Origin: Octopus vulgaris
Taxonomy: Eukaryota
Reading direction: 5' to 3'
Length of the DNA stretch: 64,000 nucleotides
NCBI GenBank assembly: GCA_951406725.2
Contig: OX597814.1
Span: 11,408,001 to 11,472,000, forward strand
The translations under genes were made by a program, and so were the position numbers. Within the stretch, counting starts at the first letter, position 1; each line of letters starts with the position of its first letter. This document shows, piece by piece, positions 1-64,000 of the stretch. The notes beneath the pieces are model-generated. The model was not told the origin of the DNA. It worked only from the letters and a program-made list of their open reading frames with translations, and searched no databases.

Positions 1-1540
1 CCATTTCCGGTTTTACTCATCCACAGCCATCTTTTTTCTCTGTCTGTCTTACCTTCAACATCCCTATGAAATTCACCATGCATTCTTTTCTTTATCCATC
101 AATTTTCAGTTCAATCGTTTTGAATTGCTTGTACAGTGCTTTATCTTTACAGTCTTTCATCCTGCACAAACTTGACCTTCTTACTTCTAATAATAGCGGT
201 TCTGTGGCATTTTTACATACCATGCTATGTTGTTTTCTTCTGCTCTCATGTTGTGTTCCCCTTCCCCTCTTTTTTCTTGGTACATACAGTCTGTCTGTGT
301 CACTTTTTGGGAGGAGTGTCCCATATCTAGTTAGCAACTTCCTTGTCTTTCTATCTAAGCTGTTTAGTTCGTCTACTGTCCATGCGATTACCCCTGCTCC
401 ATATCTAAGGAGTGAAACCGCCCAAATATTGAAAGCTTCATTCTTATACCGTCCGTTTAATTTCGACGTAAAGATCAGTCTCTCTCTGCGCAAGTACTCC
501 ATCTTACATTTTTCTGTCATTTCTTTCTCCATCAATTTGTCTATTTCCAAAATCCCAAGTACTTATAGCCCGTCTCTTCTATCTGCTTCATAACCGCCCC
601 GTCCATACATTTGATTTTTTCCTCTCTTCAAGACTAACACACCACACTTTCTCAGTCCGAACTCCTTTCTGATATCAGCACTGATACACCGTATCAACGA
701 GGGAACTGATGTGGGCTTCATCTTTACCTTAAAGTTTGAGATCATCCATGAATAACAAATGGTTGACTTTTTGTTGGCGGCCTTTGAATACATACTCAGC
801 TTTTGCTTTCCTCAGTATCAGTGATAGTGGCATCAAGCATAGTACAAAGACCAGTGGGGACAGGCAGTCCCCTTGGAAGATGTCCGACCTAATTTCTACT
901 GTCCCTAAACTTCTTCCGTATGCTGTCAGGTCCGTCCTCTAATTTGCCATATTTTTTCCAAGCAATCGCACAACATTCGATGCAATACCAAATAGGTTCA
1001 TACACTCTATAATCCAAGAATGTGGAATCATATCGTACGCCTTACGATAGTTGATCCATGACATGGCTAATTTACTTCCTCTTGCAGTTTCTAAGTACAG
1101 TTTTGTCTATCAGGAGTCGATCCTCCGCGCTTACGCTTGCAACCCTTCTGCTCATGTGACAGGACTCCATTTTTTTCCAATGTTCGTGCATTGACTCTGC
1201 GAGTATTCCAGTCAATAACTTCCACATAAGTGACAAAAAGGATATCGGCCTGTAATTGTCTACCGTATTGCCTTTTTCGATGTTTTTCAAGCACAGCACT
1301 ATCCTACCCAATGTCAACCACTCTGGTGTTACTTGGTCAGCATTTAACTAGGTGTTGAGTTGCGCAGCTATTCGTGCATGATATTCACCAAATCTTTTGA
1401 TCCAGTAGCCTTGAACTCCATCTGGTCCCGGCTACTTCTAGTTGCTCATTTTTTTTTTTTTGCTAATTTCCTAACTGAAATGACTAGTTCTGCCTGTTTT
1501 GGACAGACTACTGTTTGCTTCAGTTCTTATAACCATCTAG
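1..1540 (-). pseudogene. Degenerate R4/Dong-like (RLE-type) non-LTR retrotransposon RT fragment
   Basis: Frameshifted minus-strand motifs: DNYRPIS..WKLLT, HEQKGC, INYRKAYDMIPHSWI, IFQGDCLSP, LFMDDLKL, FGLRKC, DRLYVPRKKRGRG. Confidence 0.8.
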
Positions 1541-2160
1541 CCTTATGTGGAATATAATTGCTTCTGTTTTTACCAGTGATTCATCCTCGTTGTTTTAGTC
1601 AGTTAGTGCTTCTGTGAGTCGTAGTTTTCTGCAAAATACCGAAATATTGTCTTTAATTTCATTCTGGTTAGTTCTTCGATGGATTGGTGCAATTTTTAAT
1701 CCTTCAGCTAGTATACCGATTTCTGTTGCAGAAAGAGAGTTTTCTAAGATAAATGTATTACTTTTGGTTTCTACAGTATGTTTTGTTCCAACGTGTGTCC
1801 CTGTTTCTCTCCACCTGGTCTAAAAAATGTTTACTGCAATTTGGTTGGAAAAATTTATCAGTATTATTAATTATAATAGGAATGCTGGGAGGCTGGTTTT
1901 GTTGTCTGGGTAAATTAGTCGGAAGTACGTGGTTCAAGTTTCTTCGTTAGAATAAATTGTTGGGGTTCTTAATTATGTTTGAGATGTTTGAGATATTGGG
2001 GGTTCTTAATTATGTTTGCTGTCTGGATAAATAGTTTGGAATTCCGTAGGTTGAGTTTCTTCGATGAGGGGTTGTTTCTAGTTACTGGAGAGAAATATTT
2101 ATTTATCCCCTCCCCGAAAGGTGAGCAATTACCTCCCCTGTTCCCAGCAATAACGATCAC
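1541..2160 (-). pseudogene. Possible Penelope-like element ORF N-terminal remnant
   Basis: Minus-strand translation ~1590-1760 reads LSATEIGILAEGLKIAP..NEIKDNISVFCRKLRL, resembling the LS.E..LL.KGL.F.P...F.R.LRL pattern upstream of PLE RT domains. Confidence 0.45.
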
Positions 2161-2482
2161 TAATTACCACCCCCTTTGAATTTTCTACTCAAATTATTCA
2201 TTCAAAAACTTCTCTACACACAACATGTACTAAAATCTTCTTAAAACGATACGAAATTATAATAATTTCAATCTCATGATTAGCGAAGGTGAAACCGGTC
2301 GACAACACAATATAAAATATATTAAAAAATATATTAAAACTATGTAAAGTGTGTGCATTTCTTTTTTATTTTATATATTTTTTGCATTACAACTCACCGC
2401 GCAGAGATAATCAAAATTTTTCCCATTTTGTTACTATGTATGTATGAGTGTGTGTATGTGTATCTATCTATAAACGAGAGTT

Positions 2483-2520
<38 letters not shown>

Positions 2521-3650
2521 CGCGCGTAGGTTCCTTAAGCATTCCAAAACCGACTTACCGATTTTGACGTATGGGAGATCAAAAGATTCAGTACTATTTT
2601 CACTTCCAACTAAACTTTATTTTCATTCATATATTTGCATTACAAAAATTTAACATTATAATCTTTTCTATAAGTCAACTATTGTAATCATTTTATACGA
2701 CGACGATGACCATGACGTCACATTTTCTATATGTGTGTGTACCGTAAAAGACATCTATCATCACGACACACACCTTCACTTATTCACTCTATCTCTCTTT
2801 CTTTCTCTCTTTCTCTATTTCTTTCTCTTTCTCGTACACACACGCACGCACACGTCCATTTCATATACATATATATACATCTTTCACTTTCTCATCTCCT
2901 TCACTTTCTGCTCTCTCTCCCCTTTTCGCTTTCTCTTTTCTTTCAATTTCTGCTCTCTTCAAAGCATAAACAAATAAATTTTTACGGAATGAGCGAGAGA
3001 AACATAGAATGAAAAAAAAGACAGAGACAAGAGAAAGAAACAGAGACAGAAAGGTGAAAGACAGGGATAGCAGGTGAGAGAGAAATGCTGATGTTTCACA
3101 CCCTATGTATGTTCTATAGGTGAAGGTGAAAGAAAGCCGGCACAAAAGAGGAAGAAAACAGGAGAGAAGGAGACGCTGAGAACCCTAGAAACGAGATAGG
3201 GTTGCACAATTTTCAGATCATTTTCACTTTCATCTCATGGTTCACGCGTGTGTAGAATTAGGCATTGTCTCTCTCTTTCAATTTCTCATTATAATGTACG
3301 GAGACCTTATGCTGTCAACATATTACAACTTCACTACATTTCCTTGCTTTGGAATTAAGAAAGAACTTCCTTTCACACACACACACAGTTCTGAATGAAT
3401 TATGTTATTTTTTGCTGTATGCTAAATTACCGTTCAAGTCCTATGGAAATTATCTTTTCCTATTCTGTCATTCCTGTTTGTGATGAGCGTATTTCAAAAT
3501 CTGATCTTCCATTTAAACTTACAAGGAAGTTATGTCAGAAATCCTGTCCTTTACCTGTTGTTTCTAGCATGTCCGAGATGACATTTGCATAATCCCCACC
3601 CCACTTATTTCTTTCCTCAATTTACTCACATTCATATGTTTTCCATACAG

Positions 3651-3759
3651 GAGATCTGCATTTCGCGAGGAAGCAGAAATACCCATGGTTGATATCAGGG
3701 TGCGCAGTGAAACCATCGTGAGTGGGAGAGCCCAAACTGTTGTTACAACATCTTTCTAG
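3651..3759 (+). CDS. Candidate terminal coding exon of an unidentified host gene
   Basis: Pyrimidine tract plus TACTCAC and ttccatacAG acceptor at 3650; open frame RSAFREEAEIPMVDIRVRSETIVSGRAQTVVTTSF*; AATAAA at 3776-3781. No homology recognised. Confidence 0.25.
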
Positions 3760-3880
3760 TTGAGCGACACTATGAAATAAAACGTATAGTTTTACGTGAT
3801 CGCGGGTTATCTCGCTTCAGCCCGTCCCTTGGTACTAATCGCAGACTACGAGAATGGTACTCCTGATGTACAAGCATTTA

Positions 3881-4296
3881 CCTATTTCTTTACTACCCAC
3901 AAGGGGCTAAACACAGAGAGGACAAACAAGGACAGACAAACGGATTAAGTCGATTAGATCGACCCCAGTGTGTAACTGGTACTTATTTAATCGACCCCGT
4001 AAGGATGAAAGGCAAAGTCGACGTCGGCGGAATTTGAACTCAGAACGTGGCGACAGACGAAATACCTATTTCTTTACTACCCACAAGAGGCTAAACACAG
4101 AGAGGACAAACAAGGACAGACAAATGGATTAAATCGATTATATTGACCCTAGTGCGTAACTGGTACTTATTCAATCGACCCCGAAAGGATGAAAGGCAAA
4201 GTTGACCTCGGCGGAATTTGAACTCAGAACGTAGCGGCAGACGAAATACCGCTAAGCATTTCGCCCTGCGTGCTAACGATTCTGCCAGCTCGCCCC
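3881..4296 (-). mobile_element. tRNA-headed SINE array (two units) with Tx1-like 3' tail
   Basis: A-box-like TGGCAGAATCG and B-box-like GAGTTCAAATT on the minus strand; ~180-bp unit repeated; same family at 17985, 20386 and 62010. Confidence 0.8.
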
Positions 4297-4893
4297 CTTA
4301 ACAGCATTTACCATTATGGCGTACGCATATCTCTTCATAGTGACCTTATTCGTCATTCTATTTACTGAAAGTTTTTGGCAATGGAAAAGTAGTGACATGT
4401 GCAGACCCAACCATTTGGAAGTGCAAAGTAAGTTACAACAACTTTCATCAGCCACATGTGCTCCAAACTATGCAAATCTGCAACGAGACTAAATAGTTGT
4501 CTGAGAGGTCATGGATGGAAAGTTAGAAACGCTATTGAGAACGTTAAAGCACGAGGAGACGACAATCATTTGTGAAGATGGAGCAATCACCATAAGTATA
4601 CGTATGTGTAAGTATCTGTGTGTGTGTGTTTGTGTGTGTGTGTGTCTGTGTGTCTGTCGAAATGCTGGTGATTTAATCATTTAGCAAGTCTTCCGGGATC
4701 CAAAGTTACATACAGATCAGCCTTATTCCTTCTTCGTGGTCAAAGAATATTTTTAGCGGTGAACATTCTGTTGTAAAAATTCGGTTAAGGTCTCTTGATC
4801 TTGGGATTAACGTTCTTCCTTTTCTTCCACCCGTCCCTTTCCTCTTCTGACCAAATCATGTAAAAGAAATTTATCATACGTATTTGTTATAAT

Positions 4894-4962
<69 letters not shown>

Positions 4963-5450
4963 CGACAGCTGAGTACCAACCATAAAATAAGCAGATTTTA
5001 TGAATAGTCTTCTTGCGTCCTTTATATCACTTTAGTGCTTTATTTTGATCAATACCATTTTCATTAAGTACCGATTTATTTATTTATTTATTTGCTTCTG
5101 GTGATACAAAATCTTGCACGTACTATTTTTCATTCTAGTAAGGCATCGAATTCAAACAGAACATTGCTTTTTAACCGTAGGTCCAATAAAAACAGTTTTT
5201 TAAAAATATTTTGTTCACTATTCTGCTTGTTGAGATTAATTTGACTGGAACCAAATCTGAGTTGTGCTCGCAAGTACCGAATTTTTCTTACTAAAATTTG
5301 CAGCCCCAAATTTTTTTTAATGATGGGTCCACTTATACACCAAGGTGGCTTTAGCGAATCAAAAATTCCATGTAAAATGCAACATGATTTAAAAAGATAA
5401 TGAAGACGTTTGAATATTTACACTACATGTTTACACTATATACTACGAAG

Positions 5451-5834
5451 GTGGAGGCGCAATGGCTCAGTGGTTAGGGCAGCGGACTCGCGGTCATAGG
5501 ATCGCAGTTTCGATTCCCAGACCGGGCGTTGTGAGTGTTTATTGAGCGAAAATACCTAAAGCTCCACGAGGCTCCGGCAGGGGATGTTGGTGATCCCTGC
5601 TGTACTCTTTCACCACAACTTTCTCTCACTCTTACTTCCTGTTTCTGTTGTACCTGTATTTCAAAGGGCCGGCCTTGTCACTCTCTGTGTCACGCTGAAT
5701 ATCCCCGAGAACTACGTTAAGGGTACACGTGTCTGTGGAGTGCTCAGCCACTTACACGTTAATTTCACGAGCAGGCTGTTCCGTTGATTCGGATCAACCG
5801 GAACCCTCGTCGTCGTAACTAACGGAGTGCTTCC
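5451..5834 (+). mobile_element. tRNA-derived SINE with 11-bp TSD
   Basis: A box TGGCTCAGTGG, B box GTTTCGATTCC, tRNA-like head; direct repeat ATACTACGAAG at 5440-5450 and 5835-5845. Confidence 0.88.
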
Positions 5835-6959
5835 ATACTACGAAGATTTCTATACCGGAAAATATATTATTTTTGTTGTTTTCTAGTTAGATTTTAACAA
5901 TCTCACCAGAAACCTCAAAATGATAATGTTCTTTTGTGGATTGTGACTAAATATGATCAGAATTTCAACTTTACTCATCTCAACCAATACTACACTTCTA
6001 ATATTCAAGAAAGTATAGAAATTTATTACTATAGACTGCTCTGAACACCCGTATTAAAACGCTATTTATTTTCTCTGTTTACTTATTTCCACTTTATTTC
6101 CTCTTTTTTTCGATTCCTTTTAAACCTATCTATTTATCTTATATGTTATTATTTTATCCTTATTATGAGTGATCATTGAATGCTTCCTGACCTAATTAAG
6201 GATTTTTTCTACTACTTAGTATATAAAATATTCTATAATCTCAAATTCTAAAAAGTCTAAATGATACTAGAATTATAGCTGTATCGTATTTCAAAGTAAT
6301 CTCTATTGTCATGTACCCTTAGATCTTATGGTCCCTCGTCTATAATATATCTAACACTGGAATCCTCAGTTCGCTTCACCCACCCGTATTGATAAATCCT
6401 TGAACAAAGTTGCATAGGAATGTCTACCTTGGATGAATATGCACTGCAACTGAACCAACTAAATGCACATAAATGCTAATTCAAAATATGTAAGGACACC
6501 TATCCAACAAAAACACGTGTCGGTTTGGAATTTAATAGGAATCTAATGAGAATAAAACTGAAATAAAAAATTTTGAAGATGTATAATTCTCCGTTCTTCT
6601 GTATCATGCCTTGAATATATTCTCTGTATGCTGAATGAAATCTAGTGAAGCGAACTCAGGATTTACCTATCGATTGAGGTACCGTGTAATTGTTTATCCT
6701 TCACAATTCCATATACTCCCTAGCATTCGACGTAGTTGGTCAGATCTGGATTTTATTAGAGTGTTAATTTGGTAACTCCTTTTCTTTTCCTTCCCAACAT
6801 AGCTACATATGAAAATGCTCTACAGAGTGAGTTAACTATCCGCTACCCAAGCTCATTCAACAAATATGCATCTCTACCCCTCACTCATACGGCCCCATGC
6901 CCTCTACCACCCCAGCAAATTAAAAGCAGTTTATTACACACCACTAGGCCTGTCCATTC

Positions 6960-8079
6960 TTCATCTAAAACAGTGTCCAGTTCATGTAGTGATGATGGTG
7001 GAGGATATCGATTCCTTAATTGTTTTTTTCAAAAAGTACCATAAATTTTCAATAATGATAAGATCTGGGGACTGTGGTGGCCAGATAAGTTGTTCGTCTT
7101 CACTAGAATGTTCCACGTGCCATTCAGTAACAACTTTAGCTGTGTCAATAGATGTATTGTCATCCTGAAAGATTGCATTTCCCTCCGGAAACAGTTCCAC
7201 AAACACAGGATGAATTTGATCAGATAAATTGCTTAAATTGTCTTAACTATTAATTCTGCCATGAAGAGAAACCATTGGACCGGCGGATTTCCAAGATATA
7301 GCCCCGCCAGATCATCTCAGATCCTCCTCCATGTTTAACAGATGGAAGAAGGCAGTCTGGATCAAATGCTTCTTTTTGGATGTCTCCACACGTATACAGG
7401 ACCGGTGGTCGGAAATAAGGTAAAGGATGACTCGTCCGTGAAAATAACATTCTTCCACTGCTCTAGGGACTAATTTTGTAGATTTTTACACCACTCTTAA
7501 CGCTTTGCAACGTTTGTTTTTGAAGTAGTGGTTTTCTGATTGCAGCCCTCCCGTGAATTCGGGCTTTGTGCAGCTCCCGGCGAACAGTTTTTGTGGAAAC
7601 TGAGTTCTTGAGGTGGTTATTAAGCTCTGCAGTAGTTTTGGGAGATGTACTTTTGTGATCCTTTCTAACAATTAGCATAAGAGTCCGACGGTCTCTATCT
7701 GAAAGTTTTGGTTTTCTTCCGGAGTTTTGTTTCGACGAGGAGGTTTTTTCCTTACTTTCTGAAAGGCTGTCATTACTTTCGAGACAATACTTCTTGATAC
7801 ATCAAACGTTTCGGCTGTTTTCGTAACGCTAGCGCCTGCCATACGAGCACCAACAATTTGAGCTCTTTGAAAGTCGGATAGATCTGTCATTTTAATGAAT
7901 TTTAATTACCTTTATCTGATGATATCTGATAAGAAGCAGCAATTTTAGCAAAACATATTAAGCAACACTAATAATAAATCAAAAAACATAAAAATAAACA
8001 AGCTTTTGACGGTTTTATAGGTATTTCAAAATTATGATGCTACGATGCTCGGTGTTTCCATTATTTTGCCCAACCTCTG
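6960..8079 (-). mobile_element. Degenerate Tc1-like DNA transposon
   Basis: Frameshifted transposase pieces: N-terminal HTH MTDLSDFQRAQIVG, GRAAIRKPLL, VKHGGGS.MIW, FQDDN, WPPQSPDL.IIENLW; TA-CAG..TTGGGCAAAATAATGGAAACAC terminus at ~8079. Confidence 0.85.
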
Positions 8080-8108
8080 TATATGTATATATATATATAT
8101 ATATATAT

Positions 8109-8210
8109 GGTTCCGGGTTCAGTCCCACTGCGTGCAACCGTGGGCAAGTGTCTTCTAATTTAGCCTCGCGCCGACCAAAGCCTTGTGAGTGGGTTTGGTA
8201 GACGGAAAAT
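8109..8210 (+). mobile_element. Truncated SINE fragment (family as 53124-53525)
   Basis: GGTTCCGGGTTCAGTCCCACTGCGTG..GGGCAAGTGTCTTCTA..GACCAAAGCCTTGTGAGTGG matches 53166-53260. Confidence 0.75.
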
Positions 8211-8510
8211 GCATATATGTACGTGCTTATATATGTACGTATATATGTGTGTGTATACTCACTTATATATGTATATCGGTATATACTTATACACGAGTGT
8301 ATGTATATATATTTTTTTTTCCACCCCTCTCCTCTTCAGCCTTCTTCTTCTTCTACCCTACCAAGAATTCACAACGACCTCGAACACACAAGTGCAAACA
8401 AGGGAGTCAGAGAAAGGCAGAATGCCACTTATATTTAAACACTACTATACAAATATTCTTTTAAAAAAACTTTTCTTCTAATTTTTCTAAATTTAATTAT
8501 TTAATCGTTA

Positions 8511-8548
8511 CAGTTGAAAAGGTCTCAAAATGACCGAAACCGGTACTG
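8511..8548 (+). ncRNA. Minimal hammerhead-ribozyme-like motif (degenerate core)
   Basis: CAG-TTGAAAA-GGTC(TCAAAAT)GACC-GAAA-CCGG-TA-CTG: stems I and II pair, palindromic CCGG replaces stem III; core deviates from CUGANGA. Confidence 0.4.
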
Positions 8549-8628
8549 AAATGTTCTTTATAAAATTATTTTAACATTTTCTATTTTGACTTGTTTTTTC
8601 ATATATATCAACTCGTGTGTTCCTTTTC

Positions 8629-8672
<44 letters not shown>

Positions 8673-8674
<2 letters not shown>

Positions 8675-10185
8675 TAAACGTTAAAAAAAACACAACCTGG
8701 GACAAGAACGTGAAACATTTTGAAGACGGCAAAAAAACACACAGACGGGACTTTCGAAGCTCTCAGTCATCAGTCAAGAACCAGATCATCTTCGCAATTT
8801 CGGCTGATTAATCTTGAGATTGCTCCAATCTGGGCAGCCAACCAAGGGAAATCTAAGCCAATCGCATTAGATTCCTTGGAAGAAAACCTCGAAAGTATAC
8901 AACACGGTGACGGAAAAACGGACGATGTTACACGAAAAAAAAAAAAATTCAAAAATACGTAAAAACAATAAAGAAAGCACGGATAAAAATACAAGATAGC
9001 GTAAAAACAATCATAACAAAACCAGGACGTCTCTCCTACTTTTCTCTGCCTTCACCCTTTTCACTCCCCTTGTTCTGTCTCTTTCCCTCTTTTTCTTCTC
9101 CTCCCTTGTTCCCCTTCTTTCTTTCTCTCTTCCTCCGTCCCTCCTCTCCCACATTTCTCTGCCTCTCAGACCTTATACCCCACTTGACCTGTCCCTTTCC
9201 CTCTCCTGCTTCTCTCTTCATCTGTCCCTTCCTCCTTTTTGTGCTCACGTGACCAGCTAGCTACTACTGCCTTTCGCATCAAGTAGTTGGCTTGACCACA
9301 CGTATGTGTTTGTGCTCCGTTTGCCTTCAGGCATTTTTACCACAGCCAGCCCTATACTCAACTCGTCCTGTCGAAAGACGCTTGTCCTGACGTCCTGGTT
9401 TTGTTATGATTGTTTTTACGCTATCTTGTATTTTTATCCGTGCTTTCTTTATTGTTTTTACGTATTTTTGAATTTTTTTTTTTTTCGTGTAACATCGTCC
9501 GTTTTTCCGTCACCGTGTTGTATACTTTCGAGGTTTTCTTCAAGGAATCTAATGCGATTGGCTTAGATTTCCCTTGGTTGGCTGCCCAGATTGGAGCAAT
9601 CTCAAGATTAATCAGCCGAAATTGCGAAGATGATCTGGTTCTTGACTGATGACTGAGAGCTTCTGTGTGTTTTTTTGCCGTCTTCAAAATGTTTCACGTT
9701 CTTGTCCCAGTTTGTGTTTTTTTTAACGTTTACCTATATACATGGCGGCTACGTACCCTACCCTTTAACCCTATACTGTAAGTATATTACTCTCTAACAT
9801 TGGTACGACTCTACTACTCTGTCTCTTTTTCCCCTCTCTCCTACTTTTCTCTGCCTTCACCCTTTTCACTCCCCTTGTTCTGTCTCTTTCCCTCTTTTTC
9901 TTCTCCTCCCTTGTTCCCCTTCTTTCTTTCTCTCTTCCTCCGTCCCTCCTCTCCCACATTTCTCTGCCTCTCAGACCTTATACCCCACTTGACCTGTCCC
10001 TTTCCCTCTCCTGCTTCTCTCTTTATCTGTCCCTTCCTCCTTTTTGTGCTCACGTGACCAGCTAGCTACTACTGCCTTTCGCATCAAGTAGTTGGCTTGA
10101 CCACACGTATGTGTTTGTGCTCCGTTTGCCTTCAGGCATTTTTACCACAGCCAGCCCTATACTCAACTCGTCCTGTCGAAAGACG

Positions 10186-10188
<3 letters not shown>
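8673..10188. repeat. Composite inverted plus direct repeat (A-B-A'-c-B) between (TA)n tracts, probably Penelope-like pLTR remnants
   Basis: A 8673-9031 is the reverse complement of 9389-9734; B 9031-9383 recurs at 9836-10188; near-identical duplicated ORFs in the track. Confidence 0.85.
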
Positions 10189-10240
<52 letters not shown>

Positions 10241-10290
10241 TATACATACATACATACATATGTGTGTGTGTATGTTTGTATGTATGTATA

Positions 10291-11557
10291 TCGGGTCATC
10301 CTATTAAATAATGCATTTTTTTTATACTTCTTTTATTTTTCAAAATTAAGATAAAGTTGTTTTTTAATCCAAAATATACTCTCCTTCATTTTCTACAATG
10401 CTTTTCCATCTACCTGGTGGACTTGCAAGGCCTCTCTTCCAAAATTCACTCGTCCGTGACGAAAAATACTCCTCCAGTATTGTTCTGACCTTGGGTACAG
10501 AATTCATATTTTTTCCGTTCAAATGATTTTGAAGACAGCGGAATAAATGATAACCAGATGGGGTAATGTCCTACGAATATGGTAGGTAGGGCATCATTTC
10601 CCATTGAAACTGATCCAGCCTTTGAGATGTCATCCTCACTGTATGTGGTCGAGCATTATCCTGATGGAAGAACACCTTTTGTCTTGAAACCAAAGATGGT
10701 CGTTTTTCTTCTAGTACTGACTTAAGCCGCCCAAGCTGCTCGCAGTAGATCTCCTTTGTTATTGTTTGGTTTGGGTTTAAAAGTTCAAAGGGGACTAAAC
10801 CTTTCATGTTCCACCAAACAGATAACAACACCTTACGTGGATGAAGACTTTCTTTAGCTTGGGGTGCTGGTGTTTCTCCTTTTCCTACCCACTGTCTTCG
10901 ACTCTTCACATTTTTATAGAGAACCCATTTCTCGTCACCAGCCACTATTCGGTCAAAAATGGTTCATTCGTTAGACGTGACAGCAAAGAAGAGCACACAT
11001 ACACTCTCTGCGCGTGATTAATCTCGGAAAGTTTGTGAGGAACCCAATGACCCAATTTGCTGACTTTTCCGATGGCATGCAGGTGTCAATGAATGGTTGA
11101 ATGACCAAATCCAAGCTTCTCTGCTATTTCCTCAACAGATACGATGGGATTTTGTTTCACCAAGGCCTGCAGGATGTCCTCGTCAAGCTCTACAGATCTT
11201 CCGGACGAGGTTCGTTTCCAGGTTGTAGTTTCCAGCTCGGAATTCCTGGAACCACTGTTGACACTGGGTTACGCTTATTGTCCTATCCCAATATACTGCA
11301 CCTTCCATTGCTTTGTTGCCTTTATTGAACTCATAAAGCAAAATATGCCGAATATGCACCTTTGTCACTTTCATTATAGCTTTGAAAAAATAACTGTTAA
11401 AATTGGACTGCACCCTTCGAAACTTGCACAAAGAATAAGTACAAGGTAAAATTACTACCTGCTTTTATAACAAGTTGATGTAGGTGGTTTATCTTATCCC
11501 CCTCTGACTTTTAGCTTATTCAGTTGAAAAAACTGCATTATTTATAGGATGACCCAC
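10291..11557 (-). mobile_element. Degenerate mariner transposon with TIRs
   Basis: TIRs GGGTCATCCTAT(T)AAATAATGCA at both ends in TA-rich flanks; motifs HIRHILLYEF, GDEKWVLY, HPRKVLLSVWW, HQDNARPHT, PYS; frameshifts and stops. Confidence 0.92.
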
Positions 11558-11583
11558 TATATATATAAATATAGATTGATAGG

Positions 11584-11630
<47 letters not shown>

Positions 11631-11725
11631 ACAGATACACACACACACACACGCACACACATATATATATTCACACGCATAATATATAGAAAATATGAGT
11701 ATATATGTGCTTGTGTGCACATAAC

Positions 11726-11758
<33 letters not shown>

Positions 11759-11778
11759 ATATATATATTTATATATAT

Positions 11779-11851
<73 letters not shown>

Positions 11852-12121
11852 CACATATATACAGACATATATACGCATTCCTATTATTCTCACCCATTTA
11901 ACCATCATCCATTCGCCCACACACAACAGCCAGCTTTCTCATCTATGTATATTCAAAAAAAGACTTTAATTTTTATTTCATCTCATTTTATTTTTATTTT
12001 TGTCTTATTTTACTTTTAATGTTATCTAAAACTCTTTGCCCTCACTCACTTTCACTCTTATTTGCTCTTTTCAAACTAAACCAAACATCCACTGACTCTT
12101 TCTATCTATCTATCTGTCTCC

Positions 12122-12185
<64 letters not shown>

Positions 12186-12190
12186 GTCTG

Positions 12191-12255
<65 letters not shown>

Positions 12256-12290
12256 TTATCTATGTCTGTCTATCTATCTATCTATGTCTG

Positions 12291-12339
<49 letters not shown>

Positions 12340-12392
12340 TTATCTATGTCTGTCTGTCTATCTATCTATCTATCTATCTATCCATCTATCTA
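11558..12392. repeat. Mixed microsatellites (GATA)n, (TA)n, (TATC)n
   Basis: Directly visible tandem repeats; no LINE insertion in these arrays. Confidence 0.95.
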
Positions 12393-13232
12393 GCATCATC
12401 CTCTCCATCGTATTTATAATCTGCAACATTTACTCTCGTCTTTATTCTCCCTTTACTTCGCTCTCTAACTCTATCCAAATCCCACCCAACCTTGCTTTGT
12501 TTTTTTTTTCCCCCCGGCCGCTGCCCACTCGTTTTCACTCACTCACACACACACTCACTCACTCACTCATCCACTCACGAACACATCCACTCACGAACTC
12601 ACCCACTCACTCTCACATTTCACTCACTCGTCTGCTCTTTTCATTCTCATCAACGTTATATCAGTATCCAGACGACTGCTCAAGCGTTTTATGCTCAACT
12701 TTAGCTGCAAATACTGATGTAGTTCGCAGCTCCATTATGCTATAATCAGATTTGCTGTTTCTTTTTGGCTTTATGTCTTTGTCGTCTTCTGTTTTTATTT
12801 GCTTTCGTCGTGGCTACTGTTGTTGTTGTTATTGTTATTATTGTTATTATTGTTTTTAGTCATTGCTGTTGTATTAACTCATGTTTGTTTGTTTTATATT
12901 TTAGTTAATATCTCCGATGTCATAGCAGCGTAAGTGAATGATTTTGATAACGCCATACCATGCCGGCCGACGTTCGATCTGTCCTCCTCGCTCTCCTTCT
13001 CTCTCTTACCTTCTCTCTCTCTCTCTTCTCCTCTCCTACTCTGTGTGTGTGTGTATGTGTTTACGTGTGAGTATTTCTGTGAATATGCTTGTCTCTCCGT
13101 ATGTCCTTAAGTCTATTTGTACGAATGTATCCGTTTATCTATGTTTGTCTGCTCGTAGTTATATGTTTAATCTCTTTGTCAATGTATCAGATGCCTGTTC
13201 ATCCAGTTTTGCTTGTGTGCGTGTTTGTGTGT

Positions 13233-13321
<89 letters not shown>

Positions 13322-13475
13322 TATATATATATATGTATTTTTCATTTGCCCTGCTCGCTTACGTTCATAGTGTGCTAAATTGTTCTTGAGAACAATTCTT
13401 AGTGGTTGAGACCCTTGCGGATCTATCTTTAGCGTAAAAGCGTCCACATAGTGGATTCCCTCTCATATTTGTGCA

Positions 13476-13516
<41 letters not shown>

Positions 13517-14208
13517 TAAGAAGTGTATAAAATATCTCCTAAATCTCGGCCAATTTCGTTGGGGACTGCAAGAGGGATCAAGATAACCTATTTAAACTTG
13601 TGCGATTACTGTATTTCATGGAGGGTAACCCTTTCTCTTACACTTCCCACGAATACATTTCAGCATTTATTCAATTTGTATTATTCAGAAAGATAAACAT
13701 TTCACTTTTTATTATTTTGTTTTAAAATATACTTTAAGATGTGTTTAAAATGGCTTTCTAAATCTCGCGTGTATGTGTGTGTGTGTGTATGTGTGTGTAT
13801 GTATCTACGTATATTCTTTTATTCTTTTGCTTGTTTCAGTCATTTGACTGCAGCCACGCTGGAGCACCGCCTGAAAGGGTTTTAGCCGAAGAAATCGACC
13901 CCAAGGACATGTACACACGCATAGGTAAATTCCTATTAAGGAGCCATTTATTTATTTATTTATTTATTTTGTATTTAATAAAGGATTAGAAAGTAAACTA
14001 TTAATTTTGTGAGACGGGTGTAATAGTTGATCAGTCGGCTTTCGGAATAGCTATCACTCCTCATGCAGGAAAGTATCAGTAAAAAATTTTCCTGATGAGT
14101 GCACAGATCTGGAGGGCAAAAATGTTAAAAGTTAAATTTTATTGAAACCACATACTTCATGTAATTGTTTTCTTTAAATGCTTTTCGGCTGTTTAAATGC
14201 TTTTTTAG

Positions 14209-14420
<212 letters not shown>

Positions 14421-14489
14421 TGTTTCTTTATTAGCCACACAGGGCTGCACACAGATAGAACAAATTACAAGGTAGAGCTTTTCTTTTGG

Positions 14490-14522
<33 letters not shown>

Positions 14523-15445
14523 AAGGGGGAGTTTCGATCAAAAGGGATCGTAAAAGGAGAGAAAGAGGACAAAAAAAAAGGGGGTTAAAAAAAAGGGGGA
14601 GAGGAAAAAAAAATTGATCAATAGGGATCGTTATCACAGAAATGTCAATATGAAGTGTAAAGGGGAGGACAGGTGAGGTTTACCCGTGGAAAGAAAAGCC
14701 TACGGAAAAGACCACGGTAACCTCGGTCAATGAAGTCACATTTTATATTTCTTTTTTTTTTTTTTTTTTTTTTTGCAAGTAAGCAACTCTCTGTTTTCGA
14801 TTTCTGGGTTCATAGGACTATGCTCAAGGTGGCTTCGTCATTCATACGTGCCATTCTTGCTACATTCACCCATCTTTTTTTAAAACATTCGCTAGACAAA
14901 ACTTGCCTCTCTACTCTCACTTTCCTTTTCAAGTGGTACTTGAAGAAGTTGATGAGAGATTGACCAGAGAGGAAAGTGTTTGTCTCCAATCCTTTCAGAC
15001 GCGTCCACCAGATACATTCTTTCGCCATAGCCACAAGGATGATGAAAATAGCTCTTCCTTCCCGTTTGAAGGAAGGAGGCGTGACAATATTGACGATAGA
15101 CTCAGCTGATAAACCGACTCGTCCCACACGTGACAGCAGTTGTTCGACATAAGCCCACAGGTCGGAAATTGTTGGACACTGAACGAGTGCGTGCAGAACG
15201 GTTTCGTCGCTCTGACCGCATCTCGGGCAGGTCGGCCCCGTGTTTCTCGAGCCGTGTCTGTAGAGCTTATCCCGAACGGGTAGCGCTTCTCGGTAGCACT
15301 GCCAGGCCAGGGATCTCTGGAAGTTGTCCATGGGCCCTGGCCCGAAAGTCGTCCTGAACAGGCGGGTCAGGTACTCCTCGTCGACGTCCAGGTTCGCCCC
15401 GAGCTCGTCGTCGTACCTCCCCTCCACTAAACCCCTATAGAATGC
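14421..15445 (-). mobile_element. 5'-truncated Tx1-like LINE copy A
   Basis: Encodes ORF2 C-terminus (AFYRGLVEG...CPRCGQSDETVLHALVQC...) highly similar to 32631-33270; 3' UTR ending AATAAAGAAAC; (GATA)n on both sides. Confidence 0.95.
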
Positions 15446-15482
<37 letters not shown>

Positions 15483-15483
15483 T

Positions 15484-15518
<35 letters not shown>

Positions 15519-15519
15519 T

Positions 15520-15554
<35 letters not shown>

Positions 15555-15555
15555 T

Positions 15556-15642
<87 letters not shown>

Positions 15643-15643
15643 T

Positions 15644-15739
<96 letters not shown>

Positions 15740-15740
<1 letters not shown>

Positions 15741-16800
15741 GTTTCTTTATTGGCCACACAGGGCTGCACACAGATGGGACAAGTTACAAGGTAGAGCTTT
15801 TCTTTGGGGGACGAAAAAAAACAAAAAACAAAAGACAAAAGAAACAAAAAAAAGGTGGCGTAGGTTTTCGATCAAAAGGGATCGTAAAAGGGAAAAAAAG
15901 AACAAAGAATAACAAAAAAAAAATAAATAAAAAAAATAAAAAACGAAAAGGAACAAAAGAAAAGAGAAATGAAAAAAAGAAGAAAAAAGGGGAAAAAAAC
16001 GATCAATAGGGATCATGTATCACAGTGTAATGATGTATGGTGTAAAGGGGAAAGCAAGTAAGGTTTATCCGTGGGAAGAAAAGCCTACGAAAAAGACCAC
16101 CGTAACCTTGGTCAATATTGTTATATGTTACCACATTTGTTTGCAAGTGGGTAACCCTCTGTTTTCAATTTCTGGGTTCATAGGATTATGCTCAAGGTGG
16201 CTTCGTCATTCATACGTGCCATCCTTGCTACATTCACCCATCTTTTAAAACATTCGCTAGACAAAACTTGCCTCTCTACTCTCACTTTCCTTTTCAAGTG
16301 GTACTTGAAGAAGTTGATGAGAGATTGACCAGAGAGGAAAGTGTTTGTCTCCAATCCTTTCAGACGCGTCCACCAGATACATTCTTTCGCCATAGCCACA
16401 AGGATGATGAAAATAACTCTTCCTTCCCGTTTGAAGGAAGGAGGCGTGACAATATTGACGATAGACTCAGCTGATAAACCGACTCGTCCCACACGTGACA
16501 GCAGTCGTTCGACATAAGCCCATAGGTCGGAAATTGTTGGACACTGCACGAGTGCGTGCAGAACGGTTTCGTCGCTCTGCCCGCATCTCGGGCAGGTCGG
16601 CCCCGTGTTTCTCGAGCCGTGTCTGTAGAGCTTATCCCGAACGGGTAGCGCTTCTCGGTAGCACTGCCAGGCCAGGGATCTCTGGAAGTTGTCCATGGGC
16701 CCTGGCCCGAAAGTCGTCCCGAACAGGCGGGTCAAGTACTCCTCGTCGACCTCCAGGTTCGCCCCGAGCTCGTTGTCGTACCTCCCCTCCACTAATCCCC
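15740..16800 (-). mobile_element. 5'-truncated Tx1-like LINE copy B
   Basis: Same ORF2 C-terminus as copy A with a different 3' UTR; separated from copy A only by (GATA)n 15446-15739. Confidence 0.95.
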
Positions 16801-16859
<59 letters not shown>

Positions 16860-17417
16860 ACAGACAGATAGACAGGTGGACGGGTGGCTGTATGGATGGA
16901 TAGGTGGATGGATGGATGAACAAACGGACAGGTAGATTGATTGATTGATTCATTCATTCATTTCCAGTAGTACCATAAACAAAATGGTCTCTTTCCGACG
17001 AAAGGATTTATTCAAAACATCTCGACTCTCATGTCCCCACAGCCTACAAACCTATTCAGATTTCTGTTTAACTTCTCATATGAGAATTCATCCTATTGGT
17101 CCATTTCAGTTATTTTTCTTTGTTCTTTTATTTATTCATTTGCTTGTTTACTTATTTATTTATTTATTTTATCACTATATCTTTTACGTGTTTAACTCCT
17201 TGGAGTACGGCCATGCCCAGGTATCACCTCGAAAGTTTTAGTCGAATAAATCGCCCCACAATTCATTTTTAAGCCTGAAACATTACATCGGGCTATTTTG
17301 CCAAACTGCTAAGTTACGGGGAATAAAAAAAAAACAGCGCTGGTTATCGAGTGATGACGGGACGACAAACATAGACTCTTTCGCATTTGTAGACGCACGC
17401 ACACATACACACGCAGA

Positions 17418-17458
<41 letters not shown>

Positions 17459-17554
17459 GACAGGCTTCTACACAGTTTCCCTCTACTACAGAATGACAGA
17501 CATAGAGGTAGATAGATAGATAAATAAATAAATAGACAAATAAATGAATAGGGA

Positions 17555-17635
<81 letters not shown>

Positions 17636-17984
17636 TACTAATTGTTCATCCGTCCATCCACCCATCCATCCATACATCCACCCGTCCGCCTGTCTGACTG
17701 TTTGTTTATCGATCGGACTGTGACTATAAATAGAAGATACATACTCAACATGTTACGCAGTGGAAATGAGCAAGAAACAACGGAGTTGCTTGCATTTCCT
17801 CGAGCCGGCAGAAGCCAGACAAAATACTTACCAGCATTTCGTCCGTCTTTACGTTCTGATTTCAAATTCCACCAGAGTCGACTTTGCTTTTCATCTTTCA
17901 CTTGGACGGTAAAATGAGTCGCAGTTGGATAATGGAGCCAGAGTAATCGACCATCGCTCTCCCACAAATTCCCAACGAATTATT

Positions 17985-18580
17985 TGAGCTGGCAGAATCG
18001 TTAAACACGCAGGGTGAAATGCTTAGCGGTATTTCGTCTGCCGCTACGTTCCGAGTTCAAATTCCGCCGAGGTCGACTTTGCCTTTCATCATTTCGGGGT
18101 CGATTAAATAAGTACCAGTTACGCGCTGGGGTCGATATAATCGACTTAATCCGTTGGTCTGTCCTTGTTTGTCCTCTCTGTGTTTAGCCCCTTGTGGGTA
18201 GTAAAGAAATAGGTATTACGTTCCGAGTTCAAATTCTGCCGAGGTCGACTTTGCCTTTTATCATTTCGGGGTCGATTAAACAAGTACCAGTTACGCACTG
18301 GGGTCGGTATAACCGACTTAATCCGTTTGTTTGTCCTTGTTTGTCCCCTCTGTGTGTAGCCCCTTTTGGGCAATAAAGAAATAAGAATCGTTAACACACA
18401 GGGTGAACTGCTTAGAAGTATTTCGTCTGCCGCTACGTTCCGAGTTCAAATTCCGCCGTGGCCGAATTTGCCTTTCATTCTTTCGGGGTCGATAAATTAA
18501 GTACCAGTGAAACATTGAGGTCGATGTAATCGACTCGTCTCTACCCCCAAAATGGCTGCCCTTGTGGCAAAATTTGAAAC

Positions 18581-18583
<3 letters not shown>
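17985..18583 (+). mobile_element. Tandem/nested SINE array (two Tx1-like tails, last unit ending in (TTA)n)
   Basis: Repeated GAGTTCAAATTCCGCCGAGGTCGACTTTGCCTTTCATC core; a further degenerate copy at ~17795-17975. Confidence 0.8.
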
Positions 18584-18640
<57 letters not shown>

Positions 18641-18647
18641 CATTATT

Positions 18648-19264
<617 letters not shown>

Positions 19265-19306
19265 TATTATTATTATTATCATTATTATTATTATTATTAT
19301 TATTAT

Positions 19307-19463
19307 CCTGTCTTTACGTTCTGAGTTCAAATCTCGCCGAGGTTGACTTTGCCTTTCATCCTTTCAGGGTCGATAAATTAAGAACCAGTTACGTATTGGG
19401 AGTCGATCTAACTGACTGGCCCCCTCCCCCAAAATTTCGGGCCTTGTACCTAGAGTAGAAAAG

Positions 19464-19465
<2 letters not shown>
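19307..19465 (+). mobile_element. SINE fragment with alternative tail ending in (TTA)n
   Basis: Same core as 17985; tail CCCCCTCCCCCAAAATTTCGGGCCTTGTACCTAGAGTAGAAAAG(ATT)n. Confidence 0.75.
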
Positions 19466-19549
<84 letters not shown>

Positions 19550-19730
19550 CATTATTATTATTATTATTATTATCTCGCTATTTATTTCTCTATGTATTTA
19601 TTTATTTATCTTTCTACCTCTATATTTGTCATTCTAATTGTCTGTGTCTGCTCACCCGTGTAGCCATCAACATATCTACATAAACACACAAATTCTCTCT
19701 CTCTCATACACACGCATGCACACACACACA

Positions 19731-19766
<36 letters not shown>

Positions 19767-20385
19767 TACACAAGCCGCACAGTATTCCCATATATGTATA
19801 TGTCGTGATGTTCCTATGATCTATATAATTGTACATCTGCGTCGATACAATATATAATATTTTCTCCCCGTGGAACTTGGTTGTCTGGTAACCAGTGTTT
19901 TTTTTTGTGTTTTTGTTTTCCTTTTTGTTTTTTCTCTCTTTTCGCATTTTGTTTGTTTTGACGTGGTTTTGTGCGAGTCAACAATTCTTGATAAAATTTC
20001 AACTGAATAATCCAAATTAAATCTGTATACAAAAACTTTACAAATATTTAAGCCGATAATCCAGCGTTAAAACCAACATATCATTCTTGAAGCGTCATAT
20101 ACTTATATTAAAACATCTGTTTGACAACCATAACAAAGTAGCCCTCTATCTCTCTCTCCTTCCGTCTCTCTCTCTCTCTTTCTTTCTCCTTCTCTCCCAC
20201 ACACACACTCTCTCTCTCATTCTTTCTCTCCACCCCCACCCCCACCCCCTATCTATTTATATTTTACAATAGTCTGCAATATTTATTGGTCTTTTGTACG
20301 TCTGACATTGGAAATTATATACCCTTCCTTGCAAAATGTTTTCAGTAGCTTTCTTTTTCGTCCGAATATCGTGTTTTGTCGTAGA

Positions 20386-20805
20386 AGGCGGCGAGCTGGC
20401 AGAGTCATTAGCACGCCGGGCGAAATGTTTAGCGGTATTTCGTCTGCCCGTTACGTTCTAAGTTCAAATTCCGCCGAGGTCGACTTTGCCTTTCATCCTT
20501 TCGGGGTCGATTAAATAAGTACCAGTTACGCACTGGGATCGATATAATCGACATAATCCGTTTGTCTGTCCTTGTTTGTCCCCTCTGTGTTTAGCCCCTT
20601 GTGGGTAGTAAAGAAATAGGTATTTTGTCTGCCGCTACGTTCTGAGTTCAAATTCCGCCGAGGTCAACTTTGCCTTTCATCCTTTCGGCGTCGATTAAAT
20701 AAGTACCAGTTACGCACTGGGGTCGATATAATCGACTTAATCCGTTTGTCTGTCTTTGTTTGTCCTCTCTGTGTTTAGCCCCTTGTGGGTAGTAAAGAAA
20801 TAGGT
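20386..20805 (+). mobile_element. SINE array (head plus two units) with Tx1-like tail
   Basis: AGGCGGCGAGCTGGCAGAGTC head; two units each ending GTAAAGAAATAGGT. Confidence 0.82.
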
Positions 20806-21639
20806 ATCATGTGTTTTGTCGTGATCAGCCTTGATTAACAAAGTTTATGAAAAGCATTCCAGCCGTGACGTTCTGATTTACCTTTAAAACAATTTCAATC
20901 TGTATACCTATCGTTACTCAATGCAATATGTCCCACCCGTTATTTAAGAAACTAAAGTGTGAATTATTGGAGAAGTTACTGCTATTTCTAGCATATCTTT
21001 TATACGGGTAGGGAATTCCTTTGTTTTGTCTTGTGTATAGGTGAATCGTCTCGACAAGCAACAGTGACTGGAATCAACGGTTCATCTTCTGTCACTGGAG
21101 CCCAATACACTTATGAGTGTATCTCAGTGACGTATTCCATTGTCTGATTGGTAATGGTGACGACGACGACGATGACGACGATGACGATGATGATGGTGAT
21201 GATGATGATGATTACAATAGTGGCGGTGGTGTTGGTGGAGGTGGTGGTAGTGGTGGTGGTGGTGGTGAAAAGGATGATGGTGGTGATGCTGATAGTGGTA
21301 ACAGTGACGAGGAGGAGGAGGAAGAGGAGGAGGAGGGGAAGGGATAGCAGGATTTTGTAGTAGTGCATTATGTTGATTGAGGTACGACTGTCTACTTAAC
21401 TTCGCATGCAAAGTCAAGATGAGATGCAATACTGTGATGGAGGTTTCACGTTTTACTTCTTCCAGCTCCTCAGAAAACACAAACGGCCAAGTTGTATCCC
21501 CATTACATTGTAAGTGTAAGTTTCAGTGAATCTTAAATCTATGGAACCAATCATTGCTAGCCATAAATGTTTCTTCACCAACACTCCTTGTTTCATATTT
21601 AAGTGTCCAAAAACATTTAAAACTTTTCGCTTGGGCATA

Positions 21640-21733
21640 TAGGTACTAGTACTAATGGTCTAGTACTAATGGCATATAGGTACTAGTACTAATATAGGTA
21701 CTAGTACTAATATAGGTACTAGTACTAATGGTC
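21640..21733. repeat. Short tandem repeat of a palindromic unit (ATAGGTACTAGTACTAAT)
   Basis: About five copies containing (GTA)CTAGTACT. Confidence 0.85.
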
Positions 21734-23289
21734 CATCCAAACAAACAGTTGTTTTTGTTTGTGCTTTTTATCCATTTTATCATTGAGTCTCATGTCTTAC
21801 TAATTGTCTTGTATTGTTTGCCTTGCCTTGGTCCCTCAACTTTTTGATGAAGACGTAAGGACGCGTTCGTAATGCACTTTGTGTTTTGGGCATTTAAAAA
21901 CCATGTGGTGGAACCCATCCCTCCCTAGAGTTGGTTTCAATTGGTTTCTTCCAGAAGGAGAGACAGACAGACAGACAGAAGATAAAAAAGACTGAAAGGG
22001 TGAGAAAGATGACGAAGGGTAGAGAGAAACAGATGAATCGATTCCATTCAGGATTGGCTCTCCAGTTTATCGACCTTGAAAGTATGAAAGGCAAAGTCGA
22101 TCCTCGTAGAATTTGAACTCAAAGTGAGAGGCCAGAAATAATCACCAGAAAATATTCTACGTGATGTCCGAATGACTCGGCCAGTTCGCTACCAATTGTT
22201 AATCATCGTGTGGTGTATTGATACAGAACCTTTTACTTGCCGTTTGGTTTGTTTTTAGGAGGGTTTCTCTTTAAAATGATCACAGCAATAGATAAATGAA
22301 CCCTTATGTATCCGCTATGTTAGTTTATTATTTTCTAGATTCTTTGACTTAGTTTTATAATGTTTACCTTGGTTCCCAGAAGTAAAAGTGCAATGCTTTT
22401 CATAATCCTCAATACCGCAGACTCAACTCTTACGATTTTTGAGACATGTTTGGGTCACTGATTAATTTATATAAACAACAAACAATCACAAATAACACCG
22501 AGATGTCATAGAATGATAACATGTATGTATGTATGTATGTATGTATGTATGTATGTATGTATGTATGTATGTATAAAGGTATGTATGTATGTATGTATGT
22601 ATGTATGTATGTATACATAAATGTATGTACATAGATGTGTATATATTTGTGCATGTGTATGCACATGTATATGTGTGTTGCTTTGCCTGTGTTTATATGC
22701 TCTTCGATAAAGATATATAGATAGATACTTAGATAAAAAGACATACATTTAGATACAGATATTCAAATCTGATTATGTTTTTTTATGTACAGCTTCGAAT
22801 TAATTCTTTGTATTATATTTAACGAGAGAAAAGATAATCTCTCAGAAAATTGGACGCTTAGGCCCATTTGACTTTTGACTCCGCCTTATTATATTTGTTC
22901 ATTCAGCAATAATTAAGCGAATGCAGCAATGAATTAGATGAACTCCCGTGGGATTAAATCCTAGAAATGGTTTCGATTCTCTTTTGAAACCAATTTACTT
23001 CATTTACACCGATTTTTCGAAAATCTTTTTAGTCTGCAAGAACGTCTACGATCCATGGCCCTTCACGGGGCCTCCGAATTAGTGGGAGAGTAAAGAAGAT
23101 AATAATGAAGCCGGAGATTCCCGTAGCATAGTAAAGAGTAACGTTGGGCGTCCTACCTCTTAATTACGCTACTTGGTCTCTGGGGTCACTTTTATGGAGG
23201 CGGCACTATTGAGACTGTTGAATTAGTCAATATAAGCAGTACTGGCCCAAAGAGGGCGGCAAATTCGAGCTATCCTGCTCAGGAAGAAG

Positions 23290-24143
23290 CTGCCTTATAC
23301 AGCTTCTGTAGCATTATGACTGATATTGAAACAGCTAAGGAACTGAACTGCTTGAACGTGGTTGTGATAGAGCTCGATTTTGTAAGGGCCTTTGATAAGG
23401 TTGATCAATGGATAATATGTTACAAGGAACGGAGGCTCGACATTGTCGGAAAACTGGGAGAGTACTTACGTGACTTCTTCAAAGACAGAAGCCAAGCTGT
23501 TGCAGCCAACGGAGTCTTCATCGAGGAGAAAGAAGTAGCAAGTAAAGTGACTCAGGAAACTGTCTCGGTGCCGCTCTTTCGGACATGTTGTTGACTACAA
23601 AGACATCAACACCTACTTGCTATGCCGACGACACAAATGTTGTAAAAGCAGACAAGGAACTTTTCGATGCTAATCTACAGAAATACCTAGATGTCATATA
23701 TAAATGGGTTGAAGAAACAGTATGAAATTTAATGCAGGTAAATTCCAAACCTTCTACCTATCAGTCAGCTTCGGCTAACATACCGCAACAAACATACTTT
23801 GGACCAAAAGGAGCGGCAATCCCAGAGTCAAGTACAAAGCGTGGTCTGTAGTTTGATATGAGCAACAACGCCTCGTTTCCTATCATCAACATGGTGGCAA
23901 TATATAGGTGAATGGTCGGATGGATTCTGAGAACTTTCAGTGCAAGGGACCAGGACATTATGCTGGTTCTATAGATGACATCTATTATCAGCCGTCTGGA
24001 TCATTGCTCTCAACTGTGGGTGCCCAGCAGTCTTAAATTTATAGTGGAACTTGAGGCAATTCATCGGTGTTACACCGGGAAGATTGCATCAATCGAACAG
24101 CTGAGCTACTGGGAGAGACTAAAAGAGTTACGATTCAACTCTC
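23290..24143 (+). pseudogene. Old CR1/L2-like RT fragment
   Basis: LDFVRAFDKVD, YADD (~23620), WILRTF, LSYWERLK; collinear with 57400-58300. Confidence 0.85.
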
Positions 24144-24196
24144 TAGATAAATAGATATATAGATATACATTCACATGCACACATACGTACGTACAT

Positions 24197-24233
<37 letters not shown>

Positions 24234-24325
24234 TACATACATACATACATACATACATACATACATACATACATACATACATAGATACATACATACATAC
24301 ATACATACATACATACATACATACA

Positions 24326-24358
<33 letters not shown>

Positions 24359-24554
24359 GTTATACGTACACGCCCGTGGCACTCGGAGAATTGCAGCTTG
24401 AGAAAAGTCGGTAACAACTGAAGAAATGCGAGAATGGTTGCAGAAATCAATGTCAGAATAGGAGGTGTAAAGAATGCATGCATCCAAACCCACGTATACA
24501 CGCACACATACAAACGCAAACACACATACAAACAGACACACACACATACGCATA

Positions 24555-24594
<40 letters not shown>

Positions 24595-25074
24595 GTAAAC
24601 ACACACATATGCATATACGTATTACATAAAAACATATACACAGATTACATGCATGCATACATATATATATACGTAGATGCATACATACATTACTTACATG
24701 TATATATACGTATGTACGTGCGTACATATATACATGCATACATACATACATGCATACAGACAGACATACATACATACATATACACATACATACATACATA
24801 CATACAGACATACATACATACATATACACATACATACATATGTATGTATATACATATATACATACATACATACATGCATACATACATACGGACAGACTGA
24901 CAGACACACAGACATTCATGCTTACGTAGGCGATGTAATTCAGCTCGCGGAAATCGGTAACGACTGAAGAATTACGAATTTAGTATACACGATATCTCGT
25001 CTTCAAGAAGAGAGCGAGAGGTTTCAGGGACGGAGTGATGGAGAGAGAGAGGTGGGGGAGAGAGATAAATTACG

Positions 25075-25500
25075 AAAATAGAAAGAAAAAAAGGAAGAAA
25101 AATAGAAAGAAAAAAGAAAGATGGAGAAAAGAAAAAAAGAAAGAAAGCGGGAAGGGAGGAAGGGAGGAAAGAAGGAAGAAAGGAAAGAAGGAATGAAGGT
25201 AGGAAAGAAAGAAGGAAAAACAGAAGGAAAGAAAAACAGAAAAATATAGAAAGAAAGAAAGAAAGTAGATAGAAGAAAAGAGGGAAAGAAAGAAAGAAAG
25301 AAAGAATGAAAGAAAGTAGATAGAAGAAAAGAAGGAAAGAAAGAAAGAAAGAAGGAAAGGAAGAAAGAAAAATGAAAGAAAGTAGATAGAAGAAAAGAAA
25401 GAAAGAAAGAAAGAAAGAAAGAAAAATGAAAGAAAGAAAGTAGATAGAAGAAAAGAAAGAAAGAAAGAAAGAAAGAAAGTAGATAGAAGAAAAAGAGAAG
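25075..25500. repeat. Polypurine (GAAA)n-derived tract with recurring GTAGATAGAAG unit
   Basis: Direct inspection. Confidence 0.9.
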
Positions 25501-25912
25501 ACTGATACAGCGAAAACAGACAGCCAGAAGGACAGCCAGAAAGAGAAAAATGCAAAATTTTGAAAGACCACCTCGGAGCAAGTAATATGACAAGAGAAAG
25601 AAGGATTCTTAAATGGAATAATCCGATGATGCCAGTAAGTTGGCAATATAGTAATATGATAAAGTAGATAGAGGATGAAAAGGTGACGTGAAATTAAAGA
25701 GTTCCCTTGTAACAAAGTCAAAGGTAAAACAGCTACATTGATTTATCTCCCTTACCTTCTTGTACGACCAACAACAACAACAGCTCTGCTTTTCACTTGA
25801 TGAATGTTTAGTTCACGGGATGCACATAGCACTCTTTTCTAACGGTGGTTATGAACCTCTGTAGTTGTTGTTGTCGTTGTTGTCTGTTGTATATAGTTTG
25901 TAGTTATTTGTC

Positions 25913-26053
<141 letters not shown>

Positions 26054-26299
26054 TATACATATACACATACAGACACACATATATATATATATATATAAAT
26101 ATACATAGACGTAGTGCTCACCCACGGTTGAACCGAGAAAATAAGGCTAGATTCAGTTTTGAAACGATCATTCATAAAAGCGCATGTATATGTGCATGTA
26201 TGTACATACGTATGTATGCATGTATGTTCGTATGTATGTACTATGTATATATATGTGCGCATACATGTAGTTATGTATTTATGTGTGTATGTGTGTGTG

Positions 26300-26342
<43 letters not shown>

Positions 26343-26388
26343 TAGATAGATAGATATAGATAAAGAAATACATACATATGTGTGTGAG

Positions 26389-26695
26389 TGTGTTTGTATA
26401 CATGTATGTATGTAAGTATACGTGTAACCATATGAAATATATTCTTTGCGTACGTACGCATTAATTTTATGGAACCAAAAAAAAAATGTCTGTCTTGGTT
26501 TTTTTCATCACTTTTCGTCTTATCTATTAACAATTTTCGATACCTTTCCATATTTCCACATATTATATTTTATATATCTTCACAAACTAAGACAGACATT
26601 TTTTTTGGTTCCATAAAATTAATGCGTACGTACGCAAAGAATATATTTCATATGGTTACACGTATACTTACTTACATACATGTATACAAACACAT
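26389..26695. repeat. Fold-back inverted duplication (~110-bp arms, ~80-bp spacer)
   Basis: 26389-26502 is the near-perfect reverse complement of 26584-26695. Confidence 0.9.
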
Positions 26696-26889
26696 ATTTT
26701 TTCTGTCTTCTCTTTCTGTTCACTTCCACAATATATAATTGTCCCCTTAGGGGTAACGATAGTATTTTATTATCAGAAATCTGTGCATCTAGATTATTCC
26801 TTCATCAGAAAGTATATCAATAAGAAATTTCAATTAAGAAAACAGCCGTAAGGGAATTTATTAGTAATATTTCATATATATATATATAT

Positions 26890-27345
26890 AGGCACAAGTT
26901 TGGCTGGGTGGTTAAGAAGTTATTTTTGCAATCATGTGGTTTCGGGTTCGGTCCCACTTCTTAGCACCTTGTACAAGTGTCTTCTACGATAACTCCTAGC
27001 TACCCAAAGTCTTGTGGGTGAATATGGTAGACGGGAATTGGATATACAGATGTATGTCCGATATTCGGGAGTATGCCTGTTATACGGGTATATGTCTACG
27101 CGCACTTGTGTGTGTGAATATGTGAGCGTGTGAATACGTGTGCTTGTTTTTTCCCACACCGCTTGAAAACCAATATTTTTTCTTCTTGTTTGCCTAACTT
27201 AACGGTTAGGCAAAACTGACCAATACAGTAAGTGTTGGACTTAAATAGAAAAAGTACTGGCGCTGATTTGGTCGATAAAACTCTTGAAAGCAGTGCTCCA
27301 GCATGACCACCGCCCAATGGGCGAAGCAAGTAAAAGTATAAAAGA
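26890..27345 (+). mobile_element. Diverged SINE (family as 53124-53525)
   Basis: TGGCTGGGTGGTTAAG A box, GGGTTCGGTCCC B box, tail GTGCTCCAGCATGACC. Confidence 0.75.
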
Positions 27346-28412
27346 ACAAATACTATATTTGACTTATTTTTCTTGCCAAATATTTCAATATCGTTCGTTG
27401 TTTTGCCAAAGGGAAATGAAATTCTTTTAAATGTAGGGATTTTTTTGTTGTTATTTGTGTTATTTAGTCGCAAAGTAATCATATGATAAAAGAAATTATG
27501 ATAAAGCTATCCAGCGGTGACCATCACCAGTTATTGCATATTTTTGACGACATTGTTCCTCCAGTATTTCCTTCCTGTTATAAACGGTAATCTATAGACG
27601 CAAAACGAATTTCTGTGTCAGTGTGTCACACTTTGACCCCCTCTCTCACTATTCAATGACACTTTTACTACTCCTACTGGGGTGAGAGGAATAGTAAGCA
27701 TAGAGACGGTGAGGACGGTAGTAGATTGACGGTTGTGATGATAATGGGGTGATAGTAATAGTATGAGCTGTAGTTGTGATAGAGGCGGAGGCGATGGTAG
27801 TGTAACCGAGGTGGTCAGGGATGACGGTGATAGTAAGCGATGTGAAGACAATGGCGAAGGTGTTGGAGGGGAAGGCGTTGAAGTCAAAGGTATTGATGGT
27901 GGTGGCGTCAAAAGTTAGAATGGTATGTGTATGGCAATTGTTGTGGCGATGGGGATGGTTGAAAACAATGAACAGAAAGAGAGAGAGAGAGAGAGAGAGA
28001 GAAAGAGGTTAGACAGAAAAAATTGTACTGACCCCCGAATGGAAAGACAAAAAGTGTTGTTTATCATGCAACTTTGCAATAAGTTCCAAGTCGACAAATT
28101 ATATCATTGTTTTGATGAAAATTGTTCATTGCTTGAAAAATATTGGTCAAGTTTAATAAAATTAAATATCCACTCAGTGCATGAAGTGTTTTGTTGGGCC
28201 CAAGGCCCAATGAAGAACCCTCCACTGGTGCTAGCTTTTAAGCTAGTATACAGTATTTTTAGAGAGATATGACTGCCATTTCTTGTAGTTCGAGTGACCA
28301 TACAGAGTTCCCTTTGTTGTCGAAATGATTTGTTTTGTGGCCATACCAGCCACAAGTAACATACACACATACACACACGAACCCATCGTCTCTGTACAAA
28401 TTAGTGACGTAC

Positions 28413-28562
28413 CTAGAGAGTGTTTCCCGGGGCAACATTTGAGTTTGCCGCTTTCAGATCCCCAATCCTATATAGGCTTATACAGCAAAGCCCAAAGTGC
28501 TAAACCCAAGAAAGCGTTTCTCCGGGCGAGTCGCCCCTCACGCCAGCTACCCAGCGACATTA
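28413..28562 (-). other. Candidate spliced exon (150 nt, likely 5' UTR or non-coding)
   Basis: ttttctatatatttctttcAG acceptor and AG|GTACGT donor bracket a GC-richer unique segment; stops in all frames. Confidence 0.3.
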
Positions 28563-28938
28563 CTGAAAGAAATATATAGAAAACAAGCTTATCTTGTATC
28601 ATTCCTCATACATATTTAATGATAATTAACTCTCCAGCATCATTATTATGGATTTTCTAAAAATATGAAGCATTTAAAATTCCATGGTATATTGCAAAAC
28701 GAGTGTAAAATACATTACGGCATACATGAAAAGTAAAAAGGACGGAATAGTCATGCAGGAATGTTTTTTGACCATAGATATATGAGACTAAACAATGTCA
28801 AAAGCATCAACAACGATTTAGTTCTTAAAGCAAACGCAGTAAAGCAAGATGTAACTTCCTGACGAGTTTTATTTCGATTCCTATTTGAAACCATTTCACT
28901 TCATTAAACCGCTGAATGAGCCTGGATATTTCAATATC

Positions 28939-29004
<66 letters not shown>

Positions 29005-30418
29005 GCTGTCTGAAATAACAGTGTTAGGTTTAAATATATATTAACATATGCGATTAATCAAACAGACAGGAAGAGCATTTATTGTTTAACTCCATTTCAT
29101 TTACTCGAGAATGAAAGAAATAGATTTTCCCATTCGTTTCTTCTTTTTGTTTTTTGTTTTTTTGCATCAACATTGAGTTATTCATTATATCAAAATAGCC
29201 AACTCAGTTATGGAAAGTTGAACTTTTCTTTAAAATAACCGTAAATACAATACGCGAAACCTAAGCTGGAATTCGGTAAATCCAAGAAACAGCGTAAAAA
29301 ATATAAGACATAATATATAAGAAAATTTCGTCTGTAATCTTTAGTTTCTTAAAAATATAAAATAAACATATTTCCATTTCTCTATTATCGTATTGAATAA
29401 AATGTTCAGTATGTAAGTTATGATATTGTAAATATTGTAGATATGTCATTTTTTTCCTCAAACATGGTATAAGCTATTTCTGTTTGGCATCTGTATATCG
29501 TCAAGCAATTCCTGCAATACAGAATATGATGGTCAGTTGAAGAATTGATTTCGATGAAGTCATTTTGAATACCATCACAGAATATCGAAATAAATTCTTA
29601 CATTGTCTCTTCTTATAATAGAATATGCTGCTTCTGTTTATGCTATTTCCATTGCTGCTGCTACTGCTGTTGTTCTTGCTGCTGTTGCTGCTGCTGTTGT
29701 TGTTGTTTCTGTTGCTTCTGTTGCTGCTGTTGCTTGTTTGTTTGTTGAGCGAAGCGGTCTTCGTCCCAGAGTGGGAGAAGTCCGAAACGTGGTACTTTGC
29801 TATTCGTAAGACCCGCAGAAGAGAAAGCAGGTAAACCTCCGACACCGAAAGCATCGACGGATTGCTGCTGTTGTTGTTGTTGTTGTTGTTGTTGTTGTAG
29901 GTGGTGGTGGTGGTGGTGGTGGTGTTTTACCCTAAGTCAATATTGAACGAGCACGTGTATAATCAATGACACTCCGACAATGATCGTCACGGCATATATT
30001 TTTTTATTACAAACACCACATCATCCAATGTGACCTTCACGTTTTTATAACGAATGGATGCGATCTGAGAGAGATTTGGTTGTTATTTTAAGCAGGCCAA
30101 ACGACTTCGTAGTAGAACAGGAATTAATCTTCTTCCTGTTTTTTGCCAGTCCTTCTAATTGTTGTTTCTCTTGTCCGCCTTTTGTATCGTCAATCTGTCC
30201 ACACGTTTTAATGCCCTCTATGGCGCTTTTGTTCCATTATATATATATATATATATATATATAATGATAAATCTCAGAGCGAGTTATAAACAGTAGCAGC
30301 AACACATCGTGACGTATATTTGCCATTTGAATATGGCTAGTTATAAACAGTAGCAGCAACTGTTTATACAGTAGCATCCACCCTTAGGGGTTAGCCATAT
30401 TCAAATGGCAAATATACG

Positions 30419-30468
<50 letters not shown>

Positions 30469-30862
30469 CATACACGCACACATTTATACATTTATATATG
30501 TGTGTGTATGTGTATAAATGACACTTAACAAATACATATTTACAAACACACGCACACAATTATCACACTTGAACAATTCAGACTTGCATTGTTTATGTTA
30601 GGGATCACAGTGACAATAATCCGAACCACTGCTTCAACTGCATTTGCATCGTAACAACACGTTTCATCACCAGTTACAACATATTTTAGAAATTTTCCAG
30701 TATGCAAACAATAAAGCAACTTTTTTTTTCATCCATTTGTCTACAGATTTATTTTATGGCAACACAAATAATCACGCGGCACACAGTTTTACAGATATTT
30801 AGCTGTCATGAAGCTTCACGCTCTATTTATAATCCCACTCAATGTTTTCCCTTATATTTCTA

Positions 30863-31255
30863 CTAGCAGTATCGCCCGGCGTTGCTCGGGTTTGTAAGGG
30901 AAATAACTATATAAGCATTTTTAGAGATGTAAAGTATAATAGCCATCTCAATACGGCTAACCACAAAGGGGGGTTACTGTAGCTTTTTACGTTCTGAGAT
31001 TTAATAATAAATTTTTAGAGAGTTACTTCCCTTATATATGCCAAAACTGCATTAAAAATGGGAAAAGTTGATGGTAATATTTTTTTTTAAATCGTAGACT
31101 CATCGTAGACGCGCGCTAATACCCAAAAGGGCTCGATATGAATCACGACTATAAGATACCGGGTTTTGGTTAAACTGCACCGCAAAATGTGGGAGTAGTT
31201 AGGAATCTAAATCGTAGGAGACAGACACACACAACCTCACTTTTATATATAAAGA
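30863..31255 (-). mobile_element. Non-autonomous Helitron
   Basis: Minus strand begins A|TCTTTATATATAAAA and ends CCCGAGCAACGCCGGG hairpin - CGATACTG - CTAG|T; inserted in an AT dinucleotide. Confidence 0.85.
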
Positions 31256-31379
31256 TATGCACGGATCAGCTCAAAGTCTACCCAACTCGGGTAAATATGC
31301 TTTGTTGAGGAGATACAAAAAAGATTGAATCAAGTCTGCTACCTTCACTAGTTCGCTTCAATAACGCCTAACAGCATGG

Positions 31380-31730
31380 TCTATTTCGTTTTTGGATTTG
31401 GTTTGCAAGATTCTTTATATGAGTTCGTGTGTTGAAGCATATTCTGTTGTCTTTGGAGAGAATCATTCTCTTTTACTGCCTTATTATTTAACACACTCAC
31501 CGGTAAAATTTACACTTATTTCTTATTTTTATTTTCCTAAAATTTTCGTTGTGTCTTGCAACCTTTTCAAGAGTCTTGCAACCTTTTCAAGAGTCAAGAC
31601 TGTTGAAAATGTTGCAAGACGCAACGAAAATTTTAGAAAATAAAAATAAGAAATAAGTGGAAATTTTACCGGTTAGTGTGTTAAATAATAAGGCAGTAAA
31701 AGAGAATGACTCTCCCCAGACACAACAGCA
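31380..31730. mobile_element. Palindromic MITE-like element
   Basis: Arms ~31443-31570 and ~31600-31730 are inverted; an internally deleted copy lies at 42510-42736 in opposite orientation. Confidence 0.75.
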
Positions 31731-31970
31731 TTGTCTATATTTTCCCAAAAAAAAGTCGTATGACAATTTTGCATGAATTTTTGTCTTTCAATTTCAAGAA
31801 TAAACTCGAGTAAACGAAGTTTGTTGATACACTGTATTATATACGTATGTAAGACTCAATTTTATAAAAACAGTATGTTTACATTTGTTTAAATGTTAGG
31901 CTTTCTACATTAAGCTACATCAAATATTTCATACACACATACATGCATATATATATATATATATATATAT

Positions 31971-32037
<67 letters not shown>

Positions 32038-32240
32038 TGTACATATATCCTTAAATCCTTAAAAATGTTTTAGCCCGAATGCCACGGCCATGCTGGGGCA
32101 CCACAAACACACATATATTATCTATGTACGTATGTGTGAATGTATGTGTGCATGCACGCGTTCGTGTGTGTGTGTGTGTGCAATAGCTAGCTAGCTAGCT
32201 AGATAGGTAGATGGACAGACAGACAGACAGACAGACAGAC

Positions 32241-32307
<67 letters not shown>

Positions 32308-32630
32308 CAGATAGATAGATAGATAGCTAGATAGATAACTTTTTATTGTAGCCACACAGGGCTAAACACAGAATAAAAATGGACGAAATACAATGTAGAA
32401 TTTTTCTTTTCGAGGTGGGATGGGTGGGGCAAGAAAAAAAAAAAAAAAAAAGTTTGATCAATAGGGATCTGTGGGTTGTGTGGTGTATAAAAAAGGAATA
32501 TATATATATAAGGTTCACAGTTTAGGTGTAGTCTTGGAAAGAAAAACCTACAAAAAAGACCAAGGTCACCTCAGGCAATTCGAAAAAGAACACATGAGTA
32601 AGTCGCCTTACTTCTCGTTGTCTCTTTTGG

Positions 32631-35600
32631 TTACAGATTTATGCTTAAAATAGTGTCGTCTTTCATACTGACCATTTTTGCCACTTTTACCCACTTTTTA
32701 TTAAAACATTCGTTCGACAAAGCCTTCCTCTCTATTCTCATCCTCCTTTTCAAGTGGTACTTGAAAAAGTTGACGAGAGACTGACCAGAGAGGAAGGTGT
32801 TTGTTTGCAGTCCTTTCAAACGCGTCCACCACACACATTCTTTCGCCATAGCCATCAGCGTAACGAAAACCGTTTTCCCTTCCCGTTTAAAGGAAGGTGG
32901 TGGAACAATATTCACAATAGACTCGGCCGATAGGCGAGCCTGACCTACACGTGACAACAGCTGTTCGACGAAGGACCACAGCTCTGAAATATCTGGACAC
33001 TGCACGAGTGCGTGCAGAACGGTTTCGTCGCTCTGACCGCATCTCGGGCAGGTCGGTCCGGTGATGGTTTTCGAACCGTGTCTGTAGCTCTTCTCTCGAA
33101 CAGGTAGTGCGTCTCGATAGCACTGCCAAGCCAGGGATTTCTGGAAGTTATCCATAGGCCCCGGCCCGAACGTCGTCCTGAACAGGCGGGTTAGGAATTC
33201 CTCGTCGACGCCCAGGTTTGCCCCGAGTGTGTCGTCGGACCTCCCCTCCACTAGTCCTCTATAGAACGCTTTAGTCGTTTGGAAATTGCACAAGTTTGAC
33301 CCCGGTCGGCAGAGCTGCTGTAGAGCTTGGCGACACTCTCGGTGCCAATCGCCCAGTTTCGGTCTCTTTTTGATCCACGTTTGCAGTTCGGTCAGTGAGA
33401 CGAGCTGCGGGAAGTCGCGCCTCACAAACGGCGCCCACACCTGTTCACCGTCGTCGATGAATTTCCAGAGATGTCGCAGTCTCAGCGCATGCCTGCGCAT
33501 CATCAACCACGGCATGCCCAGTCCTCCATTCAACGGATGTTGACAGCAAATGGACTTCCTCACCATCGGAACGCCACCTTTCCACAGGAAGCGGAAGAGT
33601 ATGCGTTCCAGTTTGGTGATGGTGGCGTCGGGACAAGGTACGACGGTCAGGCGGTAATCGATGACGGATGCGATGTACGCGTTCGCCACCTCCGCCCGGC
33701 CTTTTAGAGACAGCTTTCTCTCGGCCCATGTTTGGCTGAGAGCGACCACTCTACTCGTGATCTCGTCCCAGTTCTTATCCATTTGGAGGTCCGGACTGAA
33801 CCAGACCCCGAGCAATTTAACCGGTCCGTCCGTCCAGCGTCCCACTACTGAGCCGCAGTCGGACGGCATGGGCTTGCTTCTCCAGGTGTCGAGTAGCAAA
33901 CCCACTGACTTTTCCGGGTTAATCTTTGCTCCCGTCACCGTTTCATATTTTCTTAGTGTCTCGCCGACCAGCTCGATGTGCTGGTAGCTCGACACTATGA
34001 CGGTGACATCGTCCGCATATGCCGACACGCTCGTCCCGCAACCCAGTTCCCGTGGGATGCCCCTCAGTGTCGCCAACTTCCGCAGTAGCGGCTCGAGAGT
34101 CAATACATACAGAAGCGCCGACAGGGGACACCCCTGACGGACCGAACGCGTGATGTCAAACGGTTTAGACAGGTGACCGTTCACCCGAATCACCGATCGG
34201 ATGCCGCTATACAAGGCAGCGATCCAACCGCGGAAGACGGGACCGAAGCCAGCCGCCCTGAGGACGGCCGCCAAGTACCGATGGTCGACCCTATCGAAGG
34301 CTTTAGACTGATCCAAATTTATCAGCGCCCCACCCATGCCAGGATCCTTAACTACCCTGTCCACAATGTAGCGCATCAGATGGAGGTTGTCATGTATGGT
34401 TCTGCCCGGCACGGCGCATGTTTGCGCCCTGTCGACCAGTTTACCAATGACAAGCGCCAACCTCTCGGCTATTACTTTGGCCAAAATTTTCAAATCTGCG
34501 TTGAGCAGAGTGATGGGCCTGAAATTATCTATAAAATTCCCCTTGTTTGAGTCTTTCTTCAGCAACGTCACTGCACCTCGGCTCACGAAACCGGGGATTC
34601 TCCCGTTTTGTTGCCAGTTGCAGTAGACTGATGCCAAGAGGTCGCCAAACAAGTCTGGCATTCGACAATACAGCTCGTAGGGTAAACCATCCAATCCAGG
34701 CGACTTATCCCTCGCGCAGCCCGCCATCGCATCCCACACGTCAGCGGCTGTGATGGGACTTTCACAACACTCCGCTTCTCTTGCCGAGAGCCGCGGCAGG
34801 TCGGTCAGGTAGGCACTGAAATCCATCCCTCGTTCCGACCCACCACTCGCACCAAACAGTCGAGCAAAGTGCTGTTGAAAGGCCTCACACATCCTTTCGG
34901 GTTCGAGTAAACTGCATCCCTGTTGATCTATTAGAGACCGAATGGTTGATCTGTTGCCACGCTGCGCCTCCGCTACCCGGGCCTCTCGCGCAGCTTCAAT
35001 CCCTTCGTTCCTTAAGGCACGCATTTTAGCTCTGACGACGCAACCTTCGTGCTTGGCGTTGAGGTGTTGGTCGAGGGCCATCCTCGCAGCCAGCACGTTG
35101 GTTGCGCTGCCAGTGGTAAGTGCCTCTTCTAGTTTCTTAACTAAGTCTCCCTCTACTCTATTTCGTTCTATCGCTAATTCCTTGCTAAACCTAATTGATT
35201 CCGATTTTATTGCCATTTTCAGGGCGTACCACCAGCGGTTGTTAACGACCGCTCCTGTCAGCGCCCTCTTAATTAACTCGCTAATCCGGTTCCTGTAAAC
35301 CTGTCGCACTAACAGCGACGTGTTCAGTTTCCAGTAACCGGGACCCTGCCTATGTGTTTTATCTAAGTCGAGCGTACACGTAACAAATTTGTGATCTGTG
35401 TAGCTGACTATTTTAAATTGTGGACATCCTACACTATCCCTATCCGCTGTCCTGCATAGAATTCTATCTAGATAAGATCTCGACGATCCGACGCGGTTTG
35501 TCCAAGTCCACGTTGGCACGTTCGGATGGTCGAGTCGGAACCTGTCAGACAAATGGAAACGTCTGAGCAGGTCTTTGAGGCTCTTACACCCCCTTCTATT

Positions 35601-36080
35601 CCTATCCCTTCCCACATAATCTAGATGCGTGTCCAAGGTAGCGTTCCAATCCCCTACTAACAGTAAAGGTCTAGACGTACCCAGGAAAACCTCTAGACGT
35701 CTGAAGAAATCCGCCCGACCCGTTAAGGACGGTGCATAAACTGCCATCAGACGGAATGCACACCCATTTCTGCCATCCACGTCCAAGACAACCAGCCTAC
35801 CCTCCGGGTCTAGGAATATTGCTCTTACTTTTACTTTTAGACTCTTTCGAAAAAGCACTGCAGTACCTCCACCACCCATGTTCGGCAGACAGGGAGAAAA
35901 ATAAATGTCAAATTGATTGCCAAACATGGACTCGAGGGCCCGCGGCTTACTGAGTCTGGTTTCGCTGATAGCTACTATATCCACGTCTAGTGACTTGATG
36001 TCGTTTAGAAGGTAACCTTGCTTCCAAGCCGACGCCAAGCCACGCGCATTCACACAACCTAATTTAAGCATACTTGACAT
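32631..36080 (-). CDS. Tx1-like ORF2: APE endonuclease - reverse transcriptase - C-terminal zinc finger (1149 aa)
   Basis: APE: NARGL, SETR, VYAP, GDWN, SYLDR, TDH; PGYWKLN; RT: SPGLDG, FRPITLLN, DQSKAFDRV, RQGCPLS, YADD; LSLKGRA; CPRC..ETVLHALVQC. Confidence 0.96.
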   Translation of the reverse strand: MSSMLKLGCVNARGLASAWKQGYLLNDIKSLDVDIVAISETRLSKPRALESMFGNQFDIYFSPCLPNMGGGGTAVLFRKSLKVKVRAIFLDPEGRLVVLDVDGRNGCAFRLMAVYAPSLTGRADFFRRLEVFLGTSRPLLLVGDWNATLDTHLDYVGRDRNRRGCKSLKDLLRRFHLSDRFRLDHPNVPTWTWTNRVGSSRSYLDRILCRTADRDSVGCPQFKIVSYTDHKFVTCTLDLDKTHRQGPGYWKLNTSLLVRQVYRNRISELIKRALTGAVVNNRWWYALKMAIKSESIRFSKELAIERNRVEGDLVKKLEEALTTGSATNVLAARMALDQHLNAKHEGCVVRAKMRALRNEGIEAAREARVAEAQRGNRSTIRSLIDQQGCSLLEPERMCEAFQQHFARLFGASGGSERGMDFSAYLTDLPRLSAREAECCESPITAADVWDAMAGCARDKSPGLDGLPYELYCRMPDLFGDLLASVYCNWQQNGRIPGFVSRGAVTLLKKDSNKGNFIDNFRPITLLNADLKILAKVIAERLALVIGKLVDRAQTCAVPGRTIHDNLHLMRYIVDRVVKDPGMGGALINLDQSKAFDRVDHRYLAAVLRAAGFGPVFRGWIAALYSGIRSVIRVNGHLSKPFDITRSVRQGCPLSALLYVLTLEPLLRKLATLRGIPRELGCGTSVSAYADDVTVIVSSYQHIELVGETLRKYETVTGAKINPEKSVGLLLDTWRSKPMPSDCGSVVGRWTDGPVKLLGVWFSPDLQMDKNWDEITSRVVALSQTWAERKLSLKGRAEVANAYIASVIDYRLTVVPCPDATITKLERILFRFLWKGGVPMVRKSICCQHPLNGGLGMPWLMMRRHALRLRHLWKFIDDGEQVWAPFVRRDFPQLVSLTELQTWIKKRPKLGDWHRECRQALQQLCRPGSNLCNFQTTKAFYRGLVEGRSDDTLGANLGVDEEFLTRLFRTTFGPGPMDNFQKSLAWQCYRDALPVREKSYRHGSKTITGPTCPRCGQSDETVLHALVQCPDISELWSFVEQLLSRVGQARLSAESIVNIVPPPSFKREGKTVFVTLMAMAKECVWWTRLKGLQTNTFLSGQSLVNFFKYHLKRRMRIERKALSNECFNKKWVKVAKMVSMKDDTILSINL

Positions 36081-36145
36081 TTACGAAAATTGTGTTTTAC
36101 ACACTATATTAGAAGAGACAAGAGGCAAGAAGTGAGGTCACTTAC

Positions 36146-38029
36146 TCATTTTAAAAGTTTCATTTTTTCTTCTTCTTCTTTTGTATCGTTTTTGATGAGG
36201 TGTTTGTATAGTTTTTTCGACAGGTATCGTTGATACCCGCCTACCGCATTCGGAAATAATGTTTTCAGTATGTGGTGTTGTGCTTGTGTTATGTGTAAAA
36301 TTCTGATGTGTTTCGGTGGTGTGGTGTGCGGATGATTGTTTGTCTTAAAGTCATCTTCACAGACGACCATGTTAGATTTGATGTAGTCCATTAATTCTTT
36401 ATCGTCTGTGTCTATTGCAGTTAGTTGTGTGTGTGGTTTTACGGGTTCATTACTTTTTTGATTGTCTAGGGGGATGTTGTCCTGAGTTAGATATCTCCCT
36501 GCTTTAATTCCTTGTTTGGTGGATTTTTTGGATCTTTTTCTTTTACCCCCTGTGGCTATTTGCCATTCCGTCGAACTTTCGTCGTCCGACGTATCAGTAT
36601 GGGGTAGAGGCAAAACATTTGCATTACTATGTATGCTTGTATAAATTGTTGATGTTTTGTGCGGTGTTTGTGTTGTTGTGGTGTTAGGGGTAGCATTTGT
36701 CTTCTCGTCAGTGTTTTCTGTCTTTTTAATTGTCGTCCTGGCTGTGGGCGTGGGTCTATTTTTTGTTAATTCAACAGGTTTAATTGGTTGTGAAGTCAAC
36801 GGTGATTGTGTTGGTACTGTTTTTCTTGGTGATGTTGTTGGGGTTTGTTTGCTGGTTTGTTGTTTTTCTTGGCGTTGTTCCATAATTGAGTGTGTTGGTG
36901 TTGGTGTTGGTGTTGGCAACAAAGGGATTTTATTTGTTTTCTGAATTGTTCTTTCTTGTTTTTTCTGTACCAGATCGCACTTGGCAATCAAATGTTCGGG
37001 GCTGCCACATTTGTAGCATCTAGGCTTTTTGCCTTCTGCCATAACATATAGGCATTGCCCATTCTCCAAGTATATCTTGTCGGGTAGGCTCTCGATAGAG
37101 GCCCCCTCAATCTGGATGGTCACTACTACTGTTTTTCCACCCCAATTGTCGTTTAGGTACACGGCTGTTTCTAGAATATTGATCTTTTTCAAGTGGTAAC
37201 AGATTGCCCCTGTTATCCATTTGTTCGGCATATCGGGGGGTACATTTCTGATAGTAATTCTACTCACCCTCTGGTTTTTATAATAAGGGACCATGATGAT
37301 TTCATCATTTCCCAGAGACTCAGTAGAGTGAGCTTTTGCCACTTCCTGGTTAGGGAAGCGGACCACTACTGTGTTAAACTGGGGACCCCAGTTTATATAC
37401 TCTTTTTCTTTCATTATGTTTTTTAAACATTTCTCCACATCAGTTTTTGTAATCTGTTCATTTGGTTTTTTGTTTTTTCTAATAATTTTATATACAATTG
37501 TCTTATTTTCAATTTCTTGTTTTATATGTTGAGGTGTATGCAGGACTAAATCTTGTCCACGGGTTGTAAAGAGAGCTCTTGTTTCTATGAGCTCTTCATT
37601 TGTGAATGTAACAATCTCCTTTTTCTGGCGAAGAATATCTGCGAAATTTACTGTTGTTGACTTTTTTGTATTGGCATCTTCACTATTAGATAGTTCATTT
37701 TTATTGTTGTTCTTGTTGTTGCTGTTGTTTTTGTCAATAGTTTTCGTTTCAGTTTTATTTTTATCATTTATGTTGGTCGTGGTAGTGGTGGTGGTGGTGG
37801 TGGAGGTGGTGGTGGTAGCAGTTGTTGTCTCGTGGTTGCTGTTGTTAGTGGTGGTGGTGGCGGTGGTGACAGGGCTATTAACGCACGTGGTTGCAGCGTT
37901 CCTTTCACCGAATTTCACGTTGGCATTTTCCGTGCGAACGTTCTTTTTTTTCTCTGTCGTTTCCAGACTAGGAAAATGTTGTTCCAAAAAAGAACGCGAC
38001 CAGCGTTCAACAATAAAATTTTTAGACAT
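36146..38029 (-). CDS. Tx1-like ORF1, gag-like nucleic-acid-binding protein (627 aa)
   Basis: CCHC knuckle CYKCGSPEHLIAKC, ITIRNVPP motif, low-complexity T/N-rich tracts, basic GGKRKR; 65 nt upstream of ORF2. Confidence 0.9.
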   Translation of the reverse strand: MSKNFIVERWSRSFLEQHFPSLETTEKKKNVRTENANVKFGERNAATTCVNSPVTTATTTTNNSNHETTTATTTTSTTTTTTTTTNINDKNKTETKTIDKNNSNNKNNNKNELSNSEDANTKKSTTVNFADILRQKKEIVTFTNEELIETRALFTTRGQDLVLHTPQHIKQEIENKTIVYKIIRKNKKPNEQITKTDVEKCLKNIMKEKEYINWGPQFNTVVVRFPNQEVAKAHSTESLGNDEIIMVPYYKNQRVSRITIRNVPPDMPNKWITGAICYHLKKINILETAVYLNDNWGGKTVVVTIQIEGASIESLPDKIYLENGQCLYVMAEGKKPRCYKCGSPEHLIAKCDLVQKKQERTIQKTNKIPLLPTPTPTPTHSIMEQRQEKQQTSKQTPTTSPRKTVPTQSPLTSQPIKPVELTKNRPTPTARTTIKKTENTDEKTNATPNTTTTQTPHKTSTIYTSIHSNANVLPLPHTDTSDDESSTEWQIATGGKRKRSKKSTKQGIKAGRYLTQDNIPLDNQKSNEPVKPHTQLTAIDTDDKELMDYIKSNMVVCEDDFKTNNHPHTTPPKHIRILHITQAQHHILKTLFPNAVGGYQRYLSKKLYKHLIKNDTKEEEEKMKLLK

Positions 38030-38229
38030 TTTCTAATGTCGAGAAGAAAATAACAGAAATGAAATGGGGTCGAAACTGCCCCTAGGGGCGAATTCCTCCC
38101 TTGGAAAAGCACTCAAATGAAAGTTGGTTGCCTTACACACCTTATTTGCAAAAATCTACACAAAAATTGGCCTATAAATAGTCAAAATAAATGATTACCT
38201 TCGGAGCTGAAACGACATCACATCCGTCA

Positions 38230-38270
<41 letters not shown>

Positions 38271-38290
38271 CAGATAGATAGATAGATAGC

Positions 38291-38389
<99 letters not shown>

Positions 38390-39132
38390 TTAAGTTTCTT
38401 TATTGGCCACACAGGGCTGCACACAGATGGGACAAGTTACAAGGTAGAGCTTTTCTTTTGGGGGATGAAAAAACAAAAAACAAAAGAAAAAAAAGGGGGG
38501 ATGGCGTAGGTTTTCGATCAAGAGGGATCGTAAAAGGGAAGAAAAGAACAAAATAAATAAATAAATAAATAAAAAAAAAAATAAAAAATAAAAAGAATAA
38601 AAAAAGAAAAAGAAAAGGAACAAAAGAAAAGAGAAATGAAAAAGAAGAAAAAAGGGGGAAAAAAAGGGGAAGAGGAAAAAAAACGATCAATAGGGATCGT
38701 GTATCACAGTGTTATGATATATGGTGTAAAGGGGAAAGCAAGTAAGGTTTATCCGTGGGAAGAAAAGCCTACGAAAAAGACCACGGTAACCTTGGTCAAT
38801 ATTGTTATATGTTACCACATTTGTTTGCAAGTGGGTAACCCTCTGTTTTCAATTTCTGGGTTCATAGGATTATGCTCAAGGTGGCTTCGTCATTCATACG
38901 TGCCATCCTTGCTACATTCACCCATCTTTTTTTAAAACATTCGCTAGACAAAACTTGCCTCTCTACTCTCACTTTCCTTTTTAAGTGGTACTTGAAGAAG
39001 TTGATGAGAGGTTGACCAGAGAGGAAAGTGTTTGTCTCCAATCCTTTCAGACGCGTTCACCAGATACATTCTTTCGCCATAGCCACAAGGATGATGAAAA
39101 TAGCTCTTCCTTCCCGTTTGAAGGAAGGAGGC
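38390..39132 (-). mobile_element. 5'-truncated Tx1-like LINE copy D
   Basis: 3' UTR nearly identical to copy B; PPSFKREGRAIFIILVAMAKECIW; head-to-tail with the full-length copy across (GATA)n. Confidence 0.95.
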
Positions 39133-39179
<47 letters not shown>

Positions 39180-40088
39180 CATACATACATACATACATAC
39201 ATACATACATACATACATACATACATAGATATGTAAGACATACAGACTTTCACAAACATAATCACACATTCATGCAAAGTTCGGAGTTTTCCTCACTCAC
39301 TCTCTCTCTTTCTCTCACTCACATGCACACACACATACTTCCCGCTCTCTCACATACGCACGTCCCTAACTCTCTCTTTCTCTTTCTCTCTCTTTCACTC
39401 TCTCTTTCCTTCTTTCACGCACGCACATCTCTTTTCCTCTCTCTCTTTCTCACACTCTCTTCCTCCCGCTATTTTCTCCCTGTTCAACAGCTACTCACAT
39501 ATCTCACCACAAGCACCACCACTACCACCACCACTACTACACTGACAACAACACTACCACCACCACCACCACTACCACCACCACTACACTGACAACATAT
39601 CTCGCCCCAACACCACCATCATCCCCACCCCACCCCACCACACTAAAAACAAACAAGCGTTTGCGTATTTAGAAAAATCGATATCGATTAAGGAGAAATA
39701 AATATAAATTTGTAATGTAAGCATGTATAAAATGATTATTAAACTTTGTATGAGATAGCAGAAATATCAAGTTGACAGGCATCGTATAAACGATATACGT
39801 ATGCCAATATGATCCACGCCGATGGCTTTGAACGCCATTGTTGTATATCAATGAACATCGAACGTGTCTGTATAGTTCAATGTCATGTCTAGCATAAAGA
39901 ACGCCTGTAAAACTTTATTCAATCTAGAACCATTACAGTATTACGCCATTACACCGTAACACCAACGCTATTTCCCTATTAGTGTTATGTACAGATGTAC
40001 GGATGTACAAGCGTATGAATGTACAGAATATGTAGCCATGTGTGTGTATGGGTGTAAAAAAATGTATTTGTATGTGTGTATGTGTAGA

Positions 40089-40290
40089 AACTTTTATATG
40101 TTGGCATCTACAAGAGGGTACTGAAAATTTCCTGGCTTTGGTTAAAAGAAAATACAGGAGGGTCTGTTAAATTATGATTTTATTCAACATATTCCCCTCT
40201 CAGATTTGCATACTTATTGCAGCTATCCGTCAGTTTTTTAAGTCCTGTAAAAAGAACTCGAAAGGTTGGGCCTCCAGCCAGGCCTTTCGC
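40089..40290. mobile_element. Mariner-like terminal fragment
   Basis: TACAAGAGGGTACTGAAAATTTCCTGGC resembles a mariner-type terminus; no partner end seen. Confidence 0.4.
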
Positions 40291-40299
40291 TTTCAACAC

Positions 40300-40658
40300 A
40301 CCCTTCTACTAAAGCCTCGGGTCGACCAAAGCCTTGTGAGCGGATTTAGTTGACGGAAGGTGAAAGAAATCCGTCTTATATATATATATATATATACATA
40401 TGCATATAAATGTGTGTGTATATATATCTATATCTATATCTATATATAAGTTTATGTGTCTCTGTCTCCCTACCATCGCTTAACAACCGATGTTGGTGTG
40501 CTTACGTCCTCGTAAACTAGCCGTTCGGCAAAAAGAGACCGATAGAATAAGTATTAGGCTTACAAAGCATAAGTGCTGGGGTCGATTTGTTCGACTACAG
40601 GGGGTGCTCCAGCATGGCCGCAGTCAAAGGACTGAAACCAATAAGACAATAAAAGAAT
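40300..40658 (+). mobile_element. 5'-truncated SINE (family as 53124-53525)
   Basis: CTTCTACTAAAGCCTCGGGTCGACCAAAGCC...GGTGCTCCAGCATGGCCGCAGTC..GACTGAAAC tail. Confidence 0.8.
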
Positions 40659-40669
40659 ATGTATATATA

Positions 40670-40941
40670 GTCCGACCCCTCCCCTCCTTCAAATGAGCCC
40701 ACAACCTACGTGGCCTACTGGCCCACAGTTTCTTCCCTAACCCAACCTCTCAACCCTGTTCGTTCTCCTTCCCCCGCCTACGCTGCCGCACTTGCCCTTA
40801 CCTCTCCAATACCACCTTCCTCACATGCAACCATCATCGACCCTATCATATCACTGACTCCTTCACCTGCACTTCTAGCAACGTTATCTACTGCATCTCT
40901 TGCTCTCTCTCTTTCTCTCTCTCTCACTCTCCCTCACTCTC

Positions 40942-40999
<58 letters not shown>

Positions 41000-41983
41000 C
41001 TTTCCTGTACAACAGTCAAACGGGATGCCGCTTGACTGACCGGTTCGCAGAACACCTCTGAGACTCGGCAACGACACCCCGGTCTCGCGCCATTTCCGGT
41101 CTTCTGGTCATTCTTTACAACACCTGTCTGTATTTGAATTGTCTTCGCCGTGAACAGGAATTAATTTTCTCTCTTCGCTCCTTTGCGCCACATGGGCTCA
41201 ACTCTCCTCCCTTCTTTATCCAACACCCTCCTCTCTTCCTCTCTTCCTCTCACACCTACTTCCTCACTTCACTCCCACCCACCTTTCCTCTCCTCTCTTG
41301 CTCTGACGTCTACTTCCTCTCTTCACTCATACCCACCTTCTCTCTTCCACCCCTCCCTTCAACGTCATCTCCTCCATCGTTACCCCACTCCTGCACATTC
41401 CAGCCTCACCATCCTTATACATCCCATCCCACCCCAACCCTCTCCCTAACACACACCTCACCCTTGCTTCCCACACCCTCGCCTCTCCCACACCCAACAC
41501 CACCACACCACATCATGCCACACCACACACACCACTACACCATACCACACACCATCACGCCACACACCGCCATACTACACCACATCGCACCACCCCGCAC
41601 ACACTAGCACTGACCACTTCCCAGCACCCACTCATCATCCACACACCTACACATGCGCACACGCACACGTCAAGGCCACCAGCCTCTGTCCACACGCACA
41701 TACACACGCACGCGCACCTTCGTTTTGGGATGACCACTACTTTATTATCTCCCCTTCTTCCTAGCGCTCCTGTTTGACCACCTCTGTCCGGCATTCGCCA
41801 TAAACGATCGCTAGCCATTAAACCTCTTTTTATTTTCTCACTCTGTTTATTTCTGTGTCCCCTTCTGTTGAAGAGCGTAGGCTTGAAACGTAAAAGACTT
41901 TCTCACTTCCCAAGCGTTAAACATCTGTTTGTTGCTTACACACCCTTCGTCTTTTGTTTTGTTTGTTTTTTGTAAATTCCAAC

Positions 41984-41985
<2 letters not shown>
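40670..41985 (+). mobile_element. Penelope-like element 3' remnant (GIY-YIG endonuclease plus terminal repeat)
   Basis: QTGCRLTDRFAEHL, TPVSRHFRSSGHSLQHLSV and CLRREQELIFSLRSFAPHGLN are PLE GIY-YIG motifs; hammerhead-like motif at 41861-41896; ends at a TA/TATG repeat. Confidence 0.78.
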
Positions 41986-42019
<34 letters not shown>

Positions 42020-42074
42020 TGTATGTATGTATGTATGTATGTTTGTATGTATGTATGTATGTTTGTATGTATGT

Positions 42075-42193
<119 letters not shown>

Positions 42194-42509
42194 TGTATGT
42201 ATGTATATGTACACAAACATGCAGGAAGTAAACAGACACATTTAAGTTTCAAAATTTAAGCGTCTTAATATGTTTTCAGCAGCGTAGAATTTACACTGTA
42301 ATTATTCTTTTTCATTCCATGTGGCATTATATCAAACTTTCATCCTCCGCAAAAAATTCCAAACTTTATTTAATTTGCTTTGCGGGAAGGACTGTTTCAA
42401 TGAAGTTGTGTCTTGTCCTTGCCTTTTATTTGAATCAAACACTAAAACCTTAGATATGCACCTACAGTGAGTCACGTGGAATGCAGTATATGTGTTTAAT
42501 ATCTGCGAT

Positions 42510-42736
42510 ATTCTGTTGTGTCTGGGGAGAGTCATTTTCTTTTTGTGTCTTATAATATAACACACACACCGGTAAAATTTCCTCTTATTTCTTAAGAAAT
42601 AAGTGGAAATTTTACAGGTGAGTGTGTTAAATTATACGGCACAAAAAGAAAATGACGCTCCCTAGACACAACAGAATATGCTTCAACACACGAACTCATA
42701 TAAAGAATCTTGCAAACCAGATCCAAAAACGAAATA
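42510..42736. mobile_element. Second, internally deleted copy of the 31380-31730 palindromic element
   Basis: Shares TGTTGTGTCTGGGGAGAGTCATT..CCGGTAAAATTT arms and the GATTCTTTATATGAGTTCGTG extension, inverted. Confidence 0.75.
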
Positions 42737-43879
42737 TTTGCAATAGTTTTCCAGAATCTAGACACATCTATCTACTTTTTTTCTTTTTTTTTTCTTTATT
42801 AACTAGCAAACGAATAATTAATTATAACTAGAGGAAAGTTTTGGCGAAAACGAATCTTAAATTCTAAAACTGTGTTACAAATGACTGTTAATACCTAGAA
42901 TATGGTGACACGAAAGAAATGAATTAAGCTCCAAACTCTCATATTCTGTTTATTTTTCTTTGGATCATTCGCTTTCTGACTAACCTTCACTCCCCCCTCA
43001 CTCTCTCTCTCTCTCTTTCTCTTTCCCTCCCTCTCTCTTTCTGTTGCTTGCTCAGTCGACTGATAGTTCTTTATTATATTTCTTTTGAAACTTTTGTTGT
43101 AGTCTCTTTTCTCCACCACACACACATCCACACATACACTCGCACACACACATACACACACACACACACATACACACACGCACACACACACACACGCACA
43201 CACACATATACAGAAGAACATATTCACACTTACTCCCGCTTAGATTCGTCGAAAAGTATTACGTTGAAAACACGCTTAACTCGTAAATTTATTATGTATA
43301 TCTGTAAGTATGCATGTATGCATGTGTGTGTTTGTGTGAGTGCCTATCTAAAATTGTCTCTCACTTCCTCTCCTTCTCTCTCCATGACCTGCCTCATCTG
43401 TTTCGGAGATCCTTTACATTAATTTCTCTTTCCCTTTCAATCTTTTCAGTTTCTTTCACACTGTTCCTCTCACATATTTCCCTTCTCTCATTTTATGGCT
43501 CATGCACTCTTGTCTGCTGCTTCCGACAACCACTACATCAACGCTTACGAAACTATTCGTACAAAGCCACACGTACAATTTCATTGAAGCAGACGATATA
43601 CACTTATCTAAACCACATAATGGTAACTGGCTGATCGTTTTACTTGTCACACTCATCAAATAGAGAATTTTTATTTACTGATTAAATTTCCAACGAAACC
43701 TCCCTGGGCATTGCGATTCGAGACACAATATTGAAATAGCGAAAACGCAAATAAAGAATATGAGAGAGACAAAATAGTCAGAGACAGGGAAAGAGAAGAG
43801 AGAAAAGAGAGAGGGTGAGTGACTGAGAGGGAGAAAGAAATTGTTCAAAACCGAAAGATAAAAGTGATTGGTAAATAGA

Positions 43880-44046
43880 TAGATGAACATCATTACATGC
43901 ATACATACGCATATACAGGGAGATACACACACACACACACATATATATATTGGTACGTACGTCCATGCACACATATATAAATATATTGGAAAGAATACTT
44001 ATTTCTAAGAGCTGGTTGTGTAGTGTTGTGGAATGAGACTAAAGAC

Positions 44047-44078
<32 letters not shown>

Positions 44079-44171
44079 CTTTAGTCGTCGATTTTGTTTC
44101 TCATTCCACAACGCTACACAACCAGCTCTTAGAAATAAGTATTCATGTATCCATGTACGTACGTACCAATA

Positions 44172-44210
<39 letters not shown>

Positions 44211-44262
44211 CCCTGTATATGTGTATGTATGCACGTATGTATGCATATAATGTATGTATCTA
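43880..44262. repeat. Fold-back inverted duplication centred on (GT)n
   Basis: GAATACTTATTTCTAAGAGCTGGTTGTGTAGTGTTGTGGAATGAGA (43993-44038) is inverted at 44099-44144, with outer arms also inverted. Confidence 0.88.
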
Positions 44263-44730
44263 TTTACCAGTCATATATATATATTTATATATATATATAT
44301 ATATACATAATTATTTATATGGGTGTATATATATATATATACATATATATATGCATACATACACACATACATACATACGTATATCATACAAGCATAAATA
44401 CATACAAATACATAAATGTATGTCTGCGTATGCATACATTAATAAATATATACGCATGTGTGAATGCAGATATACATGTATGTGTACATATATATATATC
44501 TGTATATATATATATGCATACGTACATACACACATACATACATACATACATACATACATACATACATACATACATACATACATACATACGTACATATATA
44601 TACCATACAAACATAAATACATACATATATATAAATGTATGTCTGTGTATGCATACATGAATATATATATATACGAATGAGTGAATGCATATATGTATGT
44701 GTGTATATATATATATATACACATATACAC

Positions 44731-44773
<43 letters not shown>

Positions 44774-44951
44774 TATGTATGTATGTATGTATATATGGGT
44801 GTGTGCATGTATGCACGTATGTATAAGCAGATAGAGAGAGAGAGAGAGAGAGGAAGAGATAGAGGGAGAGAGAGATGCATGTATGCATACATACATTCGT
44901 ATTTAAATGTACGTATATTGGTTTATTTCGGAGTTTCTTTATAAATTACTT

Positions 44952-44998
<47 letters not shown>

Positions 44999-45059
44999 TA
45001 AATATATGTATATATATATATATATATATGCATATGCATATATATATATATATATATAA

Positions 45060-45136
<77 letters not shown>

Positions 45137-45664
45137 TGTATGTATGTATGTATGTATGTATGTATGTATGTATGTATATGAGTGAGGTTGTGGACGTTTA
45201 AATTTATACGTGTATTTATAAGATGAACGTGTGTCTTTTTCTACGCGTGTATCGTATATGAATGTGTATGAATGTGTGTTTATTTGTGCTTGTGTGTACA
45301 CAAGCAGTATCCCTGAGGGTCGAGACTGTGACTCCAAGACAAAATATTGGCATGAAGCTAATTTGAAGATATTCCTCTCCTAAGACAGAGGCGCAAAGCC
45401 ACAAAACCACTTATTCAACCCGAGCCGACATTATGGCGATATAATTCACCAGGAGATATATTGGTGGCAAATATGTGAATATATTATATATATATATATA
45501 CGCATAGATACACACACACACATACGCATACACACATACACACACACATATATATATATATACATACATACACACATACATAAATATATATATATATATA
45601 TATACACTTGTACATGTATGTACGTATGTAAGCATATAGGTGTATATATCTGTATATATTTCTG

Positions 45665-45701
<37 letters not shown>

Positions 45702-45790
45702 AGCTATGTGTATATTTACATATATATATACATAATGTATATATATATATATGTATGTATATATGTACGTATATATGTATATACATATAC

Positions 45791-45835
<45 letters not shown>

Positions 45836-45889
45836 ATGTGTATATATATATGTATGTATATATGTACGTATATATGTATATACATATAC

Positions 45890-45965
<76 letters not shown>

Positions 45966-46799
45966 GTATGTATCTGTGTGTGTGCGTGTGTTTTTTTTAA
46001 ACAGACATATATACATATATGTGAATGTGTGCTCCAATGGATATATATTATAATTATTAGATGTTTTGTTTACTGAGCGATGTCAAATAAAACTTATCCC
46101 ATTAATTCTTGTGAATTTCATCGATTTAGCTGCCTTTTTGTTGACTTGGTTAACTCGTGAATACGGCTGTGTCCAAGTATTTGTGCGTCTATGAACGTAT
46201 ATATATAAGTGTAGTTATGGCTGCTTAATGTGTGCATGCCGCTTTGCTAATATGTATTCGCGAAGGTTATTAATACGCACATATACATACGTACGTACGC
46301 ACAGACACACAAGTACACTTTCATACATTTATATGATGTTATTTTTTTCCCTTTATATATATATATATATGGAGGGGATAAATAATATGCACAAACACAT
46401 ATATATATAGACACACATATACGCACGTGCATATTAATGTTATTAATGTGTGATCTAAATGAGTAAGTTACGGGCTTGTGAATGTACGTATGTGTGCACA
46501 CGCATGTCTACGCTTAGAACGAACGCCCACACATAAATGAATGCGAACTGCATTGAAAAAACATACATTCATATTCTATATATTATCTGGCAGGATCGTT
46601 TTTTCTAGTTGTCTAGCAAATAGAGAAATATATGTGGACACATGATATAATTCCTTCAGCAGAACTGCAAAGAGAGGCTTTGTAAAGAATTACTACTTGT
46701 ACACACCGTATTGAAGAAAGCAGTGACACAAGGAAGCAGGGTAAATATTGGTTTGAAATGTTGGCACAAGGCCAGCAAGCTTGTGAAAGACCACGAGAC

Positions 46800-47521
46800 A
46801 CCCACAAGACGGCTCCCGAACATGGCGAATACGTTCCTCATTGTATTCGAGGGAAGATCTTCGAACACCTCCTTGATCTTAGCTGTCAGTTCGGCCTTGG
46901 TGTTGCAGGCAGAGCGGTTGATGTATTTCTCAACCGCGCCTCACATTTAGTAATCCATAGAATTACAATCAGAGGAATTAGGAGGCCAAAAATTTGGGGT
47001 CTGGTGAAGACGTAGAAATTCTCCGACAACCACTTCTAACTCTTTCCAGTAGTGTGGCATTAAGACGAATCCTGCTGCCACACATATGGTGTTCCAGCAG
47101 CAACATTCTCCAACCAGAGATTGACCTCTGTCTCTAGCAGCAACACGAAACCGTTTGAATTGATCCTAAGTCTCTGTTCAAAGATGTGGGGATGAAGTGC
47201 AGCGTGCAGACACAGTCATAACGCTTGCTGTGTACATTTCTGCTGGTCACGTCTTCGTAGTCTCTGCAGCAGTTGTGTATACCACATCTTACAACCTTTA
47301 TAATAGTCACAGAGCATTGATGTTGGTATTTTGCTACCCAGCACGAATTATCATGATACAGGTAATTCTTTTTCAAATTCAGATGGCTTACAGTTCTCTT
47401 TGTTAGCTAACTTATGGTCAACTACAACTATGATCTTTATGTTCTCCAATACATCAAGCTATTTTTCAAAAAGGGAAACAAACGACATCAAAAGTCGTCG
47501 AATTTGGCCCGAACACCCTGT
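46800..47521 (-). mobile_element. Degenerate Tc1/mariner-superfamily (maT/DD37D-like) remnant
   Basis: WQQDSS, FWPPNSSDCNSMDY on the minus strand; CAGGGTGTTCGGGCC terminus. Confidence 0.65.
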
Positions 47522-47812
47522 CTGAACATATATATGCTGATCTTGAGAAAAACACTTCATCTCACCTTACTCTTCGATCACTTTGACACCTGACGCGTTG
47601 TACACCGTACACCTGTTCAGACAGCGTCGATTTGATGGAGTGAGTGAGCTAATGTGCAGCACGAACACTTGATCACTTTAAACCAATCATTTGTGCAGGT
47701 CGTTCAGTAAAAAGCTGAACGCCCATACGTCGTCTTAGACGGGATAGTCCACCATATATATGTGTGCGTGCGTGTGTGAGTGTGTGTGTGTGTGTGTTTG
47801 TGTGTGTGTATG

Positions 47813-47863
<51 letters not shown>

Positions 47864-47864
<1 letters not shown>

Positions 47865-47992
47865 GGCGCAGGAGTGGCTGTGTGGTAAGTAGGTTGCTTA
47901 GCAGCCACATGGTTCCGGGTTCAGTCCTACTGTGTGGCACCTTGGGCAAGTGTCTTCTACTATAGCCCCGGGCCGACCAAAGCCTTGTGAGC
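47864..47992 (+). mobile_element. SINE 5' part (family as 53124-53525)
   Basis: AGGCGCAGGAGTGGCTGTGTGGTAAG A box; GGGTTCAGTCC B box. Confidence 0.8.
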
Positions 47993-48254
47993 TTTTCATA
48001 GGACTTGGAACTTTGAACTCTTTCTATTTTTCAATGTTCACCGCGCTCTCACTTGTTTTCTTATTTTCTCCATCCTACTTCTTAAACTTGACATCTTTGA
48101 AAGGTCACCATACCTTGTCAGAGAATATATTTATTTGCAAATATTTACAAATACAATGGGAAGAAAAAAGAAAGAGACGAGAAAGAAAAAAAAAGTGTGT
48201 GTACTGAAATTTCAATAAATTGACCACATCACTCTATCTGCCTATCTGTCTATT

Positions 48255-48326
<72 letters not shown>

Positions 48327-48329
48327 CTA

Positions 48330-49154
48330 TATTAGTTTTTTAACAGATATATTTACCAAAATTACATAAAAATATCGTGAAATACTAAAGACTAAATGTA
48401 TTCCATTAAATCGCCATTGGCTTCAACCATGGCCTCCAGATGACTTCAGTATTTCCTGCAACTCTTATGGACGATCTCCTTGTTTAAGTTGTGAATGCTT
48501 CCGTAATCCTTGCCTTCAATTCACCTTAGGTGTTACAATGAGTTTTGTTGGTCACTCGCTCAAATGCGCCCCACGCATAATACTCAAAGAGGTAACAGTC
48601 TTGAGACTTAGGTGGCCAGATGTTAGGGGTGATGTGGTCACAGAAATTGTCTGACTGCTATGACTAGGTTCTTTTGCATGTGTGGCATAGTGCAGAGTTC
48701 TGTTGCCAGACATAGGATCTTCCAGCAGCCACCCTCTTGACCTAGAGCAGCACTACCTCCTCCAAGTACTTGATGTAGGCCTCAATGTTGAGTCTGAGGC
48801 CGTGTGGAAAGAGGAATTGCAGCATAACGTTGCCATGACTAGTGATCACTCCAAACACCATGATGTTGACTGGCTGTTTGATTTTTATCACTCTCAGTAC
48901 ATGTACTCAGATTGCACGGCCAACAGATTGACACTGAAACATTATTTGTATTGGAGCTTCCGGCACGAATGTCAAGCAGTACAGCATGTGGTTTCCAAAT
49001 TTCTGGCAGAGTGAATTACGTCATTGTGCTGTTTTTCTCACAGACGGTGCTCAACTGACCCCACTATACCGTGTAGTCGATAAAATCAAAAACAAACAAT
49101 TCACATGCGCGAAATAAAAATATAAAATGGCGTCAATTTACCCATCGCACCCTG
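48330..49154 (-). mobile_element. Degenerate Tc1/mariner-superfamily (maT/DD37D-like) remnant
   Basis: WQQNSALCH, WPPKSQDCYLFEYYAWG on the minus strand; TA-CAGGGTGCGATGGGTAAATTG terminus. Confidence 0.7.
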
Positions 49155-49454
49155 TATGTATATGCATATATGCATGTGTGTGTGTGTGTGTGTGTGCACG
49201 CACACGCGTGTGTGTATATTTCAAGGCTGTCCCCAGGTTCTGACATGATTCCAACCCTCATGAGTGAAATCCAACACCCTTTTGCTCTCTTAACCTATAT
49301 CTTCTTTTGTCTTTCTTGTCTTGCTTCCATCATATTTTTCCCATCATCACTCACCTTAATGCGGGCATACACACTGTGTTTATACCGTTCCATCCTTTAC
49401 TCTCTCATCTCTCTCTCTCTCTCGCTTTCGCTCTCTGTCTCGCTCTCACTCTCT

Positions 49455-49492
<38 letters not shown>

Positions 49493-49642
49493 TATAGATA
49501 GATAGATACATACATACATGCATGCATATATAGATAGACAGATAAATACCTCTGATTTACCTCTTCATCACTCCCTCTCTCTCTATTTTTTCTCCATATA
49601 TATATATGTATGCATGTGTATATATATGAATATATATATATG

Positions 49643-49674
<32 letters not shown>

Positions 49675-49688
49675 CATATATATATATA

Positions 49689-49739
<51 letters not shown>

Positions 49740-50558
49740 TTATGTATGTGTGTGTGTGTGTGTGTGTGTGTACGTATCTCTGTGCCCATCACATGAGTGT
49801 CAACAAATTTCAGCCAGAACACAAACACAAGTGATGCAAGATAAATAATAACAAGAACAACATGAACAGCAAAATCACCATCATCACCATCATCACCATC
49901 ATCATCATCATCAAGAACAACAACAGCAACAACAACATCAAAAATACTACTAATAATGACGGCGATGATGATACACTCGTCAACGACCTCACAAACTCCG
50001 ACAGACAGCCGCAGAGTGATATAATGAGAGAAGCGAAACTGCAAAACAGGCTTACGAACCCGCATTATATCGCCAACAAAATGACACAGACGCAGTGCCA
50101 CAAAATCGACCAACAAACTCCGCGCAACAGACCAGCCAGCCAACCAACCTAATGTTCTCCTTCGGCTTTATAATGACTTCCTCGTTTATTCCATGTTGTT
50201 TTTTTGTTTTCGCGTTGTTTTTGTTTTCGCGGTGTTTTTCTTTTCGCGTTGTTTTTTGTTTTCGCGTTGCAATGCTAAAACCTCACTTAATAAATGAAAG
50301 CGATAAGAAGGAAAAAAAAACAAAAAAACAAAAACAATTCGTAAAAAACTGTATATAAAGCTAAATGACAAAACTGAAAATATAAAACAGTAAAGAACTG
50401 TATAATGGGAGTCGTCTCTTGAAGCGGCGGAGCCTGTTTAATTATCACTGTTGTATATATTATTGCTTGGGTTGGATATGCAGACAGATGGGGTGAAACT
50501 ATATACATACATGCCCACATGCATCACATGCATGCACATACATATGTACAAAAATATA

Positions 50559-50592
<34 letters not shown>

Positions 50593-50684
50593 AGTAGTTG
50601 AATGAATTATCTTATTAAGGATAATTCGAAAGATAACCGATACCTGGGTAGCAAATTCACATCAGAAAGAACACGGTTGAAGAA

Positions 50685-50759
<75 letters not shown>

Positions 50760-50963
50760 GTATATATATATATATACATGCTCACCACGCACACACATAC
50801 GTATATTTATATATATGAAATTATGAAACATATATATACACATATTTATATATGCGTGTAGGTGTGTTGATTTTGTCTCCTGTGTGTGTGTATGTGTGTA
50901 CGTGTGTGAGTGCGAGTGTGCGTGTGAGTGTGTGCGTGAGTAGAGTACGTGTGTGAATGTGTG

Positions 50964-50997
<34 letters not shown>

Positions 50998-51189
50998 TGT
51001 AGGTGGTATACAGTTTATATGTGTTTGTGCGTGTGTGCGTGCGCGCGCACGCGTGCATATGTGTGTGTGTGTGTATACATATAAATATGTCCGATAGTTC
51101 ATACATATACATACATACGTACATATATCAGTCAGTAAGCGTCAGGAATTCCTCTAAGGTTTCCTTAAGAAAAATTTTTAATGAAATAT

Positions 51190-52893
<1,704 letters not shown>

Positions 52894-53123
52894 ATAAATG
52901 TGGCAACAAGAAGTGAAATTCAATTTTTAAAAACAAAAAGATCAATAAGAGAAAAGAACTTCATGGCGGCTTTGCTATCGGATAAATGGGCAGATTAAAA
53001 GATTATGAGAAATATCGTAATAAATAAGGGTCAGAGGAAAATATAAGGTGTCGATTTAACACCAGGCTGACCCTGATCAAGCCCAACTATGATACAATAT
53101 GTTTTAGCTGCGACCATAAGATA

Positions 53124-53525
53124 GTAGGAGTGGCTGTGTGGTAAGTAGCTTGCTTACGAACCACATGGTTCCGGGTTCAGTCCCACTGCGTGGCACCTTG
53201 GACAAGTGTCTTCTACTATAGCCTCGGGCCGATCAAAGCTTTGTGAGTGGATTTGGTAGACGGAATCTGAAAGAAGCCCGTTTATATATGTATATATGTA
53301 TGTGTGTGTATATGTTTGTGTGTCTGTGTTTGTACCCCCAACATCGCTTGACAACCGATGCTGGTGTGTTTACATCCTCGTAACTTAGCGGTTCGGCAAA
53401 ATAGACCGATAGTATAAGTACTAGGCTTACAAAGAATAAGTCCTGTGGTCAATTTGCTTGACTACAGACGGTGCTCCAGCATGGCCACAGTCAAATGACT
53501 GAAACAAGTAAAAGAGTAAAAGAGT
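53124..53525 (+). mobile_element. tRNA-derived SINE with internal microsatellite and CR1/L2-like tail
   Basis: A box TGGCTGTGTGG, B box GGGTTCAGTCC, CCTTGGACAAGT CORE-like motif, tail GGTGCTCCAGCATGGCCACAGTC..GACTGAAAC(AAGTAAAAG)n. Confidence 0.85.
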
Positions 53526-53709
53526 ATTTATACGATGTTCCCTGTGTTTTTTGTTTTGTTTTTTGCTTTGTTGTTTTTTTAGATGATAGGGTGTCTGTCA
53601 CCTACCTGGATGCTATTTGTCACTATTTCTAGCACGCTGAACGACCAGATAGAGTTCCCTTCGTTGGTGATTGTAATAATTCACATTTGTGTAACTATTC
53701 TAAGACGAT

Positions 53710-54140
53710 GAACTGCTAGAATCGTCCCGGCACTGGAGAAAGTGCTTAGCGGCGTTTCTTTCGATTCGTTATGCCCTGCATTCAAAATCCGTCAAGGTCG
53801 ACTTTGTCTTTCCTTCCGTCGGAGTCGATAAATAAGTACCAGGTGAGCATTGGGATAGATGTAATCGACAAGTCCCACCCCAAAGTTTCAGACTTTATGC
53901 CTACATTAGAAGGAAATCTTATTATTCTGAAAACAGCATGAAAGAATCTTTACCATCCGGACAAAATGTTGAGCGGCATTTCATCCGGTTCTTTACTTCC
54001 TGAGTTGAAATTCTGTCAAGATTGACTTTGCCTTTCATTCTTTCAAGATCTATAAAAAAAATATCAGCTGTAAACTTGGGTCGATGTGAATGACTAGCCC
54101 CCTTCTCTAGGATTTCAGGTTTTATGCCAAAAGAAAAAAT
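53710..54140 (+). mobile_element. Two old copies of the 17985-type SINE
   Basis: Diverged GTCGACTTTG(C/T)CTTTC..GTCGATAAATAAGTACC cores. Confidence 0.65.
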
Positions 54141-54716
54141 TATAGTCTTTCTTCAACGACAGACTGTGGGAAATTTGAGGGAAATTCGACTGCTGCTTCT
54201 AGTTGGTCCACCAACCATATACAGATTCTTTCCTTGATGAAAATCCCTTTCCGCCGTGTCTGTTTTCATAGAACATACTTTCAATCAATGACATTCTACA
54301 CATAAGCATCACCCATTCATTTTTTTCTTATCGATCACAAATGCTCCTTTTTAAATACGTAATATCCTTTTTTAAACGGGGTGTAATATGAGGGAGAATT
54401 TAGCTGCTATATCTAGCAGGTTGAAGTACCACAGAGTGGGTGCCTTGGCAGGTAGGTCTCCTTATTGGGGACTTTCACAGCTGTTGGTACTTAAACCATC
54501 TACCGTGACCATCTCGTATTTTCTTTTCAAGCATAGTATACCTAGAATTACATTGTCTAATATGGTCTTCTCTTATCTCAAGAGAGATGAGTTTGGTCTC
54601 AGGGAGATTTGGGTGCTATTTCTAGTATTTCTTGAAAGAGATTTGTTTGCTATTTCAAAAACCATGCAGAAGCCCCCACTTCGGGGCTGATAACTGCTGT
54701 TGCAATGTGGTGGTGG

Positions 54717-54808
<92 letters not shown>

Positions 54809-55639
54809 GATGATAATGATTATGAGGAGGAGGAAGAGGAGGAGGAGAAGGCGGAGGAGGAGGAGGATTAACGCCAAGTCTATTCAGTTCGGGCAGATCA
54901 ATTATCGAAAACGCTCCAATCGTAACGATTCCATATTATGTTCAGATATGGCTTAACCTAGCAAATTCTAATTTTTAAGACGTCAGAATGTGATTTAAAA
55001 ATTATTCGGCTGTTATTTCTAGAAGGTCTAGAGAATGCGTAGAGCTTTCTTCGTTGGCTCAAATCGATTAAGTTTGGAAAAAACAGAGACTATGCAGATA
55101 AATGTACAAAGAAGTAGATGTGAAAGGGAGATTGTGAGCTACGACACGAAGAAAGAGGTGTGGGTGGCACCAAAGAATGAAGATGTTGAGATATGCAGTA
55201 ACAGAGGCGGAATGAGGGAGCGGTGGACAAGGATTTTAGACATTGCAATGAAGGTCCGTAGTGTGGGAACAGAGAATGGGAGGAGAAAGCAATATTATAA
55301 TGAACGACAACAGAAAGTGTGAAAGTAGGGGCAAAAACTGTGTACGCGCGCGTGTATGTGTGAGTGTCTGAGAAAGAGAGAGTCGGTTTCTAGCCTAGAT
55401 TCAAAGCTCCTTCATTGAAATTTTAAACACCCACAAGATTTGCGCATACTTAAGTGCATATTTGAGTGCATATGCAGGCTTGTCGAGTTTTTGTATGTAT
55501 TCTCATGCAAATTGTTGCTAAACTCAAATGCCAAACTTTTGACAATTTTTACAAATTTTGACAGTTTCATTACTGCCTTGTACGTATCTAAATTAGCTTT
55601 TTCTTTTCTAATTTTGAGAAGCCAAATTTTTCAAAATTG

Positions 55640-56290
55640 GTTCTGAGGCAGTTTGTTACATATCCTAGTGCCACAATAATTACAGATATAAATCTAGACT
55701 TATAATCTGGTGGGGAATAGCTGTAAATTCTTCAATATTTCGGCGTAGGTATTTTCATTTACACCGATCTTTTAGTTTTATGTTGACATCCGCTGATTTC
55801 CGCTACTGTACATATTTTTTCTTCTCGTCCCAAAGAACTATATCTGGTCTATTTTGTTTGCATTTTACAGATATTTTCACTGGGATGTCCCACCAGTACT
55901 CTTTCATATTACGAGTGGCTATGGCCTCTACCATACTGTGGATTCTTATCTCTTTGGTTTCAAGATTATCTGTCTGACGGATCTCAATGTAATGCTTTGG
56001 CTGCATCTTGTCTCATTGGTAAATAATGCAATAACATTTTTGGGCATCTGCTTACCATGTGCGCGATATCTTCAGCGATAACTCTACAAAGTCCGCATCG
56101 GTTATCATATTTTGGTGCTATTCTTATGTCTCTGACCCTCTTGTGCACCAGGAATTTGGTAACACTTTCTTCTTCCAGGATTGCAAGCGCTTATCCTTCA
56201 AAGTGAGAGTTAATGATCCGATTGTTGGTCCACGATAGATTGGTTTGCTTATCGATGTTACTGACATCTTGGATCTTACTGTTAACATAT
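55640..56290 (-). pseudogene. Degenerate R4/Dong-like RLE fragment (different lineage from 18648)
   Basis: EYWWDIPVKISVKCKQNRPDIVLWDEKKK, upstream QEESVTK and YRAH motifs. Confidence 0.7.
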
Positions 56291-56949
56291 CTATGCATGG
56301 TCTTCCGTCTGTATGCATGTATGTATGTTCGTATGTATTTCTGTATGCATATATATACATACCCATACCATATTCACATTATATACAGATAGACGGACAG
56401 AAAGACAGACAGACAGACAGATAGATAGATAGATAGATACATACATACATACATACATACATACATACATACATACATACATACATACATACATACATAC
56501 ATACATACATAGACCAAAGACAAAAGCCTTCTTAGTAGGCCTGGCAGACGGAAACTGAAAAACGCCCGTCATACATATATATATATATAATTCACAGTCA
56601 CTAAACAATTACGAAAGGTGCAGGGAGCACCAGCATTGCTAGAAATAAGAGTCAAAGAAATCTTTAGCCACAGAAAGCACATTTAGTGATGGTGAAATAT
56701 TTTCTTTATGGTTTTGAATTGCGTTTAGCCACCTTAAATATTTTTTGTGTGTATGTGTGTGTGCGTGCGTGCGTGTGTGTGTTCACACTTATTTAAAACT
56801 TATTCAAAAAACAAGACACAAGCCACAGACAGGTGAGGAGAACAACAAACAATGTATATTAGTTTGACGCTGAAGGAAAATGGAAGGAACTTAGATGTTT
56901 TGAGCCTACGCTCTACATTCATATATGTGTGTGTATGTGTGTATGTATG

Positions 56950-58733
56950 ATTTGATTTTGATTTTGATTTTTCTAGTTTCAGCTAATGAGCTGTGGCCAT
57001 GCTGGGGCTCCGCCATTTGGTTTGCTACACGATTTTACCTCACGGATGCTTTTTAGCAAACGCCATCTGATGCTTTAGAGAGTTCGATACAGCTGCCCTC
57101 ATCTGCACCTCCTGCCGTGAAGTTGGTTCATCCGGGACACCTGACAGGAAGAGATCCAGTCCTACTTTAAAGACATCCGCATCTACACCATGCAGGTCTT
57201 TCAGGTTCTTCGGGAGGATATTGAAGAGCTGTGGGCCTCTGAAGCCCAGGCTGTCACAGTATCTTGTCCTACATCTTGATGGCAAATTTGGAGTCCTTGG
57301 TACTACGCAGTGGCGTCTGGTTCTGGCATTTGTGTGACTCTCGATGCCAAAGTTTGGGACATGTCCTTCCAGGATCTTCCAGATATATATTATGGCATAT
57401 CTTTCTCGCCTACGCTCCAGGGAATAGAGCTTTAATATCTTGAGTCTTTCCCAGTAGCTCATATGCTGCACAGAGGCTATCTTCTTCGTGTAGCTTCGTT
57501 GGATCGCCTCAAGTTCTGTGATCAACTTGACACTGGATGGTGACCATAGCTGAGAGCAATAGTCAAAGTGGTTTAGGACAAGTGTCTTCCAGAGGACCAT
57601 CATGGTTTCTTGTTCTCTTGTTCTAAAGGTTCTAAGAATCCAGCCAGCCAGCCGTCTACATTTCATTGTCAGTTTAGCAACATGTACATGAAAGGTTGCG
57701 TCATCACTCATGTGAATACCCAGGTCACGCACTGATTGTGCCTCTGGGATTGCAATCCCTCCGGGTCCAGTGTATTCATTGGGTATTGCATTCAGTTTTG
57801 CATGCTGATAGTATAAAGCTTGAAACTTTTCAGCATTGAACTGCATGCTATTCTTTTCAGCCTACTTGTATATTTCGTCCAGCTCACATTGCAGGTGCTT
57901 AGTGTCTTCAGGGTTCTGTATTGCCTGTGAAACTTTTGTATCATCTGCATAACTTGTGATCGTGGTTCTCTGCGTGGCTGAGGGCATGTCTGAGAGGGCC
58001 ATTATGAACAGTAGTGGTCCCAAAACAGTGCCCTGCGGAACACCGCTCACTATTTGCGTGTTAATGGAAGTGGCCCCATTGGCTGCTACCACCTGACTTC
58101 TATTCTTCAGAAAGTCATGAAGCCATTCTCCCAATTTTCCAACTATGCCAAGATCACGCAGTTTGTGACATATCATTCCGTGATCGACTTTATCAAAGGC
58201 CTTTGCAAAGTCGAGATATATGACTTCCACATTTGAGTGGTTGAGCAGTTGTTTCAGCACCCAGTCATAGTGTTGTAGGAGCTGAGTTAAGCAACTTCTT
58301 CCTGGTCGGAAACCATGTTGGGTGTCAGGCAGCAAGTCATTTTCTTCAAGGAAGGTGATTAGTTTCCCTCTGACTATTCGTTCCATGACCTTGCTGATGT
58401 GTGAGGTGAGAGAGATAGGTCTGTAGTTCTTGGCCTCCGCTCTGCTACCTCCTTTATGAATAGGGCATATTTTACCTTCCTTCAGTTTTCTTGGAAGTTT
58501 GCCAGCTGCAAGGAAGCTCTGAAAGAGGAACTGCAGTGGTCTTGCTAGGACTCTCTTACATACTTTTAGGAGGATTGCCGGGAATCCATCGGGGCCAATA
58601 GCTGAGTCTGTTTTCATTTCATCTATAGCCTTTATTGCATCGTCTTCCTTTATATCGATGTAATTTATCGTCGCCGCCTCTGATTTTATATCTGCAGTGG
58701 TAAAGAAGTCAGTTGGATTGGTGATTTGGAAAT
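56950..58733 (-). mobile_element. 5'-truncated CR1/L2-like LINE, RT region with a single in-frame stop
   Basis: GPDG, NYRPISLTS, QHGFRPGRSC, LDFAKAFDKVDH, GVPQGTVLGP, YADD, LYSLERRR; ORFs 57862-58791 and 57040-57846 are in frame across a TAG; (AAAATC)n tail. Confidence 0.93.
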
Positions 58734-59065
58734 GCATATATATACATATATACATGCATATATGTATATATATGAATATGTATATGTACATACATAATTA
58801 TACGCACATACGTACATATATATATGTGCATGTATGCATACATAGACACATACATATATGCACGTATGTACACACACATACATATATATATATGTATGTA
58901 TGTATGTACATATGCATATCCATATATATATATGAAGCCGATTTATTCAGCTAAAACCTTCAAGGCTGTCACCCAGCAGGGTTGCAGTTCAATAAGTGAA
59001 ACAAGCAAAAAGTAAGGCAGACATACATACACACAAGTGTATATATGTGTATGTGTGCATGCATA

Positions 59066-59133
<68 letters not shown>

Positions 59134-59150
59134 TATACATATATATATAT

Positions 59151-59200
59151 ACACACACTTTCATACATACATGTATGTATGAAAGTGTGTGTATATATAT

Positions 59201-59243
<43 letters not shown>

Positions 59244-59351
59244 TATATATATACACACACTTTCATACAATGGCGGTGCCACAGCATGGCCACAGCTCAT
59301 AAGCTGAAACTAGAATCAATCAATCAATCAATCATACATGTATGTATGAAA

Positions 59352-59359
<8 letters not shown>
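59151..59359. repeat. Duplicated 42-bp perfect palindrome, second copy interrupted by a 65-bp CR1/L2 3' tip
   Basis: 59151-59192 is self-complementary; second copy is split at 59268/59334 by AATGGCGGTGCC..GCTGAAACTAG(AATC)n. Confidence 0.85.
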
Positions 59360-59418
<59 letters not shown>

Positions 59419-59711
59419 TATATTTCATACATACATACATACATACATACATACATACATACATACATACATACATACATACATACATACATACATACAC
59501 ACACGCATATGTAAATACACACACATATATACGCAAATATATGTAACGTCTGTAAATCTTTTATTCTTAACCACAGACGCTTATCTTCTACTATACATTG
59601 CAATATAAATTTATATTTATATTCACAAATACACATACAAATATATATTTAACATACATACATTCCCACATACATATATATGCGTACACGTATATACACA
59701 CACACACACAC

Positions 59712-59778
<67 letters not shown>

Positions 59779-60517
59779 TCATATACGTACAGACATACTT
59801 ATGGCAGACAGACAGGCTTACATTTCTTATTTCAATATTATATTGGTTGCCCACTTCGTTTATTGTTGCTCTCCCATTCTGATTCATGCTCTGGTCGTAG
59901 CTCTTCTTTTGAATTTCTTAATTCACTCATTTAATTTGCTTGCTTCGTTAAATAAGTTGTAAAATGCTGATTCTCTATTCTATTCCTTTACCGTTTCGTT
60001 TCGTTTCTTTTTCTTTTTGTTTTTGTTTTATTTATTTCACTTGTTGGTTTCGTTCCGTTTGTATTTTGTTCTTGTATTTTTCAGTTTTGTTTTGTAATGG
60101 CCTATGACGATTATACGACTTGTTTCTGTAAAATAAATCTGTAGATTTATTAGCTGTACACTTCGGTGGGTGTATTATGTATGTATGCATGAATGTATGT
60201 ATGTATGTATGCATGTATGTATGTATGTATGTATGTATGTATGTATGTATGTATGTATGTGTGTGTGTATGTATGTACGGTGCGTATGAATTCATATATG
60301 AATGTAGGTAGGTAGGTAGGTAGGTAGGTAGGTAGGTAGGTAGGTGGATAGGTAGGTAGGTAGGTAGGTATGTACGTACGTACATACGTACCTTACCTAC
60401 GTATGTATGCTTGTTTTATATGTAGATATGAATATAGGTATTTCACCTTTTACATGCATGCATGTATGTTTGGGTATATATATCTGTGCGTGTGAATGCA
60501 TCTTCGTGTAGCTATAG

Positions 60518-60571
<54 letters not shown>

Positions 60572-60834
60572 TAGCGGGGGGGGGGTGTATACAAATATAT
60601 ATATAAATGTAAGTATGCCTTGTGTTGTGCAGGGGGAGGTTGTACAAAGAAATACTACACCAATAAGGTATTAAGATATGAATAAATGTATTATAAATGA
60701 ATGAATGGAAGAAAGAAGGAAAGGAGAAAAGAGAAGAAACATTCCAAAGTGTTTGATAACTCAGGCATTCGAAACATTACTACATACACACACACACTGT
60801 ATATACATTTATATATATATATACATATATAGAT

Positions 60835-60963
<129 letters not shown>

Positions 60964-61444
60964 TATGAACGTATATTTATATGTATACATGTATGTATAT
61001 TTAGACACAGATACACACACACACACATATATACGTATGTCTGTCTGTCTGGATGTATGTACGTAGTACGTATGTATGTATGTATGTATGTATGTATGTA
61101 TGTATGTATGTATGTATGTATGTATGTATGTATGTATGTATGTATGTGCGTGTGTGTGTGTTAACGAGAGGGAAAGCAAGGAGGAAGGAATACACTGAGG
61201 AAGGAAAGGGGCGCAAAACACGAAGAGATCAAACGGGGGTGGGAACCTCGCTTGCGAGACATGGACGATACGAAAGCAAACTATCCAAAGAATCAATGCT
61301 AAGTCAATCAAGTAAATATACATACATATTTATGTATGTATGCATGTATGTATGTATGTATGTATGTATGTACGTATATATGTATATACACACATACACA
61401 CATATGTACATATATATATTTATATATATATATAAATATATATA

Positions 61445-61490
<46 letters not shown>

Positions 61491-62009
61491 TGCATACATG
61501 TATGTACGTTTAATAACGTATCTGTTCACTTTTAACACGTTTCGACAGATGATTCGAACGTGCATATCTGATCGCAATTGTTTTGCATCATCCAGGCTCC
61601 CTTTATCGAATGTGTTATGACCACACATCTTCTAAAGAGAGGGCGATGTTCTCCGATGACGGCAAACAACAGCAATCAGATATTCACGTTCGAGTCTGCC
61701 GGAACGTACTAAAAATTAAAACATACGTATTTTTCACTAGTTTCCTTTAAAGGCAAGATCCTCCAATAAAAGAAAGGAAACGAACATAGTTTTGCTGATA
61801 GTATCGGAGTTAGTTCTCTGCTTCGTTGATTTTTAGATTTTAAACCCCTGTAAAGGATGTTGTTATTCTAATTACAGGTGTAGAAGTATCATTCACAGCT
61901 ATTCAAGTCTTTTGACACCCTGTATCACTGCATGTGTATGTATATGTATTTGTGTATATGCGTCTGTGTATATGCGTATGTGTGTGCGCATGCGTGTGTG
62001 TGTGATGTG

Positions 62010-62400
62010 AACTGGCAGAATCGTTATCACGCTGGGCGAAATGCGTAGCCGTATTTCGTCTGCCGTTACGTTCTGAGTTCAAATTCCGACGAAGTCGACT
62101 TTGCTTGTCATCCTTTCGGGGTCAATAAATTAAGTACCAGTTACACAATGGGGTTGATATAATCGACTTAATCCGTTTGTCTGTCCTTGTTTGTCCTCTC
62201 TGTGTTTAGCCCCTTGTGAGTAGTAAAGAAATAGGTATTTCGTCTGCCGCTACGTTCTGAGTTCAAATTCCGCCGAGGTCGACTTTGCCTTTGATCCTTT
62301 CGGGGTCGATTAAATAAGTACCAGTTACGCACTGGGGTCGATGTAATCGACTAAATCCCTTTGTCTGTCCTTGTTTGTCCCCTGTATGTTTAACCCCCTT
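62010..62400 (+). mobile_element. SINE array with Tx1-like tail
   Basis: Same head, core and tail as 20386-20805. Confidence 0.8.
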
Positions 62401-62423
62401 ATAAGGATATGTTTCTTTGTGTG

Positions 62424-62760
62424 AGGATGCATGGTCTAGTGGTTGGGGTTTTGCACTCACGACTGCGAGATCACCACCTGTTCAGTTCCTAGAACGGGTT
62501 TTCTTTGTGTTTTTGAGCAAACAACTTCATCTCACGTTGCTCTACAGTCACTTCGACATCTGACGCATGGTATACAATGAACCAGTTTAGGCAACGTCGA
62601 TTTAACGGAGGGAGTCAGCTAATATTTTAATAATTTAGAATTTTTCCATAAGAATGTGTGACATAAACATTTTTGTTTCACGATAAGCAAATCATTTGTG
62701 CAGATCGTTTGGCAAACGTTGATCGCTCATACGTCTTCGACGAGAGAGTCCTTCATATAC
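62424..62760 (+). mobile_element. Old tRNA-derived SINE (relative at 47530-47755)
   Basis: TGGTCTAGTGG A box, GTTCAGTTCC B box; shares CGTCGATTT..GGAG..AGCTAAT and AATCATTTGTGCAG with 47530-47755. Confidence 0.6.
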
Positions 62761-62777
62761 ATATGCTTATATACATA

Positions 62778-62945
62778 GGGAGAATTCACGAAAAAACAAA
62801 AGACGAAGACAGGTGTTGTAGAAAACAAACAGATGTATTAGTATAACGCTCGGGAATTGAAAAAGTCTTTAACGTTTCGAGCCTACGCTCTTCCACAGAA
62901 AGGAACACAGAAAGAAACAAGGAGAGAAATAAGGAAAGAAAAAAA
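62778..62945 (-). mobile_element. Solo Penelope-like terminal repeat with hammerhead-like motif
   Basis: Reverse complement of 41820-41985; a third degenerate copy at ~56800-56915. Confidence 0.65.
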
Positions 62946-63049
62946 CACACACACTTAAATACATATATATGTGTAAGTGGTAAGTGTGTGTGTGTGTGCT
63001 TTCACTGCCATGGTTTTGTTAAGCAGCGTCGATTTTTACAATTCTGTAA

Positions 63050-63265
63050 ATAATAGTATTTTATAAGCTTAAAGCTTATAAGCGACCACCGCGCCATGAC
63101 TAAAGAAAATTGTCTAATAATGGAGCGTATACGCCCTCGAATCCCACGCACACGGAAAAACCTATTTTTTTCTGTCGAGGGCTTATATGCCCCATTATTA
63201 GACAATTTTCTTTAGTCATGGCGCGGTGGTCGCTTATAAGCTTTAAGCTTATAAAATACTATTAT
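63050..63265. mobile_element. Near-perfect palindromic MITE-like element (~90-bp arms)
   Basis: 63050-63141 is the reverse complement of 63175-63265; right end abuts TA-rich repeat. Confidence 0.8.
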
Positions 63266-63310
63266 ATATTTATATATCTATATCTATCTATTTATATATT
63301 TATATATATC

Positions 63311-63379
<69 letters not shown>

Positions 63380-64000
63380 ATGTATGTGTGTGTGTGTGTG
63401 TGTACAATATGGAGGAAAATTTAAGGTTTCTATAGTTAAGTGTATGTTATATTTTCTATTTCTGCTTATTACACTCAGTACAGAATTGTTCTTCTCGGAT
63501 AGTATGACAAACTATTTACAGTTGACAGGAATGGAAGTCTTGAAGGATTTTTATGCTTTTGTCGGTTTTGTTTTGCTTTTGATTTTTCTTTTTTATTATT
63601 ATTTCAAATAAACTGAACTGATTTCGAACCGTGATTAAAAATCAAATTACAGATTTTGTATATGAATCCCTAATGGTGTCAGCTCACGCAGTAAAAACAA
63701 AAAAAAATGTCCGCTCAACATCTAATGGTCGATATAATCGGCTGTGCACCCCTCCTCACACACACACACCATCATATACACACATGGAATGTATGGCATT
63801 GTGAAAATGTTAAACATCGATATTAGCAGCTGTGCTCTAGCATGGCCACAGTCCAATGACTAAAAGAATGTATTAAAATAGTTTGTGGTGGTAGAGTGAT
63901 ATGGAAAAACTTTCTCTTTTTTTTTCTTTTTTTCTTTTTTTTTTTTTGACGAGGATAGGAAATTTATTTGTCATCCATGCCTATCCACAATGTGTTTAAC

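What the first reader, a model, noticed from the sequence alone, without database searches (positions are those of the whole stretch)
3881..4296. Abundant SINE carries a Tx1-derived 3' tail
Seen: the SINE end TTTCTTTACTACCCACAAGGGGCTAAACACAGAGAGGACAAACAAGG (3885-3931) aligns with the Tx1 copy B end TTTCTTTATTGGCCACACAGGGCTGCACACAGATGGGACAAGTTACAAGG (15742-15791). It shares GGGCTAAACACAGA exactly with the full-length element. Established: SINEs borrow partner LINE 3' tails, most often from L2, CR1 or RTE; Tx1 partners are uncommon. Inference: this SINE is mobilised by a Tx1-family enzyme.
Basis: partly seen in the sequence, partly recalled or inferred. Interest (0 to 1): 0.7.

Follow-up and report, generated by a model that had tools for sequence, protein, structure and literature searches.

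The report
tRNA-type SINE with Tx1-like LINE tail
A short, abundant jumping element in what is probably an octopod genome ends in about 50 bases that match the ends of nearby Tx1-like retrotransposons, so it probably borrows their copying enzyme, a pairing rarely described for this retrotransposon group.

Summary
The element (3883-4302, minus strand, 10-bp target duplication) is a tRNA-type SINE with a duplicated 184-nt unit. Each unit ends in about 50 nt that align with the 3' ends of 4 of 4 L1/Tx1-group LINE copies in the window: 38 of 50 columns to copy B, z 4.9-11.9 in 28 of 28 intact-tail comparisons. It does not match the two other LINE ends tested. Mobilisation by a Tx1-type enzyme is likely (about 0.7) but not shown. 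The tail is only about 80% identical to either LINE subfamily present. All 4 LINE copies sit inside (TATC)n, and 0 of 4 SINE loci do, so the partner is probably an unseen sibling family or targeting is relaxed. Formal Tx1 membership could not be tested against named references. Sister SINE subfamilies with other tails keep the same small hairpin with compensatory changes, hinting that the whole family uses Tx1-type ends. A 2012 survey found L1-group tails in 3 of 58 SINE/LINE pairs, none in animals. My ten literature searches found no Tx1-tailed tRNA SINE, but Repbase and Dfam were not checked.

The parts
3883..4302 (-). SINE copy of the finding: tRNA-like head followed by two 184-nt units (4067-4250 and 3883-4066, 92.9% identical); no run of 4 or more T
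4303..4312 (-). Target site duplication, 5' copy (10 bp)
3873..3882 (-). Target site duplication, 3' copy (10 bp); its first four bases equal the bases that follow the tail at the internal junction
4207..4299 (-). tRNA-like head with A-box-like (4277-4287) and B-box-like (4213-4223) motifs. The box consensus is recalled; ARAGORN and Rfam found no tRNA
3948..4022 (-). Central body of the 3' unit (boundaries approximate), shared with sister SINE subfamilies that have other tails. Its resemblance to the Meta/MESC domain is recalled, not shown
3883..3931 (-). LINE-homologous tail of the terminal unit
3895..3907 (-). Small hairpin in the tail: 4-bp stem, loop CTTGT, followed after about 7 nt by GAAA
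4067..4115 (-). Second, internal copy of the LINE-homologous tail
32339..38230 (-). Full-length L1/Tx1-group LINE (copy C) inside (TATC)n. ORF1 36146-38032 has one CCHC knuckle; ORF2 32631-36080 has endonuclease, RT and a C-terminal CCHC; both frames are open; 3' tail 32339-32394
14421..15445 (-). 5'-truncated LINE copy A inside (TATC)n; tail 14421-14473
15740..16800 (-). 5'-truncated LINE copy B inside (TATC)n; tail 15742-15791
38391..39133 (-). 5'-truncated LINE copy D inside (TATC)n; tail 38394-38444
20385..20802 (+). Second quasi-dimeric SINE copy with two intact tails and a 12-bp flanking duplication
17986..18383 (+). Third SINE copy. Its second tail is the closest to the LINE (87.5% to copy B). 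It runs directly into a sister-type unit (18384-18581) that ends in (ATT)n
62006..62400 (+). Fourth SINE copy; first tail intact, terminal tail degraded
18384..18581 (+). Sister SINE subfamily unit: same head and body, different tail with the same CTTGT hairpin, then (ATT)n
19308..19463 (+). 5'-truncated sister SINE with another tail variant, inside (ATT)n on both sides
46750..46776 (-). Isolated sister-type tail with the CTTGT hairpin

Best explanation
This is a tRNA-type SINE family whose last 50 or so bases came from the 3' end of a Tx1-type (L1-group) LINE, most likely by template switching or recombination at the end of the SINE body. The SINE is transcribed by Pol III from its internal boxes (inferred). 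The ORF2 protein of a Tx1-type element recognises the tail, probably through the small hairpin and the GAAA just before the end (inferred), and inserts the copy by target-primed reverse transcription, leaving 10-12 bp duplications (duplications shown in 2 copies). The working partner is probably a sibling Tx1-type family not present in the window. Alternatively it is one of the families seen, with its (TATC)n targeting lost because the SINE RNA lacks the repeat. Shown: homology, 3' anchoring, L1-group ORF2, target duplications. Inferred: direction of transfer, recognition mechanism, identity of the enzyme.
For: Tail homology is significant and specific: 28 of 28 intact-tail pairs at 1/2000 shuffles or fewer; the four best non-SINE hits among 4262 windows are the four LINE ends; no match to the CR1-like or Dong-like ends (415/2000 and 331/2000), while a second SINE family matches only the CR1-like end (0/2000), an internal positive control. 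The match ends at the last bases of both elements. The two LINE subfamilies (78-80% identical in the ORF2 end) keep the tail at 81-83% but the rest of the 3' UTR at only 67-71%, as expected for a cis element. That divergence is deeper than the spread of SINE units (84-96%), which favours LINE-to-SINE transfer. The SINE took only the stretch downstream of the long T runs of the UTR and has no T4 run in this copy, which fits Pol III transcription. A hairpin forms at the same place in 10 of 11 tails. Accepted SINE/LINE pairs in bivalves share 35-61 bp at 72-95% (PMC11481361), the same range as here.
Against: 0 of 4 SINE loci lie in (TATC)n (nearest array 1043-7284 bp away), against 4 of 4 LINE copies; target choice is mainly set by the endonuclease (PMC4494074). 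Tail identity to the LINEs present is only 75-82% for the main SINE type. The loop differs (CTTGT against CTGTGT), and in zebrafish L2 the loop sets specificity (PMC4176376). Tail folding is no better than shuffles (z -1.15 to +1.46 in 7 of 7), and 9-17% of random mutants of the LINE hairpin are as stable as the SINE's. LINE copies A, B and D are 98% alike and so look younger than the SINE units. No named Tx1 reference was available for the tree.
Confidence: 0.7

Rival explanations
1. The tail is Tx1-derived but is a relic or a mosaic. The SINE is actually moved by another LINE, the unknown partner of the (ATT)n-ending sister subfamilies, which reads the CTTGT hairpin that all subfamilies share.
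For: The loop CTTGT is shared with 3 sister tails and differs from the LINE loop. The stem covaries among SINE tails: 26 of 28 cells paired, 3 of 4 pairs changed on both sides. SINE insertion sites do not match the LINE target.
Against: The sequence on both sides of the hairpin matches the Tx1-type ends, including an exact 14-mer, which a foreign partner would not maintain. The sister layout (hairpin, about 7 nt, GAAA, microsatellite) is itself the layout of the Tx1-type ends. No other LINE end in the window scored against the sister tails.
Confidence: 0.15
2. The direction is reversed: an ancestral Tx1-type LINE captured the end of this SINE family in its 3' UTR, so the homology says nothing about who mobilises the SINE.
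For: The SINE family is abundant and has older, more diverged sister copies with a related hairpin.
Against: Both LINE subfamilies, about 20% apart, carry the tail at their very end and conserve it better than the rest of the UTR. No SINE body sequence lies upstream of the tail in any of the 4 LINE copies.
Confidence: 0.07
3. The partner is an L1-group LINE outside the Tx1 clade proper, so the mechanism holds but the name is wrong.
For: No named Tx1 sequence appeared among the hits listed in three homologue searches. The tree has no Tx1 reference.
Against: Microsatellite targeting in 4 of 4 copies, a CCHC-type ORF1 and the absence of a poly(A) tail fit Tx1 as described in PMC4494074 and PMC5203782.
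Confidence: 0.06
4. The similarity is chance or compositional convergence of T-rich then A-rich ends.
For: Both ends are low in complexity, and the match to the full-length copy alone is weak by blastn (E 0.024).
Against: Dinucleotide shuffles keep composition and never reached the score in 27 of 28 pairs; 4 of 4 LINE ends rank above all background windows.
Confidence: 0.02

Closest known systems
SINEU families with Tx1-Mar (crocodilians; Kojima 2015, PMC4494074)
   Same: SINEs inferred to be moved by Tx1-clade elements.
   Different: SINEU has U1/U2 snRNA heads and poly(A) ends; no LINE was found that shares the SINEU-1 3' end, and the link rests on shared targets. Here the head is tRNA-like, the link rests on a shared tail, and the targets differ.
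Maize ZmSINE2/ZmSINE3 with LINE1-1_ZM and Chlamydomonas SINEX-3_CR with L1-1_CR (Ohshima 2012/2013, PMC3472496, PMC3747384)
   Same: tRNA SINEs with an L1-group tail of 45-80 nt; a conserved terminal hairpin was reported for the monocot pair.
   Different: Those are plant and algal L1 lineages. This is an animal element whose LINE targets a microsatellite and has no poly(A) end.
Stringent SINE/LINE pairs of the L2, CR1, RTE and Nimb clades (UnaSINE/UnaL2; bivalve pairs in PMC11481361)
   Same: Same design: shared 35-61 bp tail at 72-95% identity, small stem-loop, tail exchange on a common body.
   Different: The partner clade; none of the four bivalve partner lineages is L1/Tx1.
MetaSINE/MESC superfamily (PMC4824008, PMC4758252) and the octopus OK/OR1/OR2 SINEs (Ohshima and Okada 1994, not seen)
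   Same: tRNA head followed directly by a conserved body with exchangeable tails; a cuttlefish MetaSINE is described. The sequence resemblance of the body to Meta is recalled.
   Different: MetaSINE partners were unknown in 2016 and later given as Nimb and CR1-Zenon in bivalves. Membership could not be shown: motif searches of the supplements found no informative match.
Kibi, Koshi and crocodilian microsatellite-specific Tx1 families
   Same: Tx1-clade elements inserted in microsatellites: (TC)n, (TTC)n, (TTCC)n, (TTTC)n.
   Different: The target here is (TATC)n/(GATA)n; no partner SINE is reported for them in the passages read.

Membership tests
tRNA-derived SINE | Short, non-coding, interspersed multi-copy element | tested here: met
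   4 loci of about 400 bp, units 84-96% identical
tRNA-derived SINE | Pol III A and B boxes in a tRNA-related head | tested here: inconclusive
   Box-like motifs at 4277-4287 and 4213-4223 (consensus recalled); no hit from ARAGORN or Rfam; no cloverleaf predicted
tRNA-derived SINE | Target site duplications from retrotransposition | tested here: met
   10 bp flush with both ends at 3.9 kb and 12 bp at 20.4 kb; not clear at the other 2 of 4 loci
tRNA-derived SINE | Transcription by Pol III | not testable with these tools
   Only indirect: no T4 run in 2 of 4 loci
Stringent SINE/LINE pair | Significant shared 3' terminal sequence | tested here: met
Stringent SINE/LINE pair | Conserved stem-loop in the shared tail | tested here: inconclusive
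   Hairpin at the same place in 10 of 11 tails, but the loop differs, folding z-scores are not significant, and 9-17% of random mutants keep equal stability. Covariation holds among SINE tails only
Stringent SINE/LINE pair | Same insertion-site signature as the partner | tested here: not met
   0 of 4 SINE loci against 4 of 4 LINE copies in (TATC)n; tested only for the two LINE subfamilies present
Stringent SINE/LINE pair | Tail-dependent trans-mobilisation by the LINE's ORF2p | not testable with these tools
   Needs a cell or in vitro assay
L1 group of non-LTR retrotransposons (the LINE) | APE endonuclease, RT and C-terminal CCHC in ORF2, closest to L1 among solved structures | tested here: met
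   Pfam PF03372, PF00078, PF13966; L1 ORF2p E 2.5e-58 over residues 7-874 against R2 at 1.6e-21
Tx1 clade (the LINE) | RT phylogeny nested with named Tx1 families | tested here: inconclusive
   The tree of 40 rows has no named Tx1 reference; ORF2 groups with an Argonauta protein (100/99), next to a group holding cuttlefish proteins
Tx1 clade (the LINE) | Target-sequence preference (common in the clade, not universal) | tested here: met
   4 of 4 copies flanked by (TATC)n on both sides
Tx1 clade (the LINE) | ORF1 of RRM/CCHC type rather than Transposase_22 | tested here: met
   One CX2CX4HX4C knuckle; Atlas neighbours carry zf-CCHC and ZCCHC3-like RNA-binding domains at 0.90-0.92 (a lead); no Pfam hit at E 0.001, so no Transposase_22; typing per PMC5203782
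MetaSINE/MESC superfamily | 66-bp Meta domain directly after the tRNA head | tested here: inconclusive

The most novel reading that the evidence does not exclude
The whole SINE family, both the form described here and the (ATT)n-ending sisters, rides on a set of Tx1-type families that recognise RNA stringently through a small hairpin plus GAAA end. It swaps tails to follow whichever family is active, and the form described here escaped the partner's microsatellite targeting because its RNA lacks the target repeat. This would be an animal case of stringent 3' recognition in the L1/Tx1 group and would make Tx1-type elements a main driver of the octopod SINE expansion.
Probability: 0.3. Interest if true: 0.8.

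Novelty: new variant of a known kind. Interest (0 to 1): 0.6.

Why it matters
L1-group LINEs are the exception to the rule that SINEs borrow LINE tails: only 3 of 58 surveyed pairs had L1 tails, all in plants or algae, and whether the ancestral L1 read its RNA stringently or loosely is stated as open (PMC3472496, PMC3747384). An animal SINE with a Tx1-type tail, next to an intact full-length element, makes that question testable with a 50-nt cis element and two open reading frames. It also separates RNA recognition from target choice, since SINE and LINE share a tail but not a target. SINEs make up 11.6% of the Octopus vulgaris genome and most recently active SINE families there are unclassified (PMC13282606), so a partner assignment would matter for cephalopod genome evolution if this window is indeed octopod.

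Tried and rejected
Chance match: rejected. Better match to another LINE in the window: the CR1-like end (56950-57030) and the Dong/R4-like end (18640-18720) do not match; the LINE fragment at 1-1431 has no 3' end in the window. tRNA identification of the head: ARAGORN found 0 genes in the window, Rfam gave 1 irrelevant hit at E 3.6, folding gave no cloverleaf. A strongly folded tail: not supported. Direct sequence homology of sister tails to the LINE ends: not significant (best 31/2000 among 20 pairs; best 10/2000 and 12/2000 among 15 pairs). The hairpin-plus-GAAA motif count (12 in the window against 0.91 +/- 0.98 in 100 shuffles) is partly circular, because the motif was defined from these sequences; it misses copy C and the 18.3 kb tail. 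Placing the LINE in Tx1 by tree: no named reference among the listed hits; the tree used 40 rows and left out P0086 and P0087 as too short. The cluster look-up for names of close relatives could not be made. Meta-domain assignment from supplements: no informative match. Albertin 2015 and a 2020 review of eukaryotic transposable elements were not held. No eukaryotic genome collection, Repbase or Dfam was available, so genome-wide copy number, other Tx1 families and other species stayed unchecked. The bacterial, phage and plasmid collections were not searched, being irrelevant here.

Full report
Check of the observation. All these elements read on the minus strand, so the matched stretches are their 3' ends. 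The SINE spans 3883-4302 and has a 10-bp target duplication flush with both ends. It consists of a head with A-box-like and B-box-like motifs (consensus recalled) and two 184-nt units that are 92.9% identical. The window holds 4 such loci, all quasi-dimers, 1631 bp in all.

Significance. The last 70 nt of 8 SINE units were aligned with the last 80 nt of 4 LINE copies. For the 7 intact tails, 27 of 28 pairs were reached by 0 of 2000 dinucleotide shuffles and 1 of 28 by 1 of 2000 (z 4.9-11.9). The degraded eighth tail was not significant. The alignment to copy B has 38 identities in 50 columns. A scan of 4262 windows ranked seven SINE tails first (215-265), then LINE ends A, D and B (144, 134, 134), the degraded SINE tail (130) and LINE end C (111), with background from 79 down. 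The tail does not match the ends of two other LINEs in the window (415/2000 and 331/2000). A second SINE family (53126-53520) matches only the LINE at 56950-58735 (0/2000) and neither Tx1-type end tested, which serves as an internal control. The labels CR1-like, Dong/R4-like and CORE-like for these control elements are recalled from motifs; only an RT domain for the 57 kb element comes from a call.

The LINE. Copy C (32339-38230) has two open frames. ORF2 carries endonuclease, RT and zinc-binding domains and is far closer to L1 ORF2p (E 2.5e-58) than to R2 (1.6e-21) among solved structures. ORF1 has one CCHC knuckle, and its Atlas neighbours carry zf-CCHC and ZCCHC3-like RNA-binding domains (a lead only). 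All 4 copies are flanked on both sides by (TATC)n and have no poly(A) tail. These features fit Tx1 as described in PMC4494074 and PMC5203782, but no named Tx1 protein appeared in the hits listed by three searches, and the 40-row tree cannot decide the clade. The closest relatives named from animals are from Argonauta hians (63-68%) and Acanthosepion pharaonis (51%), so the window is probably octopod; this is an inference. Copies A, B and D form one subfamily (98% alike in the ORF2 end) and C another (78-80% to them). The two subfamilies share the tail at 81-83% but the rest of the 3' UTR at only 67-71%, which suggests selection on the tail.

How it most likely works. The SINE body is shared with sister subfamilies up to a short palindrome, after which the tails diverge, so tails were exchanged on a common body. 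The Tx1-type tail is the stretch downstream of the long T runs of the LINE UTR, and the copy of the finding has no T4 run, as a Pol III transcript requires. A 3-5 bp hairpin forms at the same place in 10 of 11 SINE and LINE tails, followed by GAAA in all but copy C. By analogy with zebrafish L2, where ORF2p binds a tail stem-loop (PMC4176376), a Tx1-type ORF2p would bind this end and insert the SINE by target-primed reverse transcription. Homology, 3' anchoring and target duplications are shown; transcription, binding and the enzyme are inferred. I put Tx1-type mobilisation at 0.7.

Results against a simple pairing. The main SINE tail is 75-82% identical to the LINE ends present, about as far as the two LINE subfamilies are from each other; one SINE unit reaches 87.5%. 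No SINE locus (0 of 4) lies in (TATC)n, the nearest arrays being 1043-7284 bp away, although the window has 23 such arrays. One of these four loci ends in a sister tail and was probably inserted through it, so the fair count may be 0 of 3. The SINE loop is CTTGT and the LINE loop CTGTGT. Tail folding is not better than shuffles in 7 of 7 tails, and 9-17% of random mutants of the LINE hairpin are as stable as the SINE's. The direct partner is therefore probably a sibling family not in the window, or targeting depends on a repeat that the SINE RNA lacks.

An unexpected extension. Three sister tails with otherwise different sequence also end in a 4-bp stem, loop CTTGT, about 7 nt, then GAAA or CAAA; two of the three go on into (ATT)n. 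Across 7 SINE tails, 26 of 28 stem cells pair and 3 of 4 pairs have changed on both sides. The covariation score of 0.82 was reached by 0 of 500 shuffles and by none of six slid controls (at most 0.26), though the two pair-count measures were not significant (142/500 and 92/500) and the structure was derived from these sequences. Sister tails are not significantly similar to the LINE ends in plain sequence. Either all tails come from different Tx1-type families with different targets (the novel case), or the hairpin is read by another LINE (the main rival).

Comparison with what is known. A survey of 58 SINE/LINE pairs found 3 with L1-group tails, in maize and Chlamydomonas, and its table lists no Tx1 partner (PMC3472496 passages; PMC3747384 passages and part 1 of 2 of the tables section). 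Crocodilian SINEU is linked to Tx1-Mar by shared targets, and no LINE sharing the SINEU-1 end was found (PMC4494074, parts 1-4 of 5 read). A systematic Repbase comparison of SINEs and LINEs, focused on SINE bodies, has 0 occurrences of Tx1 in its main text (PMC5786205 passages). Bivalve SINE partners are CR1, CR1-Zenon, L2 and Nimb (PMC11481361 passages). A 2026 O. vulgaris annotation reports SINEs at 11.6% of the genome and 80 L1-Tx1 families but discusses no SINE partner in the parts read (PMC13282606, parts 1-2 of 3 and a supplement search). Passages only were seen of PMC4824008, PMC4758252, PMC3531059, PMC8967140, PMC5203782, PMC4176376, PMC5381603 and PMC10886601. Ten searches listed no paper whose title, abstract start or read passages describe a tRNA SINE with a Tx1 tail; most listed papers were not opened. 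Repbase, Dfam, Albertin 2015, Ohshima and Okada 1994 and Kojima and Fujiwara 2004 were not seen, and one supplement file in each of PMC4824008 and PMC4758252 could not be searched, so an earlier annotation of this family or its tail is quite possible.

Verdict. The feature is real and well supported as homology. The mechanism is a known one, a SINE borrowing a LINE tail, with an unusual partner group and a mismatch in targets. New variant of a known kind; interest 0.6.

Noticed in passing
window 53126-53520 (+) and 56950-58735 (-): A second SINE/LINE pair: a SINE with a CORE-like body (label recalled; further tails near 13.8, 27.3, 40.6, 59.0 and 63.8 kb) shares about 47 nt with the end of a CR1-like LINE (z 10.1, 0/2000). 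An isolated copy of that LINE end lies near 59.27-59.32 kb.
   Followed up: partly
window 14227-16858 and 32242-39179: The Tx1-type LINE targets (TATC)n/(GATA)n: 4 of 4 copies, arranged as two head-to-tail pairs (B then A, D then C) separated only by the repeat. One search listed no paper on a GATA-specific Tx1 by title.
   Followed up: partly
window 32631-38032 (-): The full-length element has two uninterrupted frames (628 and 1149 aa, stop to stop) and may be able to move.
   Followed up: partly
window 15438-15450 and 16800: Copies A and B are 5'-truncated within about 15 nt of the same ORF2 position, at a spot that resembles the target repeat, which suggests microhomology-guided 5' joining.
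   Followed up: no
window 3883-4302, 17986-18383, 20385-20802, 62006-62400: All 4 loci are quasi-dimers whose second unit starts inside the head at GGTAT, the same bases that follow the tail. No monomer of this tail type is in the window.
   Followed up: partly
window 17790-18650: A chain of four SINE units (old sister copy, two Tx1-tailed units, sister unit) ending in (ATT)n. The last three units share a private variant in the head, which suggests local duplication or one read-through transcript.
   Followed up: partly
window 18647-19140 (-): 3' fragment of a LINE with a restriction-like endonuclease motif (Dong/R4-like, label recalled) inside (TAA)n, back to back with sister SINEs of opposite orientation in the same repeat.
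   Followed up: partly
window 1-1431 (-): Degraded RT-encoding LINE fragment of another clade, running off the window; it and the 18.9 kb fragment both hit the same protein, P0090.
   Followed up: no
window 53410-53465 (+) against 3948-3995 (-): The CORE-like SINE has an internal segment that by eye resembles the body of the SINE of the finding, suggesting module exchange between the two families.
   Followed up: no
window 3651-3717 (+): Possible 67-nt exon between a pyrimidine-rich AG and GTGAGT just left of the SINE, which would then lie antisense in an intron. Read by eye.
   Followed up: no
window 8664-10188: A 368-bp inverted duplication (8664-9031 against 9389-9743, 96%) joined to a 354-bp direct duplication (9030-9383 against 9835-10188, 99.7%).
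   Followed up: no
protein P0147: A protein labelled as from a bacterial metagenome-assembled genome is 62% identical to the LINE ORF2; probably animal DNA in that assembly.
   Followed up: no

Follow-up and report, generated by a model that had tools for sequence, protein, structure and literature searches.

A 71-nt direct repeat around an L1/Tx1-type retrotransposon in an Octopus vulgaris GATA array, a candidate long target-site duplication

Introduction

Did a retrotransposon that entered an octopus microsatellite duplicate some 70 nt of its target, or was the duplication already in place? The question is raised by 64,000 nt of Octopus vulgaris DNA (assembly GCA_951406725.2, contig OX597814.1, positions 11,408,001 to 11,472,000 of the forward strand; hereafter the window, whose own numbering is used throughout). 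The locus presents an element, its microsatellite target, fixed tail-less 3′ junctions and a duplicated block adjoining both element ends. When a retrotransposon targets a microsatellite, the length of its target-site duplication (TSD) can normally not be read, as its flanks consist of pure repeat. Variant units remove this obstacle, and thereby offer a cheap genome-wide route to mapping second-strand opening, described as a poorly understood step (PMC6895275, PMC12809410).

Element and target

The element, copy C (32338..38229, minus strand), is a full-length L1/Tx1-type non-LTR retrotransposon of 5892 nt that lacks a poly(A) tail and runs directly into TATC repeats. It is the sole full-length copy in the window, so that the ends of the RNA can be placed only putatively. 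ORF1 (36146..38029, minus; 627 aa) is unbroken and has one CCHC zinc knuckle (Pfam zf-CCHC, E 0.002, under the curated cut-off); no homologue of it was found among 801 candidates. ORF2 (32631..36080, minus; 1149 aa), likewise unbroken, encodes an N-terminal APE endonuclease, a reverse transcriptase (YADD) and a C-terminal zf-RVT domain, matching Pfam Exo_endo_phos, RVT_1 and zf-RVT, the last slightly below its cut-off. Its best solved relative is L1 ORF2p (E 2.5e-58), with a continuous alignment to residues 10-890, far above R2, and its ETR, GDWN, LDRI, TDH and YADD motifs align with those of L1. Both the ORF2 domains and the separate upstream ORF1 are those of the L1 group of APE-type non-LTR retrotransposons. 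The best named ORF2 match was 'Transposon TX1 uncharacterized 149 kDa protein' (P0015, 33%). A quick reverse transcriptase tree of 39 rows (43 less four that were too short or had no match, one window sequence added, no Kibi, Koshi, Keno or Tx1L references, three outgroup labels guessed from match names) grouped P0001 with nine unnamed proteins at support 98 and gave no firm order of this group relative to P0015 and the plant L1-like rows. Rfam had no match across the window, and the 3′-end RNA folds were not clearly above shuffles (z -1.37, -0.59, -0.30, -2.29). The whole-window repeat scan was dominated by microsatellites.

Three further copies, A (14421..15445), B (15740..16800, in tandem with A) and D (38393..39132), all on the minus strand and 5′-truncated, share 79-82% coding identity with C and form a sister subfamily; D, which has one premature stop and is followed on the plus strand by ATA(GATA)11(CATA)12, is 79% identical to C in coding DNA and 98% to A and B. 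GATA/TATC runs make up 2.1% of the window, and all four family copies lie in (TATC)n on the sense strand, in one orientation, at two sites. This is microsatellite specificity with fixed orientation of the Kibi/Koshi type, and the 3′ poly(A) tail of mammalian L1 is found on none of the four. Judged from these insertion sites the family appears to be (TATC)n-specific, otherwise ordinary and possibly uncatalogued. At the level of titles and abstracts the literature yielded no GATA/TATC-specific Tx1 family and no TSDs read through variant units; Kojima and Fujiwara 2004, Repbase and the PMC4494074 supplements may contain one of the former or some of the latter.

Duplicated block

The left GATA array (32183..32337, plus strand) consists of GCTA four times, mixed units, GACA seven times and then (GATA)16 GACA (GATA)4 GCTA (GATA)2, so that both variant units recur as runs farther left; the array separating copies C and D (38230..38392, plus) is ATA (GATA)9 GACA (GATA)4 GCTA (GATA)24 GTTA. 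A sequence-only reading had matched 32268-32337 to 38231-38300, with two variants at equal offsets (C at 32308/38271 in GACA and at 32327/38290 in GCTA). The match is exact and extends one base more. Copy 1 of the block (32267..32337, plus), ATA(GATA)9 GACA (GATA)4 GCTA (GATA)2, adjoins the 3′ end of the element and is identical over 71 nt to copy 2 (38230..38300, plus), which adjoins the apparent 5′ end. The limits of the match are those two ends (32338 and 38229), as in a direct repeat left by target-primed reverse transcription, and an exact overlap between the end of the left flank and the start of the right one exists only at lengths of 1, 3, 7 or 71 nt.

Sixty-nine of the 71 bases are plain repeat, which limits the informative part to the 20 nt from the first to the second variant base. 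From the sequence, the duplication would measure 61-71 nt if the upstream repeats derive from the target, with a ceiling of 71 and a floor of 20 nt; the proposed ~70 nt is tenable as that ceiling, above a floor of just 20. The 5′ junction falls after TAT in copy C and in truncated copy D alike, and since D can have no 5′ read-through repeats and shows no microhomology, the upstream repeats of C are probably target-derived. The claim that such a TSD is far longer than usual holds at 61-71 nt, against the 5-30 bp (PMC5223499) or, for APE LINEs, 10-20 bp (PMC6895275) given as usual.

Chance co-occurrence of the variants was rejected. The 24-nt block GACA-(GATA)4-GCTA occurs at two sites only in the window, both strands searched, and its chance in an unrelated 39-unit array is ~5.6e-4 (with pseudocounts from 246 units of 11 other GATA arrays). 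Blocks of at least 20 nt with two interruptions are common to just one of the 78 pairs among 13 GATA-type arrays, the pair that flanks C. In the window, GCTA units beyond the blocks are confined to the left array, an indication that the block arose locally. That a segment made up of the array and the 3′ end of the element had been duplicated was also rejected: the sequences adjoining C and D differ, with 34/63 positions identical (ungapped) in the DNA right of the two arrays and 3′ UTRs 60% alike, so the block does not belong to any larger duplication.

The perfect identity of the blocks had been taken to imply a very recent insertion. As a clock it was rejected, since 71 identical nucleotides bound divergence only below 4.1%; copy C is young rather because its two ORFs are unbroken across 5.3 kb, which puts substitutions below 0.5-1.3% per site.

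Sister copies

The proposal that each insertion could enlarge its own target finds no confirmation in the sister copies; their strict TSD maxima are 34 nt (A), 58 nt (B) and 1 nt (D, or 47 nt ignoring the terminal GTTA), values that later slippage could have altered and that belong to the sister subfamily. A family-wide long TSD, as in R9, was sought in A, B and D, none of which confirms 70 nt. At copy A the variant GATT lies in the arrays of both sides; B and D have no usable variant unit, and the GTTA next to the 3′ end of D is unmatched on the 5′ side. The array at A's 3′ end (14209..14420, plus) is (GATA)26 GATT (GATA)5 GA (GATA)16, and that separating A and B (15446..15739, plus) is TA [(GATA)8 GATT]x3 (GATA)21 GATT (GATA)24. 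The flanks of A match over 120 nt with one 2-nt gap, starting away from the junction. A clean long TSD was not obtained there. Two readings fit, neither exactly: one of ~120 nt in which the 5′ junction holds two additional 36-nt repeats, and one of 38-70 nt in which the left run expanded afterwards.

Origin of the duplication

The block at copy C has the geometry of a TSD at an L1/Tx1-type element and is not due to chance; what the sequence-only reading could not secure is an origin at insertion, since interrupted blocks also duplicate in element-free arrays (2 of 28). Any spacing of the two blocks fits both readings, so that sequence alone cannot separate a TSD from a pre-existing duplication. 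On balance we consider a duplication created at the insertion of copy C the best reading, and a reasonably probable one. We take it to be a single long event, TSD length varying within the family, rather than a signature fixed at 70 nt.

A young, intact L1/Tx1-type element would have entered, by target-primed reverse transcription, a (TATC)n array carrying GACA and GCTA once. The endonuclease would have cut the GATA strand at a point 0-2 units ahead of GCTA, and read-through UAUC in the RNA probably paired with the primer. The TATC strand would have been opened ~60-70 nt farther along, at 9.75 units beyond GACA, either by a second nick or at a host-made end, and fill-in would have duplicated the intervening stretch, adding 15-18 units. 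As every repeat unit is an equally good site, the second end needs no fixed distance. A random 18-unit TSD in the inferred empty array spans both variants in 13 of 29 placements. The distant nick by the element that had been named as the cause is not singled out by these data, since out-of-register annealing or a host-made DNA end yields the identical product.

Alternatively, the variant block may have been tandemly duplicated in the empty array by slippage or unequal exchange (period ~64-72 nt), the element landing between the copies with a short TSD, either 3 or 7 nt exactly, lengths that the overlap also permits, or of any pure-repeat length blurred by later slippage. Such duplication does occur: a GATA-type control array that no element adjoins (12097..12392, minus) has an exact 71-nt interrupted block twice (12169-12239 = 12269-12339) and contains the motif GACAGACATA-GATA-AATA twice, duplicate blocks are internal to 2 of 28 interrupted arrays, and the array starting at 15446 has (GATA)8GATT three times, with GATT spaced at 36 nt. 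Two things are required jointly, however, a duplicated block (1 of 13 GATA arrays, 2 of 28 overall) and an insertion between its copies (~1/5 of the array), which gives ~0.015 by our own estimate against ~0.02-0.07 for the long-TSD path (a prior of 0.05-0.15, set by judgement, times 0.45 from the 13/29 placements). In the two control blocks, moreover, the interruptions counted are compound, lying near one another, and so resemble less the pair of separated variants at C. We regard this history, the main rival of a TSD, as unlikely in either TSD variant.

Long pure GATA runs on both sides permit misaligned pairing, and an out-of-register crossover or conversion after insertion, between filled and empty alleles or between the arrays on either side of the element, which lie 6 kb from each other, could have moved the block across. 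Other arrays do display internal rearrangement, but that the copied tract should end within two units of the element 3′ end would be a coincidence, and the non-repeat flanking sequences are not common to both sides; we hold such an exchange to be quite improbable.

Very improbable, in our view, is carriage of the blocks in RNA, that is, read-through transcripts with donor flanks giving a 3′ transduction and a 5′ copy by template jump or upstream read-through. The 3′ junctions run tail-less straight into the repeat in all four copies, as read-through RNA predicts, the GTTA of D without a 5′ twin would fit, R1 transcripts are reported to include downstream target, and some R1/R2 5′ junctions to contain RNA-borne duplicated target (PMC2718515, PMC3774820). 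Against this, one block would be required at both ends, the GCTA units are native to the left array, and the block adjoins none of the three other copies, though these are of another subfamily.

A young insertion may be heterozygous and polishing errs in repeats, but an artefact in which empty-haplotype reads aligned out of register on one flank of the filled haplotype is hardly to be expected here: the absence of N from the window, and two ORFs that stay open across 5.3 kb, indicate that the sequence of the locus is accurate.

Comparison with known elements

Like copy C, Kibi and Koshi (Tx1 clade; TC and TTC microsatellites) are described as APE-type two-ORF elements of the L1/Tx1 group specific to a microsatellite, and crocodilian Tx1 families as inserting in (TTCC)n/(TTTC)n; tandem copies with target sequence between them are reported for all of these, as in the octopus family, whose (TATC)n/(GATA)n target is absent from those named for them in the portions of the sources drawn on here (PMC4494074, PMC3812793).

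Long TSDs as such are already known, from R9 (126 bp) and some L1 insertions, and the block at copy C is several times the usual length. R9 is an R2-like element with a restriction-like endonuclease and is rDNA-specific, whereas copy C has an APE endonuclease and a microsatellite target. Xenopus Tx1L reportedly makes a 23-bp TSD. R9 of Adineta vaga resembles copy C as a site-specific non-LTR element with widely spaced strand cuts, but its 126 bp is reported as a family trait, against one informative event for C (PMC6895275).

Human L1 shares the protein architecture of copy C, and its use of a distant nick is described as giving TSDs that range from tens to thousands of bases; lengths of 40, 47 and 54 bp are tabulated for repair-deficient cells and lengths >100 bp given for up to 10% of HeLa events, the large ones coming mostly from cultured, repair-deficient cells (PMC5223499). 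Its second-strand cut has no strong consensus (PMC12809410). L1 ends in a poly(A) tail and is only weakly selective for its target, whereas the family of copy C has no tail and lies in (TATC)n.

The junction models of R1 and R2 resemble the window copies in precise 3′ junctions from read-through target RNA, and in a variable top-strand cut with microhomology at truncated 5′ ends (2, 1 and 0 nt in B, A and D); their TSDs, given as 14-17 bp or less, are unlike the block at C (PMC2718515, PMC3774820). R1 and R2 insert into unique rDNA sequence, which leaves no room for a shift of register.

Possible array growth

A broader and doubtful proposal is that, the target being periodic, second-strand opening at tens to >100 bases from the first nick is routine in this (TATC)n-specific family. 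Each insertion would then add many units to its array, and the lengthened arrays would draw further insertions, a feed-forward loop by which the retrotransposon builds the long GATA microsatellites it occupies. Were long duplications frequent in the family, microsatellites would grow through retrotransposition; were the block one event from the tail of the distribution, or a duplication older than the insertion, it would be a one-locus curiosity. There are only hints of such a loop: each of the two occupied sites has two copies, these sites total 133 and 71 GATA units where seven element-free arrays have 6-56 (median 16), and the GATT variant lies on both sides of copy A.

Duplicated block

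An exact 71-nt direct repeat (32267-32337 = 38230-38300) flanks copy C, a full-length L1/Tx1-type non-LTR retrotransposon, and each block copy carries the variant units GACA and GCTA; the sequence-only reading had reported the identity of the two stretches and the positions of the variant bases, and sequence comparison bears out both. Non-repeat sequence bounds the match to the right of the first block copy and to the left of the second, these being the two ends of the 5892-nt insert, and the end of the left flank overlaps the start of the right flank exactly only at lengths of 1, 3, 7 and 71 nt. In element orientation, in which GATA reads TATC, the locus is (TATC)24 TAGC (TATC)4 TGTC (TATC)9 TAT, element C, (TATC)2 TAGC (TATC)4 TGTC (TATC)16. 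Only 20 nt of the block, spanned by the two variants, are informative, the remainder being plain repeat. GACA-(GATA)4-GCTA occurs just twice in the window, in these two block copies; its chance in an unrelated 39-unit array, computed from 246 units of the other 11 GATA arrays, is ~5.6e-4, and of 78 array pairs one alone, the flanks of C, has in common a block of at least 20 nt with two interruptions. Because the block is so rare, and absent from the rest of the window, its two copies share descent, and the duplication around C is a real feature. Probably it is a long target-site duplication (TSD) of a microsatellite-specific L1/Tx1-type element, a reading that rests on one locus.

The element and its relatives

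Copy C (32338-38229, minus strand) carries a pair of ORFs, both of them unbroken. ORF1 (627 aa) contains one zinc knuckle (E 0.002), and a homologue search with it found none. ORF2 (1149 aa) contains APE endonuclease, RT and zf-RVT domains; its residues 7-874 align with LINE-1 ORF2p (E 2.5e-58), the R2 alignment being much weaker, and the top named entry among 41 database matches is a 'Transposon TX1' protein (33%). A quick RT tree did not settle its position within the L1/Tx1 group. Three 5′-truncated relatives also lie on the minus strand, copies A (14421-15445), B (15740-16800) and D (38393-39132), whose coding DNA is mutually 98% alike vs. 79-82% with C. All four are inserted in (TATC)n on the sense strand, at two sites with two copies each; pure GATA runs make up 2.1% of the window. 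None has a poly(A) tail, the 3′ ends passing directly into the repeat. They thus resemble Kibi and Koshi, described as microsatellite-specific Tx1 families (PMC4494074, PMC3812793), in lying in a microsatellite, but differ in its unit. Recently active L1-Tx1 families have been reported for Octopus vulgaris (PMC13282606). Our search of literature outside Kojima and Fujiwara 2004, Repbase and the PMC4494074 supplements found neither a (TATC)n-specific Tx1 family nor a report of TSDs read via variant units.

The 3′ UTRs of all four copies have a long tract that is U-rich in RNA sense (32430-32470 in C, 14490-14600 in A, 15810-16000 in B, 38460-38700 in D). A GATC-N6-GATC motif, where a small hairpin is possible, occurs there once in C and twice each in A, B and D; overall folds of these UTRs were not clearly better than those of shuffles. 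Pieces of one unrelated non-LTR element lie at 57040-58791 and 1189-1431 (both minus strand), with an RVT_1 match and closest tree row P0042 (34%).

That copy C is young follows from its unbroken ORFs and not from the identity of the flanking block: with neither a stop nor a frameshift over 5334 coding bases, the substitutions accumulated after insertion are bounded at 0.5-1.3% per site. The earlier argument that perfect identity implies very recent insertion does not hold, as 71 identical bases allow divergence up to 4.1% (95% bound); the identity is also uninformative on slippage.

Length and origin of the duplication

Read-through RNA may be the source of the two units that follow C on its 3′ side, as has been demonstrated for R1 (PMC2718515), and the units upstream could likewise be RNA-derived, as is upstream target sequence at some R2 insertions (PMC3774820). 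Copy D, being truncated, is unable to carry upstream read-through; its 5′ junction has no microhomology and joins in the same phase as C, TAT, which argues that the upstream units of C are target DNA. The duplication would then be 61-71 nt, subject to later slippage. TSDs are indeed usually much shorter, as the sequence-only reading had said, at 10-20 bp for APE LINEs (PMC6895275) and 5-30 bp for L1 (PMC5223499); the available text of PMC1919474 and PMC1635306 gives no length for Tx1. Since R9 has TSDs of 126 bp (PMC6895275) and L1 TSDs surpass 100 bp in as many as 10% of events in HeLa cells (PMC5223499), the length at C is unusual, yet within the known range.

We lean towards duplication of the block at the insertion of C, which sequence cannot prove; this leaning already takes account of conversion, of flanks brought in by RNA and of errors in the assembly. 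A live alternative is that two copies of the block were present in the array before insertion, in which case a short-TSD insertion anywhere between them would give an identical picture. An exact 71-nt interrupted block does occur twice in the 12097-12392 array, which no element adjoins, internal duplicates of interrupted blocks occur in two of 28 interrupted arrays (the counted interruptions lying close together in both), and (GATA)8GATT is present three times in the array at 15446. Against this, the rough odds are ~0.07 for a duplicated block times ~0.2 for insertion between its copies, or ~0.015; for a long TSD, a prior of 0.05-0.15, a matter of judgement, times the computed 13 of 29 placements that cover both variants gives 0.02-0.07.

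What we observe directly is the target and the orientation, 3′ junctions that lack a tail, an enzyme whose motifs are intact, and the geometry. With duplication at insertion, the first nick would fall on the GATA strand, at most two units from the GCTA variant, and priming would take place on read-through repeat RNA. The second end would lie on the TATC strand ~60-70 nt off; the periodicity of the target would let it fall at whichever unit, and fill-in would complete the duplication. Either element or host could make this second end; the site of the L1 second cut shows no strong sequence consensus (PMC12809410), and distant host nicks have been proposed for large L1 TSDs (PMC5223499).

Other copies

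The sequence-only reading suggested that each insertion could enlarge its own target. None of the relatives of C shows 70 nt: strict overlap is capped at 34 nt (A), 58 nt (B) and 1 nt (D; 47 nt with a single junction GTTA set aside). Slippage can shift these caps, however, B and D lack a usable variant, and all three copies belong to a sister subfamily of C. The variant GATT is on both sides of A, and GATA-flanked GATT is nowhere else in the window; the flanks of A match each other over 120 nt with a single gap of 2 nt, beginning 74 nt from the 5′ junction, a hint of a long TSD rather than a measurement. Occupied sites have 133 and 71 GATA units vs. 6-56 in seven element-free arrays, which growth by insertion and preference for long arrays fit equally. 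That the family of C lengthens its own target array seems to us unlikely.

Directly at the 5′ junction of A, (GATA)8 GATT is repeated three times (15446-15555), which repeated priming or later slippage could explain. The lone GTTA (38389-38392) is exactly at the 3′ junction of D with no 5′-side twin, and could be a later mutation, an RT error or an RNA-borne base.

Other repeats

The microsatellites at 12097-12392 and 51206-52894 contain higher-order repeats, in which interrupted blocks are duplicated without an intervening element. A family of short repeats, possibly a SINE, is dispersed at 3879-4291, 18006-18512, 20434-20931 and 62009-62397 and forms head-to-tail pairs of 172-184-nt period with 90-94% likeness between sites and no match in Rfam. 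At ~31440-31720 a MITE-like inverted repeat, seen by eye, encloses a 20-nt tandem duplication (31553-31595) between arms of >100 nt. Two similar pyrimidine-rich arrays of 114-nt period (9031-9238 and 9832-10043), ~800 nt apart, suggest local duplication.
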